Part shown: positions 1 to 64,000 of the stretch, one piece after another
How the letters are laid out: each line of letters starts with the position of its first letter
Numbering within the stretch: the first letter of the stretch is position 1
Origin: an uncultured Bacillota bacterium
Lineage (GTDB): Bacteria > Bacillota > Clostridia > Christensenellales > UBA1242
Assembly (NCBI GenBank): GCA_948465545.1
Contig: CAOJXO010000001.1
Span: 95,728-159,727, forward strand
Reading direction: 5' to 3'
Length of the DNA stretch: 64,000 bases
Translations under genes and position numbers: made by a program
Notes under the pieces: model-generated
What the model saw: the letters and a program-made list of their open reading frames with translations, nothing else
What the model was told of the DNA's origin: nothing
Databases searched by the model: none

Positions 1-899
1 GCCTTGAAAACACTGATGAAATCGAAATGTTAGATAAAGCAAGAAGTGCGGTGGTTGGTATTTCGGTGGATCTTGTTGGTGGATATGCAATAGGCAGCGG
101 TGTTGCAATTACAAATGGCGGATACATACTTACAAACAACCATGTAATTGAGGATGGCAACAACATAACCCTATACTTTGCAGATAAATCCACTGGCAAA
201 GCCTCAGTTTTATGGAAGGATGCAGGGCTTGACCTTGCTATACTTAAATCTTCAAGAGAGATTCCTTACCTTAGAGCAGGCAAAAGCAAAGAATTAAAGG
301 TCGGCGAACCTGTGTATGCACTAGGCACTCCACTCACCCTTCAATTTAAACATACCGTAACAAAAGGTATTGTAAGTGCACTGAACCGAACCTTAGAGGT
401 TGAAAGCAACAATGGAAGCAATTTCCTGCAATCTCTAGTTCAACATGACGCAAGTATTAACCCTGGCAACAGCGGAGGTCCACTAATCAATGCAAATGGT
501 GAAGTGGTTGGCATTAACACATTAAAGGCATCAGAGGGCGAAGGACTGGGCTTTGCAAACCCTATTGAAGTTGGCTCTGCCATTATGGATAGAATTATTG
601 AAAACAATTCTTATAAAGCCCCATATCTTGGCGTGTTTGGATTTGATAGCGAAATCGCTCAGGTATATGGTGAAAGCGTAGGTCAAGATGGAGTTTATAT
701 CATCAGCACCACAGGCCCAGCCAGCAAAGCGGGACTAATAAAAGGAGATATAATCACATCTATTGACGACAATCCTATTATAAGCGTACAAGATTTAAAG
801 ATATCACTATTTAAATATAACGTTGGAGATGATGTTGAAGTACACTTTGTTAGAAATGGCAAAAGTATGTCAATAACATTGAAATTAACCCAAAAATAA
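1..899 (+). CDS. htrA: HtrA/DegP-family trypsin-like serine protease with C-terminal PDZ domain (5' end cut by window edge)
   Basis: The frame is open from nt 3 to the stop at 897-899. Catalytic motifs are TNNHV (His) and GNSGGPL (Ser). The tail is PDZ-like (GVYIISTTGPASKAGLIKGDIITSIDD). Confidence 0.85.
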   Translation, partial: LENTDEIEMLDKARSAVVGISVDLVGGYAIGSGVAITNGGYILTNNHVIEDGNNITLYFADKSTGKASVLWKDAGLDLAILKSSREIPYLRAGKSKELKVGEPVYALGTPLTLQFKHTVTKGIVSALNRTLEVESNNGSNFLQSLVQHDASINPGNSGGPLINANGEVVGINTLKASEGEGLGFANPIEVGSAIMDRIIENNSYKAPYLGVFGFDSEIAQVYGESVGQDGVYIISTTGPASKAGLIKGDIITSIDDNPIISVQDLKISLFKYNVGDDVEVHFVRNGKSMSITLKLTQK

Positions 900-916
900 A
901 CTGAAATATACAAAAA

Positions 917-950
917 AATGGCTAGTTCGCATAAAAAGCAGCCATTTTTT
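917..950 (+). terminator. weak rho-independent terminator after htrA
   Basis: AATGGCT...AGCCATT stem with a large loop, followed by TTTTTT. Confidence 0.45.
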
Positions 951-962
951 CTATTTTACCTC

Positions 963-992
963 TTGAAATCTGTCACAAAGTGTGCTAAAATG
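963..992 (+). promoter_or_regulatory. sigma-A type promoter for the 1021..2676 gene
   Basis: TTGAAA (963-968), 17-nt spacer ending in TGc, then TAAAAT (986-991). Confidence 0.55.
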
Positions 993-1020
993 TAATAGTA
1001 AAATTAGGAGGGATAAAAAT

Positions 1021-2676
1021 ATGGCTAATACTGCTTTACAAAATCTTTCAAAAGCACTTATAAATGGCGAATACAAAACTCTTGCAAAAATCGCAACATT
1101 GGGACTTACTACCGACGAGGTTAAAAATGAGAATTTAAAACTATTCGCTACTGACTGTATGTGCTCTAAATTCGCATACGGAATGGATATGTATGAGTTT
1201 GGATATAAACTTGAATCAAAATCAGCCACAGGTATGAACACTGTAGTATCTGCAACAAAAAATGTTGATGCTATGGTAAAATCTTTGAAAAAAGGCTCAA
1301 TGCTTCAAGAAATCGTTGATTATCTTAATAGTGAAGATTGCAAAATTGAAAACAAAGAAATTTTAACCCATTCTTTAGAAGCTACTCAAGGTATTGTTGA
1401 CAAAAAGACTCCTGTAATCATCCCTATCTTTGCAGCTATTGTCAATGCTAAAATAGAAGCCATTAATAATCCTGCTAAAATTCAAGAAGTAAATGAGTTG
1501 GAAAAAAGCGTTGAACCACTTATTATAAGTCTTATCAACAACAGAAAGGTGAATATTGATTTAACAACAAGTGAAATTAGAAAACAAGTAATCTCATTAT
1601 TATCTACTAATGAGGAAAACGCTAACAAAGTTAAAAACTTTTTCTACAATGCTACAGTATCAGCCCTTCTTAACACAAATGTAAACCGTTTAGATTTCTT
1701 AAATGTAGGAATTGATAAAGGGTCAAAAAACCCTATGTTAAGAGTAGGTAATGATGGTACAACTAGAACATTCTTCGATCATCATTTCTCTGATACAAAT
1801 AAAAACACACATTTCTTAAAAACACATTCTTCTAAATTTACAGATCTTTTAACCTGTGATGGAAGTGATGTTGATGGGTACAAAAACAAACTTTACACTG
1901 CTTTCAAACTTTTACAAGAAAGAGTTGGGTTTGGTGAACTTGATGAAAACGGAGTTATCAAAAGTCGTGTCGCTGCTCCTGAAAAAATTGCAAGAATCTT
2001 AGTGGAAACAGCTATGCTTTGTGGCGTACTTAATGTAGATGTAGATAACGACTTTGCATTCACTGTTGCAAATCCTTTAATTGACATTATTGATTTTGTA
2101 GACCTTGAAACATTCAATAAAATTGTTAAAGATGCAAAAGCAGATGTTGTTGAAATATATAAAACAGAAAACCCTGGCGAGAATCTTCCTGATATTTTAC
2201 AAGAAAAGATAGTTCCAAAAACCGAAAAGCCTAAACCTAAAACTGAAAAACCGAAACCAAAGAATGAAAAGCCTAATCCAGAGACAAAACGTAAACCTAA
2301 AACAGTTAAACTTACCGATCCAAATCAAAAATTCAGACAGGCTGCTATAGAAGAATTTTCTAAACTGGCAGCTGAAATACTTAACTCTGATACAAAAACT
2401 TACGCTGATGTACTTGATCTTGCATCACCAACTGTTAAAATAGATAACGGAGTTAAACTTGCAACAATAACAAATAACACAACTCTTCTTGAGAGTTTTG
2501 ATATGAAAAAAATAACAAAATACTTTACTGTAACAACGAAAGGGCTTGTTGAAATATCTGCCTTAACTACTGATAGAAAAAGAGGAGTAGAAGAACTCGG
2601 TGCTAAAAAAGGTGGAGAAATCTTTAATAAACTTATAAAAGATCTTGAGCCAAAAGATGAAACAGAAGTTGAATAA
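1021..2676 (+). CDS. hypothetical protein with Lys/Pro-rich tandem repeat
   Basis: ATG at 1021 follows AGGAGGG (1006-1012), and the ORF is long and clean. Internal repeat KTEKPKPKTEKPKPKNEKPNPETKRKPK is encoded around 2220-2300. I recognise no family motif. Confidence 0.7.
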   Translation: MANTALQNLSKALINGEYKTLAKIATLGLTTDEVKNENLKLFATDCMCSKFAYGMDMYEFGYKLESKSATGMNTVVSATKNVDAMVKSLKKGSMLQEIVDYLNSEDCKIENKEILTHSLEATQGIVDKKTPVIIPIFAAIVNAKIEAINNPAKIQEVNELEKSVEPLIISLINNRKVNIDLTTSEIRKQVISLLSTNEENANKVKNFFYNATVSALLNTNVNRLDFLNVGIDKGSKNPMLRVGNDGTTRTFFDHHFSDTNKNTHFLKTHSSKFTDLLTCDGSDVDGYKNKLYTAFKLLQERVGFGELDENGVIKSRVAAPEKIARILVETAMLCGVLNVDVDNDFAFTVANPLIDIIDFVDLETFNKIVKDAKADVVEIYKTENPGENLPDILQEKIVPKTEKPKPKTEKPKPKNEKPNPETKRKPKTVKLTDPNQKFRQAAIEEFSKLAAEILNSDTKTYADVLDLASPTVKIDNGVKLATITNNTTLLESFDMKKITKYFTVTTKGLVEISALTTDRKRGVEELGAKKGGEIFNKLIKDLEPKDETEVE

Positions 2677-2678
2677 TA

Positions 2679-2710
2679 AAAAAGAATTGCGATTATGCAA
2701 TTCTTTTTTT
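2679..2710. terminator. bidirectional terminator between convergent genes
   Basis: AAGAATTGC-gattat-GCAATTCTT stem-loop flanked by an A-run and a T-run. Confidence 0.8.
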
Positions 2711-2711
2711 A

Positions 2712-4304
2712 TTATTTTCTAAGTTTTTCAAGTTCTACCGCTATATCAAGGCGAGGAAATAATATGCCGAGAGGTGAAATCTGTTCCCCTGCTTTTAAAG
2801 CATAGAAATCCAAAATGTTTTCATAGGTATCATTTGTAATACCAAGTGCATTAAGTGTCTTTTCAGCACACTCTGGTAGGAATGGTTGAAGTAGGCTTGA
2901 ACCAATCCTTATTGTTTCAAGCAGATTTCTCATTACATTTGCAAGAGCCTGCTTCTTACTTTCATCTTTTGCCATTGAAAAAGGTTCTGTCTTTTCAATA
3001 TATTTATTTGCTTGCGAGAAGATATTGAAGATACTTGCAAGTGCTTTTGTAACATCATAGTTTTTCATGTACTCAAACACTTTCTTAGTTTCATCTAAAA
3101 CAACGGTTTTAAGTTCTTTGCTTGCTTCCAAATCATCATTCTTAACTTCTGGCACTATAGAGCCAAAATACTTTTTAAGCATACTGAAAGTTCTTGAAAC
3201 AAGGTTTCCATAATTATTTGAAAGGTCACTATTAAATCTATTAAGTAAAATTTCATTTGTATAATTACCGTCAGAACCAAAAGGTATTTCGCGAAGAAGC
3301 ACATATCTGACAGCATCCGCTGAATAGTTTGACGCCAAAATGTATGGATCAATACAGTCTTTTATGCCGTCAGCCTTACTTTTTGAAAGTTTTCCACCAC
3401 CAAAAATCAGCCAACCATGCCCGAACACCTTTTTAGGAAGCGGAAGATCAAGTGCCATCAAGATTGCAGGCCAAATAATTGCATGGAAACGCACAATTTC
3501 TTTACCCATCATGTGTACATCTGCAGGCCAGTATTTTTGTAGTAATGAATCATCTTCCCCTTTATATCCAAGTGCAGTGATATAGTTTGGAAGGGCATCT
3601 ATCCAAACATACACCGTATGTTTAGGGTCAAAATCTACTGGCACACCCCACTTTACAGAAGTTCTTGAAACACACAAGTCTTCAAGCCCTGGTTTAAGGA
3701 AATTGTTTACCATTTCATTAACTCTTGCTTCTGGTTGCAAAAATTTTGGATTGTCTTTATATAATTTAAGAATCTTATCTGTGAAAGCTGAAAGTTTAAA
3801 AAAGTATGCCTCTTCTGATTGCACTGATACCGGTCGTCCACAATCAGGACATTTACCATCTACTAATTGGCTTTCAGTCCAAAATGACTCACAAGGTGTA
3901 CAATAAAGCCCCTTGTATTCCCCTTTATAGATATAACCTTTATCATAAAGTTCTCTAAATATTTTTTGCACTGCAACAACATGATAGTCATCGGTCGTTC
4001 TTATAAATTTATCATAACTGATATTAAGAAGTTCCCAAAGTTTTTTATAGCCCTCAATAATCTCATCCAAATACTCCATTTCGGTTTTGCCAGCATTTGC
4101 AACCGCCTGACTCACCTTTTGCCCATGTTCGTCAGTACCAGTAAGATAAAAAACATCCTTACCTTGCTTACGTACAAATCTTGCAATCGCATCACAAATT
4201 ACATTTGTATAGCAGTTGCCAAGATGTAATTTGTTGCTAGGATAATAAATAGGTGTTGTTATATAAAACTTTTCGCCCTTATTATAATAAATGTTGTCAC
4301 TCAT
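2712..4304 (-). CDS. metG: methionyl-tRNA synthetase
   Basis: The start is MSDNIYY at 4304, preceded by AGGAGG (revcomp of 4311-4316). Class I motifs are present (PSNKLHLGN as the HIGH-like motif, KLSKSK as KMSKS). MetRS-type Zn knuckle CPDCG. Confidence 0.93.
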   Translation of the reverse strand: MSDNIYYNKGEKFYITTPIYYPSNKLHLGNCYTNVICDAIARFVRKQGKDVFYLTGTDEHGQKVSQAVANAGKTEMEYLDEIIEGYKKLWELLNISYDKFIRTTDDYHVVAVQKIFRELYDKGYIYKGEYKGLYCTPCESFWTESQLVDGKCPDCGRPVSVQSEEAYFFKLSAFTDKILKLYKDNPKFLQPEARVNEMVNNFLKPGLEDLCVSRTSVKWGVPVDFDPKHTVYVWIDALPNYITALGYKGEDDSLLQKYWPADVHMMGKEIVRFHAIIWPAILMALDLPLPKKVFGHGWLIFGGGKLSKSKADGIKDCIDPYILASNYSADAVRYVLLREIPFGSDGNYTNEILLNRFNSDLSNNYGNLVSRTFSMLKKYFGSIVPEVKNDDLEASKELKTVVLDETKKVFEYMKNYDVTKALASIFNIFSQANKYIEKTEPFSMAKDESKKQALANVMRNLLETIRIGSSLLQPFLPECAEKTLNALGITNDTYENILDFYALKAGEQISPLGILFPRLDIAVELEKLRK

Positions 4305-4329
4305 TCTAAGCCTCCTAAATTTACAAATA

Positions 4330-4358
4330 ATGTTAGCATATACCCTAAAAAATGTCAA
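4330..4358 (-). promoter_or_regulatory. sigma-A promoter of metG
   Basis: On the - strand: TTGACA (4358-4353), 17-nt spacer with TGc, then TAACAT (4335-4330). This predicts a ~20-nt leader containing the SD. Confidence 0.6.
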
Positions 4359-4494
4359 TTAAATTAATGTTTATCAAAATTATCAAACGGACATAATTAA
4401 TTTATGAAAAAGTTTTGGTTGTTTGGTTTTGGATTTATTTTAATGTGTAGCATAGTTGTTTTACTTTCAATATATGCCCCTCAACTTCATAATT

Positions 4495-4526
4495 AAAAAG
4501 AAGCGGTCTGTACCCGCCTCTTTTTT
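4495..4526. terminator. terminator downstream of uvrA
   Basis: GAAGCGG-tctgtac-CCGCCTC stem with one mismatch. It has T-runs on both strands. Confidence 0.6.
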
Positions 4527-7356
4527 AGTTTAATATTTTTCTTAAAAATTGTCCTGTAAAACTTTCTGGCACAAGGGCTATCTCTTCTGGAGTGCCTTCG
4601 GCAACAATAGTGCCTCCACCACTTCCACCTTCTGGGCCAAGGTCTATAATATGGTCGGCACATTTGATAACATCAAGATTATGCTCGATAACGATTACCG
4701 TATTACCACCCTCAACAAGCCTATTTAAAATGGATATAAGTTTCTTTATATCATACATATGCAACCCTGTGGTAGGCTCATCCAAAAGATATATTGTCTT
4801 TCCTGTGGATTTACGAGCCAGTTCACTTGCAAGTTTTACCCTTTGTGCTTCACCGCCCGAAAGCGTAGTCGCAGGTTGCCCCAATTTAATATATCCAAGC
4901 CCAACATCATAAAGTGCTTGAATTTTTGTTTTAATTGAAGGGATGTTTTCAAAGAATGAAAGGGCCTCTTCAATCGTCATATCAAGTACGTCTGAAATGG
5001 TTTTACCTTTATATTTTACTTCCAAAGTTTCATGATTATATCGCTTACCTTTACATACCTCACAAGGCACTGTAATATCTGGAAGAAAATACATTTCAAT
5101 CTCTTTTATTCCCGCACCTTCACAGGCTTCACACCTTCCGCCTTTAACATTAAAACTAAACCTGCCAGAAGTATATCCTCTTGACCTTGCATCAGGGGTA
5201 CTTGCAAACAAATCTCGAATCGCAGTAAACAGTCCAACATAAGTTGCAGGGTTTGAACGTGGGGTACGTCCGATAGGCGACTGGTCGATAGCAATAACCT
5301 TATCAAGTTCCTTTACACCATCAATTCTTGAAAATTTACCAAGTTCCAAACGACTTCCATTAAGCACATTTGAAAGATATGGATATAATATCTCATTTAC
5401 AAGGCTGGATTTTCCACTGCCAGAAACACCAGTAACCGCAGTAAATACGCCAAGAGGAATTTCCACATCAATATCACGAAGATTGTTTTCCTTTGCACCT
5501 ACAATCTTTAAAAACTTCTCTGCTTTGCGTCTTATGCTAGGAACTTCAATTTTTTCTTCGCCAGTTAAAAATTTTGCAGTTATTGAGTTCTTATTTTTCA
5601 TAATCGCATCAAGTGTACCATTGCCAATAATCTCGCCACCATGCACGCCTGCATAAGGGCCAACATCCACAATCCAGTCTGCAGTACGAATTGTATCTTC
5701 ATCATGCTCTACAACTATCAGGGTATTGCCTAAATCTCGCAGATTCTTCATGGTTGCGATAAGCCTTTCATTGTCACGTTGATGAAGTCCAATGCTAGGC
5801 TCATCAAGAATATATAATACTCCACTCAACCCACTTCCTATTTGGGTGGCAAGTCTGATACGTTGAGCCTCACCGCCTGATAAACTTTCAGCAGAGCGGG
5901 AAAGTGTAAGATAGTTCAATCCAACATCAGACAAGAATTTAAGTCTTGCATTAATTTCCTTTAAAATGCTCTGTGCTATATTTGACGCCGTTTTATTAAG
6001 TTTAAGTCCTTGAAAATATGGTACAAGTTCTCCAACACTCATATCACAAGTGTCCGCTATATCTTTATTGTTTACCCTTATTGAAAGGGCTGCCTCATTA
6101 AGTCTTTTACCTTTGCAAACAGGACAGGTTTGTTCGCGTACAAACTTCGCAATTTCAAGGCGAATAAACTCGCTCTTTCCTGTGGCAAGACGCCTTTTTA
6201 AGTTGTTAATTATCCCTTCAAAAGAAAGTGCCTTTTTACCATTATAATGTTCGAAGGTTTTATTTTTAGACTCGTCTTCATATAGATCCAACTGCTCGCC
6301 ATCGTTTCCATAAAGCAAAAGATCAAGTTTCTTTCTAGGCAATTTCTTTACAGGAGTATCAAGGTCAATATCATATTTCTTTGCCACCGCTTTTAAATAT
6401 CGACTTGTCAACGAGCCTTCATCCATACGCCAGCCAGTGATATTGAATGCACCTTCATTTATGGATAGTTCACTATTTTTAAGCACAAGCGACTCATCAA
6501 AATCAGTTACAATACCAAGTCCAGAACAATGTGGACATGCACCATACGGCGCATTAAAAGAGAATATTCTAGGGGTCACTTCTTCTAATGTCCAACCACA
6601 ATCAGGGCAAGCATAGTTTGTACTGAAAGTTTGCTCGCTTCCGTCTTTATCTACAACAACAAGCCCCTCTCCTAGTTTTAAAGCAGTTTCAAGACTATCT
6701 GTAAGTCTGGTTCTTGCACTTTCTTTAAGTACAATTCTGTCAATCACTGCAAAAATGTTATGTTTGATATTTTTATCAAGATTGATTTCCTCATCAAGAG
6801 AATATATACTTCCATCCACCTGCACCCTTGCATAGCCAGACTTTTTCAAACTTTCAAACACCTTTGCAAAAGTACCCTTTTGCCCTCTTGCAATAGGTGC
6901 AAGCAAGGTAAGTTTGCTACCCTCTTCAAACTCACAAACTGTATCTACAATCTGGTCGATAGTTTGTTGAGAAATAGGCTTATGACAATGCGGACAGTAT
7001 GGAGTGCCAACTCTGGCAAACAAAAGTCTTAAATAATCATATATTTCAGTCACTGTACCTACCGTAGAACGCGGATTATGATTTGTTGTTTTTTGGTCGA
7101 TAGAAATGGCAGGACTAAGCCCATCAATAGACTCAACATCTGGCTTTTGTGCTTGTCCCAAAAATTGACGTGCATAGGAAGAGAGGCTTTCTATATATCT
7201 TCTTTGCCCCTCTGCAAAAATTGTGCCAAATGCAAGCGAACTCTTACCCGAGCCACTTACGCCAGTAAAAACAACAAGTTTGTTTTTTGGCACTTCTAAA
7301 CTAACATCTTTAAGGTTGTTTTCCTTCGCGCCTGTAATTAAAATTGAATTTTTCAT
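4525..7356 (-). CDS. uvrA: excinuclease ABC subunit A
   Basis: 943 aa with two ABC ATPase modules (GVSGSGKSS twice, LSGGEAQR twice) and the UvrA zinc-finger cysteine pairs (CPHC, CPDCG, CEAC..CEVC). Confidence 0.97.
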
Positions 7357-7362
7357 ATGATT

Positions 7363-7391
7363 ATTATACCCCTTTTAACCTTCATTATCAA
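7363..7391 (-). promoter_or_regulatory. candidate uvrA promoter placing the TSS at the start codon
   Basis: On the - strand: TTGATA (7391-7386), 17-nt spacer, TATAAT (7368-7363), then only 6 nt before the uvrA ATG (7356). A strong terminator lies just upstream at 7401..7434. Confidence 0.5.
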
Positions 7392-7400
7392 ACAAATTAA

Positions 7401-7434
7401 ATAAAAAAATATAGCATTTTCAATGCTATATTTT
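7401..7434 (-). terminator. rho-independent terminator after the 142-aa gene
   Basis: 11-bp stem AATATAGCATT/AATGCTATATT with a 3-nt loop, followed by a T7 run on the - strand. Confidence 0.75.
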
Positions 7435-7863
7435 TTATTGTTGCTCTTCATTAAAAGGGTAACTTTCATTAAATAAGACTTTTTGATCCGCAATTTTTTC
7501 TGGAATATTTGTAGCCTTATAAACTGTAACTTTAGCAGAAATAAAATCAGTATTAAGAAATAACTTTTTATTAATCTTAAGAGAATATGCATTGGATTTT
7601 TCTAAATACATCAATGGCATCTGGCGTAAAACTTCTATTGCAGAATCGTCATAATTACCTTTATATCCAACCTCTTTAAGTTGCACGTCAAAATCTGCTA
7701 TTTTAAACAAATGCTTCGCAATAATACATTTTTCAGCATTACGAAGTGATTTATGAGCCTCTAAAGATTCAGTCCACCACATATATAAACCTAAAAACCC
7801 GGGTTTAACAAATTTAACCTTTCCCATTACATATTTAATCTTTTCTTCAAATTCCTTTGTCAT
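7435..7863 (-). CDS. hypothetical protein (142 aa) between uvrB and uvrA
   Basis: Clean ORF on the same strand as uvrB and uvrA. I recognise no motif. Confidence 0.6.
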   Translation of the reverse strand: MTKEFEEKIKYVMGKVKFVKPGFLGLYMWWTESLEAHKSLRNAEKCIIAKHLFKIADFDVQLKEVGYKGNYDDSAIEVLRQMPLMYLEKSNAYSLKINKKLFLNTDFISAKVTVYKATNIPEKIADQKVLFNESYPFNEEQQ

Positions 7864-7916
7864 ATTGCCTCCAATATGATTTAATTATAACACAGTCTTA
7901 TTTCAATTTCAAGAGG

Positions 7917-9890
7917 CTATTTCCTATTCTTCGAATTCTTTTCAAGTTGTTTTTTAAGTTCTTGAATTTTATTTCTAAGTTCAATCGCCCTTTCAAATTC
8001 AAGCGAGTTTGAAGCAATCTTCATCATCGCCGTCAGTTTTTCAATCTCTTTTGGAATCTGCGTAACTGATAACTTTTCATCTTTCACCTTTTGCGACAAT
8101 TCAAGAGTATTTGTAATCTTTTTAATAATCGTCTTTGGCGTAATATTATGTTCTTTATTGTATTTCTCTTGCAATGCACGACGACGTTCTGTTTCTCCAA
8201 TAGCCCGTTTCATTGAATCTGTAATTGTGTCTGCAAACATAATAACGTGTCCGTTTGCGTTTCTCGCAGCCCTACCTATTGTTTGAACCAACGCCCCCTC
8301 GCTACGCAAAAAGCCTTCTTTATCAGCATCAAGTATTGCAACAAGTTCCACTTCTGGCATATCCAATCCTTCACGCAAAAGGTTGATTCCAACAAGCACA
8401 TCAAACTCACCTGCACGAAGTCCATTTACAATCTCCACCCTTTCCATAGTATCTATTTCTGAGTGCATATACTTGGCTTTTATATCATGCTCTAATAGAT
8501 AGTTCGTTAAACTTTCAGCCATCTTCTTTGTAAGTGTTGTAACAAGCGTTCTCGCATTCCTTGATGTTGTCTTTTTAATCTCAACCATAAGTTGCTCTAC
8601 TTGGTTTTCAATAGGTTTGATTTCAATAAGAGGGTCAAGAAGCCCAGTAGGTCTAATAAGTTGCTCCACCACTTGCCCAGCCTTATCAAGTTCATACTTT
8701 GCTGGAGTTGCTGAAACATATATCGTTTGTTTAAGTTTGTTTGAAAACTCATCAAATGTAAGCGGTCTGTTGTCCCTTGCGGCTTCCAATCTGAAACCAT
8801 AGTCCACCAGAGATGTCTTTCTTGCCTTGTCACCATTATACATAGCACGCACCTGCGGAAGTGTCATATGGCTTTCATCAATAATTGTTAAGAAATCGCT
8901 AGGAAAATAGTCAATCAAAGTATATGGTGCTTCCCCAGGCTTACGCCCGTCAAAATATCTTGAATAGTTTTCAATTCCGCTACAAAAGCCAACCTCTCGC
9001 ATCATTTCAATGTCATACGCAACACGCTGTCCTATACGCTCCGCTTCCAAAGGTTTGTTTTGAATTTGAAAAGCCTTGATTGCATCAAGTCTGTCCACCT
9101 CAATTTGTCTGAGTGCATTATCCATCCTCGCTTTACCAACTGCATAGTGGGTGGCTGGATATATGGCAACATATTTAAGTTCGTTTATAAGTTTACCAGA
9201 CACTGGTTCAAACTCATAGATCCTTTCAATTTCATCACCAAAAAACTGCACCCTTATTGCTAATTCTGACTGACTGGCAGGAAAAATATCTACAACATCA
9301 CCTTTTACACGAAATGTCGAACGTTTGAAATCAATATCATTTCTCATATACTGAATATTTACAAGGCTTGACAATAATTCATCTCGGTCAAGCAAATCGC
9401 CTGGCCTAAGAGAAATGTGAAGATTATAATATTCGTTTGGGTTGCCAAGTCCGTATATACAAGAGACCGACGCAACAATAATAACATCCTTTCTTTCTAA
9501 AATTGAAGATGTTGCACTAGAACGAAGTTTGTCAATTTCTTCATTGATAGACATGTCCTTTTCAATATAGGTATCAGAAGAAACTATGTACGCCTCTGGC
9601 TGATAATAATCATAATATGAAACAAAATATTCCACCCTGTTGTTAGGGAAAAATTCACGAAACTCATTACATAATTGTGCCGCTAATGTTTTATTATGGG
9701 CAATTACCAAAGTCGGCTTATTTATCTTGGCAATTATATTTGCCATGGTAAAAGTTTTACCGCTTCCAGTAACGCCAAGCAACACTTGATCTTTTAACCC
9801 ATCCTGCAATCCTTCCACCAATTTATCAATTGCCTGTGGCTGATCGCCAGCTGGCATATATGGTGCTCTCAAATCAAATTTTTCTTCCAT
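7917..9890 (-). CDS. uvrB: excinuclease ABC subunit B
   Basis: 657 aa. Helicase motifs are present ([12 protein letters not shown]). The C-terminal UVR coiled coil reads [16 protein letters not shown]. Confidence 0.97.
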
Positions 9891-10005
9891 AGTTTTATTA
9901 TAACTCTAATTACACAAAATTTCACATTATTTTTTTTAGTTTAGTTTTGATTTTGTACTTTTTTTGATATACTTATAAAAACAATAATACAAAAGAGGGA
10001 TTTTT

Positions 10006-10728
10006 ATGGAAAAATTTCAAAACTTAATAAAGTCAGAAAAAAACATTCATGACGGTCATCGAATACGACTTTTACAACTTGTAAAAAAATCTGGGCTTGA
10101 AAATGTAAGCGATATCCAAGCCATGGAGTTTATTTTAACCTATATTTTCCCTAGGGGTGATGTAAACCCACTTGCCCATCGATTGCTTGATAGATTTGGC
10201 TCGGTGGCGAATGTGCTTGATGCTGATGTGTCTGACCTTCAAAGTATAAAGGGTATTGGCAAGCGTGGTGCAGATCTACTTACTGCAATCCCTGACATTT
10301 TTCAACTCTATATGATGTGCAGAATAAGCAAGAAAGAACTTCTTTCCAGTAAAAGTGCAATCTATGATTTCTGTGAAATTCTCGTGCGTATGAAGAAAAA
10401 TGAAGAACTGTATATTGTTGGCCTTGACGCAAGGTATAGGCATCTTGGACATAGATGTCTTGCAAAAGGCACTCTCACTATGGTTGGAGTAAATCAAAAT
10501 GAAATAACAAAGTTTTTAAACTCAGTCAACCCTGTATTTGTATTTATCTTACATAATCATCCCGGAGGCGTCGCCCTTGCATCCGCTCAAGATGTTAAGG
10601 CAACAATTAATATGCAGACAATGTTTAACACATTAAGTATAAACTTCTTAGACCACTATATCGTTGGCACAAACGGAATCTACAGCATTTGTAATGCTCG
10701 CATGGAACGAGAGTTTATAGAATTATAA
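10006..10728 (+). CDS. radC: RadC-like JAB/MPN domain protein
   Basis: An N-terminal helix-hairpin-helix-like segment (LQSIKGIGKRGA) and a C-terminal JAMM motif (ILHNHPGGVALASAQD). Confidence 0.85.
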   Translation: MEKFQNLIKSEKNIHDGHRIRLLQLVKKSGLENVSDIQAMEFILTYIFPRGDVNPLAHRLLDRFGSVANVLDADVSDLQSIKGIGKRGADLLTAIPDIFQLYMMCRISKKELLSSKSAIYDFCEILVRMKKNEELYIVGLDARYRHLGHRCLAKGTLTMVGVNQNEITKFLNSVNPVFVFILHNHPGGVALASAQDVKATINMQTMFNTLSINFLDHYIVGTNGIYSICNARMEREFIEL

Positions 10729-11085
10729 AAATCGTGTTATAAACGCCCCTACAAAACCACCTATAAAAGATAGGATTAACATTGTCAAGAATAACCATAT
10801 ATATGGAAAGTTTTTTTGTTCCTTTCCTTTTTTATTCTCAGTTTCAACGATCTCATGCCCGTATGGTAAAACGCATAAACAATACACCCCATCATCATCA
10901 TACTTAATCGATATACAATCTTGACGCTCTAAATAGATTAATATATTATCAAGCCCATCACTATCAACCCGATATTTGGACGGCATAGAGGTAATAATGT
11001 CACTCGCTTCTATTATCTTATACGAGCCATTACCGCACTCCTTAATAAGGATTTTTAAAACTAACTTTGATTTAATATCAAGCAT
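10723..11085 (-). CDS. 120-aa protein: N-terminal winged-helix-like domain plus C-terminal TM helix (paralog A)
   Basis: Soluble ~90 aa, a Lys-rich linker, then a hydrophobic helix (IWLFLTMLILSFIGGFVGAFI). It has the same length and layout as 12169..12531. Confidence 0.65.
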   Translation of the reverse strand: MLDIKSKLVLKILIKECGNGSYKIIEASDIITSMPSKYRVDSDGLDNILIYLERQDCISIKYDDDGVYCLCVLPYGHEIVETENKKGKEQKNFPYIWLFLTMLILSFIGGFVGAFITRFL

Positions 11086-11192
11086 ATAAATTTAGTTTGT
11101 CGCTCATAATAACTAAATATTCATTCGACTTTTTTCGACCCTACTATTGACAATAAGGCTGTATTAGGGTAAAATAATTACAAGAGGTAAAG

Positions 11193-12092
11193 ATGAAAAA
11201 TCCAATAATCCCATTTCTTAATGAAAGTTTAAATAAAGTTACACTTGAAGAGGTTTTTAAGTTTTTCATTCGCGGAAACGAGACCGAACCTGTAAAAATT
11301 AAAATAACTGACGAAGTTGTTAAGGCTTTTATTGAATCAAACACAGAAGAATATTACAGAAATATGTGTAATATAGAAAAAACAAATAAAACAAGTTTTT
11401 ATCTTTTAAATTTCTATGATAAAGCACGTATAGTACTTCCAATAATATTTGACATTTCGATTGAGGACTGCAAAACTCAACTTCTAGATTTTATGACAAA
11501 GGCACAATGTGCCCTTGCACTTAAAAGAAACTCTGTTGTGTATGGAAAACGCATAAATGAAGATGAAGCATATAAAATTGCAAAAAGAAGTCTGTCACGT
11601 CTTCCAAGAAATCAAATATACAACCTCACCAACAGCCTTAAAGAAAGGCTATCGGCTTCAAATCCTGAAAATGATCCTGAGTATATTAATGCTGTAGATA
11701 TAATGGATCGCGAGCCTGACTCTGCTTTCGACCATGGTCATTTTTCTGACAAGTTTATTGATGCCCGTGCCTATGTAGAATCAAAAGACAGGATTTACAA
11801 TATCCTTAAAAACAAATTAACTTTGAATGAAAAATATTTAGAAGAGATAAGATTTTATGATGATGAAACGATTCTTATTGTCGACGATTTAATTATGGCA
11901 CCTTCCATATTTGAAGAAATGAATATCGGATTTGATATTTCAAAGTTAAAAATCCGACAACCCTTTGCCGAGCAGTTCGCAAAACAAATAGGGACTTGCC
12001 CATACATTGAAGATTTAGATCAATGGGAATACGAACAAATCTCTGAATACGAAGATGAACAACCTACAACATACGAAGAAGAAGATGAATAA
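11193..12092 (+). CDS. hypothetical protein with acidic C-terminus (299 aa)
   Basis: Clean ORF. The C-terminal tail is EYEQISEYEDEQPTTYEEEDE. No family recognised. Confidence 0.6.
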   Translation: MKNPIIPFLNESLNKVTLEEVFKFFIRGNETEPVKIKITDEVVKAFIESNTEEYYRNMCNIEKTNKTSFYLLNFYDKARIVLPIIFDISIEDCKTQLLDFMTKAQCALALKRNSVVYGKRINEDEAYKIAKRSLSRLPRNQIYNLTNSLKERLSASNPENDPEYINAVDIMDREPDSAFDHGHFSDKFIDARAYVESKDRIYNILKNKLTLNEKYLEEIRFYDDETILIVDDLIMAPSIFEEMNIGFDISKLKIRQPFAEQFAKQIGTCPYIEDLDQWEYEQISEYEDEQPTTYEEEDE

Positions 12093-12168
12093 GGGCTATA
12101 AAGTCCTTATTTTTTGCATAAAAAGCGGTTAGAAGTCAATAATTTAGCAAAATAGGTGTGGAGAAAAA

Positions 12169-12531
12169 ATGTCTAACCGCAAAGAAAAACTTGTTATGAG
12201 TTATCTGTGTAAGGTATGTACTGGAAAAAAGACATATCTAATTTCTCCAAACCAAATTGCAGAAGCAATCTGTAAAAAATGTGTTTTGTCGGTGGCAGAA
12301 ATAGATGAAATCATGGCGTCCCTCGCACTTGAAAACTATATAGACTTTGTGGTATCAGATGGTAAAGACGGCTATTTATATTGCGTTACCTTGAAGAAAA
12401 AAGGGCAAAGTTATCTGCTAGATTCAAAAAAGCAAAAAAAAACATTAGGGATGTTGGTGCTACGCAGTATCTTTCTTGCCACCGTGAGTTTTGTATTTGG
12501 GCTCATCCTCCGTGCGATATTTAAAAGTTAA
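12169..12531 (+). CDS. 120-aa protein: N-terminal winged-helix-like domain plus C-terminal TM helix (paralog B)
   Basis: Same architecture as 10723..11085: the ..DGKDGYLYCVTLKKKG.. core, a KKQKK linker, and the TM helix MLVLRSIFLATVSFVFGLILRAIF. Confidence 0.65.
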   Translation: MSNRKEKLVMSYLCKVCTGKKTYLISPNQIAEAICKKCVLSVAEIDEIMASLALENYIDFVVSDGKDGYLYCVTLKKKGQSYLLDSKKQKKTLGMLVLRSIFLATVSFVFGLILRAIFKS

Positions 12532-12559
12532 AAAAACCGCGTTTCCACGCGGTTTTTTT
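12531..12559. terminator. bidirectional terminator between paralog B and the giant gene
   Basis: AACCGCG-tttcca-CGCGGTT stem-loop flanked by A6 and T7. Confidence 0.85.
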
Positions 12560-12585
12560 GTGTTAACCAAATATGAATTTCAGCA

Positions 12586-15500
12586 TCAATATCTGAAAGC
12601 ATCAGGAACTCCTGTTGCAAACATACCTTCTTGAGTAACATGGTCTATAAATTCTGTTGGAAGTGCTTGGAAAGTCTTTCCTATTTGTTTAGTCTGTATA
12701 TTCTTATAAGAACATTCATTGTCTCCATTTGCTAAAACCGCACCAGCAAAACCACAGTAGTTACCCTCTGCACCAAAATATAGTGCTGGTTGTTCAAAAT
12801 TATTTAGTTCTATCATAAGTGCAGCATAAACCGCAGCCGCAACAATATCCATAAATGGCAATGGACCATCAGACAAAGCGATACCTAAATATACAGCTGT
12901 ATAGCCCGCATTTCGCAGACCTACATTTACACCATCCACACATCCAGCAATTGCAACCCAGCCTTGCATACCGCCATTTCCAGCGCTTGCTCTTTGGCCA
13001 TCTTTTCCATTCTTAAGATACTGATTTGAATTTTCAGTTGAATTTTCAGATGTACCATATAGATACGCTTCGCCTTTTTTGCCACCTGCAACAGCAGCTC
13101 CGCCATTTTTACCAGCAATCTTAGTAACGTCAATACCAGAAGTGGTACTGTTAGAAAGAACATCCCATCCTCTAGCACCATTTTTGCCTACAAATGATGA
13201 ACCACCATTTCCAGCAATAACATACTGGCTGTTTGAGCCAACTTGCTTATCCGTTTCAAAACCTATTGCATAAACATTGCTACCTTGTCCGCCTTGTCTG
13301 CCATTGCTAATTTCATTATAACCATTTCCCCCAATAAGCAACCCATAATTAGTTAAATTATCAATAGTTGCTGTTTCATTTTTATAGAAAATTCCTGTTA
13401 TAATGGTTGACTTAAAGTCTCTACCTGTAGAAGTTATACCATTTATAGCTACAAAGTTTCGAACATTATTTAAAGCACCTTCATTAAAACCAACAAAGCC
13501 ACTTGCTATATATTGATCATATTTTCTAAATTCAGCATTACGAACATTTCCATATGTTGACACATTATGAATGGTTGCCTTATTATAATTAGAAATTATT
13601 GAAGTTGCATAATATCTAGTATTTCCGCCAACCATCTCCTTAACCTCTTCAACATTGCAAGCATTTAATTGCCCTACAACGCTTAAGTCTTTCATAAATG
13701 CCCCATCTGTTGTCGAATCAAACAATGAAGATTGGTCTGAATGATAAGATATAACATAATCATTACCACTTAACCTTCCACTAAACAGAGCATATGAAAC
13801 TTTTCCTAAGTACATATTTCTTGTCAAGATTATACCTTCATAAGAAATCGAATCTCCACTTGGCAATATTGGCATAGCTATTGCATTGTCATTCTCTTGA
13901 CTAGCTATAAATGCACTAATCTCTCCAGTCATGGTGTTTGTTAATAACAACTTATCCTCACCATTAGGTTTATAGTTAAATGTTAAACTGTTAGAGGCAG
14001 AATCATAATTATAGAAAGTTGTTAGATCATCTACATCTACAACTTCATCTTGTAAGTTTGTAAAAGTCAAATCTGACTTGTCATAAACAAGAGTTTGATT
14101 TACTTTATTTAACTCTGCAAGATTAGAATTTATAGACAATTCTTTTGCATTAAACTTAAAGTTGGACTCAAGAGTTAATGATAAATCAATATTATCAGGA
14201 CTATCCAGATAAATTATCTTAGATGTATTTTCACCATTTCGTAAATAAACAATATCTAATCCACTGAGAACAAAATCTTCTTTTGTGAAATGAAGAACGA
14301 CAGGGGGTGTTTCTTCAGGTACTTTATCAGTATAATCCCCTAGATCAATATTATTTTGTTGTTTGGTTATATCAATACTACCATTTGAATAATTTGCCTT
14401 TATTGCTTCCTCAATACTATTATATGTATTTGAACTTCCATATACCGTCCACTTTCCTGTATCTCTATTATACGATGCAAGTTGATACTCTTTAGTGTGA
14501 GTAATGTTGTTAGGATGCTTGTTACCATCTTCATCAATATGAGGGTTATCAGACTGTTCAACCCAAGTGTTTGTATAAGTCCATGTTTCAATATTACCAT
14601 CTAATGTCCAAATATATTGTTCAAACATTTTTTCAACAAATTGCGTTACAGAAGCCAACTTTTCCTCTGTCGTTTTGTCTTTAAGCTCTTTTGAGGCAAG
14701 GTGCAATTCGATTGCTTTCATTATATAGTCATCAATAGTTTTACAGTCTGCATAAGGCTTGTTACCATTTTCATCTACTTGTTCTCTAATTTCTTCCATT
14801 GTATATACAAACTTATATTGAGTAATAGATTTTAAAGTTGTAACCCCATTCGCATTCAAATTATAGTTATAAATGAAACTTGGAGCCATTACATCATACA
14901 TTTTTCCATCTATATTAACGGAGTATTTTTTACCACCAGTAATATTAAATGTCATATCATATGCCGATTCAAAATAAGGTGCAACATTATTCTTTTCATC
15001 ATCTAAACTCATATCAACTTCAAAATGTGTATGATAGATGTTTGATTGAATAGAAAAGTCACTATCTACACTAAATGTTAATGTATTAGTTGCATTAGGC
15101 TGCAATTCAACCTCTGCATTACCAGCAACAAGTGAAAGACCTGAAAATTCAGTTTTCATATATCCACTACTATCTTTATTGTTGGTTATTGTAACATTCA
15201 AATTGTCTGTTGAATAGTTGACATTATAATTTGAATTAAATTTGAATGTGCCATAGTAAACTATAATTCCATTTGCAGATTTACTATTTACTTTACCTAA
15301 TGCATAAGTCATATTTAAAGTATGAATCTTAGACTGACTATTATCAGTAACATCAAACTCAACATCATTTTCCTCAAAAGCAAGGTCAACAAAGTTGTAT
15401 GTGATATTTCCACTCAAAATTCCATTGCTAAATTGTTTGTCATATACTTTATCAACAATAATTTGAGGAAGTACAATTTCTTTTAATTGATAGAAATAAT

Positions 15501-18500
15501 CAACTTCAATAGGAGCATTCTTTTCAAAGTCAAGTGAAGTAACAGTGACTTTATTATCTTCAATAGAAACCTGTAAGTTTCCTAATGTTGCAAACGCTGC
15601 AGCATTGTAACTAACAACTGGGGAATCTCCAATGTAGAACAATGCTTTGTCCCAAGATGAAGCATCTGGAAGAGTGAAACTTGCCGTATTTGAATATGCA
15701 GAAATATTATAATTTAATATTGAATTTATATCATCTGCACTAACATTTTCAAAACTCCACACTCCATCAGCAAATGTTGAAGTATAAGAATCAATTATTA
15801 AATCGTTAACCTTGGTCCAATTTGCCCCATCAAATACAACAAGTTTATTGTCATCTTTATCGGTCACTGTTGCAGTATATCCAGTAGAAGCAAATTGCCC
15901 TTGTATACTTATAGAGTCATAAGTTAATGTAAGAGTATTTAAATAATTTTCAATCTCAGATTGAATATCATCATCTGCATAAACGTCTGATACAATAATT
16001 AAAGTTTCCCCATTTGATGTAATAGTCATATTTATACCATTGATATCAAAGTTTTCAATCTCACTTGACCATACACCAGCTTTAAACACTGCAATTTTCC
16101 CAAGTTTCATATCGGTATTTCCAGACACATTAATTTCAAAAGATGTAATTCTGTCTGTAATATTTTCCTCATCAAACTCTGTCTTTATAATAGGCGCAGT
16201 GATATTATTTACAGTATCTAAAATGCTATAAGTAAAGTCAATAGGGACTCTTGAAGCAACAATATTTCCATTACCACCAGCCGTAAAACTGCTGTTAAAT
16301 TTTTCTGAATTAGAGATGTTTTTGTTACCAGTATAAGAATCACTAACCTTACCTGCACTAGACTTAGGTGCATCTACTGTAAATGTAGACTCAATAGTTA
16401 ATCCATAGTGAATTGTTATTGACTTTCCTGCAAGCATTTCTGGAAGAAGAGTGCTTGTGTTAACCGTATTCAAAACATTGCCATCTGAATTATATAATTT
16501 GAGATTCTTATATAATACTAGGCTCTTATTGCCGTACACAAAGTATAATTCCTTTGTTGTACCATTTGCTTGGTAGGTCGTATAATATGCATTAATAAAC
16601 TCCTCATCGCTATCATTCAATTTTGTTTGATAACCGAAAGCTGAACTATTATCAAAAATAGTTTCAATTAATGCTGTGTACGTATTATCAGAAATATCAA
16701 TTTCAATTCTTCCATCTTCTTCATAATAAGAATACTTATAATTAGTTAAATCTATAGTATATGTTTCATCTAATGAATAACTAATTGAAAGTTTTTTATC
16801 TGCCCAGTTGTTTATTTCTTCTGTTGCATAGATTGAAAGATCAAACACAACTTTTGCATTGCTACCAGAGCCAATTTTATTCCATCCAGTTCCAATAACC
16901 TTAACAATTTTTTCACTATCATCTTTATAATCGAAATTAAAGTTATTATATGAATAATCTCCTTTATCAAACAAGTCTATTATTGTAGGATCTGATGTTG
17001 TATAAGTTGTTGTGTAAATAAGAGCGGAGTTCATAAGATTATAAAGATCTGATCCAGCCTCATTTGCCAAATAATAGTATTTATTATTTATTAAAATGTT
17101 GGTATTTTTATTGTTAGATTTAGTTTCGGATAATACCTTGTTCTTTATATTATTAACATCACCATTATCAGTTGATTTCTTATTTTCATAAAAATTATAC
17201 TTATCAGCTACATAACTGCGATAAGTAGGCGTCTGAGAATCACTTGTCCACGAGTAGTAATCCTCTAAGTCCTTACTATATTTAGTTGTTGAAGCTTCTT
17301 TTATACTTACTCTATGTAAAAGTTTAATATATAAACTTGTAGGGAAACCAAATTCATCACGAGAGGTAATAACAAAGTGATTGTTATCATCCTTTTCCCC
17401 GCCTGACACTTCTTTAAAATAGGATTCATATGAAAATTGATAGTAACGCAACCAACCATCAGTAAAAGTATTAGAATTGGCAGGATATCCCGATATATCC
17501 ATAGTATACTTAGTACCACTAGTAATATCGCCTTTAATCGCACAACCATTCATAACGATTTCCTCGTTTGTATTGTAGTTTGTGCCAGCAATACCTTCAC
17601 TTCCATTATATCCTACACCATAAGCATATACATTTCTAAAAGATTCGGTATAAATCGTGAATGTACGGATTTTTTCATTAGCTGTTTTATTTGTCCTAAT
17701 CTTAAACTCTGAGTTTGTTGCAATAGCCTCAACTGAAGCTTCGTTGAGTGAGTTTGAAACAGAACTACCACCACTATAACCAACAATTCCGCCTGCATAT
17801 TGGGCTGTTGTACATTGTTTATTGCCCGCTTTAACAAGCCCTGAATTGTAGCAATAATCAATTGTAGAATTGTCACTTCTACCAGCAATTCCGCCCGCAT
17901 AGTTGCTTGCACTTGCACTGGTAATTACATATCCGCTTGTTACAGATGAAGTGTTATAGCAATATTCAACATAACTAGAGTTGTATAAATACCCAACAAT
18001 TCCACCTGTGTAAATACTACTTCTTGTACCTGTATTTGTAGTATTAATTGGACCATTATTTGAAGAATGCTTGATTGTTGTATTTTCAGCATAACCAACT
18101 AATCCACCCACATATCTCTTATTTGCATCTACTTTAAGATTACTCATAACAGACGCAATAGTAGAGTTTGTTGCTGTTCCTGTCACACCGCCATATTGAC
18201 CTGCATTATTAGCTTTATCAATAGTTACAATACCGCTTAAAGTTACATTTGATATGATTGTGTTTGTTATTGTTTCGGCAATAACACCTGTATTGCTAGA
18301 TTTATCTCTTATGCCTGTTATAGTAACATCTAAGACATCAACATTTCTCACAAAAGAATTTGTCAACACTTGGAAAAGTCCAGTACCATTGAAATTGTAA
18401 AGTCTGTGTCCTTGTCCGTCTAAATCAAGTGATGCCGTTGACTTAAAATTCTTAATTGTATTTGTTGAATCAAAGTAATTGAAATCAAAGTCATTTCTGA

Positions 18501-21500
18501 TAATCACTTTCTTGTTTTCAGTAATCCCATCATTAACATTTGGCAAATAACTATTCCATACGCCAGCGTTAGGAACAATGTAATATGCCCCCATTACATC
18601 AACAGGACTATTACCCCAAATCTCACTGCCAGTAAGGCGATTATATTCGTATCTTTCTATACCCTTAGTATCATCAGACAAATCAGTATCTTTATCCCCT
18701 CTTGATGCATAAGAACTATACTTCAAATAGTTAAACTGTCTTGTAGGATAACTATAGTTGAACTTGTCGTCTTGAGCCCAGTTGCCTGCATTAAACTTTT
18801 GTTTAATACCTGCCGTAGTTGTTGAACCTATACCATTTGCATTCTTATCATTATAAGTATCTGTAAGTTTTGCTCCATCAAATACCGTTCTATGGCTAGA
18901 GTCAGGTTCTGTATTTGCAGAAGTATGATCGTGCCAGTTAAGATTTGTTGCAGAATAACTATGCCTTATTTCAACTTCGGTTGAAGTATGTTCTCCTCTT
19001 CCTTGTATGAAACCATCGATATGAGTGTCAATATATGACTCTACAATACCAACTGCATATGTATAAGTAACTAAAACATTATTTATATTTTTATTGTTTA
19101 CTTTATTAACATTTGCTATTGCAGAAGCCTGACCGTAGAGAATGCTTCCGCCGTCTTTATATTGACCTGCACGGTAGATGATATGAATGTCTGACACTGA
19201 CTCGGTAATTAAACCATTTGCTATACTACCAACAAGTCCGCCAAGACTGATTGCGGTGTTTCCACCAACACTCATATTTCCAGATACACCGACAGCGTAT
19301 ATAATTCCGCTTTCCATGTAACTAGCCACACCACCGATTGACATTCTTTCTGTTTTGCCCGCTTTTACATTATCGTTATCAATATCAAGCACAATATTCA
19401 AGCCTGAAACAAAGGATTGTCCTTTGATATATTCAATAGGGCTTGCATTTTTGTTTGTATAGTTAATGGTATATCCATCACCTATAATAGCAACATTATC
19501 AAGAGTATTTGTAATTGATTCCATTGATACGGCTTGAGCGTTATCAGCAGAGAAATAATAATATCTCATACCATGTACCTTTTCAAGTTGATCAATTTCT
19601 TCAGTGGCGATCGCACCTGTGAATGATTTAGGGTTGAGTTTTGAGCCCTCGCCAGTTAAAGAAGTAACATTTGACACCCTTGTAAGCATAAATTCTGCAA
19701 GAGCATTTTTCTTTTCAGTAATTCCATCAAAGTACTCATGTCCAGTATATCCACCACCTGTAATACCCTTGTTTGTATCATAAGGGGTCATATACCCAAC
19801 GTCATAAGCATTATTGTCCGTAGTAAGAGTAACAGCATGACTATAGAAATTTCCTGCAGTTTCAGAAATTCCTTGAATATTTCCAAATACAGCATTAATC
19901 TTATCACCGTCATTAGGCCTTTGATCGTTATATGTTGTCATTATATAGTTTTCTTGAATTGGATTTTGAAGTCCAGAAACGTCTAAGCCTCTTCCAATAA
20001 GCCCACCATAATAAACTTGACCATGTTTAGAGAATGTTGTTTCAGTAGTGCTTACAGAATCTATTTTTTCATCTTTATACAAGAAGAAAACATCTCCGAA
20101 TGAGTAGTTGTTTGAAATTTCAACACGTCCTGCTTTGGCATTTGTTCCGCCCATATGTCCAGCATCTGCAAAAGTACCAACAAGGCCACCAATATCAAAT
20201 CCAATATTTTCTGCATTATAAATTTTAATCGCACCACCAAAAGCGGTATCTTTAATATAAATATTTTGACTTTCATCAAGACCAGTAATTCTTCCAACAA
20301 TTCCACCTATACTTGCTTTATGTGAAGTGTAGATCTGTCCAACGAAAGACATATCTGCATAAGAAAGTCCATCATTAACAATGTTTGCAGTTGCACCATT
20401 AGTAAGGTAAATATCTCCAACTAAACCGCCCACATATGCCTGAGTATTTTTATCTCCAAATCCCGCATTTACATCAAGCACACTGCCAACTCTTATAATA
20501 CCTTTGATTGTAAGATCTTTTTCGCTTCTACCAACAAGTCCGCCAACATAGGCATTTTTTTCTGCTCTAACTGATATCGCCTTATAAGGATTGTTGTATC
20601 TAAGAATTTCTTCATCACTTGTTATTGCTAAATTTCCAGTAGTACGTCCAACAAGTCCGCCAACATAGGCATTCTCATTAACTTCAAATGCGTTAAATGC
20701 AAATGTGTTGCCGAGATTGTCGATATAGTTTTTCATAATATCCGCAGAATTATGATATGCAGAAGTAAGTCTTCCACTTACATTTGTAGATTTAAATACT
20801 TCAAAGTTTGTAACAACATTTGAAATTTCAGGTGTGCCATCTGAAGCCATTTGTCCCACAAGTCCACCCAAATAAACATCGTTATTTTTATCACTTGAAG
20901 AATATATTCTTACATTAAATGTCTTAGTTGGAACACTTTCAGTTTTACCTGCAATATTTATTCCAGAACCTTTATACGCACCAAATAATCCACCAGCGTA
21001 AACAATGCTTTGTCCTGTAAAAGTTGATGTATTTCCAGATAATGAAAGGCTGATATTTGTGACTGTATCAATATCCGCAAATGTAACAGTATCAATATTG
21101 CTTGCAAGTCCCGCATAACCACCAATGTAAATATTATCGTGATTATAATTTACATTGATTGTTTCCGAAACATTGTTAAGTTGAGTAATACCTTTCCAGT
21201 CATTACCTTGAATTTGTGTATAGGTATTGCCCACTTTACCAATTTGAATATTAAGTTTTGTAGGAGTTAAGTCGTTGCCATTATCATCTTTACCGCTCTC
21301 CTTTAAAACTTCTCCAAAATAAGCACCTACATAAACATTGTTATTAGAAGTGTTTGAATTATTTATAAGGTTACCAGAAGCATCTGTGTAATTATAAATA
21401 TTTACGTTTTGAATATTCATAATTCTATTTTCGCTGTTTTGCGTTGCCTTTCCAGCAATAAGTCCTACCCTTGTCGCATCAGTACTCAAGAACACCTGAC

Positions 21501-24500
21501 CTGATTCTGGCAAATTGATAAAGATGTTAAAGTTTGAGATTGATGTGTTTGTAATTGTAGGTGCTAATAAGCCAACCTCACTATCATTATTACTATTATA
21601 GAAATAAACATTGTGAGTAAATTCAAACTGAACATTATCTAACACCGCCAACATCATGTTGCTATTAGAGAAAGCCCCTTTATAATCGCTGTCACTAGAG
21701 AATATTGTCTTATTAGTAATTTCTCCAAGAACGGGGTCTTTATAAGGTCTAAACTTCACAGAAACATTTGACATTCTGAAGCCTGCAGAAGTGCCATTAA
21801 AGAGCGGTCTATCAAGAAGAAGTGCTGGCCATTCTTGAGGGTAACCTTGAATAGACACTTGTTGCCCTACCTGCCATCCGATAAGTCTTCCTCTGAAGTT
21901 TTCAATTCCATCTTTAAATGTAATATCGTTTCGTTGTAAAAATCCTGCTATATCAATGTGTGCCTTAGTTTCACTGCCAGCTGCAGTAAGTCCCCTTACA
22001 CGCACTTCAATATCAGAGTTTTGCATACGTGTTAACGCAGCCCTAATAGAAGCATCATAAGCATCAAGATAGATGTAAGGTCTTTCCACTATAGAGAATT
22101 TGATACGTGGATATAATGAATCTGAGTCATGATACCAGTTGTTCATAGACCAAACATCACTGCCAAGGAACACGCCATAAGTATCATCATATCCAGTTTC
22201 TGCACTAGGATATGTAGACACACTAGGGATAGCCATAATGTTGTGAAGATTTCCCTCTTCATTTACATTAATATCACCAACACGATAAGGCTCGTTAGGA
22301 TAAGCAAAAAGTTTGATTGTATCAAGCGTGTTGATTGAAGAAACATATTGTCTTACCGCCCCAACTGTAACATAGCGTTTTGTGCCTGCCGCAGCGGCTT
22401 CATCGTCATCAGCGGCTTTAGTAACAACAAGGAAGTTAAAGTCGTTTTGGTTTTCATAGTTACCTATAATAGCATAAACATTAATCTTGTCAAAAGAGTA
22501 AATGTTGTACTCAATAGGTTGCTCGTTTTCGTCCAAGTCTGTGCTAACTTTAGACATATAGAAATCTTCCGCTCTGTACTGTACTTCTTCAGCATAATCA
22601 TAGGTTGAAAGGAAGTTAACAGCATTTACAGACTCTAAGATTATATTTGAACCACGTGAGACAGAGCCGATAATTCCACCTGCGGCATTTTTAGCACGCA
22701 CATCACCAGTTGCATACACTTCGTTCATATAGTACTTAGTCACTATATTGTCAGTACCATCAGAAATGTAATATACACCACTGTTTGTTGTGTTTACATA
22801 TCCGATAACACCGCCTGCATATCTAGCAAGCATATCTACAACATTAAGTTTTGAATAAGAAACAGTAAGTTGTCCGCTTCCTGCGTAACCAACAAGTCCG
22901 CCAACATATATTTGAGAATAATCTTTATCAATTCCCTCAGTGCTGAAAATTGTTGTGCTTCCACGTTCAGCATTATTGCTTCCGCTATAGTAAGTAAGCA
23001 GATTGTTTTCAATGGTATTTTGAGTTGTTTCATCATACTCACTGAAAAGTTGAATGTAATTGCCATAGCCTTGACCAACAATTCCACCTGCGTAGAATTT
23101 AGTTGCAACAAGGTGTGAAACAGGCTCGCTGGCAGGGTCTGTGAAGATTGCACCAGTATCTTTTATGTCAGTATGAACACCAGCAAAACCAACAACTCCG
23201 CCGACAACCTGACCTTGAACATTGATAGCCCCTTGCACCCTTACTTTTGAAAGTTCATAATCGCTTGATTGCATTTCTGTTTTATGTTGATAATCAGCCA
23301 CCATGCTTTCTTGTTCTGTAAAGATATCAACATAACCAAACGCACCACCAGCATATGACATGTTGCTGATAAATGCAACAACATTGTTAAGCATATTAAC
23401 ATTTGCTTCTGACAAGAAGATGTCACCGATTTGTTGAATAAGAAGCATACGAAGTTCAAATGCTGTTTGTGCTGAGAATGTTGCAACATTTCTCGTCATA
23501 CCGATATTTGAAGTTGCACCTTCTTGGCTTTCAATTCCAACTTCGTTGTATCTGTCTGCAATCACATTAGGGTCAATTACATTTACATTCTTAACTTTAG
23601 AGTCGCCAAACATCATGCCGACAACCCCACCAACAAAGTTAAGACCTTCAACAACGCAGTCTTTATTGTTTGTAATTTGGATATTTACAAGGTTTGAATT
23701 TTTTGCATAACCCGCAATACTTCCAACAAAATTTGCAAGGTTGTTTACTACTTGATTTACTGTGATATTAAGATTAATAATACTTGCACCTTCGATTGAT
23801 GCGAATAAACCAAAAGCAATCATATCTTCGCTTGAAGTGATTGAAAGATTAGCGATTGTAAAGCCGTTACCAAATAAGTTTCCAGTAAACGCCTTGTTTA
23901 TAGAAGGCAAGTCGATTGTGCCCTCTTCTTCGTTATCCCCACCTGAAACAACAAGGTCAGAGAAATCCAAATCAGATACAATGCGATAATTTCCATTTAT
24001 TCTTGTTTTTGTGAAATATGAAGATATATATGTAGATGTACTTTTTCCAGTAACATTAACAAATTCTTGTGCGTTTCTAATAATAATAGGGTTGTTTTCT
24101 GAACCGTAGTTTGCATTAATTAAACCGCGTTCTGAATTATACAATGTTGAGTAAGGAAGGAAGTATTGCCCCTCCTCTTCGCCTGCAAGATAATACCTGC
24201 TTGAATATGCAATTTTGTTTGGTTCAACAAGTGTTAAAATCCCCTCGCTTGCGATTAAAGACCAAACCCCATTTATTGAATTTTCACTTGAATTGAATGC
24301 GAAGCCATAGAAATAAGTTTCGTCGTCAAGTTCTGATAATTGCACTGCACGAGTGTTATAACTTTCCTCAGTAGAATCATCATTGCCAAGACTTTGAGCG
24401 TTGTAGTAATAGCAATTAATGTAAGAGCCTGTTGCAAGTAAATTACCTTTTTCGTCTACACCAGAGAAGTTCATCTGTGAGTATACAAGGCTGGTAATTT

Positions 24501-27500
24501 GAGATGCAGAAAAGCAGTTTTCAAGAGTGCCAGTGTTTTCATAAACAAATCCTGAAACAAGGTATGCTTGATTTTCATTTGAAGTATTTGAAATTAAAAT
24601 GTTTGAATATGCATCTTGGATTTTACCATCATTTTGATATACGAAACCTGCAATCTTGCCAAGGCTTGAACTAAGGCTTGAACCTTGTCTGCAGAATACA
24701 TCTTTAGGTTTATCTTCTTTAACACCTTCAACATAAGATGTTAAAATCTGACTGTTGTTGTTTGCAACAAAACCAGCAGTAATGCTTCTTGTGCTTGCTG
24801 TTTGGTTTTGCATGCCAAAGTTTTTAACAAAACTTGAAGCGATAGTTCCTGCATTTTCAAGAACAAAGCCTGCTATATTTCCCTGAGCGATTATGTTGAA
24901 TTTTTCAAGATAGGTCTTATCAAGGAAGTAACCGATTGTTTGTCCTTGTGAGTCAGTATAATTTTCTCCGATTGTGTATACATCTGAGCCACCTACACGA
25001 CTGTTTGTAATTGAGCCATTGTTTGTGATTACAAAGCCTGCTACATTTGACACTGCTGGATCTGACATGTATTCAGGTTGGGTTACACCCTCGCCTCTTA
25101 CATATTTAACAACAATACCAGTATCGCCATTTATAACTGCACCTGTAACCCCATTTTTCTGGAAGGAAACAACTTCGCAGTTGGTAATAATACCATTGTT
25201 TGTAATTGCAAGACCTGCAATATTTATAGATGAGTAGTTAGGGTTTGCAACATTGACGGTAATCTGTCCACCATTGTAAACATTCACCCTAATATTTTTA
25301 AGAGTAGTTGTGCTTGCAACATTATTAAATAATGCAAAATTTAACGATGCAGTATCTTCAGGATTTGGATTAAACCAATCTATATATATAGTATAACCAT
25401 TTCCATCAAGACTTGCGATTGCATTTGTATCAATAGGAGTATAGTTTCTAAGCACAATGTCATTCATTAAGATATAGTTTTGGGCGTCACCCTCTGCCAT
25501 ATCCATGAAATCATCTTCGCTGTAAACAAGAAGTGGAGTATCCTCATCTGAATAAACCTTAACAAGAACATTAAAGTAATAGTAATAGTCATTGTAAGTT
25601 TCACCCACCTGAACCGTGGTTTGAAGTCTAAGAGAAATAGGTGCGTTGTCTGTGGTTGGACGTAAACCTTTAACAAAAAGAATATTATCTCTTTCATTAT
25701 ATGTCCATTCTAAATAGCCACCAACCGAACTATACTCTCTACCATTGTATACAGACATCCAGTTGTTATTTACATTTGAATAATAATCAAGGCGAGTATT
25801 CACAGTTTTTGGTTGTGATGGAATAGGATTGCCATTGTTATCACGAGCATAGTTGATATAATAACCCGCATCTTCATCTTTGAAATAAGAATTCCTTTCA
25901 AACGAATTGATATTCGCTTTAATAGCATTTACATTGTCAACACTTTCTTGATCGCTTGGGTCATAAGTGTAGTTTTCTGGAAGAATAGGATATTTAAATT
26001 GAAGAGGCTCAGAAAGTCCTAAATAAGTGACAAAGGTGTCATTCTCAGCATTTGCAATAGAAATATTATCTGCGTCAACCTTAAAGTCAACAAGGTTTAC
26101 CTCAGCATATGCTGTTTTACGCTCTTCATAACCATTGCTGGTTCGTGACACTGTCACTGAAATTCTAAACATTCCATTTGCGTCATCTTTAAGTTTTGCA
26201 TTAATAGACGCTGAGATTCTTGATGTATAAACTACCACGCCAGCATTGCTGTCATCAATCTCCCAGTTAGTATTAAATAATGTAATACCGCTTACTACAT
26301 TTTCAACAATCGTAGAATTGATATCCACATTTTGGTCGGCAGGAACAACAATCTTCACCTCCGCCGTTTGCCCCTTTGCAAGTATGGCTGTTGAATAACC
26401 ATCTACAAGAACCTGAGGCTCTGCAAGATAACTTATTGTAAGGTTGTAATTTGCATAGGTTATCTCTTCGCCATTTGAATCGTAGAATCTGATAGTAAAT
26501 TTTAAAGCAACATCATCTTTTTGCTGAATTGCATTGTTTGCCCAAATCTTGAAGTAAAGGTCATAGTTCTCTTTTGCTTCACCACTAGGTATAACGCTTA
26601 TTCCGTTTGTAATAAGGTCTACTTGCGACTTAGTGTCTTCATAATATCTACCATAGATATCTTGTGTCATGAAGTTTATTGTTGCAGCGCCTATCATAGA
26701 TGCACCACTATATTCCATTGTGAAATGATGATAGTATGCGTATTGAGGGTTAACATTTACTTTAAGAAGACTACTGCTTCCAGGTGCAAGGATTCCACTG
26801 GTTGCATTACTTACCTCATATTTGTTTACATAAACATCTCTATCCTCGCCATAGCCACCTATTTTTTCATAGAGCATATTGTTTACTCTATAATTTGAAA
26901 TTGCAATGTTAGTAAATTCCTGTCTTGAAACAATCAGGTCAAAATCCTCTTCTACCACTTGATATAATGAAGAAAGTGAAATGTTATAGGTTTGAGTTTC
27001 AGAAATCTCTGCTCTATAATCTCTAACAACGCTTAAATATACCGTAAAGTTTAATGTATAAAGTCCGTCAACAGCCACCGCTGATTCGTTGCCTGCATCA
27101 GGAACAATCTGTATTAAAATTTGTTCCTGCTTGTCACGGCTAGCAGTCCATGTGCCATTATCGTTTACAACACTAAGGTCAACACTTCCACCAGCCAACA
27201 TTAATTTTACATTAGGTGTAAGGACATCGTCTTTTGCACCAGAGATAAGTTGTACCCTAACTACGCCCATTGAAGAAGGTGTAATTGAAACCTCGTTATT
27301 TGTTGCACCAATTGAAATTGCACCGTCGAATAAGTTTAAACTATAATTCTTTGCAAACTGAGTGCGAATCACATCACTTATTACATCTGACACCTGTTCG
27401 TCAAGGCCTAAAAGTCTAACATAGGTGTTAATCTCGGCATTTTCACTATCCTTATTTGTAACAAGGTTTAATATAGTTTTATTAGTTCCAGTAGTTTCAA

Positions 27501-30500
27501 CAATAATTGTATTTGAAGATGGAACATGGTTAAGTTCATACTCATTAGGAATAAGGTCAAAGACATTTCCACGATTTCCTAGATACATGCTTGCATGTTC
27601 GAAATTATAAGAAACCGTAAGCGACCTTCCCCTTTGAAGATTGATTACACTTCCGTTTGTAATATTCTCACTGCCACCTTGATATGCCCATGACGCATTT
27701 AAATCCGAAAGTGCATTAATTACATAAACGGTAATCGCTTTATTTAATGAATAGTCTTGTTTGCTTGAAATTGTCAGTGTCACCACGCCAGTATCTTTAA
27801 CAACAATGCTATTTGCATTTATATCTACAATACTTGTATCCGCACAGCCAACAACAAGTCTGTCTGCATCTTTGCTGTCAAGAAGTGAAGCAAGTGAAAT
27901 TGTGTTAAGACTTTCAAGAGCCATCTTTTCATTGTCTGTCATAAAAGCATAATCTCTTGAATCCACAGCATATCTGAACAAGATTGCCTCGCTAGTGCCA
28001 ACCTTTAATGCTTTATAAACATTATTACCTTCTTTAAGCACATCCACAACTTCATAGCCACTTACATTTGTAAGAGGTTCTGCTTGATAAACATTTTTAA
28101 GGTGAGCCATTCCGCCATTTACATAAGCCATAAAACTTGAAGAGTTTGGATTATTTGGTTTAGCCCAAATGTCAAGGCTAAGTGCAGCCTCGTTATCATT
28201 CTTCATACCATTGATATAGAAGTCTGAAACATAACCTGAATAAGAGTAGTAGGAAATATAAGTGTTATCTAATTGACTAAACACCCCACTTGATGTTGTG
28301 AAATATCTGTCTTCAATATTAACAACTGCAAACGACTTTGTTACATTTACACTGCTGTTTGCAAATCCCACAAACGCACTTCTGTGTGAACCTACAAGGT
28401 TAACGCCAGAATTTTCTGTCATAGTATAATCGTAGATATATGACTCTGTAATATTACCGCCGTCAAGATATCCAACAAAACCACCTACATATTCACCAGT
28501 AATTGTGTTTGCACCAGTTTCAAAATTGTAAATTTCAAAACTAGAACCTTTAATATTACCACCTTCATTCTTACCAGCAAATCCACCTACGTAACTTCCA
28601 GTTGTGCCAGCAACAATTTTCAATCCTAATACTTTTACATTTGATAAAGAAGCAAAGTTTTCGCCTACAACACCACCTACATAAGTTTTGGTTGTTCCGT
28701 CAAGTGTGCTAGGTTTATATACGCTACGACTTATACCAGTATCAGAATCTGTTTCAATCTCTGCATTCACGTCAATTATAACATTTTCAATAGTACCATA
28801 GTTTGAGTTTGCTACGAAACCACCACCTGCCACATTACCCGTAAAGGTAATATCACTAATAGTACCATGGTTTGTATTAACAAAACTTTCTCCGTTGATT
28901 GTTATTGTGATATTTTCATTATCCCCCCTAATTCCACCTGTAAGGTTTTCAATGCTAGTCCATGAGTCAAGGGTGATATTATTCATTACTCTGTAATATT
29001 TGTTTGATTCAAATTTTGTTTTAAAATCTTCTTCAGAATAGATGTGATACTCATAATCTCTAGAGCCATCAGCAACCATAACTGAAATTCTAATAAGAAT
29101 ATTTGAGAATGGAATTTCTTCATTTTTATTATTAATAAAGTAAGCGTTTTCATAAAGGTAATCAAACCATGTGGTTGTACCCTCTTTGATTTTTCCTAAA
29201 TTATCAAGAGATTCATTTTGGCTTATAGGATTGCCAAGTCCATCAAGGTCTGCAAGTTTATCAAAGTAAAAAATTCTACCTTGATTGATTGCGTCCTGTG
29301 GAAGAACATATATATATCCCGCTTTGCCTTCGCTTGCTGTTAACACCACTTGTCCATTATTATCAACATTTTTTACCTCTACAAAATTATCAGGGGTTGG
29401 ATTTCCCGCTTTGTCAGTAATGTGATAATAAAGTTCTTTTGTTTTGGCATTTGATGGAGCAGAAGAAATAACTAAGATAGATGGTTCAGTATCATTAACC
29501 TCAAAATAGATTCCGCCCTCTGCTTCATTTTCCCAAACAAGGCTTTCTATTCTATCGGCATTCACAATTTTAACATTAACAACGCCGTTAGGATTAACGT
29601 TTACTTCCTGCTTATCGGTGTTATAGTATCTTATTGTAAGCACATCATCAAAGTTTTGAACACCTTTAGTTGAAAGTCCATTGATAACAAAACTTAAATA
29701 AGTATCTGTTAAAACGATGTTAGAGATGTTGTAATATCCCTCAACCCAGGTGACACTATCACCAAGCATTGTACCAGCACCACCCATTCTGTTTGAATAG
29801 AATGTAAAATAGTCAAGGCTTGAATAAGTTAAAGGCACTTCGCTAAGAGTAATTCTTACTTCCGCCTTTGTTTCTTCACGATCCTTTGTAGAGACAGAAT
29901 CATAAGCATAAAGGTTTACAAAGGTTGGATTAACAGAAAATTCGGTTGGAGCAACATAGTTTTCAATCAAAACAATTCTTACAAATGTAACTTCATTGCC
30001 AAGTGTATCAAGTCCAGTAAAACTAACAACAAGATAGGTGTATCCCGTACGGTTGGTTGTTGTAAGCGACGTGGTTGTCACGTTAACAAAACTACTACTT
30101 GCCTTCCTTGCTGGATTGTTATAAATATCATTTGCAGTTTGACCTAAGAATACATCAAGGTCAGCACTTTCATCATAGTCAAGGAATGAGAATCTAATAC
30201 GTGCATCCGCATAATTTCCATTCGCACGGTTTTTAATAAATGTAAGTGGAACGCTAGACCCAGTCCTGACAAGCAAACTTGAAACGCTTGCAGAAGGGGT
30301 TGTTGCATTCTCCAAAGCGCCATCATTTAAGATATAAAGATTATTATTAAATTGTGCTTTTGTAACTGCGGAACTGCTTTCATAATCTATCCTAGCATCA
30401 GTTAAAGGAAGGAAAAGTTTAACATCAAAGGCGTCACTTGAAAGCCCATTTTTGTGTCTGATTCTATAAGAGCAATCTTTGGTAAGTCCAATACTGTTTG

Positions 30501-32220
30501 CGTCCACCTTGAATTTTACTCTAAATGTAACACTTCCGTCAGCATCTGTGGTAAATCCAATAGGCTCGATTGATGAAGCGGTAAACCCTTCACCTATAGT
30601 TTCCACCATTAAACCTTCAATAGAAGTTTGACCTCTTAAAACAAAAATCTTTTCTTCTTCTGAGGTTGTCATTGTTGAAAGACGTAATGAAGCATCAAAC
30701 CCCTCATACTCTTCAAACTTTATGTTGCTTGCTGACTTATATAAGTTAAGGGTGTATACACTGCTTACATTCGGATTATCAATAGACCTAAGAGTTAATT
30801 TAACATTTGAAATTGAACTATTGACAAACTCCTCGCTGGCAAGAATGTAAAGTTCGGTAGATGAAGTAAGTGTGCTTTCTATGCTATCAAATATAAGGTC
30901 ACTATTTGAATTTGTCCCCATAAAAATCTGGCCGTAACTACCGCTCATATTTCGATAGTAGAACTGCAAAGTGTCCTTATTAACATTGTTATTTTGAAGA
31001 TCTCTAGAATTACAGTTGTTGTAATCTACACTAAGGCTATATTTGCCAGTAGCATTATGTACCCCCGTTGGGGTTAATTCCACCCTATATTTTGCACCAT
31101 AAGGAGATGCATAAGTGGTGTATATTGATTGTACTGAAGAAGCCGCATTGCTGTTTTCCTCAGTATAGAGATTAATATCTCTTATTTTCTCATAACAATT
31201 AATGTTAAAACTGTTTGACTTTATTGCATAATCATATCCCTCATAGCCAACATTGAAGTATGAAGTAAATGCACCATTCACATTTGTTTTTAAGGCTTTA
31301 ACCTCATAAATTAAATAACCCTCTTCTTCACTCTGGCTCTGTTTTAAAATTGAGATGTTGGCAACATCCTCCTTGCCATTAAATAAAACAACTGGTTGTG
31401 GCAAAATAGGCTCGTTTCCATTATATCTAAAACGTATATAAGCGGTGTACGCACTGTCGGTAGAAATATTAGGTACAATAGAAATTGTTTCGCTATCTAA
31501 TGGAGTAAAGTCCTGACTTAGGCTGTAAGAATACTCCATTTTAATTGAACTTGCAGATAATGCGTTAAGCACAAACAATTTAACTGGTGTTGATTCGCCA
31601 GACTCTGCTGTCGCGATAAGAGTGATATAACCTTCATTATCTGCAACAAACCCTTCTGTAAGGGTTAAGGTATTTCCAACAAGGGTTGCATTGTTTGCAT
31701 CAACACCTTGAGCGAAAGACCATGTGATGTTTCTTCTTGCAGTGGCTGGATAAACAGTAATCAACTCCTTGTCGTCAAGGGTAACAGTGCCACCACGAAT
31801 AGCATACATCTTGCTTTGCCCTGTTTGAGAATCATCTTTTTGAGTCATGGATTTAACTTCACTGTAAACAGTAACAGAAACAATAGTCTTAACGCTACTG
31901 TCATAATCGCTTGTAATTATAATATCAGCATCACCCTCAGCAATAGCATTGATTGTAATATCATTTTTCCCAGTGATAGAGTTATACACAACAGAGGCTG
32001 AGGCAATGTTTTCATAGGAAGAAGAAGCCGTAACCCTTCCCTCGTCAATTCCGTTGACTGTGGCAGAGATTAAAGCCTTATGTTCTGAATCGTCATTTAA
32101 ACAAATATCAACATGCTGCTTGTCAAGGTCGATAGTAACAGTGGGGCTGCCACAAGCAGAAAGAATACTTCCGCCAAGAAGTATAATTGTACTTAAAAGT
32201 CCTACCCAAAACTTTTTCAT
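12586..32220 (-). CDS. giant surface lipoprotein (~6544 aa) with Big_2-like Ig domains and many GLUG-type/parallel-beta repeats
   Basis: A single uninterrupted 19.6-kb ORF. The likely start is MKKFW at 32220, preceded by AGGAGGAAAA. It has a signal peptide and lipobox (LLGGSILSAC). An N-terminal Big_2-like segment reads ITINAIAEGDADIIITS. There are dozens of x-Y-[VA]-G-G-[LIFV]-[VAI]-G-x repeats, including the CYN[ST][GS] context typical of GLUG motifs. I saw no LPXTG. Confidence 0.9.
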   Translation of the reverse strand: MKKFWVGLLSTIILLGGSILSACGSPTVTIDLDKQHVDICLNDDSEHKALISATVNGIDEGRVTASSSYENIASASVVYNSITGKNDITINAIAEGDADIIITSDYDSSVKTIVSVTVYSEVKSMTQKDDSQTGQSKMYAIRGGTVTLDDKELITVYPATARRNITWSFAQGVDANNATLVGNTLTLTEGFVADNEGYITLIATAESGESTPVKLFVLNALSASSIKMEYSYSLSQDFTPLDSETISIVPNISTDSAYTAYIRFRYNGNEPILPQPVVLFNGKEDVANISILKQSQSEEEGYLIYEVKALKTNVNGAFTSYFNVGYEGYDYAIKSNSFNINCYEKIRDINLYTEENSNAASSVQSIYTTYASPYGAKYRVELTPTGVHNATGKYSLSVDYNNCNSRDLQNNNVNKDTLQFYYRNMSGSYGQIFMGTNSNSDLIFDSIESTLTSSTELYILASEEFVNSSISNVKLTLRSIDNPNVSSVYTLNLYKSASNIKFEEYEGFDASLRLSTMTTSEEEKIFVLRGQTSIEGLMVETIGEGFTASSIEPIGFTTDADGSVTFRVKFKVDANSIGLTKDCSYRIRHKNGLSSDAFDVKLFLPLTDARIDYESSSAVTKAQFNNNLYILNDGALENATTPSASVSSLLVRTGSSVPLTFIKNRANGNYADARIRFSFLDYDESADLDVFLGQTANDIYNNPARKASSSFVNVTTTSLTTTNRTGYTYLVVSFTGLDTLGNEVTFVRIVLIENYVAPTEFSVNPTFVNLYAYDSVSTKDREETKAEVRITLSEVPLTYSSLDYFTFYSNRMGGAGTMLGDSVTWVEGYYNISNIVLTDTYLSFVINGLSTKGVQNFDDVLTIRYYNTDKQEVNVNPNGVVNVKIVNADRIESLVWENEAEGGIYFEVNDTEPSILVISSAPSNAKTKELYYHITDKAGNPTPDNFVEVKNVDNNGQVVLTASEGKAGYIYVLPQDAINQGRIFYFDKLADLDGLGNPISQNESLDNLGKIKEGTTTWFDYLYENAYFINNKNEEIPFSNILIRISVMVADGSRDYEYHIYSEEDFKTKFESNKYYRVMNNITLDSWTSIENLTGGIRGDNENITITINGESFVNTNHGTISDITFTGNVAGGGFVANSNYGTIENVIIDVNAEIETDSDTGISRSVYKPSTLDGTTKTYVGGVVGENFASLSNVKVLGLKIVAGTTGSYVGGFAGKNEGGNIKGSSFEIYNFETGANTITGEYVGGFVGYLDGGNITESYIYDYTMTENSGVNLVGSHRSAFVGFANSSVNVTKSFAVVNIEDRYFTTSSGVFSQLDNTYISYYSYSGYVSDFYINGMKNDNEAALSLDIWAKPNNPNSSSFMAYVNGGMAHLKNVYQAEPLTNVSGYEVVDVLKEGNNVYKALKVGTSEAILFRYAVDSRDYAFMTDNEKMALESLNTISLASLLDSKDADRLVVGCADTSIVDINANSIVVKDTGVVTLTISSKQDYSLNKAITVYVINALSDLNASWAYQGGSENITNGSVINLQRGRSLTVSYNFEHASMYLGNRGNVFDLIPNEYELNHVPSSNTIIVETTGTNKTILNLVTNKDSENAEINTYVRLLGLDEQVSDVISDVIRTQFAKNYSLNLFDGAISIGATNNEVSITPSSMGVVRVQLISGAKDDVLTPNVKLMLAGGSVDLSVVNDNGTWTASRDKQEQILIQIVPDAGNESAVAVDGLYTLNFTVYLSVVRDYRAEISETQTYNISLSSLYQVVEEDFDLIVSRQEFTNIAISNYRVNNMLYEKIGGYGEDRDVYVNKYEVSNATSGILAPGSSSLLKVNVNPQYAYYHHFTMEYSGASMIGAATINFMTQDIYGRYYEDTKSQVDLITNGISVIPSGEAKENYDLYFKIWANNAIQQKDDVALKFTIRFYDSNGEEITYANYNLTISYLAEPQVLVDGYSTAILAKGQTAEVKIVVPADQNVDINSTIVENVVSGITLFNTNWEIDDSNAGVVVYTSRISASINAKLKDDANGMFRISVTVSRTSNGYEERKTAYAEVNLVDFKVDADNISIANAENDTFVTYLGLSEPLQFKYPILPENYTYDPSDQESVDNVNAIKANINSFERNSYFKDEDAGYYINYARDNNGNPIPSQPKTVNTRLDYYSNVNNNWMSVYNGREYSSVGGYLEWTYNERDNILFVKGLRPTTDNAPISLRLQTTVQVGETYNDYYYYFNVLVKVYSDEDTPLLVYSEDDFMDMAEGDAQNYILMNDIVLRNYTPIDTNAIASLDGNGYTIYIDWFNPNPEDTASLNFALFNNVASTTTLKNIRVNVYNGGQITVNVANPNYSSINIAGLAITNNGIITNCEVVSFQKNGVTGAVINGDTGIVVKYVRGEGVTQPEYMSDPAVSNVAGFVITNNGSITNSRVGGSDVYTIGENYTDSQGQTIGYFLDKTYLEKFNIIAQGNIAGFVLENAGTIASSFVKNFGMQNQTASTRSITAGFVANNNSQILTSYVEGVKEDKPKDVFCRQGSSLSSSLGKIAGFVYQNDGKIQDAYSNILISNTSNENQAYLVSGFVYENTGTLENCFSASQITSLVYSQMNFSGVDEKGNLLATGSYINCYYYNAQSLGNDDSTEESYNTRAVQLSELDDETYFYGFAFNSSENSINGVWSLIASEGILTLVEPNKIAYSSRYYLAGEEEGQYFLPYSTLYNSERGLINANYGSENNPIIIRNAQEFVNVTGKSTSTYISSYFTKTRINGNYRIVSDLDFSDLVVSGGDNEEEGTIDLPSINKAFTGNLFGNGFTIANLSITSSEDMIAFGLFASIEGASIINLNITVNQVVNNLANFVGSIAGYAKNSNLVNIQITNNKDCVVEGLNFVGGVVGMMFGDSKVKNVNVIDPNVIADRYNEVGIESQEGATSNIGMTRNVATFSAQTAFELRMLLIQQIGDIFLSEANVNMLNNVVAFISNMSYAGGAFGYVDIFTEQESMVADYQHKTEMQSSDYELSKVRVQGAINVQGQVVGGVVGFAGVHTDIKDTGAIFTDPASEPVSHLVATKFYAGGIVGQGYGNYIQLFSEYDETTQNTIENNLLTYYSGSNNAERGSTTIFSTEGIDKDYSQIYVGGLVGYAGSGQLTVSYSKLNVVDMLARYAGGVIGYVNTTNSGVYYISDGTDNIVTKYYMNEVYATGDVRAKNAAGGIIGSVSRGSNIILESVNAVNFLSTYDYAEEVQYRAEDFYMSKVSTDLDENEQPIEYNIYSFDKINVYAIIGNYENQNDFNFLVVTKAADDDEAAAAGTKRYVTVGAVRQYVSSINTLDTIKLFAYPNEPYRVGDINVNEEGNLHNIMAIPSVSTYPSAETGYDDTYGVFLGSDVWSMNNWYHDSDSLYPRIKFSIVERPYIYLDAYDASIRAALTRMQNSDIEVRVRGLTAAGSETKAHIDIAGFLQRNDITFKDGIENFRGRLIGWQVGQQVSIQGYPQEWPALLLDRPLFNGTSAGFRMSNVSVKFRPYKDPVLGEITNKTIFSSDSDYKGAFSNSNMMLAVLDNVQFEFTHNVYFYNSNNDSEVGLLAPTITNTSISNFNIFINLPESGQVFLSTDATRVGLIAGKATQNSENRIMNIQNVNIYNYTDASGNLINNSNTSNNNVYVGAYFGEVLKESGKDDNGNDLTPTKLNIQIGKVGNTYTQIQGNDWKGITQLNNVSETINVNYNHDNIYIGGYAGLASNIDTVTFADIDTVTNISLSLSGNTSTFTGQSIVYAGGLFGAYKGSGINIAGKTESVPTKTFNVRIYSSSDKNNDVYLGGLVGQMASDGTPEISNVVTNFEVFKSTNVSGRLTSAYHNSADIMKNYIDNLGNTFAFNAFEVNENAYVGGLVGRTTGNLAITSDEEILRYNNPYKAISVRAEKNAYVGGLVGRSEKDLTIKGIIRVGSVLDVNAGFGDKNTQAYVGGLVGDIYLTNGATANIVNDGLSYADMSFVGQIYTSHKASIGGIVGRITGLDESQNIYIKDTAFGGAIKIYNAENIGFDIGGLVGTFADAGHMGGTNAKAGRVEISNNYSFGDVFFLYKDEKIDSVSTTETTFSKHGQVYYGGLIGRGLDVSGLQNPIQENYIMTTYNDQRPNDGDKINAVFGNIQGISETAGNFYSHAVTLTTDNNAYDVGYMTPYDTNKGITGGGYTGHEYFDGITEKKNALAEFMLTRVSNVTSLTGEGSKLNPKSFTGAIATEEIDQLEKVHGMRYYYFSADNAQAVSMESITNTLDNVAIIGDGYTINYTNKNASPIEYIKGQSFVSGLNIVLDIDNDNVKAGKTERMSIGGVASYMESGIIYAVGVSGNMSVGGNTAISLGGLVGSIANGLITESVSDIHIIYRAGQYKDGGSILYGQASAIANVNKVNNKNINNVLVTYTYAVGIVESYIDTHIDGFIQGRGEHTSTEVEIRHSYSATNLNWHDHTSANTEPDSSHRTVFDGAKLTDTYNDKNANGIGSTTTAGIKQKFNAGNWAQDDKFNYSYPTRQFNYLKYSSYASRGDKDTDLSDDTKGIERYEYNRLTGSEIWGNSPVDVMGAYYIVPNAGVWNSYLPNVNDGITENKKVIIRNDFDFNYFDSTNTIKNFKSTASLDLDGQGHRLYNFNGTGLFQVLTNSFVRNVDVLDVTITGIRDKSSNTGVIAETITNTIISNVTLSGIVTIDKANNAGQYGGVTGTATNSTIASVMSNLKVDANKRYVGGLVGYAENTTIKHSSNNGPINTTNTGTRSSIYTGGIVGYLYNSSYVEYCYNTSSVTSGYVITSASASNYAGGIAGRSDNSTIDYCYNSGLVKAGNKQCTTAQYAGGIVGYSGGSSVSNSLNEASVEAIATNSEFKIRTNKTANEKIRTFTIYTESFRNVYAYGVGYNGSEGIAGTNYNTNEEIVMNGCAIKGDITSGTKYTMDISGYPANSNTFTDGWLRYYQFSYESYFKEVSGGEKDDNNHFVITSRDEFGFPTSLYIKLLHRVSIKEASTTKYSKDLEDYYSWTSDSQTPTYRSYVADKYNFYENKKSTDNGDVNNIKNKVLSETKSNNKNTNILINNKYYYLANEAGSDLYNLMNSALIYTTTYTTSDPTIIDLFDKGDYSYNNFNFDYKDDSEKIVKVIGTGWNKIGSGSNAKVVFDLSIYATEEINNWADKKLSISYSLDETYTIDLTNYKYSYYEEDGRIEIDISDNTYTALIETIFDNSSAFGYQTKLNDSDEEFINAYYTTYQANGTTKELYFVYGNKSLVLYKNLKLYNSDGNVLNTVNTSTLLPEMLAGKSITIHYGLTIESTFTVDAPKSSAGKVSDSYTGNKNISNSEKFNSSFTAGGNGNIVASRVPIDFTYSILDTVNNITAPIIKTEFDEENITDRITSFEINVSGNTDMKLGKIAVFKAGVWSSEIENFDINGINMTITSNGETLIIVSDVYADDDIQSEIENYLNTLTLTYDSISIQGQFASTGYTATVTDKDDNKLVVFDGANWTKVNDLIIDSYTSTFADGVWSFENVSADDINSILNYNISAYSNTASFTLPDASSWDKALFYIGDSPVVSYNAAAFATLGNLQVSIEDNKVTVTSLDFEKNAPIEVDYFYQLKEIVLPQIIVDKVYDKQFSNGILSGNITYNFVDLAFEENDVEFDVTDNSQSKIHTLNMTYALGKVNSKSANGIIVYYGTFKFNSNYNVNYSTDNLNVTITNNKDSSGYMKTEFSGLSLVAGNAEVELQPNATNTLTFSVDSDFSIQSNIYHTHFEVDMSLDDEKNNVAPYFESAYDMTFNITGGKKYSVNIDGKMYDVMAPSFIYNYNLNANGVTTLKSITQYKFVYTMEEIREQVDENGNKPYADCKTIDDYIMKAIELHLASKELKDKTTEEKLASVTQFVEKMFEQYIWTLDGNIETWTYTNTWVEQSDNPHIDEDGNKHPNNITHTKEYQLASYNRDTGKWTVYGSSNTYNSIEEAIKANYSNGSIDITKQQNNIDLGDYTDKVPEETPPVVLHFTKEDFVLSGLDIVYLRNGENTSKIIYLDSPDNIDLSLTLESNFKFNAKELSINSNLAELNKVNQTLVYDKSDLTFTNLQDEVVDVDDLTTFYNYDSASNSLTFNYKPNGEDKLLLTNTMTGEISAFIASQENDNAIAMPILPSGDSISYEGIILTRNMYLGKVSYALFSGRLSGNDYVISYHSDQSSLFDSTTDGAFMKDLSVVGQLNACNVEEVKEMVGGNTRYYATSIISNYNKATIHNVSTYGNVRNAEFRKYDQYIASGFVGFNEGALNNVRNFVAINGITSTGRDFKSTIITGIFYKNETATIDNLTNYGLLIGGNGYNEISNGRQGGQGSNVYAIGFETDKQVGSNSQYVIAGNGGSSFVGKNGARGWDVLSNSTTSGIDVTKIAGKNGGAAVAGGKKGEAYLYGTSENSTENSNQYLKNGKDGQRASAGNGGMQGWVAIAGCVDGVNVGLRNAGYTAVYLGIALSDGPLPFMDIVAAAVYAALMIELNNFEQPALYFGAEGNYCGFAGAVLANGDNECSYKNIQTKQIGKTFQALPTEFIDHVTQEGMFATGVPDAFRY

Positions 32221-32394
32221 TTTTCCTCCTTGTTTAATATTTGCAATTTGACAATTCTTAATCAATTTAACTGCCAATATTCTACAAAATTAAACCTTCT
32301 GTAAAAAGTATAAAATTCAACAAGAAAAATGTCAAATAAATAATTATTAAATTAAAATAAATAATTATATATTATTCGTCCTCTTGCCTTAATT

Positions 32395-32424
32395 TCAGTT
32401 TAATAAATCCCCCCCCCGCGTCAA
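32395..32424 (-). promoter_or_regulatory. candidate promoter of the giant gene with a G9 homopolymer in the spacer
   Basis: On the - strand: TTGACG (32424-32419), c, G9 (32417-32409), atttat, then TAAACT. That gives a 16-nt spacer made mostly of the G tract. The tract is ~190 nt upstream of the start codon. Confidence 0.4.
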
Positions 32425-32544
32425 GTATTTACCTAAAATTTTATACGCAAAATTAGAGTGTTAAATATGCAAATATTTTTTTTGCATTAAATTATTGATT
32501 TTTAAATCTTTTTTTGATATATTTTTCATATCTACGAGGTAAAT

Positions 32545-33249
32545 ATGCAAAAAATCTTAGGCGGACTTAGAAAAATATGTGAAGAATTTAATTTAATAGA
32601 AAATGGAGATAAAATTGCGGTAGGCTTATCTGGCGGAAAAGATAGCACCACCCTTCTGTCTGCACTTGCAAAATACAGCGAATTTAGCAAAGAAAAATTT
32701 TCTCTTGTTGCAATCGCCGTAGATTTAAGTGACGGAAAGATGGATTACACCCCATTACAAAAATTCTGTGATGAATTAAAAGTCCCTTTCCATTTAGTAC
32801 CTTCAAATGTTTTTGAGGTGGTTTTTGATATTAGAAAGGAGAAAAACCCTTGCAGCCTATGTGCAAATATGCGAAGAGGAATATTAAACAGCACCGCAAA
32901 AGAACTTGGCTGCAATAAAGTTGCATTAGGTCATCACCAAGACGACTTAATCGAAACTTTTGTTATTTCTCTCTTTTTTGAAGGTAGACTTTCCACATTC
33001 AAACCTATGACATATCTTTCGAAAACTGACCTTCATGTAATCAGACCCCTTCTCTATTGCAGTGAAAAAGAAATAATAAATGTTTCTAAAAATTATCCTA
33101 TAATTACAAATGTATGTCCCGCCAATCATAAAACCGAAAGAGAAACAGCAAAAGAAATTCTTGAAAAATTAGACAAAAAATATCCAGACGCAAAAAAGAA
33201 GATTTTTAATGCAATTATTCACAAAGAAAGATACAATTTGTTTGATTAA
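32545..33249 (+). CDS. ttcA: PP-loop ATPase, TtcA-family tRNA 2-thiocytidine biosynthesis protein
   Basis: SGGKDS PP-loop and the PCSLCANMRRG cysteine motif typical of TtcA. Confidence 0.8.
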   Translation: MQKILGGLRKICEEFNLIENGDKIAVGLSGGKDSTTLLSALAKYSEFSKEKFSLVAIAVDLSDGKMDYTPLQKFCDELKVPFHLVPSNVFEVVFDIRKEKNPCSLCANMRRGILNSTAKELGCNKVALGHHQDDLIETFVISLFFEGRLSTFKPMTYLSKTDLHVIRPLLYCSEKEIINVSKNYPIITNVCPANHKTERETAKEILEKLDKKYPDAKKKIFNAIIHKERYNLFD

Positions 33250-33284
33250 AAAATAAAAAAATATTAAAAATTATTTAAAAATAA

Positions 33285-33322
33285 AGAAAAAATCGAGAAA
33301 ATACATTAAATATTCTCGATTT
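33285..33322. terminator. bidirectional terminator
   Basis: AAATCGAGAA...TTCTCGATTT 10-bp stem with A and T runs on both sides, between convergent genes. Confidence 0.75.
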
Positions 33323-33351
33323 TTATTTAATTATTAATTTATTTTAATTTT

Positions 33352-33897
33352 TTAACACTGTCTTTTAAGCCCATTAATACTTTCTTTTTGAGAGGTTAAA
33401 TTTGCTGAAATAGCCGTTATTTGACTGCTAATTCCTGGCGTATTTACCGCATTTTGAAGGCGTACATTCAAAGCAATCATACCTGACAAATAGTCTGAAA
33501 TTACACTAAGTCCACTACAAAAGTTGTTACCCAAACTAGGAATGGTAAGCTTTTCCCTAGGCGGATTATCCTCCCCACTTAAAGAATAATAAACATTAAG
33601 CACTGCCGCCTGAGCAACTTTATTCTCTGTCATAAGGCTTTGAATAGCACTTCTGTTACTCTGACTTATATCTCGCATCTGCTGATACATCATATCAAGC
33701 ACCCTTGTGCGGTTATACAAATCAGCAGCAAAACATACTGCATCTTCCCCACTTACCGTAGGCAGTGCGGGGCTAGGCCTTACTGGCACTGCATTTTGCG
33801 GAGGGGTAACTATAGGTGCAACAGGAACATTATTCACTTGATTATTTTCAACCATAACCTTACCCTGCCTCTGCGAGTCGTTTTTTAATTCATCCAT
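33352..33897 (-). CDS. hypothetical protein (181 aa), Pro/Val-rich N-terminal region
   Basis: Clean ORF. No family recognised. Confidence 0.55.
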   Translation of the reverse strand: MDELKNDSQRQGKVMVENNQVNNVPVAPIVTPPQNAVPVRPSPALPTVSGEDAVCFAADLYNRTRVLDMMYQQMRDISQSNRSAIQSLMTENKVAQAAVLNVYYSLSGEDNPPREKLTIPSLGNNFCSGLSVISDYLSGMIALNVRLQNAVNTPGISSQITAISANLTSQKESINGLKRQC

Positions 33898-33989
33898 AAA
33901 ATCTCCTTACAAATTTATATATGTCACAAACCGAAAGATTGTTTGACTTTATAAATTAAAGGGGATAAACTCTATACTAGGAGAAAATT

Positions 33990-35489
33990 ATGGTTACACT
34001 AATAATCTTGGACGGATTCGGCCTTAATAAAAAAACATTTGGAAACGCTATTGCAGCGGCAGGCACACCAAACCTTGATAAACTTATAAAAAAATACCCT
34101 TACACCACCCTTAAAGCAAGCGGAGAAGCAGTAGGCCTTCCCGCAGGGACTATGGGAAACTCAGAAACAGGACACCTTACAATAGGAAGTGGCAGAGTAA
34201 TCCTACAAGACTTAAAACTTATAGACAGCGAAATTGCAAATGGCAACTTCTTTAAAAATAAAGCCCTTAATAAAGCAATGCAACACGCTGAAAAAAACAA
34301 GAGCAATCTCCATATTATGGGGATTTTGTCCGATGGTAGGGTACACGCTGATATTAACCATTTATTTGCCATTCTCGATCAAAGTAAAAGTTACAAAATC
34401 AAAAATATATATCTTCATGTCTTCACAGACGGACGTGATACAGGACTGAAAGACGCACCTAAATACATTAAGATGACAGAAGAAAAAATTAAAAACACTA
34501 ATATTAAGATAGGAACACTTGTAGGCAGGGTGCTTCTTGACCGTGCAGGACAATATGATAAAGTAAAAAAGATGTATGATTTACTAGTGCATGGGAAAGG
34601 CGAAAAAGTAAATAGTGCTATGGAAGCCATAGAAAAAAGTTATGCAAAAGGGATATATGATGAAGTAATAGAGCCTTTTGTTATTGACAAAAATGCAAAA
34701 ATACAAGATAATGACAGCGTAATCTTCTATCACTATAGAAGCGACCGCGAACATGAAATCACCTCTGCTATTGTTGATCCAAACTTTAAAGAATTTAAAA
34801 CTAAAAAGTTTACAAATCTTCTCTTTACACCTATGACACAGTATCTAGATAGTTTAAAACATCTTAATACTATATTTCCACCAAAAGAAGTATGCAATGG
34901 GCTTTCTGAGATTATCTCTAAGAATGGCTTAAAACAATATCATATAGCTGAAACAACAAAATATGCACATGTTACATTTTTCTTTAATGGCGGAAGAGAT
35001 AAACCTTTTAAAGGCGAAGAACATAAGTTGATTGATAGTTATAATACTGACGACTTCTCTTACTACCCTAAAATGAGGGCTCTAGAAATTACCGAAAGTA
35101 CACTGGAAGCCATCGCTTCGCTTAAATACGATTTCATTCTTGTAAATTATTCCAACCCTGATATGATAGGCCATACAGGCAATTTTGAAGCCACTAAGGA
35201 GGCTATCACCTGCGTCGATAAACAAGCCTACGCACTTGCACTTGCCACACTTATGGCTGGTGGCGACTGTATTATTACAGCCGATCATGGAAATGCCGAA
35301 TGTATGATTGATGAAAAAGGAAATCCAATAAAAACACACACAACAAACGATGTCCCTTGCATACTTGTCAGCGAAAAATATAAAAAGGCGAAACTTAAAA
35401 AGAAGTGCTCTATAGCAAACATTGCACCAACTATACTTAAATTATTAAACCTTGAAATCCCAGACTCAATGGAAAACCCTTTATTTTAA
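33990..35489 (+). CDS. gpmI: 2,3-bisphosphoglycerate-independent phosphoglycerate mutase
   Basis: 499 aa. The N-terminus is ILDGFG...GNSETGHLTIGSGR, the catalytic Ser region. The C-terminus is ITADHGNAE, the metal-binding motif. Confidence 0.95.
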   Translation: MVTLIILDGFGLNKKTFGNAIAAAGTPNLDKLIKKYPYTTLKASGEAVGLPAGTMGNSETGHLTIGSGRVILQDLKLIDSEIANGNFFKNKALNKAMQHAEKNKSNLHIMGILSDGRVHADINHLFAILDQSKSYKIKNIYLHVFTDGRDTGLKDAPKYIKMTEEKIKNTNIKIGTLVGRVLLDRAGQYDKVKKMYDLLVHGKGEKVNSAMEAIEKSYAKGIYDEVIEPFVIDKNAKIQDNDSVIFYHYRSDREHEITSAIVDPNFKEFKTKKFTNLLFTPMTQYLDSLKHLNTIFPPKEVCNGLSEIISKNGLKQYHIAETTKYAHVTFFFNGGRDKPFKGEEHKLIDSYNTDDFSYYPKMRALEITESTLEAIASLKYDFILVNYSNPDMIGHTGNFEATKEAITCVDKQAYALALATLMAGGDCIITADHGNAECMIDEKGNPIKTHTTNDVPCILVSEKYKKAKLKKKCSIANIAPTILKLLNLEIPDSMENPLF

Positions 35490-35494
35490 CAACA

Positions 35495-35523
35495 AAAACA
35501 CAAGACCTTCTTGTGTTTTTATA
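35495..35523 (+). terminator. rho-independent terminator after gpmI
   Basis: AAACACAAG-acctt-CTTGTGTTT followed by a T-rich run. Confidence 0.8.
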
Positions 35524-35566
35524 TTTTTCCTTTGGAGTTTCGACAATTTTCGACTACAATTAATCT

Positions 35567-36196
35567 ATGACTTTTACCAAGAATTTTAAACTTATTCTAT
35601 CCTCCTTGATAATTCTATTTGTCAGCATTTCAAGTATGCTGGGAGTTTTTATATTCTATTAATTCCAAAAAGAGCCTTTAAACTTCATCCTAACTAGTAG
35701 CATAACCCTAGAAATAGATCAAACAAAAACAATATCCTACAATGTAAATTTTAAAGATGCCGAAATCACATTTCTCATTGCCGATCCTAACATTGCAAAC
35801 ATTGATGGCAATAAAATCACTGGTCTTGCAGAGGGCACAACAACCTTGCGTGCCACCGCACTATATAATGGACAAATTCAATATTCAAGTTGCGAAGTTA
35901 TAGTCGAACCTCGCCCTGCACTAAACTTCAATTTTAACATTACCCCTCTTGTAGACTGCTCGTACATAGATGCAACATTATATATGGCAAATAATACTGC
36001 AAGTTTTAAACTAGAAATCTTTGATAACAGCAACAATAAAATTGATATAAGTGATATAGATCATAGTTGCACTTGCGATATTTCACTTTCAAAACAAATG
36101 GATATAATTATCGTCACAGCCAACGACGAGGGTTATGTGGAATTTAAAGTACAAAATACAGATTTCATATTTAGCCTTCCTATTAAAAAATTTTAA
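35567..36196 (+). pseudogene. membrane-anchored Big_2-domain protein interrupted by an in-frame TAA
   Basis: ATG at 35567 encodes a 31-aa signal-anchor (MTFTKNFKLILSSLIILFVSISSMLGVFIFY). TAA follows at 35660-35662. The same frame then continues with a Big_2-like sequence (ITLEIDQTKTISYNV..IANIDGNKITGLAEGTTTLRATALYNG..) to the stop at 36196. There is no in-frame ATG downstream of the stop until ~35986. Confidence 0.6.
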
Positions 36197-36214
36197 AAAA
36201 ATCCTAAAAAAAGG

Positions 36215-36243
36215 TTGACTTGTTTTGCAATACAAGGTATAAT
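36215..36243 (+). promoter_or_regulatory. consensus sigma-A promoter of the (host) tRNA-Ile gene
   Basis: TTGACT (36215-36220), 17-nt spacer, TATAAT (36238-36243). It is the only near-perfect consensus promoter in the window. Confidence 0.8.
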
Positions 36244-36327
36244 TCTATTGCGTTGTTAAAAGAAGCGAAGAAAAAACTCACATAATCCCTCTTTGAGTAA
36301 TATAATCCTTCTTGTAAACGCATATAT

Positions 36328-36366
36328 AGAGGTGTAGCTCAGCTGGTTAGAGCACCACCCTGATAA
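36328..36366 (+). pseudogene. 5' half of host tRNA-Ile(GAU), truncated in the anticodon loop (attL side)
   Basis: AGAGGTG-TA-GCTC-AGCTGGTTA-GAGC-A-CCACC-CTGATAA, after which tRNA similarity is lost at 36367. The acceptor 5' arm AGAGGTG pairs with CATCTCT at 50362-50368. Confidence 0.85.
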
Positions 36367-36427
36367 AGAGAATTAGGGTCGGAGACGCAAGGTCAGAACT
36401 TGCCATGTCAAACACAATTTAATATGA

Positions 36428-36504
36428 TGGGATGTAGCTCAGTCGGTTAGAGCACCACCCTGATAAGGTGGGGGTCGGTGGTTCGAGTCCACTCATCCCA
36501 ACCA
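36428..36504 (+). tRNA. tRNA-Ile (anticodon GAU), complete, CCA-encoded, carried just inside the element
   Basis: Cloverleaf read by eye: TGGGATG / GCTC-AGTCGGTTA-GAGC / CCACC-CTGATAA-GGTGG / GGGTC / GGTGG-TTCGAGT-CCACT / CATCCCA-A-CCA. Confidence 0.9.
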
Positions 36505-36507
36505 TCG

Positions 36508-36535
36508 AAAAGTCCGTGTTTACGGACTTTTTTTT
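36508..36535 (+). terminator. rho-independent terminator after the element tRNA-Ile
   Basis: AAAGTCCGT-gttt-ACGGACTTT followed by T8. Confidence 0.85.
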
Positions 36536-36563
36536 ATGATTTTATAACTAAATTTAGCACAAA

Positions 36564-36599
36564 TTTTGACAGCAAATATACCTATTTTTGACAGCAAAT
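36564..36599 (+). repeat. two direct copies of TTTTGACAGCAAAT (candidate arm-type integrase sites)
   Basis: Identical 14-mers at 36564-36577 and 36586-36599, 22 bp apart. A third TGACAGCAAA copy lies at the other element end (50237-50246). Confidence 0.5.
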
Positions 36600-36716
36600 G
36601 TTTTTTTGCCAAAAAAGGACAAAAAAATAGACCGATAATTGCGATTTGCAACTATCGGTCTAAATTTACTTAAAACTGCCTAAAACTGATATATTTGTAG
36701 TCAAATTGTAGTCAAA

Positions 36717-38063
36717 CTACATTTCAAAATCTTTTTCTTTTTTGCGCTTTCGTTTTTCCAAAAGTTCAAGCAACTTATCAAGTTCGTCATCATTGAGATC
36801 TTCAAGTAAGTTTTGTGTTGTATTCGCCTGATCTGTCTTGTTGCCATCAACTGCATATTGTTTGTTTAATTTGTCGGTTGTTTTTTGAAAATATGAGCGG
36901 TCAACAGAGTTATATGTTGTGATTGTAGTTTTAACGGATTTGTGGCCCAAAAGTGCTTGAATAACTTTTGGGTTTTCATTATTCTCAAAAAGCATATTCG
37001 AATAGGTATGCCTTAGTCCATGAAAGTGAATCCCATATTTATCAAGTTTGTTTGACTTCAAAAATCTTTCAAGAATTGATTTTGTGCCAGAATAACTTCT
37101 CACACTTCCGTCACTATTACCAAAAACAAGCGAGGAATTTTGTGTTAAATTAACATTATTCTCTCGTCCAAAAAAGTGGCGATTTTCTTTCCATTCTTCC
37201 AAAGCTTGAATGAGAACATCTGGCATTGGCACTTCTCTAACAGAGCATGTCGTTTTCGTTTCACTGATGACGGTCACACGTTCTTTGACTTTCCCTTTTT
37301 CGTCAAACTTAGGGATGGTTGTTATTGCTCGTTTGATATTGATTGTCTTATTTTTAAAATCAATATCTTCCCAAGTGAGAGCCAATACTTCACCAGTTCT
37401 TAAACCTGCAAACATCATGCACATGCAAAGCGGTTTAAGAAATTCATGTGTGTTTAACTTGCTTAAAAATTCATCTCTCGCTTGCGGAGGGATTGCTTTA
37501 TATTTGTTTTCACTTTCATAAACTTTCCTTTCATTGCTTCGCACTCTTGTTCTTGTTGTAGGATTATTCGTCGCAAGTTTGTTATCAACAGCATAATTAA
37601 AAAATTGATTGAAGATAAATTTGACTTTCTTCACAACTGCAAGACTATATCCTTCTTCAAGCATTTCGTTAAGCACTTTCTGAATGACAATTGTGTCTAC
37701 TTCATCTATTTTCATATTCCCGATTTTAGGATCTATGTGCAATTTGAAATTTCTATATGTGTGTTCAAAAGTTCTTGGACTAACTTGCATTTTTTTAAAA
37801 ACTAAAAGCCACTCGTTCATCATCTCACCAATCGTTGTATTTTCAATATACTCATAATTATTGCTGCTTATTTTGTTCATTAATTTGTTGAGTTTGTCCA
37901 CGACTTCTAGACGCGATTTTCCGTAAACAGTCTTGCGAATTGTCTTACCATTTTCATTATATCCGGCAGTTGCAACGCCAGCCCATCTGCCATCTGATCT
38001 TTGGTATATTGACCCCTCATTGTTGCCACGTCTTGTTTTACTTCTTATTTTTTTCTTAGCCAT
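36717..38063 (-). CDS. int: tyrosine recombinase / phage-type integrase
   Basis: 448 aa. Catalytic signature: FAGLRTGEVLAL (Arg I), HGLRHTYSNMLF (H-x-x-R), LLGHKSVKTTITTY (His/Tyr). It is adjacent to the tRNA att site. Confidence 0.92.
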   Translation of the reverse strand: MAKKKIRSKTRRGNNEGSIYQRSDGRWAGVATAGYNENGKTIRKTVYGKSRLEVVDKLNKLMNKISSNNYEYIENTTIGEMMNEWLLVFKKMQVSPRTFEHTYRNFKLHIDPKIGNMKIDEVDTIVIQKVLNEMLEEGYSLAVVKKVKFIFNQFFNYAVDNKLATNNPTTRTRVRSNERKVYESENKYKAIPPQARDEFLSKLNTHEFLKPLCMCMMFAGLRTGEVLALTWEDIDFKNKTINIKRAITTIPKFDEKGKVKERVTVISETKTTCSVREVPMPDVLIQALEEWKENRHFFGRENNVNLTQNSSLVFGNSDGSVRSYSGTKSILERFLKSNKLDKYGIHFHGLRHTYSNMLFENNENPKVIQALLGHKSVKTTITTYNSVDRSYFQKTTDKLNKQYAVDGNKTDQANTTQNLLEDLNDDELDKLLELLEKRKRKKEKDFEM

Positions 38064-38316
38064 TTGTCACCTCACTTGCGTTGTTGTTTAAAGTCAGCCA
38101 AGTGACGAAATTAAGCACGCTTACAACTTGCCTTTTCCCAACTTTAGTTGTAGGAAAATCTTTGCTTCTCAAAAGATTTCTCACATTATCTCTTCCAAGC
38201 CCTGTAATTTTCATAATATCTTCACAATCTAAAAAATCTTTATCATATTTTGTTGAAATTCTATCCACTTCAGTTTGTATTAAATTGTTAATATTTAGTT
38301 GTTGATTGTTGTTCAT
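38056..38316 (-). CDS. xis: excisionase-family HTH DNA-binding protein
   Basis: 86 aa. It overlaps the int start by 8 nt. The HTH reads IMKITGLGRDNVRNLLRSKDFPTTKVGKRQVVSVLNFVTWL. Confidence 0.75.
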   Translation of the reverse strand: MNNNQQLNINNLIQTEVDRISTKYDKDFLDCEDIMKITGLGRDNVRNLLRSKDFPTTKVGKRQVVSVLNFVTWLTLNNNASEVTNG

Positions 38317-38495
38317 GTTTACTCCTCGTAGTTATATTTGTATTTATAAAAAATCGGTTTCGGGTATCCCGAAAGCTAAAAGATTGACGAGAACATTTGG
38401 TGATTCTGCCAAAAGCCTTTATTTTAGGGCAATTGGCAGATTTTATAACACCAAAAGTTTCTCACTTATCCTGTTTTCTTAAATCTCTATAAAAA

Positions 38496-39701
38496 TCACA
38501 TTTCAAAGTCTATAATTCCTTCTTCAACAAGCCTGCTAAACTTGGCTTCGTCAAGTCTTTGCATATATTCTTGAAAGGCACTCATAACTTCATATTCAAA
38601 TTGATTAGCAAGTCGCAAACACTCATTAAGTTGCTTTGCCAATTTCTTCTTTTGCATAAGTTTTTCTCTACGAACACTTGCATTAAGTTTTAATCTTTCG
38701 TTATCAATTTGTTTAATTTTGAAAGAATAGTCAATCACAATATTTCCAAGCCTGCGATAAATATCTTGCGTGTATTTCTTTTCAAAAAAGAATGGTTGTT
38801 TGCACCGATTTCGTTTGCAATAACATTCAAATCTTTCATCTTTATATTTTGCCAAATTAATAAAATCTTCATAGGCAACTTTTGAGAATTTTGATTTGTT
38901 TATCATATAACTTGTTATGCTGTCAATCTCAGATCGCAAACTTGACATATTCTCGCTTGCATAAGCAAGACTCCCTTTCTTTGAAAATCGGCCCGCAAGT
39001 GAAAGCAATTTGTTGTTGAGAATAAGCCCCATATTCTCGTTTAATTGCTCATTTACATATTCTTGAATAAGTTGTCTATTTCTTCTTTCTCGGGCTTTAA
39101 AATCAGTCGCAGCAAGCTCTAAATGTGCTTTAAATTCAAGAATGGCAGTTTTGGACAATTTGCCATTTGAAAACCCCTTGTCATCTTGTCGCGGACGCAG
39201 TCGAACCGGCTCTTTTTCAAAAAAGGATAAATGGATATGCCTGTTGTCGGTATTCTCGTGAAGTCCAGCATACCAAATCATATTGTCTGGATTAAGCCCT
39301 GCTCGTTTAAAAAACTTTGGCAATTCACTTTTCACAAGTTCATATGCCTGCTCATATGAATTGCACCAAGTCTTACCAAAGCTCTCTTCAAAGGTTATAA
39401 GCCCATCCCAAATAACAGACTGGGTTTCTCTTAATCGTTCTCTCAATTGCTTTTTATCCTTCTCTGATAAAAGTCCATTTTGATTAAATATGCCAGACGA
39501 TTTTTCTTTATTGTTTGCATACTCAACATAGTCTTTAAATTCTTGAATACCAGTTTGGATATAGTTAATATAATCTTTCGCTATGTTGGAAGAATAATAT
39601 TTTCTTTTCTCTTTATAAAAATCACTTGAATTGTTTGGCCCATAAAAGTTCAAGAAAAAGTTGACATTAGGCGTTTGATTATCTACCACCATTCTCCTCA
39701 T
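38496..39701 (-). CDS. relaxase (MobL/MobA-VirD2-like mobilization nuclease)
   Basis: His-triad region WYAGLHENTDNRHIHLSFF. The N-terminal YINYIQTG segment resembles MobL-type relaxases. It overlaps the upstream RHH gene. The start could instead be Met4 at 39692. Confidence 0.7.
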   Translation of the reverse strand: MRRMVVDNQTPNVNFFLNFYGPNNSSDFYKEKRKYYSSNIAKDYINYIQTGIQEFKDYVEYANNKEKSSGIFNQNGLLSEKDKKQLRERLRETQSVIWDGLITFEESFGKTWCNSYEQAYELVKSELPKFFKRAGLNPDNMIWYAGLHENTDNRHIHLSFFEKEPVRLRPRQDDKGFSNGKLSKTAILEFKAHLELAATDFKARERRNRQLIQEYVNEQLNENMGLILNNKLLSLAGRFSKKGSLAYASENMSSLRSEIDSITSYMINKSKFSKVAYEDFINLAKYKDERFECYCKRNRCKQPFFFEKKYTQDIYRRLGNIVIDYSFKIKQIDNERLKLNASVRREKLMQKKKLAKQLNECLRLANQFEYEVMSAFQEYMQRLDEAKFSRLVEEGIIDFEM

Positions 39702-40128
39702 ACTCTTTATTCATGATTTTGATTTTCTCATAATCAACATTGCAAAGCCCTTCACTAATGTCCCCGCCAACAATCTTATTGCCTTCGTTATTAAAAACTG
39801 CACAAGCAATATAGTTCAAAATCTTTTCTACAAATTTATTTTCAATATGTTGATCTGCACTATCAGCTTTTCTTTCACCATTTTGTCTTTTGAGTTCTTT
39901 GTTGATTTCGCTTAAATTTTCTTTAATTTCTGTCAAATTTATAATTTCATCATAGGCATTGTCTCCGAGCAATTTCTTTGCTCCAAGCAAAACGCAATGA
40001 CGAATAAAGTCTGCCATGTTGTCAAACTTTTTCTTGCTTTTGTCAAAAGCCTTTTCCAATGTTTCTTGATCCTCTTGTGTGTAAATTCGTAAAGTGTGTT
40101 GCAACTTCACTTTTTCTGGTTTTAACAT
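39679..40128 (-). CDS. MobC-like ribbon-helix-helix relaxosome accessory protein
   Basis: N-terminal strand-helix pattern (HTLRIYTQEDQETLEKAFDKS..MADFIRHCVLLGAKKLL). It sits immediately upstream of, and overlaps, the relaxase gene. Confidence 0.55.
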   Translation of the reverse strand: MLKPEKVKLQHTLRIYTQEDQETLEKAFDKSKKKFDNMADFIRHCVLLGAKKLLGDNAYDEIINLTEIKENLSEINKELKRQNGERKADSADQHIENKFVEKILNYIACAVFNNEGNKIVGGDISEGLCNVDYEKIKIMNKEYEENGGR

Positions 40129-40163
40129 TTTTACCTCCGTGTATTTTAAAATTTAGGTGCAAC

Positions 40164-40197
40164 AAAAAAAGAACGAGTGCAGGAAATCGTTCTTTTT
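40164..40197 (-). terminator. terminator after the sigma-like gene (alternatively an oriT inverted repeat)
   Basis: AAAGAACGA-gtgcaggaaa-TCGTTCTTT with a T7 run on the - strand. It lies in the 160-bp gap upstream of the mob genes. Confidence 0.55.
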
Positions 40198-40287
40198 CTG
40201 TTTGCTTCCTATAATATATAAAGGACATTTTAAAGTATAAAAGTTTAGGCAGTAAATGTATTTTTGATAGAAAATTTTAAAATTTTT

Positions 40288-40971
40288 CTATTTTTGTATT
40301 GATTTTATAAAATCAGTGACTGTTTTTGACATAAATTGCCAAAGTTTCTTTTGTTTTGGACTAAGCCCAACTCCAAGTTTATCTGCAGTTTTAATCGCTT
40401 GTGTCGCACCTTTTGCAAAATCTAAAATCTTATCTAAATCAAATTCAAAGTTCTCATTTGTCAAGCCTTCTTCAAGAGTGTCAATAAATTCATCTGTAAA
40501 ATGTTTGCAATGACTTTGCCAAAAATCTGTCTTAATAAAATCTTTATCTCTTGCAAGAAAGAAAACAAAATGCTTATAAGTTGTTTTCAAAAATTGCGTC
40601 AGTGCACTTTTGCTCATATTGTGTTTTTTGGCAATATCGCAAAGTTTCATATCTTTTTTAAATCTTTCAATCAAAATTTCTTTTTGTAGCGGTTGCAATT
40701 TTTCTGCAACTTTCCAAATTATTTCAGCAAAGATTTTATTATCAACCTCTTGCTCGATATCCACACTTTCATCTTTGATCGTCTCTATAAACTCAATCTC
40801 ATCGCCATCATCAGAAATGGTTTCAAAATAACTGCACTCATATTTACGTGCTTTTTTCATAAGTCTTCGCCAATATATATCGTTAGCCCAAAGATAGCGA
40901 GCAACTTCTTCACTGACTTCCAAGTCAATAGTTTTGTTATGTATTCGGTCTTTATACTTAATCCAAACCAT
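40288..40971 (-). CDS. sigma-70 region-4-like HTH regulator (227 aa)
   Basis: LQPLQKEILIERFKKDMKLCDIAKKHNMSKSALTQFLK resembles the sigma-70 r4 / LuxR-type HTH. The rest is unassigned. Confidence 0.5.
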   Translation of the reverse strand: MVWIKYKDRIHNKTIDLEVSEEVARYLWANDIYWRRLMKKARKYECSYFETISDDGDEIEFIETIKDESVDIEQEVDNKIFAEIIWKVAEKLQPLQKEILIERFKKDMKLCDIAKKHNMSKSALTQFLKTTYKHFVFFLARDKDFIKTDFWQSHCKHFTDEFIDTLEEGLTNENFEFDLDKILDFAKGATQAIKTADKLGVGLSPKQKKLWQFMSKTVTDFIKSIQK

Positions 40972-41027
40972 TCTTGCTCCTTTGCCAGATTATAACATAT
41001 ATGTTTCAACTTTGCTATGCATCTGAC

Positions 41028-41057
41028 AAAAAAAGACAAGCCAAAATATGGCTTGTC
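41028..41057 (-). terminator. rho-independent terminator ending the DGR transcription unit
   Basis: GACAAGCC-aaaatat-GGCTTGTC 8-bp stem followed by T7 on the - strand. Confidence 0.8.
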
Positions 41058-41080
41058 CTAAAAAGCGAGCATGAAAACCA

Positions 41081-41323
41081 TCAGCAAGACTTCCTTTTAA
41101 GTTTTTTGATTTCTTCTTTAAGTGCAAGAGTTTCTTCAGCAAGAGTTTTAAACTTTTCTTCGCTTGCTTTCATTTCTTTCTCAATTCCAACCCTGGATTT
41201 TTCATCCGCGTCAACATATCTTTCCATGATATCGAGTTTCTCTGCTTCCAACCCATCAAGCGTTTTAAGTTTTTCATCCAATGCTTTTTCAAATTGTTTT
41301 AATTGTTTTTCAACGTTTTCCAT
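41081..41323 (-). CDS. small coiled-coil protein (80 aa)
   Basis: AAGGAG RBS. Heptad-like, Glu/Lys-rich sequence. The gene is translationally close to the stop of the DGR target. Confidence 0.55.
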   Translation of the reverse strand: MENVEKQLKQFEKALDEKLKTLDGLEAEKLDIMERYVDADEKSRVGIEKEMKASEEKFKTLAEETLALKEEIKKLKRKSC

Positions 41324-41333
41324 AAGTCACTCC

Positions 41334-44261
41334 TTATAACGTTTGCTGACTTTCAGCTCTTTTCTCTCGAATCTCTTGGATATCTTTTCTCGCTTCTTTT
41401 GCAGCCTGTCTGATTTCATCGCCATACATTCTTGTCACTTCATCGTAGGTTTTGATGATGTATTGTGCACTGCGAGCGTCCGAATATCCGCTATATCCTC
41501 TGTGCTGTGCCTTTGGACTGGACTCTCTTTCAAACTTTTCTGAAAGTTCGCGTTTTAAATCGTTGTAGCCTTCGCCAGTTGTCACTCTTTCAACTTTCAT
41601 GCCATCTTTGTTCATTGCTGTCATAATTGCGACCGCAGACTCTTCAACAGCGTCCATAAGAGTTTTGGAAGTAACCCTGCTGTCTTCATGCTTGTTGCCT
41701 TTGCGCATTTCATCAAGAACTTTTGTTGGAATTTCAATGTTGTCATAGCAAACCGTCTTAGTTTGTGGGTCATACCAAATATATGCTTGTCCAAGCACTC
41801 TGGTCTCGCCAGTTGGCTTTCCATTTTCGTCCAAAATACTTTCTTCAAACACAAGAAACCCTGCGTTTGGATTTGTGTATCCATCATCAACACAAGTTTC
41901 TCCGTCCCCACCAAGCACTTGACAACAATTTGTAATGTCTCCAAGCACAAAGCCAAGCGGATCATCTTTTTCAAGAACTCTAAATTGCACGGGATTGCTT
42001 TCTTTTGCTTTGTCAGCTCTTATAATGTAGGTGTCTTTCAACTTTTTAGCAGTCTCATAAACTTCTTGAATATGGTCAAATTGTTCTTGATCATAGCCAT
42101 ATCTTCCGAGCAACTCCGCCAAAATTTCGTTTCCTTCTTCCACACCTTCATATTCAACAAAAGATGAATGTTCAGCAACAAATCTTGGGGAAAGTAATGC
42201 ACGCTCTTCATTTCCATTCACAACTCTGTTTGGATAGTTTTTCAAAATGCTTTCAAACGCATTGTGCGCTGCGCACAAATAATCTTGGCTGTCCATCAAA
42301 TCGCCATCTTTATCACGAAGGCGGAAGTTCATAAAGTCAGGATTGTCTTTATAATATTTCATGAAAAATTGAGCAAATGCTTTGTTGTATTCACCTTTAA
42401 GTGTCAATTTTGAAAATCTTGCATGAATTTCAGCACCAATTTGACTTGGCGTTGGATTTTTTACATACGCATATCCCTCGCGTCCAATAATAGCCTTTCC
42501 CTTTGCAACATATTGCAAAATATATTCAAAAGCCTTTTCACTTTCACCTTGATTTTCTGAAAAGCCACCAATTGCATAGTAAATTTTCATAAGATCAACA
42601 AGTGAATTATTTTTCTCAGTTCCTTCCAGAGTGTCAAAGCCAAGAGTTTTGACAAGTTTGCCCCAACGCCCGCTATTGTTGTTTACAAAATATTTTTCCA
42701 TTTGGCTGGAAGGGAAAACTTCCATCGTATATTCGGGTGGAATAAATTTGATTTTCTTTTCTTCACGCCAAACTTTAAGTTGAACATAGTTCTGTCTGAA
42801 ATTGTTTTCAAACCATTTGCTTACAGGTTTTAAGCCTTGTCCTGCAATTTGCCCGAAATTAATAGTGGCGTCAAAAGCTCCAGACATTCTTTCAGTTTCA
42901 AGTGTTGAAATGCTTTCTCTAACGCAAGATTTTTCAAGTTCAGGATCAACACTTGTTGTCATTGTCAATTTCGTTCCATCTTTTGACAAATAAATATATT
43001 TAAATGCACTGCCAGCAAAAGCTTTCTTATCAATTGAAATTCCTTTTGCTCCACATATAAATTCCAATTGCGTGTTTTGAAGACCTGAGAACGCATTTGC
43101 ACCAACTTTCTTTACGCCATCATGAACAATAATTTTTTCAATCCCTACGCATCCAGCAAACGCATAGTCAGCAATCTCTTTTTCGTATTCTGGGATAACA
43201 TATTCACGCGTTGGCTCACGCGTCAAATCAAGTGCTTGATACAAAAAACCGCTTTTTGAAAAATCCCATTTGTATGGAGTTTCAAATTCTGGATTTCCAT
43301 CCAATTCTTCACTTTTGGCAGAACTTAAAAAGCATCTTTGTAAGCTGTTTTGCCACATAGAACAATTTGAATGATGCCAGTCCGGATAAAATGGCAAGCC
43401 AGACAAGATTGCTTCTTCCGCTTCTAGCTCGATTGTCTCATCTGCACCAAATCTTTTTCCTTTTGGATTGATGCTTTTTGGCAGACGATCCCAGTTTGTT
43501 ATTTCAAATGTCACTGGCTCAACTTCAAGCCAGACTACAGCACCAGTTCTTGGCACAGCACTTCCATCTGCAAACTTTCTGTCGTTGTCATTCCAAACGA
43601 TTGTCCTGACATATTTTTTGCCATTAAGTTCAAATTCTGGATTTTGCTTTGACAAAAAGTCTTTTCCAGATTCTCTTTGACCATTCGTCGTGAAAAGTCT
43701 GCCTGTGCAAGTCAGTCCTGACTTCAAAATTCCACCGTTAAACATTTCTTCAAGCGCTTGTTGGATCTCGTCAGTCGCTTTTGTCTTTGGATATTCTCCA
43801 ATTTTCAAAAAATGTTTTTCTTTCCCACTTTTTGTCTTTTTAGTCTCAAAAATTTCGCTCGCCGACGCGCTTCGCGCGGCGATTAAAGATTGAAGATTAA
43901 GGGACAAAGCGGGAACGGAGCCAAGGGAACTAAGGTTTACAGAGGTAGAGGACCGCGAGCCGTCACTGGTCACACGTCTTACATAGTTTCCATCGTCAGC
44001 CGAACGCGACCAATAAACTCCTGTAAATTTGTCGTTTTCTGCTGTATAGGAAGAATTCTGCCAAGCAAAATTGCATAAAGCAAAGTCTGTGTTTGATTTT
44101 CTTCTTTCTTCGTTTGTTCTGTCAGCCATTTCATCCCAAGAAAGAAGTCTCACGCTGTCAGTTGTGTCAAACTCTCTGCTGGCGTTGTCTCCACGATTGT
44201 CCGTGTTTTTGTTTTTTCTTGCCACAATCATTTGCATAAAGTTTATTTTTTCTTTTGCCAT
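41334..44261 (-). CDS. DGR target protein (975 aa): N-terminal variable domain, BspA-type leucine-rich repeats, large unassigned C-terminal region; no signal peptide
   Basis: GGAGA RBS and ATG at 44261. The VR covers aa ~84-119 (WSRSADDGNYVRRVTSDGSRSSTSVNLSSLGSVPA). The LRR_5-like segment is aa ~353-425 (IPEYEKEIADYAFAGCVGIEKIIVHDGVKKVGANAFSG..). The N-terminus is hydrophilic. Confidence 0.9.
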   Translation of the reverse strand: MAKEKINFMQMIVARKNKNTDNRGDNASREFDTTDSVRLLSWDEMADRTNEERRKSNTDFALCNFAWQNSSYTAENDKFTGVYWSRSADDGNYVRRVTSDGSRSSTSVNLSSLGSVPALSLNLQSLIAARSASASEIFETKKTKSGKEKHFLKIGEYPKTKATDEIQQALEEMFNGGILKSGLTCTGRLFTTNGQRESGKDFLSKQNPEFELNGKKYVRTIVWNDNDRKFADGSAVPRTGAVVWLEVEPVTFEITNWDRLPKSINPKGKRFGADETIELEAEEAILSGLPFYPDWHHSNCSMWQNSLQRCFLSSAKSEELDGNPEFETPYKWDFSKSGFLYQALDLTREPTREYVIPEYEKEIADYAFAGCVGIEKIIVHDGVKKVGANAFSGLQNTQLEFICGAKGISIDKKAFAGSAFKYIYLSKDGTKLTMTTSVDPELEKSCVRESISTLETERMSGAFDATINFGQIAGQGLKPVSKWFENNFRQNYVQLKVWREEKKIKFIPPEYTMEVFPSSQMEKYFVNNNSGRWGKLVKTLGFDTLEGTEKNNSLVDLMKIYYAIGGFSENQGESEKAFEYILQYVAKGKAIIGREGYAYVKNPTPSQIGAEIHARFSKLTLKGEYNKAFAQFFMKYYKDNPDFMNFRLRDKDGDLMDSQDYLCAAHNAFESILKNYPNRVVNGNEERALLSPRFVAEHSSFVEYEGVEEGNEILAELLGRYGYDQEQFDHIQEVYETAKKLKDTYIIRADKAKESNPVQFRVLEKDDPLGFVLGDITNCCQVLGGDGETCVDDGYTNPNAGFLVFEESILDENGKPTGETRVLGQAYIWYDPQTKTVCYDNIEIPTKVLDEMRKGNKHEDSRVTSKTLMDAVEESAVAIMTAMNKDGMKVERVTTGEGYNDLKRELSEKFERESSPKAQHRGYSGYSDARSAQYIIKTYDEVTRMYGDEIRQAAKEARKDIQEIREKRAESQQTL
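43863..43881 (-). promoter_or_regulatory. GC-rich hairpin 23 nt downstream of the VR 3' end
   Basis: CGCGC-GAA-GCGCG (read on the - strand), extendable by 2 bp across one mismatch. It lies in an otherwise AT-rich gene. Confidence 0.55.
43905..44013 (-). repeat. DGR variable repeat (VR)
   Basis: 109 bp aligned to 45570..45678. There are 90 identities and 19 mismatches, and every mismatch is at an A of the TR coding strand. Confidence 0.93.
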
Positions 44262-44344
44262 GCGTTTCTCCTTAAAACTTACATATTAAGTATATCACAT
44301 TTTGTAAAAAAAGTAAATACCTGTGCCTTAAAAAGTTATTCCTC

Positions 44345-45358
44345 TTATGTTTTTATGTATCGTTGCAACAAATTTAAGGCATTTGAATGGCATAAATGTG
44401 CTTTATAAGCGTTTAGTCGCACATTGATATATTCGTCATCGACAAGTTCTTCTTTCCTAAATCGATAAATATGTTTGATATTTCGCCTTAATCTCAATTT
44501 TGCTTGAGCTCTTAAAAGTCGAATGATTTTGCCATTCTCATTTAAAATTGTTCTAAATCCCAAGAAATCAATTCCATTTGAGAGTTTTCCAATTTGTGTT
44601 TTCTCATTAAGTTCAAGATGAAGCTTTTCGTTGCAATAATTTTCTATCTCATTTTTGCAATGTTTGAGATATTCCTTATCTTTATGCACCAAAATCATGT
44701 CGTCCATATAGCGCACATAATATTTTATCCTAAGTTTCTCTTTTATAAAATGGTCAAGTCCATTAAGATAAAAAAGTGCAAACCATTGACTTGTTTGATT
44801 ACCTATTGGGAGCCCAACATTTGTGTCAAAATTTCTGCTGTCGATTATTTGATTTATTATCCACATGACTTTGTCATCAAAATCAACTTTTAAAAGTTGT
44901 CTTTTTAAAATGTCATGGTCGATATTTTGAAAATATTTTCTTACATCGCATTTCAAAAAATAGCCCACATTGTTTTTGTTGATATTATAAAATTTACGCA
45001 AGAATAATTTCAATCTATCAAGTCCAAACATTGTTCCTTTGCATTTTCTGCAAGCAACATTGTCAAAAATCAGTTTATTCTCAAGTTTAGATTCCAATAT
45101 GTTTGTGCAAAAAGCCATCAAAACAACTCTGTCTTTATATGACAGAGCTTCAATGTTTCGCTTTTTGGGCTCGTATATATAAAATTGTTTATATTTGCCG
45201 ATTTGATATGTTTGCTGTAAAAGTTTTTTTGACATTTCAGTCAAATTCTGACTTAAATTTATTTCAAAAGAGATTGTTTCTTTTTTATGCTGCCTTGAAA
45301 GTCTGCATTTTTTGTGTGCAGCGAGCAACTTTTCAAATGTGAAAGCATCTTCAAGCAT
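44345..45358 (-). CDS. DGR reverse transcriptase
   Basis: The start is MLEDAFTFEKLL at 45358, preceded by AAGGAG. RT motifs are present, including PIGNQTSQ (the [ILV]GxxxSQ motif characteristic of DGR RTs) and YVRYMDDMILV (YxDD). Confidence 0.93.
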   Translation of the reverse strand: MLEDAFTFEKLLAAHKKCRLSRQHKKETISFEINLSQNLTEMSKKLLQQTYQIGKYKQFYIYEPKKRNIEALSYKDRVVLMAFCTNILESKLENKLIFDNVACRKCKGTMFGLDRLKLFLRKFYNINKNNVGYFLKCDVRKYFQNIDHDILKRQLLKVDFDDKVMWIINQIIDSRNFDTNVGLPIGNQTSQWFALFYLNGLDHFIKEKLRIKYYVRYMDDMILVHKDKEYLKHCKNEIENYCNEKLHLELNEKTQIGKLSNGIDFLGFRTILNENGKIIRLLRAQAKLRLRRNIKHIYRFRKEELVDDEYINVRLNAYKAHLCHSNALNLLQRYIKT

Positions 45359-45569
45359 ACAATCTCCTTTTAATTTTAAAGATGCCACCACCTGAAAGAC
45401 AGAAAACTTCCAAAGAAACATTCGTTGGTTGTTATGGTGGCAATTTTCTTCCAATTCTTTCGCAAGAGTTTGGAAAAGAGTAAGATTCCTTTGCCTTAAA
45501 CACGGGGTTGCTCCACTTGGATGCAATCACTTCTGGCATTTTATCAAGCATAATGCTTGCTTTATAAGG

Positions 45570-45678
45570 CAAATCGGGAACGGAGCCAAGGTTTCTATTG
45601 TTTACATTGTTATAGTTCCGCGAGCCGTCATTGTTCACATTTCTTACATTGTTTTCATCGTTAGCCGAACGCGACCAA
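45570..45678 (-). repeat. DGR template repeat (TR)
   Basis: Non-coding copy between avd and the RT gene. Read in the VR frame it has 12 Asn (AAC/AAT) codons (WSRSANDENNVRNVNNDGSRNYNNVNNRNLGSVPD). A 211-nt spacer follows before the RT start. Confidence 0.93.
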
Positions 45679-45724
45679 AACAGACAGTCCCAAAAATAAT
45701 CTTACCTTAATTAAAGCGTCACCG

Positions 45725-46300
45725 CTATAATCCGTATTTATTGCCGAGACGATCGGCGTCACTTTTTCTCCAAGCAACAAGCAGATTTATACAATCCGCA
45801 ACTTGCAAAGAGATTTGCTCATATTGCTTTTTCAATATACATTGGCTTTCAAGTGACAAAAAAGCCATGTATCCAAGAAGTTTCAGTTTTAAATATGCTG
45901 TGTGTTGACATTCTTTCCTTCGGTCAATGTTTTTGGCATTGTTCATTTGTAGTGAATTTGCCTCAATCAAATTTTCCAAAGCGTCCAAACAATAATTTTG
46001 CAATCTGTTTACAAAAACAGCTCGAAATCGCTTAGGCGACTTTTCTGTCACGGTGATGACATATGCTGCCAACTTTTTTGTTTTTGTGACAACCAAAAAC
46101 TCGCTTGTGCCTTGACGGATTTTCACCGGCTCGTCAATTTCTGGAATTTCGTTTTTAATGGCAGACGTTTCTTTATATTTTTTGTTTTCTCCGCGTGCAA
46201 CACCTTTTGCGGTTGCAACTCGGTCATCATAAATTTCCTTATTGTCAGCCACATTTGGGATTGTTAATTGAACTCCAATAGGATTTCTTCCTTTGTTCAT
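45725..46300 (-). CDS. avd: Avd-like four-helix-bundle accessory protein with ~70-aa N-terminal extension
   Basis: The C-terminal ~120 aa (KKLAAYVITVTEKSPKRFRAVFVNRLQNYCLDALENLIEANS...QYEQISLQVADCINLLVAWRKS) match the Avd / S23-like helical bundle pattern. The gene sits directly upstream of TR. ATG at 46300 with a GGAAAGGA RBS is preferred over the TTG at 46327. Confidence 0.7.
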   Translation of the reverse strand: MNKGRNPIGVQLTIPNVADNKEIYDDRVATAKGVARGENKKYKETSAIKNEIPEIDEPVKIRQGTSEFLVVTKTKKLAAYVITVTEKSPKRFRAVFVNRLQNYCLDALENLIEANSLQMNNAKNIDRRKECQHTAYLKLKLLGYMAFLSLESQCILKKQYEQISLQVADCINLLVAWRKSDADRLGNKYGL

Positions 46301-46352
46301 ATCCTTTCCTTTTATATATTTTATCAAAAAAATTTATGCTTTTCAATAGGTT

Positions 46353-46754
46353 TTAGAAAATATCTGTAATTGCAAACTTTGCATAGCATATTGACCTTTT
46401 GTCTTTAAAAATGTGCACATCTTTAAGTTTGGCATCTTCTTGCGTTAAGCAAAATACAAAATTTAAAATCAAATCGTTATACAAAACATCATCCATATAT
46501 AAAGGATAGTATTTGTCAAAATAGTCAACAAACTTCTCATGCTTATAAAGATATTCTCTAATCAACAAATGCACTTTATCATAGTTCCGTTGTCTTGTTT
46601 TCTTATTAAGGTTTGCAGCGCAAAAGCAAATTTCTTTTGGGATTATTTCTTTTAAGTCTTGATAGACAACATTGATGAGAAACTTCTCATCTTCTTTTGT
46701 TTGATATAAATGATCAATTAGCTTTCGCTTTTCATCTTGGGTTAAAGTAATCAT
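46353..46754 (-). CDS. hypothetical protein (133 aa)
   Basis: Clean ORF with an RBS, 25 nt upstream of avd and 17 nt downstream of the SLOG gene. No motif recognised. Confidence 0.55.
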   Translation of the reverse strand: MITLTQDEKRKLIDHLYQTKEDEKFLINVVYQDLKEIIPKEICFCAANLNKKTRQRNYDKVHLLIREYLYKHEKFVDYFDKYYPLYMDDVLYNDLILNFVFCLTQEDAKLKDVHIFKDKRSICYAKFAITDIF

Positions 46755-46771
46755 TTTTCTTTTCCTTTAAT

Positions 46772-47290
46772 TTATCTATAATCCTCTGGGTTTATAATTC
46801 TCACTTTGCATCCATTTTCTTGTGCGAAACGCACAGTGTTTCCTGTTCCGCTTCTTTTTCCGCTCCAGCAAGCAATACAAACACTTGAATGTTGCACCAT
46901 CCACAAATTTCTTTCATTAAAACATTCTTGAGTAGGATGGTCTGACAAAATTATTTTGTCGTCACAGTGTCCTAAGATTTTCCAATATCTTTCTTGCTGC
47001 TTTGGTTTCCAATTTTTCTCTTGTCCTTTGCATGGGATAACAGCAATCAACTTGATATGCGGAAAGTCATTTTGCAATTCAATTAAGGTTTCAGCGGCAA
47101 TCATATCAAAGCCCTCTGCCATACCTGTCAAAAAGGTTGTTATTCCATAATTGATTGCGCCAATATAAAGATTTTTCAAATCCTCTTTAAATTTGGCACA
47201 ACTCGGTCTTGTTTCGTTATAGCCCCAAGGCAAGCCAAAAGGTCTGTGTCCGGTGTTGCAAGCGGTTTCTTCTTTAATAATGTTTATCAT
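46772..47290 (-). CDS. SLOG-superfamily protein (DUF1273/YpsA-like)
   Basis: The start is MINIIKEE at 47290 with a GGAAGGA RBS. The TGHRP motif, the GMAEGFD segment and the C-terminal GTGNTV are typical of the YpsA/DUF1273 SLOG fold. Confidence 0.7.
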   Translation of the reverse strand: MINIIKEETACNTGHRPFGLPWGYNETRPSCAKFKEDLKNLYIGAINYGITTFLTGMAEGFDMIAAETLIELQNDFPHIKLIAVIPCKGQEKNWKPKQQERYWKILGHCDDKIILSDHPTQECFNERNLWMVQHSSVCIACWSGKRSGTGNTVRFAQENGCKVRIINPEDYR

Positions 47291-47520
47291 TTCATCCTTC
47301 CTTTTATATCGCGTATGTATCAATACAAAAATGACTTATAATTGAATACTTTTGCAGAATTTGATTAAAAATATATCAGTGTTTGACTTATATAGTGCAG
47401 AGTATATCACACAATGATATAAAATTGCAAATTATTTTGACAAAATTAAAAATTCACATCACTCTTTGATTAAGGCAAAAGATTGCCAGAATTTAAAATT
47501 AAAAAGTGAGGTGAGTTATT

Positions 47521-47853
47521 ATGAAAAATAAGGAAAATTTTAATAAAGAATATAAGGATTTAGTTTTTAAAATCGGTTATTTTAGAAATAAAAACAACTT
47601 GTCGGCAAGAGACACAAGTTTGCGTTTGGGTTTCAGCGATAGTTTTATAAACAGAATTGAAACATATAAAGTTGAATTGAAAGTTTCAACATTGTTGAAG
47701 TTTATGGAGCTGGTGGGAATAACGCCGGAAGAATTTTTCTATGCCAATCCAGAAGATTATGCAAAAGATAAAGAGATCTTTGACCTTATCAAATCATTAA
47801 GTTCTGAAAATAAAGAAACAATACTTGATTTGGCTAAAAAGTTGAAAAGATAA
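47521..47853 (+). CDS. XRE-family helix-turn-helix transcriptional regulator
   Basis: 110 aa with a GAGGTGAG RBS. The HTH reads LSARDTSLRLGFSDSFINRIETYK. Confidence 0.75.
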   Translation: MKNKENFNKEYKDLVFKIGYFRNKNNLSARDTSLRLGFSDSFINRIETYKVELKVSTLLKFMELVGITPEEFFYANPEDYAKDKEIFDLIKSLSSENKETILDLAKKLKR

Positions 47854-47862
47854 ATTGACAAC

Positions 47863-47895
47863 AAAAAACCGAGGGATATTTTCTCTCGGTTTTTT
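47863..47895. terminator. bidirectional terminator
   Basis: AAACCGAGGG-atatttt-CTCTCGGTTT flanked by A and T runs, between convergent genes. Confidence 0.8.
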
Positions 47896-47923
47896 GTATT
47901 TTTAGTTTTAAAGAATTTTGATT

Positions 47924-48646
47924 TTAATCTTCCAACACAACCACATTCACTTTATAAGTGTGAGCAGTACAGGCATCCAGTGCTATCATATCTTTTGTTA
48001 TGAAAGGCTCAAAATTTTCATTTTCTCCAAATTCATCATATTTCTCCGGATATTTTTCGTGCCACAAAGCACTGCAATGCCAATGTCCACACACAATCGT
48101 TTTGTTTGGCTCGTAAATTTCATATCTAAACATATCAACAGGGTTTTGCCAACGAGCTTTTTCCCAGCGCTCTTTGCGGGCATTTCGCCAATCGGCGTCA
48201 TATAAACAGCAATTTTCAATTATAGGTATCCAGCCATGAACAAAGATATAATGTTTTGTTTCAAAATAATCAACGCACAAAGACAGAACTTCTTCAAGCC
48301 CAGTTTCTTTTGCAATTTCTTTCAAGTCAAATTTGCTAACTTGCCATTCTGGGCACAAATCAACGATTGTATAAGCCGTTCCATTTGAAAGATCAGCAAA
48401 ATTGTTTTTATTTCGTTCAATCATTTCTTCCATTAAATATTCATGGTTGCCTTTGATTAGGATTATCTTATTTTTATGAGCCAAAACAAAATCAATAATT
48501 TGTTTTGGCTGACGACCTCTATCAAACAGATCACCACAAACAACTATTTTATGCTGTTGGTTGTCTATGTCAAAATCGTTTTTTTTCAAAGCCGACATCC
48601 ATTCATCAAAGAACCCATGAATGTCAGCACTTACAAAGTATTTCAT
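47924..48646 (-). CDS. calcineurin-like metallophosphoesterase
   Basis: Motifs are DIHG, GDLFDRG, GNHE and VHGW..CGHWH. Confidence 0.8.
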   Translation of the reverse strand: MKYFVSADIHGFFDEWMSALKKNDFDIDNQQHKIVVCGDLFDRGRQPKQIIDFVLAHKNKIILIKGNHEYLMEEMIERNKNNFADLSNGTAYTIVDLCPEWQVSKFDLKEIAKETGLEEVLSLCVDYFETKHYIFVHGWIPIIENCCLYDADWRNARKERWEKARWQNPVDMFRYEIYEPNKTIVCGHWHCSALWHEKYPEKYDEFGENENFEPFITKDMIALDACTAHTYKVNVVVLED

Positions 48647-48665
48647 ATTTACTCTCTTCTATCGG

Positions 48666-49964
48666 TTACATAATGCAAAAGACTGCATATAGTGGCACTG
48701 ACTTTATATTATTTTCAAAGCCAAAGTTTTTTGCTGAAATGCGGATTGCATAGGCTGGCTTAAATTGTTGCATATAAACCGCCAAACTTTTTGAGCGTGT
48801 ATTTTCACCAGATTTTACTTCAATCGGCACTACATCTTTATTAATGCGAGTTATAAAGTCAATTTCAGCATCAGATTTGCTTGTCCAATAGTATGCTGAA
48901 AGTTTGTTTACATCCAGCTGATTGAAAACATAATTCTCTGTCAATCCGCCTTTAAATTCAAAATTGTCATTGTCTAGAATAATATCGTCAAATTGGAGTT
49001 TCTGATTTGCACAGCATAATCCAACATCATTCATGTAAAATTTAAAATCATCCAGTGATTTAAAGGCATCAAGTGGAAGTTTAATTTGTTCAATCCTATA
49101 AAGTTGCTTTGCAATACCTGCCAAACACAGCCATTCAATTGCGTCTTCAAATTCTCTTGCTCTGCCACCACTTTTGATTAAGGAATATTTAAACTTTCTA
49201 TTTTCTTTTGCAAGTTGTGTAGTTATGTTTTTGTAAACAAGCCTCACTTTTGGGATCTCTGTGGCTTTGTTATATTTGCTCATATCATTGAAATAGGCTT
49301 GAAGAATTGTCTCTTGTTTAACTCTCACCAACTCATAATTACCAGTTTTCACAAATTCTTCAACAACCTCTGGCATTCCTCCGACAAACAAATAACTTTT
49401 ATATAAATCAATGGCTTCATTATGAAAAGGTCTTGCAAGTGGAGAGTTTTCCGCATAACATCTTTTAATTTCTTCAATTAAAACCTCATAGTTTTCATTT
49501 TGTGCAAGTAAAAATTCTTCAAAATCCATTGGTGCCATTGTCATAAATTGAACTTTCCCGACAGGGAATGAATAACTTCCTCTGTTTAGCGAAACTCCAA
49601 GCAAAGAACCCGTGGCAATTATATGATAATCATTTGCTTCTTCATTAAAATATTTTAATGAAGTCAATGCCTTTGGACAGCATTGAATTTCATCGAAAAT
49701 AATTAAAGTTTTTTCTTTGAAAATTTCTTTCTTTTTATGAGCACCAATCAACTTCAGAATCCTTGTTGGATCCAAGTTGTCAAAAAAATCTTTCAAACTT
49801 TCATCTTGCTCAAAATTGCAATAAACAGCATTGACATATTCTCGACTTCCGAACAAGTTCGTAATATAGGTTTTACCGACTTGTCGTGGTCCTTGTAAAA
49901 TCAAAGGCTTTCGATCTTCTGAATTTTTCCATTTTAATAAATCATTGTATATTTTTCTCTCCAT
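48666..49964 (-). CDS. AAA+ ATPase of the AAA_14/DUF4143 type
   Basis: Walker A (GPRQVGKT), Walker B (LIIFDEIQ), and a C-terminal restriction-endonuclease-like tail (EIDFI...PIEVK). Confidence 0.75.
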   Translation of the reverse strand: MERKIYNDLLKWKNSEDRKPLILQGPRQVGKTYITNLFGSREYVNAVYCNFEQDESLKDFFDNLDPTRILKLIGAHKKKEIFKEKTLIIFDEIQCCPKALTSLKYFNEEANDYHIIATGSLLGVSLNRGSYSFPVGKVQFMTMAPMDFEEFLLAQNENYEVLIEEIKRCYAENSPLARPFHNEAIDLYKSYLFVGGMPEVVEEFVKTGNYELVRVKQETILQAYFNDMSKYNKATEIPKVRLVYKNITTQLAKENRKFKYSLIKSGGRAREFEDAIEWLCLAGIAKQLYRIEQIKLPLDAFKSLDDFKFYMNDVGLCCANQKLQFDDIILDNDNFEFKGGLTENYVFNQLDVNKLSAYYWTSKSDAEIDFITRINKDVVPIEVKSGENTRSKSLAVYMQQFKPAYAIRISAKNFGFENNIKSVPLYAVFCIM

Positions 49965-50235
49965 TTTTTACTCCTCGTTTTAATAATAATATAGAAAAAC
50001 ACAAAAGTCAAGCAGAAATACCATTTTTTTGGAGATTGTCAAGGAGAAAAATTACACTTTTTTGGAGATAGTGCACATCTCAGCAATTAAAATGTCTTTC
50101 CCAACTTTAAAAATTCGCCAAAATGCTTCTATAGCCTTCTTAACCATTTTATATAGTTTTAGGCAGTCTCAAAACACTCAATTTACACTAAAAGGTGACT
50201 TTTGCAGTAAACTATTGTCAACTTTTTAAATTATG

Positions 50236-50247
50236 CTGACAGCAAAA
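50236..50247 (+). repeat. third copy of the TGACAGCAAA motif near attR
   Basis: CTGACAGCAAAA, ~80 bp inside the right element boundary. It matches the two left-end copies. Confidence 0.4.
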
Positions 50248-50325
50248 ACTATTTATTATTGCCAATTAAGTTTATTTTAGGCACTTATAGGAAAGAGAGT
50301 AAAATCTCTGCCAAATCAAACACTT

Positions 50326-50372
50326 CCCTGATAAGGTGGGGGTCGGTGGTTCGAGTCCACTCATCTCTACCA
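50326..50372 (+). pseudogene. 3' half of host tRNA-Ile(GAU) (attR side)
   Basis: CCCTGATAA-GGTGG-GGGTC-GGTGG-TTCGAGT-CCACT-CATCTCT-A-CCA. No 5' half precedes it. The acceptor arm matches the 5' fragment at 36328, not the element tRNA. Confidence 0.85.
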
Positions 50373-50384
50373 CTATATACAAAA

Positions 50385-50424
50385 CGCTATAAGCCTGAAA
50401 AATAAAGGCCTATAGCGATTTTTT
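50385..50424 (+). terminator. terminator of the original host tRNA-Ile gene
   Basis: CGCTATAAGCC...GGCCTATAGCG stem with one mismatch, followed by T6. Confidence 0.7.
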
Positions 50425-50530
50425 ATTTCTTAATCAATTTGTGAAATTTTACTCCGATTTAGCGTATTTTTGCCAAAGTGTGCCAAATGTGTGCCAAAAC
50501 TAAAATAAAAGAGAGATTTTTATCTCTCTT

Positions 50531-51358
50531 TTATTCTTTTCCAACAAATACAAAACCAAATGCGTTTGGCCCCCAATGACAAGCAATTGCAGGGTCAAGG
50601 TTGTCAAATACCTTCATTTGCTTTTTAAACTTTTCGTCTGTCATTGCTATCAACTTATCCACATTGCCTTTATTATAAGTGTATGAAGGGATAATTTCAT
50701 AGTTTTCATCACACTCAAACTCTTTTAAAGCATTTACAATATACACCATGCCATTTTTAAGTCCCATCTTCTTCGCAAGCACAGACACCTTTCCGTCCTT
50801 AAATCCTATGATAGGTTTTACATTAAGCATACTTCCAAGAAGCCAATCCATTTTTGAAAGTCTGCCACCACGAAGGAGATAGTTTAATGTTTCTGGAATA
50901 GCCATAATCTTTATTCTTGGTATTAGTGCGTTCACCTTCTCAACAATCTCATCAACAGACTTATCTCTATTTTTATTAATTTCGTCAACAAGAAGCCTTA
51001 TGCCTCCCACTGCCATTTTTGAATCAACCACCCTTACCTTTGGTTCATCTTTAAAAAGCATACTAATTGCATTGTGCGTGCCAGAAATTAAAGACGATAT
51101 AGTAAGGATAATAACATCATCACCCGCTTCAACACACTTATTTACCCTGTTTTGCACTTCATCTAAGTCTGGAAGTGAAGTTTTAGGAAATCCCTTTTCA
51201 TCAATAAGAAACTTATAAAACTCATCCATTTCAAGATTAATACCATCCAAATATTCTTTTTCACCTAAAAGAAGGTTGAGCGGAATAATCTCTACTTGAT
51301 ACTTTTCTTTTTCTTCTTGCTTTATACTACTGCCAGAATCTACAAACACCTTTAACAT
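50531..51358 (-). CDS. DegV-family fatty-acid-binding protein
   Basis: The start is MLKVFVDSGSS at 51358 with an AAAGGAGAAA RBS. The length and N-terminus are typical of DegV. Confidence 0.85.
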   Translation of the reverse strand: MLKVFVDSGSSIKQEEKEKYQVEIIPLNLLLGEKEYLDGINLEMDEFYKFLIDEKGFPKTSLPDLDEVQNRVNKCVEAGDDVIILTISSLISGTHNAISMLFKDEPKVRVVDSKMAVGGIRLLVDEINKNRDKSVDEIVEKVNALIPRIKIMAIPETLNYLLRGGRLSKMDWLLGSMLNVKPIIGFKDGKVSVLAKKMGLKNGMVYIVNALKEFECDENYEIIPSYTYNKGNVDKLIAMTDEKFKKQMKVFDNLDPAIACHWGPNAFGFVFVGKE

Positions 51359-51550
51359 AATTTCTCCTTTGGCATATATCAATATTTTATTTAATGTTCT
51401 ATCATTTCATTCCTATATTGATCTGCGTTTTCCGCTTCTGCTTATGACAAGTATATCAACAAACAGATTTTTAGTCAAGCAATAATTAACAAATAGATTT
51501 TTGTTGGTAAAATCAAATTTTCATGATATAATTACTAAAAAGGAGATAAT

Positions 51551-52426
51551 ATGAAAGGAATAATTCTTGCAGGCGGGCTTGGCTCTCGCCTATATCCAGC
51601 CACACTTAGCTGCACAAAACCAATCCTCCCAATCTATGATAAACCAATGATCTATTACCCACTTACCACCCTCATCCAAGCAGGAATAAAAGAGGTGCTG
51701 ATAATTAGCACCCCAACCGACCTACCTACATTTAAAAGACTTTTAGGTGACGGTTCAGCACTTGGAATGAAATTTTCTTATGCTGTGGAAGAAAAGCCAA
51801 GAGGAATCGCCCCCGCCTTCATTATTGGTGAAGAGTTTATTGGCAAGGACTCTGTATGCTTAATACTTAGTGATAACATTTTCCACGGCAAAAGCATGCC
51901 TGAAATGTTAAAGCAAAGTGCCCGTCTTAAAAAAGGGTGTGAACTTTATGCACTTAAAGTAGATAACCCTGAAAAATTTGGCGTTATATATGAAGAAAAG
52001 GGCAAGGTGGTAAGGATTGAAGAAAAACCACCTCACCCAACCTCAAACCTTGCACAAACAGGCTTATTCTTCTATGACAACAGCGTTGTTGAAGTTGCAA
52101 AAAACTTAAAGCCTTCTGCTAGAGGTGAATATGAAATAACCGACATAAACAACCACTATGTTAAAAAGGGAATCTGCAAAGTAAATAGACTTAAATCCGA
52201 TGTCGCATGGCTTGACACAGGCTCTCATGAGAGTTTATTTAAAGCCAGCCAATTTGTAAATTCTATTCAAACCACCACAAATGAATTTATCGCCTGCATT
52301 GAAGAAGAAGCATATAAAGCAGGCTTTATCGGTAAGGAAGCCTTACTATACGGAGCAGAAAAGAATAAATCCACCGCTTATGGTAAACATCTTAAGAAAC
52401 TTTATGACGAATTAGGAAACAAATAA
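51551..52426 (+). CDS. rfbA: glucose-1-phosphate thymidylyltransferase
   Basis: The MKGIILAGGLGSRLYPAT nucleotidyltransferase signature and RmlA-like sequence throughout. Confidence 0.92.
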   Translation: MKGIILAGGLGSRLYPATLSCTKPILPIYDKPMIYYPLTTLIQAGIKEVLIISTPTDLPTFKRLLGDGSALGMKFSYAVEEKPRGIAPAFIIGEEFIGKDSVCLILSDNIFHGKSMPEMLKQSARLKKGCELYALKVDNPEKFGVIYEEKGKVVRIEEKPPHPTSNLAQTGLFFYDNSVVEVAKNLKPSARGEYEITDINNHYVKKGICKVNRLKSDVAWLDTGSHESLFKASQFVNSIQTTTNEFIACIEEEAYKAGFIGKEALLYGAEKNKSTAYGKHLKKLYDELGNK

Positions 52427-52451
52427 AAAATCGCTGATTAAAGCGATTTTT

Positions 52452-53273
52452 TTATTTATTTTTTCTAATTTTTTCATGATGAAAAAATATTTTATGGCTA
52501 ATTTTATTCTTTTGACAATACTCCGAAATTTCTTTTTCCAAACTTTCCCAATATGAATTATCCCCTTTGTAATATATCTTTGAATATAAATTGAAAAGGT
52601 CTTTTCGCTTAGCATGAATATAATCCATAATTGTAAATTTGTAACTTCCCCTAAGGTTTAAATTCTCAAACCAGTACTCATCAACATATTCTTTTGTGCT
52701 TTCAACTATCGCTTTAAAATCGGTAATCTCTGGAAATATTGGCGACATAAACAGCACTGTTTTTATTCCATTTTCGTGAAGCACTTTCAATGTATTAATT
52801 CGCTCCGCAATCGTGCTTGCCCTATCCATCTCCGCCTTAAACTTTTCATCTAAAGTATTAATGGATATAGCAACAATTACATTTTTACATTCTTTCAATA
52901 TATCAATATCACGAAGCACTAAGGAGGACTTGGTTGTGATTGTAAGTTCGCAACTTGCATGCTTTAACTGCTCTAAAATTGCTCTTGTAGCCAAAGCCTT
53001 CTTTTCAAGCGGATTGTAACAATCTGTCACCGATGACATAAAAACACTTTTACCATCAATCTTTTTAAGGTTTATAGGTTTGTCACACTGCTTAACGTCA
53101 ATGAAATATCCCCAAGGCTCTTCATGCCCTGAAAACCTCTTCATGAAGCAGGCATAACAATACCTGCAAGCATGTAAACACCCTACATAAGGGTTTATCA
53201 CATAATCACTTGCAGGTAAGTTTGATTTTGTTAATAAATCTGCCGTTTTAACTTTGTTTACTTTTATATCCAT
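52452..53273 (-). CDS. radical SAM protein (SPL/DNA-photolyase-like family)
   Basis: CxxxCxxC cluster (CLHACRYC). Starting at MDIKVN (53273) avoids overlap with the VanZ gene. The RBS is weak. Confidence 0.7.
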   Translation of the reverse strand: MDIKVNKVKTADLLTKSNLPASDYVINPYVGCLHACRYCYACFMKRFSGHEEPWGYFIDVKQCDKPINLKKIDGKSVFMSSVTDCYNPLEKKALATRAILEQLKHASCELTITTKSSLVLRDIDILKECKNVIVAISINTLDEKFKAEMDRASTIAERINTLKVLHENGIKTVLFMSPIFPEITDFKAIVESTKEYVDEYWFENLNLRGSYKFTIMDYIHAKRKDLFNLYSKIYYKGDNSYWESLEKEISEYCQKNKISHKIFFHHEKIRKNK

Positions 53274-53277
53274 ACTT

Positions 53278-53811
53278 TTACTTTTGTTTGTATATTTTCT
53301 TTGATAACCCAACACATACTCTGCCAATAAAGCCACCTATGAAAAGACTTATCATATTGAAAATTGCATCTGATAATTGTACACTACGTGCAATAGGCAA
53401 AATGTATTGACTTAATTCTAAGATAAATCCGAATGCGAAGCCAAGATACCAACAAATAAGCACTGCTTTCAACACAGAAAGATGTCTAAAGAAATATCCT
53501 AAAATTATACCTAAAGGAATAAGCATTACAATGTTGATAATGGTATCCAGTAATTCTAAGTCCGCAAAAGTCCAGTTAACAACTTTACCACCAACACCAT
53601 GCGTAAAGTCAAAGCCAATAGTCACATTAGTTCTTGTTATACCTACATCACCAATAATAAAAACAACAAGGAGGGCTAAATATAAAATTAGAAACAAACT
53701 CATTATAAATGTTTTACCCTTGCCATTTTTTACAAACGACAAAACAAACAGTGGCAACGCCACAAACACAGCAATCCATATCCAAAAAACAAGACTTGTA
53801 CTAATACTCAT
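53278..53811 (-). CDS. VanZ-family membrane protein
   Basis: Multiple TM helices and the VanZ motif region (LELSQYILPIARSVQLSDAIFNMISLFIGG). Confidence 0.75.
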   Translation of the reverse strand: MSISTSLVFWIWIAVFVALPLFVLSFVKNGKGKTFIMSLFLILYLALLVVFIIGDVGITRTNVTIGFDFTHGVGGKVVNWTFADLELLDTIINIVMLIPLGIILGYFFRHLSVLKAVLICWYLGFAFGFILELSQYILPIARSVQLSDAIFNMISLFIGGFIGRVCVGLSKKIYKQK

Positions 53812-53904
53812 ATTTCTATTGTATACCTTTTAAAAAAATATTGCAAAGATTATTGCAATATTTTAATTTGATATCTCTATAAAAAAGACTCTTTTGTTTT
53901 CATT

Positions 53905-53987
<83 letters not shown>

Positions 53988-54040
53988 ACATCGCATCACT
54001 AGTATACTTTATTTGATTTCGTTTTGCAACTCTTTTAATT

Positions 54041-54068
54041 AAAAAGGTGCACCCCGTGCACCTTTTTT
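54041..54068 (-). terminator. terminator after spoIIE
   Basis: AAAGGTGCA-ccccg-TGCACCTTT with T-runs. Confidence 0.8.
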
Positions 54069-54071
54069 CAT

Positions 54072-56372
54072 CTACCCTTCAAACACTTTTACAACCATAC
54101 AGGTCATATCATCAACTGCATAACCATTATTGTTTGCAATAGCCTTCTCCACAATCTTATCTGCAAACTCTTGTGGATTAGAATTTCGTATCGACAGAAT
54201 AAAGTCTTTAAGTTCACCGTCGCTTCCAAAAGAATCACTAACGCCGTCGCTACACAACACAATCAAGTCTTTACCGCTTACCACAAGTTTCTTAGTAAGT
54301 GCGTTCACATTATTCAGCACCCCTATAGGAAGTGCCCCACCTTCAACAATCTTGCACTCCTCTTCACTGCGGATATATGTAGACGGAGAGCCCATTTTAA
54401 TAAGGTCAACGAGTCCACTTCGCAAATCCACAACACAAATATCAAGGGTAGAGAATATCTCATCTTTCTCAAGATTAAGCAGTTTATTCACGCTAGATAA
54501 GATTATCTCATTATCAAACCCTGCCTTATAGAAGTTTTCAATAAGACCAATCGCCGTATCACTCTTCTCGTTTGCCTTAGTGCCAGAGCCCATTCCGTCA
54601 CAAAGTGCAAACATAAACTTATCGCCGTCAAGCCTTAACACGCTATGATTATCCCCCGACACGCTTGAACCCGATTTAGTTTTATTAGAGAGTCCAAATA
54701 TACAATCAAACCTAGGTGCTGTTTTAAGGTTTACCGTTTTAAGCCCAGCACGTGACGCAGGATAAATTTCGTAAGGGGTCATTTTGTTTCCACAGACCTT
54801 ACTTACCGTTTGTTGAAGTTTCACCCTATCCACATCTTCATCACGCACAATTAAAGAGGCCATCATTGTACGGGCATCTTTTTCATACACAACCGCATCG
54901 GTACAAACAATATTATTGTAAGCAAGTTCATCAATTATCTTTCCCTCCCTTGTTGAGTCAAAGGAAACCATAGCATCAACCTCACTTGCCAGTCCTTTCA
55001 TAATGCTTGATATTCCACCTAATTGGTCGGCAATAAGCATCTTGCTGGTATCCACATTCCCCACCAAGTTTGCATAATTTTTGTACTGACTGGTAAGGGT
55101 ATTTATCTCACTGATAAGATTGTTAGTTTTGCCACAGCGTGAGGTTAGATAACTTGGAATGTCAAGAAGAGTAATCTTACCTTTTTCTATTGAAATCTGA
55201 ATCAACTCTTCAAACATCTTTTTCGTATCATCAGAGAATGTGCGGTGGCAATGTTTATATTCAGGACACCCTTTACAGATTTGCCCCCTGACCTCTTCAA
55301 AAAGCATATCCTTCACTTCGTCCTCAGACATGTTTTGTTTGATAAGTTTTTTGAATACCTCATTCATATCACAAAAAACTTCCGATAGATTGCTAAGGCG
55401 TCTATGTAAAACTTCACGATTACGATTTACCACATTTTTCATTGCAAGCCTATCTGATGTGGTTGAAAGAAGCACAGCCACCTGATCGTACCATGCCTTT
55501 GGTAACAAGAAAAATATCGCTGCCCCGAGTATCACTGGCAAAAAGTCAAGCCAAATAAAATTGTAGTAAAGGGTAAAATAGTATCCACTTACAAGTTCTG
55601 CTATTATAATGGCGAGGCTTGGAAAAATCCTGTTTCTTGTCCTAAAACAACTTATCGCAAGCGACCAAAGTATGAACGGTGCAACATATACAGCATTATT
55701 TGTGCCAAGCATTGTGCCAAGCCCTAGCACCCCTGCCACCAAACAGGCATTATACCCTTTTGTGGTATAGGATACTGCAAGCAAAATAAAAGCAACAAAA
55801 AGTTTTAAACAAGAAAAACCAAAGAACGAAAACCCTGACAGCCCATCACTAAAAATAAGAAGGAGTATCGCACCACAGATAAGTTCTAGACTTGTAAGTT
55901 TATATGCGAAGCCACGAACAATCAAAGGCTCAAAAATATTAACAATTGCATACAAGAAAAGAATGGAAATTATCACTTGTGCGATGATAAGCAGTGGGTG
56001 CAATCCGCCTAACGCTTGAAACACAATGTTGGCACTCTGGCCGATAACAGCATAAATACCAAGTTCATACTTTCGCATATTCTTTTTACAAAGCACATGG
56101 ATATAATAAGGAAGTGCACAAAGAAGCACCATGGCAAGTGCAGAAATTATATTCTCAAAATTTATACTACAAGCAACTGCGGCTAAAATGTAGGCTGGAC
56201 AAACAAGCCATACTTTCTGATTTGCCCAAACAAGGGAAAACATCATTCCTATTGCAAACGGATAAATTGCCCCGCCAACGCTTGCGTGTTGTAGAACAAA
56301 AAACAAAACAAAATAAATTGCAAGTGCAATAACATATCTAAGGTATTTGTTAATTCTTATAAACTTTTCCAT
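54072..56372 (-). CDS. spoIIE: stage II sporulation protein E (PP2C phosphatase with polytopic membrane domain)
   Basis: 766 aa. The N-terminal ~300 aa hold about 10 TM helices. The C-terminal PP2C-type domain reads GDNHSVL...LCDGMGSG...LCSDGVSD. Confidence 0.9.
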   Translation of the reverse strand: MEKFIRINKYLRYVIALAIYFVLFFVLQHASVGGAIYPFAIGMMFSLVWANQKVWLVCPAYILAAVACSINFENIISALAMVLLCALPYYIHVLCKKNMRKYELGIYAVIGQSANIVFQALGGLHPLLIIAQVIISILFLYAIVNIFEPLIVRGFAYKLTSLELICGAILLLIFSDGLSGFSFFGFSCLKLFVAFILLAVSYTTKGYNACLVAGVLGLGTMLGTNNAVYVAPFILWSLAISCFRTRNRIFPSLAIIIAELVSGYYFTLYYNFIWLDFLPVILGAAIFFLLPKAWYDQVAVLLSTTSDRLAMKNVVNRNREVLHRRLSNLSEVFCDMNEVFKKLIKQNMSEDEVKDMLFEEVRGQICKGCPEYKHCHRTFSDDTKKMFEELIQISIEKGKITLLDIPSYLTSRCGKTNNLISEINTLTSQYKNYANLVGNVDTSKMLIADQLGGISSIMKGLASEVDAMVSFDSTREGKIIDELAYNNIVCTDAVVYEKDARTMMASLIVRDEDVDRVKLQQTVSKVCGNKMTPYEIYPASRAGLKTVNLKTAPRFDCIFGLSNKTKSGSSVSGDNHSVLRLDGDKFMFALCDGMGSGTKANEKSDTAIGLIENFYKAGFDNEIILSSVNKLLNLEKDEIFSTLDICVVDLRSGLVDLIKMGSPSTYIRSEEECKIVEGGALPIGVLNNVNALTKKLVVSGKDLIVLCSDGVSDSFGSDGELKDFILSIRNSNPQEFADKIVEKAIANNNGYAVDDMTCMVVKVFEG

Positions 56373-56470
56373 AACAACATTATAAGTTGTTTAAGATTAC
56401 CCGCCCTTGTATTTTCATGTTTAATAATTAGCGAATTTTAAGAATTTTGTCATATTAAAAAACAAGGCAT

Positions 56471-57016
56471 CTACTCACCTTGTTTTGAAATAAACTCTTT
56501 TATTGTATCTATCGTTTTTTGCATATCTAGGTTTTCTATGACAAGATCGTATTCATCCTTATATTGTCTTTCCATTACACCACGTGAAAGTCTTATCTTT
56601 GCCCTTTCTTCACTTTCACCTCTTTTAATTAGCCTTTGATACAAAACTTCATCAGGGGCATCTAAAAAGATTGAGGTGACTTTAACCTTTCCGTTAAAAT
56701 ATTCTCTTAGTTTGCGATTGCCATGCACCTCAATGTCCTTTATATAGATATTTTGTGGATTGTTTATTAACTTTTCAAGTTCACTATATTGAGTTGCATA
56801 CCAATAACCATGAGTGAACTCTGTTTCAAAAAATGCACCTTCCTCTTTTTTACGCAAAAACTCCTCTTCGCTCATAAAGTCATAGATGGTCTCGCCTTCA
56901 CGCCTTGGACGAGTGGTTGCCGACCTAAAAAAATACATATTATCATACTGTTCAATCAACTTTTGGATAATAGTGTTTTTACCCACACCAGAAACACCAG
57001 ACATAATAATAACCAT
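56471..57016 (-). CDS. guanylate kinase-family protein
   Basis: P-loop (GVSGVGKNT), SATTRPRREGE, and the HGYWYAT region, which parallel Gmk motifs. Confidence 0.7.
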   Translation of the reverse strand: MVIIMSGVSGVGKNTIIQKLIEQYDNMYFFRSATTRPRREGETIYDFMSEEEFLRKKEEGAFFETEFTHGYWYATQYSELEKLINNPQNIYIKDIEVHGNRKLREYFNGKVKVTSIFLDAPDEVLYQRLIKRGESEERAKIRLSRGVMERQYKDEYDLVIENLDMQKTIDTIKEFISKQGE

Positions 57017-57080
57017 ATTTCACCTCTCAACAAAGAGGATAGCAAATTTAAAAAACTTTGTAAAACAAAAAACACAAAAC

Positions 57081-58097
57081 TTAACGTTTTGTGTTTTTAT
57101 TTTCAAAATTCCAACTGGTTTTACACATATCTTCAAGGTCACGTTCAGCCTTCCATCCCATTTCCTTATATGCTTTATCTGCATTTGCATAACAAATATC
57201 AATATCTCCAGGTCGTCGTGGAGCAATCTTATACTTAACCTTACCACCACATACCTTGTTGTAAGCATTAACAATATCAAGTACAGAATAACCGACTCCA
57301 GTTCCAAGATTATAAATCTTTAACCCACAATTAGTTTTAAGTTTGTTAAGAGCCTTTAAATGTCCTTTTGCAAGGTCGACAACATGAATATAATCTCTAA
57401 CGCCCGTACCGTCATGGGTGTCATAATCATTTCCAAACACACTTAAACATTCAAGTTTACCTGTTGCCACCTTTGAAATATAAGGCATAAGATTATTTGG
57501 AATACCGTTAGGATCTTCCCCAATAAGTCCACTATCATGTGCCCCTATAGGATTAAAGTATCTTAAAATTGCAATATTGTAAGAATTATCACTTAAATAC
57601 AAATCTTTCAATATTTGCTCAATAAACAATTTAGTTTGCCCGTAAGGATTGGTTGCACCGATTTCAAAATCCTCATATATAGGCATAGACTTTGCCCTGC
57701 CGTATACTGTCGCTGAAGAACTAAACACAAAATTTTTCACATTAAAATGCTTCATTGTATTAAGTAACACAAGAGTTGAAGTCAGGTTATTATCATAATA
57801 CTCTACAGGTTTTTGTACTGATTCCCCCACAGCCTTTAACCCAGCAAAATGTATAACAGAATCAATATGTTCCTCTGTAAAAATCTTGTCTAATATTTTT
57901 TTGTCCCTAACATCACCTATATACACCTTTAAATTTTCTGCACACCTGCTTCCGACAATCTTCTTTATCTTGTCAGCAACATCAATATTACTGTTAGAAA
58001 GATTATCAATAACAACCACCTGTTTACCATCTTCCAAAAGTTCAACTGCGGTATGCGAACCAATATATCCCAGTCCACCAGTCAATAATACACTCAT
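57081..58097 (-). CDS. galE: UDP-glucose 4-epimerase
   Basis: GGLGYIGSH Rossmann motif, the YGQTK catalytic motif, 338 aa. Confidence 0.93.
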   Translation of the reverse strand: MSVLLTGGLGYIGSHTAVELLEDGKQVVVIDNLSNSNIDVADKIKKIVGSRCAENLKVYIGDVRDKKILDKIFTEEHIDSVIHFAGLKAVGESVQKPVEYYDNNLTSTLVLLNTMKHFNVKNFVFSSSATVYGRAKSMPIYEDFEIGATNPYGQTKLFIEQILKDLYLSDNSYNIAILRYFNPIGAHDSGLIGEDPNGIPNNLMPYISKVATGKLECLSVFGNDYDTHDGTGVRDYIHVVDLAKGHLKALNKLKTNCGLKIYNLGTGVGYSVLDIVNAYNKVCGGKVKYKIAPRRPGDIDICYANADKAYKEMGWKAERDLEDMCKTSWNFENKNTKR

Positions 58098-58250
58098 ATT
58101 TTCCTCCTAAATATACTTCAATTATACATAAAAAAATATGGTTTGGAAAGCAAACTAATAAAAATAACAAAATTTACCTCTAAAAACTATATTTTTTTTA
58201 CTAAATGTAAGCGTTTTTAATTTGCTAAATACATGCACTAATAATATTTT

Positions 58251-61200
58251 TTATTTTCTTTTGTTTTTAAGCAAGAGTTTTTTTACAAACGCCCTTCGCC
58301 TTGAACCTCTTGGAATAAAGACTCTCGCACAGCCATTTGCAAACTTTCTTCTCCTTGTACCAGAAGGCAGTAATATTTCGGCTAGCAATCTATATCTACT
58401 CATTTTTGTGGTTGGTGCGGACATTACTGTACCAATCATGTGGTTTACAGTTCTTTGAAATTCCCAACTTTGAATAACATCAACATTACCCATTCCAATA
58501 CTATCTTCAAACATGAATCCCTTAAAAATTTGCACATCAATATATTCAGGGCTGTGTAGATACTTCTCAAGTGGTAGTGCTGCAACCTCTCTTGGGTACA
58601 TTCTCAATACCTCAATATTATTCTTGTTGTTTTCCATAAGGTCACGCACAAACTTAAGTTCGTTATATTGGATTGCATTAATTACACTTAATTCATACTC
58701 TTTATATTCTTTTTGCTTATCAAAACGGAGCGTAGGTTTTCCATCACTATTAAAATCATAGCCAAGGAAAGATTGATCAGTTTTCATAAAGAAAAGTTCT
58801 CTAAGTTCTCCTGTGACAACAGGTTTATAGTTAAAGAAACATTGGTTCTTTGCACCCACCTTATCCATGTTCATATAGAGGGTGTCAGCATTGCCATGAA
58901 GATAGAAACTATCAATCGGAAAACCCAAAAGTGAGGATAAAATTACCTCTCCTCTGCCATTATAGCCGATATCAACAAGCACATCATTTTTGTGAATTTG
59001 ACTTGAAATATATTCTCTATTTTGGCTATGATATTTTTCAATCATCTTAAAATCTAAACAATCTGCAACCAGATGAATATTTTTATATAAATCATTAAAA
59101 TCTATAAATTTATGACTTTTCTGCTCTTTAATAAGTTTTTTCACCCCATCATCTTTGATACAAAAATCAGGAAAGTAGTTTAAGAGTTTTTCTACTGAAT
59201 GATTAAATATATTTAATTGTGCATAACTTGTAAACAAGTCTTGTGGTGAACTGATAGAGAGGGGATAAAGGGCTTTACGGGACATAAAAAGATAATTAGA
59301 ATTAGGTAGTTTTTCTCTTTCAAGAAGACTTTTCTTGATTATTTCAAAAGCAAGTTGTGGGATATAGCCATCACGTGAAACAAAATGCAAACATCCACAT
59401 TTTCTTGTGTTTTGAATAATCCAATTAATAAACGCAAAAAGTTCCATACCGACAGCATAATAGCCTAGATATTTTGTACTGCCGTTTAATTCACTTTCAT
59501 TACCAGTAAAAGGAAAATCAAACAGTTCATTTGCCACAGTGGCAAACATTTGTCTGAGCCCAATATATATATTGTTATTTATTTCTATATTAGTTATGTT
59601 AGAATTAAAAAGTTTAGAAAAAAGCCTATCTACAAAAAGTTTGCTAACATTTGGAAGGTGAAATCCATTCACTCCTGCACCCTGTGCCTGTTTAACATCT
59701 GCATGTATATTGTCCCCGATATGAACTATAGCATTTGTTGATACTTTCAACTTAGATGCAACTTCTTTGAATAATTTACCCGCATCCTTAGTTTTCATAA
59801 ACTCATTGCTGACAAACAATTGATTTTCTTTACTATACCCTGCTTTGTGTAGAAGAGAGTAAATAAATTGTTTGCTAAGATACATATCTGAAGTGTAAAC
59901 AACCTTTTTTGAATTTATCATTGCTATATCGTATAAATCCATACCTGTTTTACGAGGAAGAGAACAATTAAATTCCACTTCAAGTTCTGTAGTCTTTAAC
60001 TTTTCAGTTAACTGCGGACTCATATGATAATCTTTTTCCATATAGTCAAATATTTCGTCAAACGTGATTTCAGGGTTTTTGCTTTTAACTCTTGCAAAAT
60101 ATTCTGAATTTTGTCTGATATCCTGATATCTACAAGCAAAACTTGAAGAAAGGTCATTTTTACATTTATATCCAACAAGGTAGAAGATATCCGTCGGATT
60201 TAAGGTAGACCTCAAAAGAAGAGTATCAAAAATATCAAAACTTACAACCTTAGTCTTTTTAGAACATATCGCCTGCACCATTTTTTCATACTGATTGTAA
60301 GCGTTTTTATCAAAATCTAATGCCTGTTCTCTTCCTACAAAACAACACTCTTTCTTATCAAAATCTTTCAGTCCAGTAATCTCTATAAAAAGTTTTTCCC
60401 CATTTATAAAGCCCTTAGACATAATGTAATAACTGGCCAAAATATTATCTCTAAATTTAATATATTCCTCTTCACAATCCTCAAATTTAGATTTAGAGAC
60501 AAGCAATTCTTTTACATAACAAAGAACCTTGTTTGTATCTGCAAGGTTTTTAATAAATTTCTCTTTACTATTAGTGTTTGTTGACTGACCAGAATGAGTG
60601 TAATAATGATAATAAACATTATGGCAATTTACCACCTTATTTGCAAACATATAAAAGATAGAAGAATATGCCACATCCTCTAGCATAATAAGCCTATCAC
60701 AAGTAGAGGCAAACTGCTCGATAGAAGGAAGAGCCTTTTCAATTACACTGCGTTTTATAAGTTTGTTCCAAACCACCTGCCAAATAAAGTCATAGGCATG
60801 TCCCTTAAAGTATTTATCTAGAATCTGTTTATTATCAAATTCAATATCAACATTACGCAACTCTTGTGCTGGAATATATTTCATGCTGCCATCTTCATAT
60901 TCCCAAACAAAATCGGCAAGACATATATCAGCATTTTTAGACTCTAAGGCTCTTAACATCTTTCTGTAATAATCGCTACTAATACTATCATCACTATCTA
61001 AGAAGGCAACATAATCTCCACTGCAAGCCTTGATTCCTGTTAAACGTGCAACAAACAATCCTTTGTTTTTCTCATGCTTTAAATAAACAATATTACTATG
61101 TTTCTTCTGATAATCGAGTATAATCTTTTCGCTACCATCTGGGCTTGCATCATTGACGATAACAATTTCTATATTTGGATATGTTTGACGCAACACACTA

Positions 61201-61283
61201 TCAATGCATTTAGTCAAAAATTTTTCTGTATTATAAACTGGTATTATGACCGATATCTTTGGTAAATCCATCTTGCCCCCCAT
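58251..61283 (-). CDS. family-2 glycosyltransferase fused to a HAD-like domain and a large unassigned C-terminal region (1010 aa)
   Basis: The N-terminus is ISVIIPVYNTEKFLTKCIDSVLRQTYPNIEIVIVNDASPDGS (GT2). The middle holds SFDIFDTLLLR and HIGDNIHADV (HAD motifs I and IV). The start is ambiguous, 61283 or 61271. Confidence 0.8.
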   Translation of the reverse strand: MGGKMDLPKISVIIPVYNTEKFLTKCIDSVLRQTYPNIEIVIVNDASPDGSEKIILDYQKKHSNIVYLKHEKNKGLFVARLTGIKACSGDYVAFLDSDDSISSDYYRKMLRALESKNADICLADFVWEYEDGSMKYIPAQELRNVDIEFDNKQILDKYFKGHAYDFIWQVVWNKLIKRSVIEKALPSIEQFASTCDRLIMLEDVAYSSIFYMFANKVVNCHNVYYHYYTHSGQSTNTNSKEKFIKNLADTNKVLCYVKELLVSKSKFEDCEEEYIKFRDNILASYYIMSKGFINGEKLFIEITGLKDFDKKECCFVGREQALDFDKNAYNQYEKMVQAICSKKTKVVSFDIFDTLLLRSTLNPTDIFYLVGYKCKNDLSSSFACRYQDIRQNSEYFARVKSKNPEITFDEIFDYMEKDYHMSPQLTEKLKTTELEVEFNCSLPRKTGMDLYDIAMINSKKVVYTSDMYLSKQFIYSLLHKAGYSKENQLFVSNEFMKTKDAGKLFKEVASKLKVSTNAIVHIGDNIHADVKQAQGAGVNGFHLPNVSKLFVDRLFSKLFNSNITNIEINNNIYIGLRQMFATVANELFDFPFTGNESELNGSTKYLGYYAVGMELFAFINWIIQNTRKCGCLHFVSRDGYIPQLAFEIIKKSLLEREKLPNSNYLFMSRKALYPLSISSPQDLFTSYAQLNIFNHSVEKLLNYFPDFCIKDDGVKKLIKEQKSHKFIDFNDLYKNIHLVADCLDFKMIEKYHSQNREYISSQIHKNDVLVDIGYNGRGEVILSSLLGFPIDSFYLHGNADTLYMNMDKVGAKNQCFFNYKPVVTGELRELFFMKTDQSFLGYDFNSDGKPTLRFDKQKEYKEYELSVINAIQYNELKFVRDLMENNKNNIEVLRMYPREVAALPLEKYLHSPEYIDVQIFKGFMFEDSIGMGNVDVIQSWEFQRTVNHMIGTVMSAPTTKMSRYRLLAEILLPSGTRRRKFANGCARVFIPRGSRRRAFVKKLLLKNKRK

Positions 61284-61318
61284 TGTTAATTATTCCCTCT
61301 AAATTTTATAATATTTTA

Positions 61319-62083
61319 TCAATGATTACAAAAATCAAGATATTTTTTTACAACATCCTCACTTCTTCCATACATATGCATATGGTTGTCTTTAAGCCAT
61401 AATGCATGCTTACAAAGCCTAACCACTTCATCCATATTGTGCGAAACATACACAAGAGTTGTCCCTTTAGCCAGCATTTCTTCTATTTTTTTCTGGCACT
61501 TTTGACGAAAGTTGTAATCCCCCACTGATAGCACTTCATCCACTAACAATATATCTGGTTGAACATCAACGGCAATTGAAAAACCTAGGCGAGTTAGCAT
61601 ACCAGAAGAAAAGTTTTTGATTGGCGTATTCATAAAATCTTTTAGTTCTGAAAACTCAACAATCGAGTCGTATTTCTCCTGCATCTGTTTCTTTGAGTAG
61701 CCTAATATTGCACCATTTAGAAAAATATTCTCTTTTGCTGTTGCCTCAAAGTCAAATCCAGCACCAAGGTTAATTAATGGTGCAATGCTTCCCGCAATTC
61801 TAACACTTCCCTTAGTAGGCTCTAATATTCCAGCAATCGTTTTAAGTAAAGTTGTCTTTCCACAACCATTTATACCAATAAGCCCAAGAGACTCTCCCCT
61901 TTTTACTTCAACACTAATATCATTTAATACCCAAAAAGTATTATATCTAAGTTTTCCTTTTACCAGGCGTACAAAAAATTCTTTAAGCGTGCCAATCTTT
62001 TCTGTCGGCTTGTTATATTTCAAACTAACATTATCAATCTCAATTATATTTTCCTTTTTAATTGTCTTTGTTATTTTTTCCAT
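61319..62083 (-). CDS. ABC transporter ATP-binding protein (polysaccharide/teichoic-acid export type)
   Basis: Walker A (GINGCGKTT), ABC signature (FSSGMLTRL), Walker B (ILLVDE). Confidence 0.88.
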   Translation of the reverse strand: MEKITKTIKKENIIEIDNVSLKYNKPTEKIGTLKEFFVRLVKGKLRYNTFWVLNDISVEVKRGESLGLIGINGCGKTTLLKTIAGILEPTKGSVRIAGSIAPLINLGAGFDFEATAKENIFLNGAILGYSKKQMQEKYDSIVEFSELKDFMNTPIKNFSSGMLTRLGFSIAVDVQPDILLVDEVLSVGDYNFRQKCQKKIEEMLAKGTTLVYVSHNMDEVVRLCKHALWLKDNHMHMYGRSEDVVKKYLDFCNH

Positions 62084-62091
62084 TCCGCCCT

Positions 62092-62940
62092 CTAAATATA
62101 TAAAATATATTTTCTTCTATTTAACTTAAAAATTAATAATCCTAGCACCAGCATACCAATTGCCCATGCATAACATATTAGGTAATCCATTCCACTTGGC
62201 ACAACTCCCCACTGTATTACATCCCTAAAAGCTGTAACAAAAACTGTGAGAGGATTAAGCCCTATAACATTTGTGATAAACTCACTTCCAAGACTGTCTT
62301 TTGCATAGAAAATTGGAGTCATATACATAATTAAAGTGATTCCAACCTCATAAATATGTTTTATATCTCTAAAGAAAACATATAAACTTGACAATATGTA
62401 TCCCACACCAAGGGAGAATAAAAGTACCGCAGGGATAATTGTTATTGTAAGGAGGATAGTCCAATAAAACTGCTGCCCTACAATAAGCATAACGATAATC
62501 ATTGCAACCATAGATGCTGAAAAATTAACGAGTGCGGTAAACATGTTGGAAACTGGAAAAATCGAGTAGGAAATTTTAACCTTTTTAATAAGGTCAGAGT
62601 TTGAAACTAAACAGTCAAGAGATTGTGTAGTAATTTGGCGGAATATATTAAAAATTAGGTTTCCACATAAAAGATAAACGGGATAATTACCAAGGCTTCC
62701 ATCTCCATTAAACATATTGGAGAAAACTATAGAAAGGACAATCATATTTAATAGTGGGTTTAGTACTGTCCAAAGTACACCTAAGATTGAATTTCTATAC
62801 TGAGATCTAAAATTCTTTTTCACCATTGCTGAAAGTACATAACTATTCTTTCTCATTTGTTCAATAAATGCTCTTTCTTGTTTAGAAAGAATTTGCTTGT
62901 TATTTTTATCTGCCTCGTTTTTCTTCACAATTGACCTCAA
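62092..62940 (-). CDS. ABC-2 type transporter permease
   Basis: Six predicted TM helices. It sits directly upstream of the ATPase gene. Confidence 0.8.
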   Translation of the reverse strand: MRSIVKKNEADKNNKQILSKQERAFIEQMRKNSYVLSAMVKKNFRSQYRNSILGVLWTVLNPLLNMIVLSIVFSNMFNGDGSLGNYPVYLLCGNLIFNIFRQITTQSLDCLVSNSDLIKKVKISYSIFPVSNMFTALVNFSASMVAMIIVMLIVGQQFYWTILLTITIIPAVLLFSLGVGYILSSLYVFFRDIKHIYEVGITLIMYMTPIFYAKDSLGSEFITNVIGLNPLTVFVTAFRDVIQWGVVPSGMDYLICYAWAIGMLVLGLLIFKLNRRKYILYI

Positions 62941-63000
62941 ACTTTTACGATAATTATATCTAAAAGAAAAATCGTTGTCAATTGATTTGCCTTAATTCTA

Positions 63001-63990
63001 CTACCTAAACCGCTTAATTATACTAATTAAAAATTCTTGCAAAAAAGCATCTGTGCGATACAGAATTTGAAATGGTTTTGAAAGATATCTTATTATTCCA
63101 TATTTCCAAAAAAGCGGAGTGGAGTTACCAACTCCAAACACGCTTTTAAGTACCCTACAAACTAGCAACTGCTTTTTCAACTCTTTTGTAAGCGACTTGT
63201 CACAAAGAGGAATACGATAGCAGTCTGATGGGTCATCACAAAAATTTATTGTACTTAAAAGTTTTAACTGGTCTTTGCTAGGATAAACCATACATTTTTT
63301 TATTTTTTTATAACATTTCTTTCTGGATTTTTTTAATGTGAAATCCTTGAGATTAAGGTCTGCATTAGAAGTCAAATATTGTCTTATTTCATATATTTGC
63401 TTATTTACAAATTGGAAAAACTCCTCCGTTTCCTCTTTCAAAATAGGCACAAACTTTTCATCTATTTTTTTATAACCAAGCGTCGTACCATGATTTGCTG
63501 ACAGCATAATCTCAAAAAGGTTATTGTTAAACATTATCTTTCTCTTAAGTCCTTTATTATAAGAGAAATAGTATGTAAAAAACTGCCCATAGTCTTTATT
63601 TGTTTTTGTATATAATCCAAAATAATACCCAAGTATATTGCCATTATATCCAGCATAAGTGAGAAGTTTTGAAAAGGATTTCTGCATACTACCAATCCAA
63701 CCGCTATCAGCAATTATAAAATCCCCTTCAAACACCTTTTCTTGTTTGAAATAGTGTAAAGTGTTCTGATAAACTTCTTTTGAATTTTTCAAAGCCTTGT
63801 CAATAAAAACATTGTCAGACTTCAATTTTTTTGTAACCCTGTCAAACTCGTCCTCACTAAGCCTTTCATTTAAGTTTTCAACACCTAGGGCAAAGGCAAA
63901 ATTCTTAATCTCCTTTTCGGTTAATCCCGCCCTCTCAAGCACAACCTGTAAAGATAAATGCTTGGCACTTGCAAACAAGAGATTAAACAT
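63001..63990 (-). CDS. hypothetical protein in the glycopolymer locus (329 aa)
   Basis: Complete ORF with ATG at 63990 and an AGGGAGG RBS. No confident family assignment. Confidence 0.55.
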   Translation of the reverse strand: MFNLLFASAKHLSLQVVLERAGLTEKEIKNFAFALGVENLNERLSEDEFDRVTKKLKSDNVFIDKALKNSKEVYQNTLHYFKQEKVFEGDFIIADSGWIGSMQKSFSKLLTYAGYNGNILGYYFGLYTKTNKDYGQFFTYYFSYNKGLKRKIMFNNNLFEIMLSANHGTTLGYKKIDEKFVPILKEETEEFFQFVNKQIYEIRQYLTSNADLNLKDFTLKKSRKKCYKKIKKCMVYPSKDQLKLLSTINFCDDPSDCYRIPLCDKSLTKELKKQLLVCRVLKSVFGVGNSTPLFWKYGIIRYLSKPFQILYRTDAFLQEFLISIIKRFR

Positions 63991-64000
63991 AGCCTCCCTT

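Follow-up and report, generated by a model that had tools for sequence, protein, structure and literature searches.

The SLOG gene and the diversity-generating retroelement (DGR) found in the window (the whole 64,000-nt stretch of DNA that was analysed) probably belong to two separable modules that lie side by side on an island in tRNA-Ile, one consisting of HTH, SLOG and ORF133 and the other a DGR with its own promoter. The first-pass annotation had read the same genes as one co-transcribed cassette. The DGR and SLOG genes are carried by an integrative mobilizable element of 13.9 kb that has inserted into tRNA-Ile (36428..36504), which is bounded by 52-nt direct repeats that are 92% identical, and which carries an integrase, a MobL relaxase, a MobC-like gene and the candidate defence gene PDC-S01. 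The minus-strand order is a YpsA-type SLOG gene, ORF133 (133 aa), avd, TR, RT, the target gene, an 80-aa ORF and a terminator. This order and the shared strand from SLOG to the 80-aa ORF had been described previously, and all sequence-level statements about them were correct when re-checked. The features are as follows.

36453..36504, plus strand: attL, the 3' half of tRNA-Ile; 52-nt direct repeat
41033..41059, minus strand: intrinsic terminator closing the DGR operon; 11-pair stem, 5 G-C pairs, T run
41081..41323, minus strand: 80-aa ORF after the target gene, from the ORF list; described as coiled-coil in the first-pass annotation
41334..44261, minus strand: target protein, 975 aa; contains the VR; weak DUF6273 and LRR_5 matches
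43905..44013, minus strand: VR of the TR/VR repeat pair, near the N terminus of the target protein
44345..45358, minus strand: DGR reverse transcriptase (RT), 337 aa from the ATG at 45358; RVT_1, E=1.8e-16
45570..45678, minus strand: TR (template repeat) of the TR/VR repeat pair
45725..46300, minus strand: Avd, 191 aa; extension residues 1-65 (46106..46300), core residues 66-188
46318..46346, minus strand: predicted avd promoter (sigma-70 motif); TTGAAA, 17-nt spacer, TG-n-TAAAAT (extended -10)
46353..46754, minus strand: ORF133, 133 aa; unnamed all-alpha family, partner of SLOG genes
46772..47290, minus strand: YpsA-family SLOG protein, 172 aa; PF06908
47291..47520, no strand: divergent intergenic region; possible promoter sites for SLOG, and an inverted repeat of 15 nt as candidate operator
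47521..47853, plus strand: XRE/Cro-CI-type HTH regulator, 110 aa, divergent from SLOG; HTH_3, E=4.7e-07; PHROG transcriptional regulator families
50321..50372, plus strand: attR, second copy of the tRNA-Ile 3' half, at the other island end

Every gene of 36717..49964 other than the HTH gene lies on the minus strand; co-directionality is not specific to the stretch discussed here. An Rfam scan of the island returned the tRNA and sub-threshold matches only, and showed neither a riboswitch nor another known RNA close to SLOG or avd.

Gene neighbourhoods were compared among approximately 240 related loci (denoted by L numbers). SLOG was encoded directly upstream of avd in 2 of the 39 informative Avd clusters and was absent from this position in the other 37; no SLOG gene precedes avd in L004, even though its Avd is 90% identical to that of the window. 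Seen from the other side, avd lay directly downstream of SLOG in 5 of 67 informative SLOG clusters and was absent there in 62. A Pfam YpsA match was found in 4 of the 127 ORFs flanking avd upstream. SLOG homologues that are at least 50% identical and have enough downstream sequence were accompanied by a DGR in 4 of 12 clusters. An absence of any co-occurrence with homologous DGRs had been named in the first-pass annotation as refuting its proposal, and such an absence was not observed: when SLOG-side loci are counted, SLOG adjoins avd in three independent lineages (the window lineage with L001-L003 and L236, L088, and L013), in which the SLOG proteins are 78-100%, 57% and 30% identical to the window protein. 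The neighbouring genes in L013 are unlike those of the window island. Random gene placement would give fewer such cases, and a loose functional tie is conceivable. In the literature, we found no report of a DGR linked to SLOG, DUF1273, YpsA or DprA.

By its genomic distribution, ORF133 tracks SLOG and not the DGR. It follows a SLOG gene in five of seven lineages (L003, L236, L081, L242/243 and L244), and only two of these five have a DGR, the pair standing without any DGR in L081, L242/243 and L244. Its occurrence beside a DGR is confined to the window/L003 and L236. Furthermore, L001 and L002 retain SLOG and lack ORF133; as these are near-identical elements (Avd 98-99% and RT 98% identical), ORF133 is dispensable. 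Most SLOG homologues have no ORF133, and ORF133 was also found alone after an HTH gene. No match to ORF133 was obtained in Pfam, PHROG or PADLOC, or with tblastn against phage and plasmid collections. A word-indexed search had returned its own cluster alone, as if it were an orphan, but an exhaustive HMMER search overturned this result with 63 representative clusters at E<=1e-3. The family has a conserved motif, DIFKDKRSICY, and the AlphaFold2 model is all-alpha (pLDDT 92.1, pTM 0.87), with no significant fold match in PDB or BFVD. A link with the ORFs of ~205 aa upstream of avd in L017 and L019, which carry kinase-like HGD...DFG motifs, was considered and rejected, the similarity being short and compositional.

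The earlier assignment of the SLOG gene to SLOG/DUF1273 (YpsA) was borne out. The protein matches Pfam YpsA (PF06908) with E=4.6e-24 and 85.7 bits against a cutoff of 27.7, and a profile built from related proteins finds 2NX2, the structure of B. subtilis YpsA (E=1.4e-18). The motifs GHRP and GMAEGFD are invariant across 32 homologues, the latter containing a GxD (G60, D62), and GxD/E is the conserved substrate-binding motif of the YpsA family (PMC6459960). The protein is predicted to bind or process nucleotides. Its match to the DprA/Smf family DNA_processg_A (PF02481) reached 28.1 bits with partial coverage, below the cutoff of 29.6. Like B. subtilis YpsA (2NX2) and the SPbeta prophage paralogue YoqJ, it falls in the YpsA family of the SLOG superfamily (PMC6459960), and it is ~30% identical to YpsA-type sequences. 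In contrast to YpsA, it has no gpsB neighbour: the flanking genes gave no gpsB-like match, the synteny that marks 'YpsA proper', and the partners are an XRE-type HTH gene and often ORF133. A cell-division role has been shown for YpsA, and the 'YpsA proper' clade is linked to cell division.

The gene immediately upstream of SLOG encodes an XRE-type HTH protein in 32 of 46 distinct cases, and homologues of the window HTH gene adjoin SLOG homologues in L001-L003, L013, L086, L089-L091, L094, L237-L240 and L242-L243. The genes downstream vary and include BrxA-BrxB-BrxC (BREX, in L084), amidase, PrgI/TrbL/TraG (conjugation) and WYL genes. The HTH-SLOG pair is a common fixture of Clostridia and Bacilli mobile elements, where it stands ahead of many kinds of cargo. 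In the window, the intergenic region contains promoter-like minus-strand sites at 47443..47414 and 47430..47401, and an inverted repeat (47372-47386 / 47407-47421) that is 87% complementary. This repeat may act as an operator, and the HTH regulator would then be a candidate repressor of SLOG-side transcription. A ribosome-binding site lies in the 17 nt that separate the SLOG stop from the start of ORF133. The first module would comprise an XRE-type HTH gene divergent from a two-gene operon of SLOG and its small all-alpha partner ORF133. Pairing of the YpsA-like SLOG protein with an XRE regulator and with a confidently modelled 133-aa protein gives a tangible entry point to the biochemical role of YpsA-family proteins in mobile elements.

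The gaps reported previously, 17 nt between SLOG and ORF133 and 25-52 nt between ORF133 and avd depending on the avd start, agreed with our measurements. The candidate avd starts are an ATG at 46300, 52 nt after the ORF133 stop, and a TTG at 46327, 25 nt after it. As homologues start at the ATG and the TTG lies 5' of the -10 element, Avd was taken as 191 aa. Inside the 52-nt gap falls the motif TTGAAA-17-TGaTAAAAT; its promoter activity is a prediction in AT-rich DNA where promoter-like matches are common (37 versus 30 ± 5.6 expected). The motif recurs in relatives irrespective of the gene upstream. Of 49 distinct avd upstream regions, 29 have an extended -10 between -70 and -11 relative to the ATG, mostly at -25 to -34, compared with a background of 11%. 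The hexamers occur with another spacer in L001/L002 (right after the SLOG stop), L003, L236 and L015, and L088 has TGtTATAAT between SLOG and avd; no obvious canonical -10 was seen upstream of avd in L004 and L013. In L004, L008, L009 and L012, avd is preceded by a gene on the opposite strand, and hence those DGRs must start at avd.

No terminator was found between SLOG/ORF133 and avd, and the junction folded no better than shuffled sequence (z=+1.06). A terminator-like site at 46691..46674 was rejected: it has 3 G-C pairs, its T run is poor, and it falls within the ORF133 coding sequence. The sole strong terminator-like site is 41059..41033 (11-pair stem and T run), in line with the earlier remark that the only convincing terminator follows the last ORF. 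Since no terminator separates the SLOG module from the DGR, read-through co-transcription is possible, and transcription from the SLOG promoter probably continues into avd. The first-pass annotation had pointed to a promoter/terminator pair between 46353 and 46300 as what would contradict co-transcription; half of this pair was found, a conserved predicted promoter being present and a terminator absent. Its proposal therefore keeps the adjacency, the co-directionality and the lack of a separating terminator, and the putative single SLOG-ORF133-DGR operon would contain a conserved internal promoter motif. In the two-module reading, the second module would begin at an extended -10 promoter of its own, comprise avd, TR, RT, the VR-containing target gene and the 80-aa ORF, and close with the terminator at 41033..41059. 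Read-through from the SLOG promoter could add to DGR expression, but the DGR would not depend on it.

The possibility of read-through also underlies an alternative that we consider unlikely, in which HTH and SLOG, with or without ORF133, would form a signal-sensing front end that gates read-through into downstream cargo such as the DGR, BREX or conjugation genes. It would account for the conservation of the HTH-SLOG pair ahead of diverse co-directional cargo (BREX in L084, PrgI/TrbL/TraG, the DGR) and for the missing terminator ahead of avd, and SLOG proteins have been predicted to sense or process nucleotides (PMC6459960). A precedent is CapH-CapP, in which, according to a preprint (bioRxiv 10.1101/2022.04.27.489752), an HTH protein and its partner control immune operons. 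The likeness lies in a small XRE-type HTH gene and a partner heading variable cargo (BREX in L084), and the differences are that the partner is SLOG and not a metallopeptidase and that, in the closest relatives, the HTH gene points away from SLOG instead of sharing its direction. However, the DGR has its own conserved promoter, BREX is a single case, and SLOG is in many loci followed by a convergent gene and there closes its own transcription unit. The lack of a terminator before avd would likewise allow HTH, the YpsA-like SLOG protein and ORF133 to be an undescribed nucleotide-sensing control module that drives conditional read-through into cargo, a proposal that we regard as quite improbable. 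If it were true, DGR hypermutation would be under the control of a signal from the cell or from the mobile element, and BREX would be gated in L084.

We consider it equally doubtful that this DGR clade has in SLOG, alone or together with ORF133, a lineage-specific accessory transcribed together with avd and active in retrohoming, for instance through binding or protection of the single-stranded cDNA in the manner of DprA, or through a change in nucleotide pools. Against the shared strand, the gaps of 17 and 52 nt without a terminator, and the adjacency in the window/L001-L003/L236 lineage, L088 and L013 stand the 37 of 39 Avd clusters without SLOG upstream (L004 among them), the 62 of 67 SLOG clusters without avd directly downstream, and the conserved promoter that precedes avd. 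The weak DprA likeness (28.1 bits) counts in favour of such a role, but it stays below the Pfam cutoff and the protein is YpsA-type, from a family predicted to bind nucleotides. The integration of DGR cDNA leaves room for such a role as well. The accessory genes of Wu et al. (2018; PMC5758913) were common to 14-16 DGRs and mostly followed clades of the RT tree. SLOG and ORF133 resemble these in being small, adjacent and co-directional with the DGR core genes. In contrast to them, SLOG was found in only 2 of 39 Avd clusters (4 of 127 ORFs) and ORF133 beside the DGR of one lineage (window/L003 and L236), and both recur without DGRs; by the standard of that study (PMC5758913), genes common to 3-4 DGRs are weak candidates. 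Hence, of the features for which the first-pass annotation suggested extra accessory functions, the Avd extension described below is real, but an accessory role of SLOG (2 of 39 clusters, with HTH as its partner) and ORF133 (missing from L001/L002) is not supported. In the two-module reading, SLOG and ORF133 would not count as DGR accessories of the kind that avd, HRDC, MSL or CH1 represent. It is unsafe to take every gene next to a DGR for an accessory; those found here are part of another module that recurs on mobile elements.

It seems very improbable that SLOG and ORF133 act together as a toxin-antitoxin-like or defence pair that the island carries independently of the DGR and without relation to it: the two-gene arrangement and the weak match to ShosA (E=2e-07) recall ShosTA (DprA-like SLOG antitoxin ShosA with PRTase toxin ShosT), the pair occurs in five lineages, PDC-S01 lies on the same island and YpsA-family branches have been tied to conflict systems (PMC6459960), but no phosphoribosyltransferase of the ShosT type was found among the window neighbours, the partner is a 133-aa all-alpha protein without detectable fold relatives, most SLOG homologues lack ORF133 (as do L001/L002), and ORF133 also stands alone after an HTH gene.

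Judged from its sequence, the DGR is complete and recently active. The RT gene lies beside a 109-nt TR/VR pair that is 83% identical, and each mismatch in the aligned core corresponds to a TR adenine. The TR is identical in the window and L001-L003, while the VRs differ, almost all differences falling at TR-adenine positions. This confinement of the mismatches, together with a constant TR and differing VRs, indicates that the DGR is self-contained and active. RT adjoins avd in nearly all related loci. As to a C-type-lectin-like or Ig-like domain in the target protein, residues 10-122, which include the VR, gave a sub-threshold match to DUF6273 (17.4 bits against a cutoff of 23.5). The 80-aa ORF had no family match in Pfam or PHROG; in L023, the target homologue is followed by an ORF that is 51% identical to it.

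The arrangement resembles that of the Bordetella phage BPP-1 DGR (architecture B1; PMC5758913), with the order avd-TR-RT, adenine-specific TR/VR differences, and an Avd that has the same basic four-helix-bundle core as bAvd (4dwl). Unlike BPP-1, the window has its target downstream of RT, with the VR close to the N-terminal end of the target protein (975 aa), and its DGR lies on a mobilizable island in gut Clostridia-type genomes instead of a phage. Furthermore, Avd has 191 aa with a 65-residue N-terminal extension, compared with 128 aa in BPP-1.

The match to bAvd (PF22296) is confined to Avd residues 69-180 and, with a Pfam score of 21.7, does not reach the cutoff of 40; a second match, to PHROG 3206 ('Avd protein of DGR'), covers residues 62-184 (E=4e-18). 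As these matches begin at residues 62-69, Avd has ~65 extra N-terminal residues. In the predicted structure (pLDDT 77), residues 66-188 match 2gsc and 2rld (TM 0.82-0.87), and the core matches bAvd 4dwl (TM 0.81), in agreement with a four-helix-bundle fold. The protein is basic, with a pI of 9.42 in full and 9.43 for the core, compared with a reference mean of about 9.5 (PMC5758913). Its 191 aa exceed the typical Avd length of about 110-130 aa, described as 'of similar length' (Wu et al. 2018, PMC5758913). The family comprises >430 homologous clusters, and 112 of the best 120 have at least 180 aa. The length of the extension is kept across the family, with 32% identity versus 72% for the core. 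The long Avd of ~190 aa noted in the first-pass annotation is therefore real, and its extension is conserved family-wide.

From this conservation, the ~65-residue extension is a genuine trait of the whole DGR clade and part of the DGR proper. In the DGRs that have been studied, RT requires Avd as an essential cofactor, and in this large clade of gut Clostridia and Bacilli DGRs Avd is ~50% longer than the textbook protein. In the DGR papers found, 'N-terminal extension' concerns RT or a target protein, and we found no published description of an Avd extension. We infer that this length-conserved, fast-evolving appendage on a basic four-helix-bundle core may give Avd an extra contact with RT, TR RNA or a host factor, and it may alter assembly or regulation of the RT-Avd-RNA complex. 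The extension had also been described as charged, which does not hold in general: across the family its pI varies (6.6 ± 1.8), whereas the core stays basic (9.57 ± 0.13).

All seven minus-strand elements of the first-pass annotation, which had proposed co-transcription of the YpsA-family SLOG gene and a 133-aa ORF (ORF133) with the DGR, were present in the ORF list and Pfam scan. The gaps also agreed, with 17 nt between SLOG and ORF133 and 52 nt between ORF133 and the avd ATG. Homologues begin at this ATG, and hence Avd is 191 aa long.

Features of the locus and its island (window positions)
46772..47290, minus strand: YpsA-family SLOG protein, 172 aa (PF06908, E=4.6e-24)
46353..46754, minus strand: ORF133, 133 aa, without family match
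45725..46300, minus strand: Avd, 191 aa, ATG start as in homologues
45570..45678, minus strand: template repeat (TR), from the TR/VR comparison
44345..45358, minus strand: reverse transcriptase (RT), from ORF list and Pfam scan
41334..44261, minus strand: target protein, 975 aa, containing the variable repeat (VR)
43905..44013, minus strand: VR, inside the target at about residues 83-119, near the N terminus
41081..41323, minus strand: 80-aa ORF, 3' of the target
41059..41033, minus strand: strong terminator-like hairpin, the sole one
36717..38063: integrase, within the island
38496..39701: MobL relaxase, within the island
48666..49964, minus strand: AAA_14/DUF4143 protein of the candidate defence family PDC-S01 (PADLOC E=1.7e-169)

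The seven elements lie inside a 13.9-kb integrative mobilizable element (36453..50372), delimited on both sides by the 3' half of tRNA-Ile, repeated over 52 nt (36453..36504 and 50321..50372). Further island genes encode MobC-like, sigma-r4-like and NinI-like phosphatase proteins. Since all island genes except an HTH gene (47521..47853, plus strand) share the minus strand, co-directionality is hardly informative. Near-identical copies of the island (L001-L003) were found in mouse-gut MAGs labelled Christensenella, Christensenellaceae or Eubacteriales. A 70% identical homologue of the PDC-S01 protein lies divergently and directly upstream of avd in three related loci (L008, L009 and L012). A giant ORF of 6563 aa (12586..32277, minus strand) is located outside the island.

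The cassette has the ordinary layout of known avd-TR-RT DGRs, but with a long variant of Avd. The SLOG protein is a true YpsA member, as indicated by its profile match, a match to 2NX2 and the GxD motif, and is not part of the gpsB-linked YpsA clade. Assignments to DprA or ShosA were rejected by threshold or context. We regard the locus as probably composed of two adjacent modules, with possible read-through.

The gap upstream of avd contains TTGAAA, a 17-nt spacer and TGaTAAAAT (46346..46318). Sites resembling promoters are abundant in the AT-rich window (37 found versus 30 expected), and the promoter argument therefore rests on relatives. In L001 and L002, which carry the same island (Avd 98-99% identical) and lack ORF133, the same -35 and extended -10 occur with another spacer, 9 nt after the SLOG stop. 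The element is also kept in the related loci L236 and L015, while L088 has TGtTATAAT between SLOG and avd. An extended -10 was found within -70..-11 of the avd ATG in 29 of 49 distinct upstream regions, versus 11% of background 60-nt windows, and in 25 of these 29 regions it was 25-34 nt from the ATG. Moreover, avd and its upstream neighbour are encoded on opposite strands in L004, L008, L009 and L012. Given this recurrence and these opposite-strand neighbours, the DGR is predicted to have its own promoter. No terminator-like site was found between SLOG and avd (terminator scan; fold z=+1.06), so that read-through from a SLOG promoter into avd is likely. The proposed co-transcription thus stands as probable read-through, but not as dependence of avd on an upstream promoter alone.

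The gene immediately upstream of SLOG was an XRE-type HTH gene in 32 of 46 distinct cases, divergent from SLOG in the window and its closest relatives. Co-directional genes 3' of SLOG varied, and included BrxA-BrxB-BrxC (L084), amidase, PrgI/TrbL/TraG conjugation genes, sigma-r4-like and WYL genes, and a single Avd; in many loci the next gene was convergent. ORF133 appeared to be an orphan in an initial search, which was overturned by an exhaustive search yielding 63 representative clusters, whose members are 125-135 aa long and share the conserved motif DIFKDKRSICY. Its relatives directly follow a SLOG gene in L003, L236, L081, L242/243 and L244 (where hhalign identifies the 187-aa neighbour as a diverged SLOG with a probability of 97.6%), and stand alone after a divergent HTH gene in L232-235 and L241. 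A DGR was present in two of the seven lineages where placement of this family was examined. The AlphaFold2 model of ORF133 is all-alpha (pLDDT 92, pTM 0.87), with no match in PDB or BFVD. The conserved HTH neighbour, the varied downstream genes and the occurrence of ORF133 mostly without a DGR identify the natural unit as XRE HTH plus SLOG, joined by ORF133 in some lineages: a mobile-element module in front of variable cargo. This arrangement would also suit a regulatory front end gating downstream cargo, a reading that we consider unlikely given the predicted promoter of the DGR itself.

In L084 (1513-6908), the BREX genes brxA, brxB and brxC come immediately after the SLOG homologue (62% identical), and a small divergent ORF lies upstream of it. 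Small XRE-type HTH genes also occur upstream of many distant long-Avd DGRs, at distances of up to about 1.3 kb (19 of the 127 upstream ORFs); loci with upstream regulators include L027, L029, L036 and L038-L048. In eleven distant long-Avd loci, a response-regulator receiver domain protein is encoded directly upstream of avd. This suggests that these distant DGRs often lie beside regulatory genes of mobile elements.

A genome scan from the Avd side gave 80 loci, in which SLOG was upstream of avd only in L001-L003 and L013 (tblastn, phmmer); when the 127 nearest upstream ORFs were scanned with Pfam, YpsA matches came from the same four loci only. The 151 loci surveyed from the SLOG side, in metagenomes and viral contigs, added one adjacency (L088), and another was reached via the 78% identical SLOG of L236. 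Counted per informative 90% cluster, SLOG was directly upstream in 2 of 39 Avd clusters, and avd directly downstream in 5 of 67 SLOG clusters. Of the 12 informative clusters whose SLOG is at least 50% identical to that of the window, 4 had a DGR; three of these four represent one lineage, as their Avd proteins are 96-99% identical. Hence, there were three independent juxtapositions, which is above chance, but the association is facultative. L004 lacks SLOG despite 90% Avd identity. The suggested linkage in homologous DGRs was thus recovered for SLOG facultatively, and for ORF133 in a minority of lineages. A true accessory role in the DGR, as the first-pass annotation had suggested, could draw on this excess over chance, but is improbable: by the criterion behind HRDC, MSL and CH1 (Wu et al. 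2018, PMC5758913), neither SLOG nor ORF133 qualifies. We found no literature linking SLOG, YpsA or DUF1273 to DGRs. Least probable is an independent toxin-antitoxin-like or defence pair, since ORF133 relatives also occur alone after an HTH gene.

The reading as two adjacent modules agrees with the mosaic structure of L236 (2741-8055), which has a complete TR/VR pair. Its identity to the window is 78% for SLOG, 52% for ORF133, 96% for Avd, 69% for RT and 36% for the target. The promoter-avd block has thus been exchanged independently of its upstream and downstream neighbours, a further argument for modularity. The near-identical Avd beside such a diverged RT is notable because Avd must bind RT. 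In the window, TR/VR mismatches occur at TR adenines only. The window and L001-L003 share one identical TR, whereas their VRs all differ from one another, with nearly all changes at TR-adenine positions (plus one small indel each in L001 and L002). These four copies imply that the DGR has recently been mutagenising.

The N-terminal extension of Avd proved to be a family trait, as 112 of the best 120 homologous clusters were at least 180 aa long. More than 430 clusters were found, mostly in gut MAGs of Clostridia and Bacilli; we found no published description of a long Avd. The extension is conserved in length, but has a mean identity of only 32%, versus 72% in the core. Its description as charged did not hold across the family, with a variable pI of 6.6 +/- 1.8 versus a uniformly basic core (9.57 +/- 0.13). 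In the model (pLDDT 77), residues 66-188 form a four-helix bundle matching 2gsc, 2rld and bAvd 4dwl at TM 0.81-0.87, and the extension contains two short strands and a helix of moderate confidence (residues 24-37). The extension may add a contact with RT, TR RNA or a host factor. In L024 (2671-3221), extension and core occupy different reading frames, and three protein clusters of 107-109 aa (P0078, P0082 and P0083; 74-79% identity) comprise the core alone; frameshifts, assembly errors, or naturally split or short variants could account for these cases.

Usual DGR targets carry the VR at the C terminus, whereas here it lies near the N terminus, where a weak DUF6273-like domain ends. BspA-type LRRs and a long C-terminal region come after this domain. 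The 80-aa ORF has a 51% identical counterpart (L023, 14872-15111) 3' of a 61% identical target homologue, and hence travels with the target gene.
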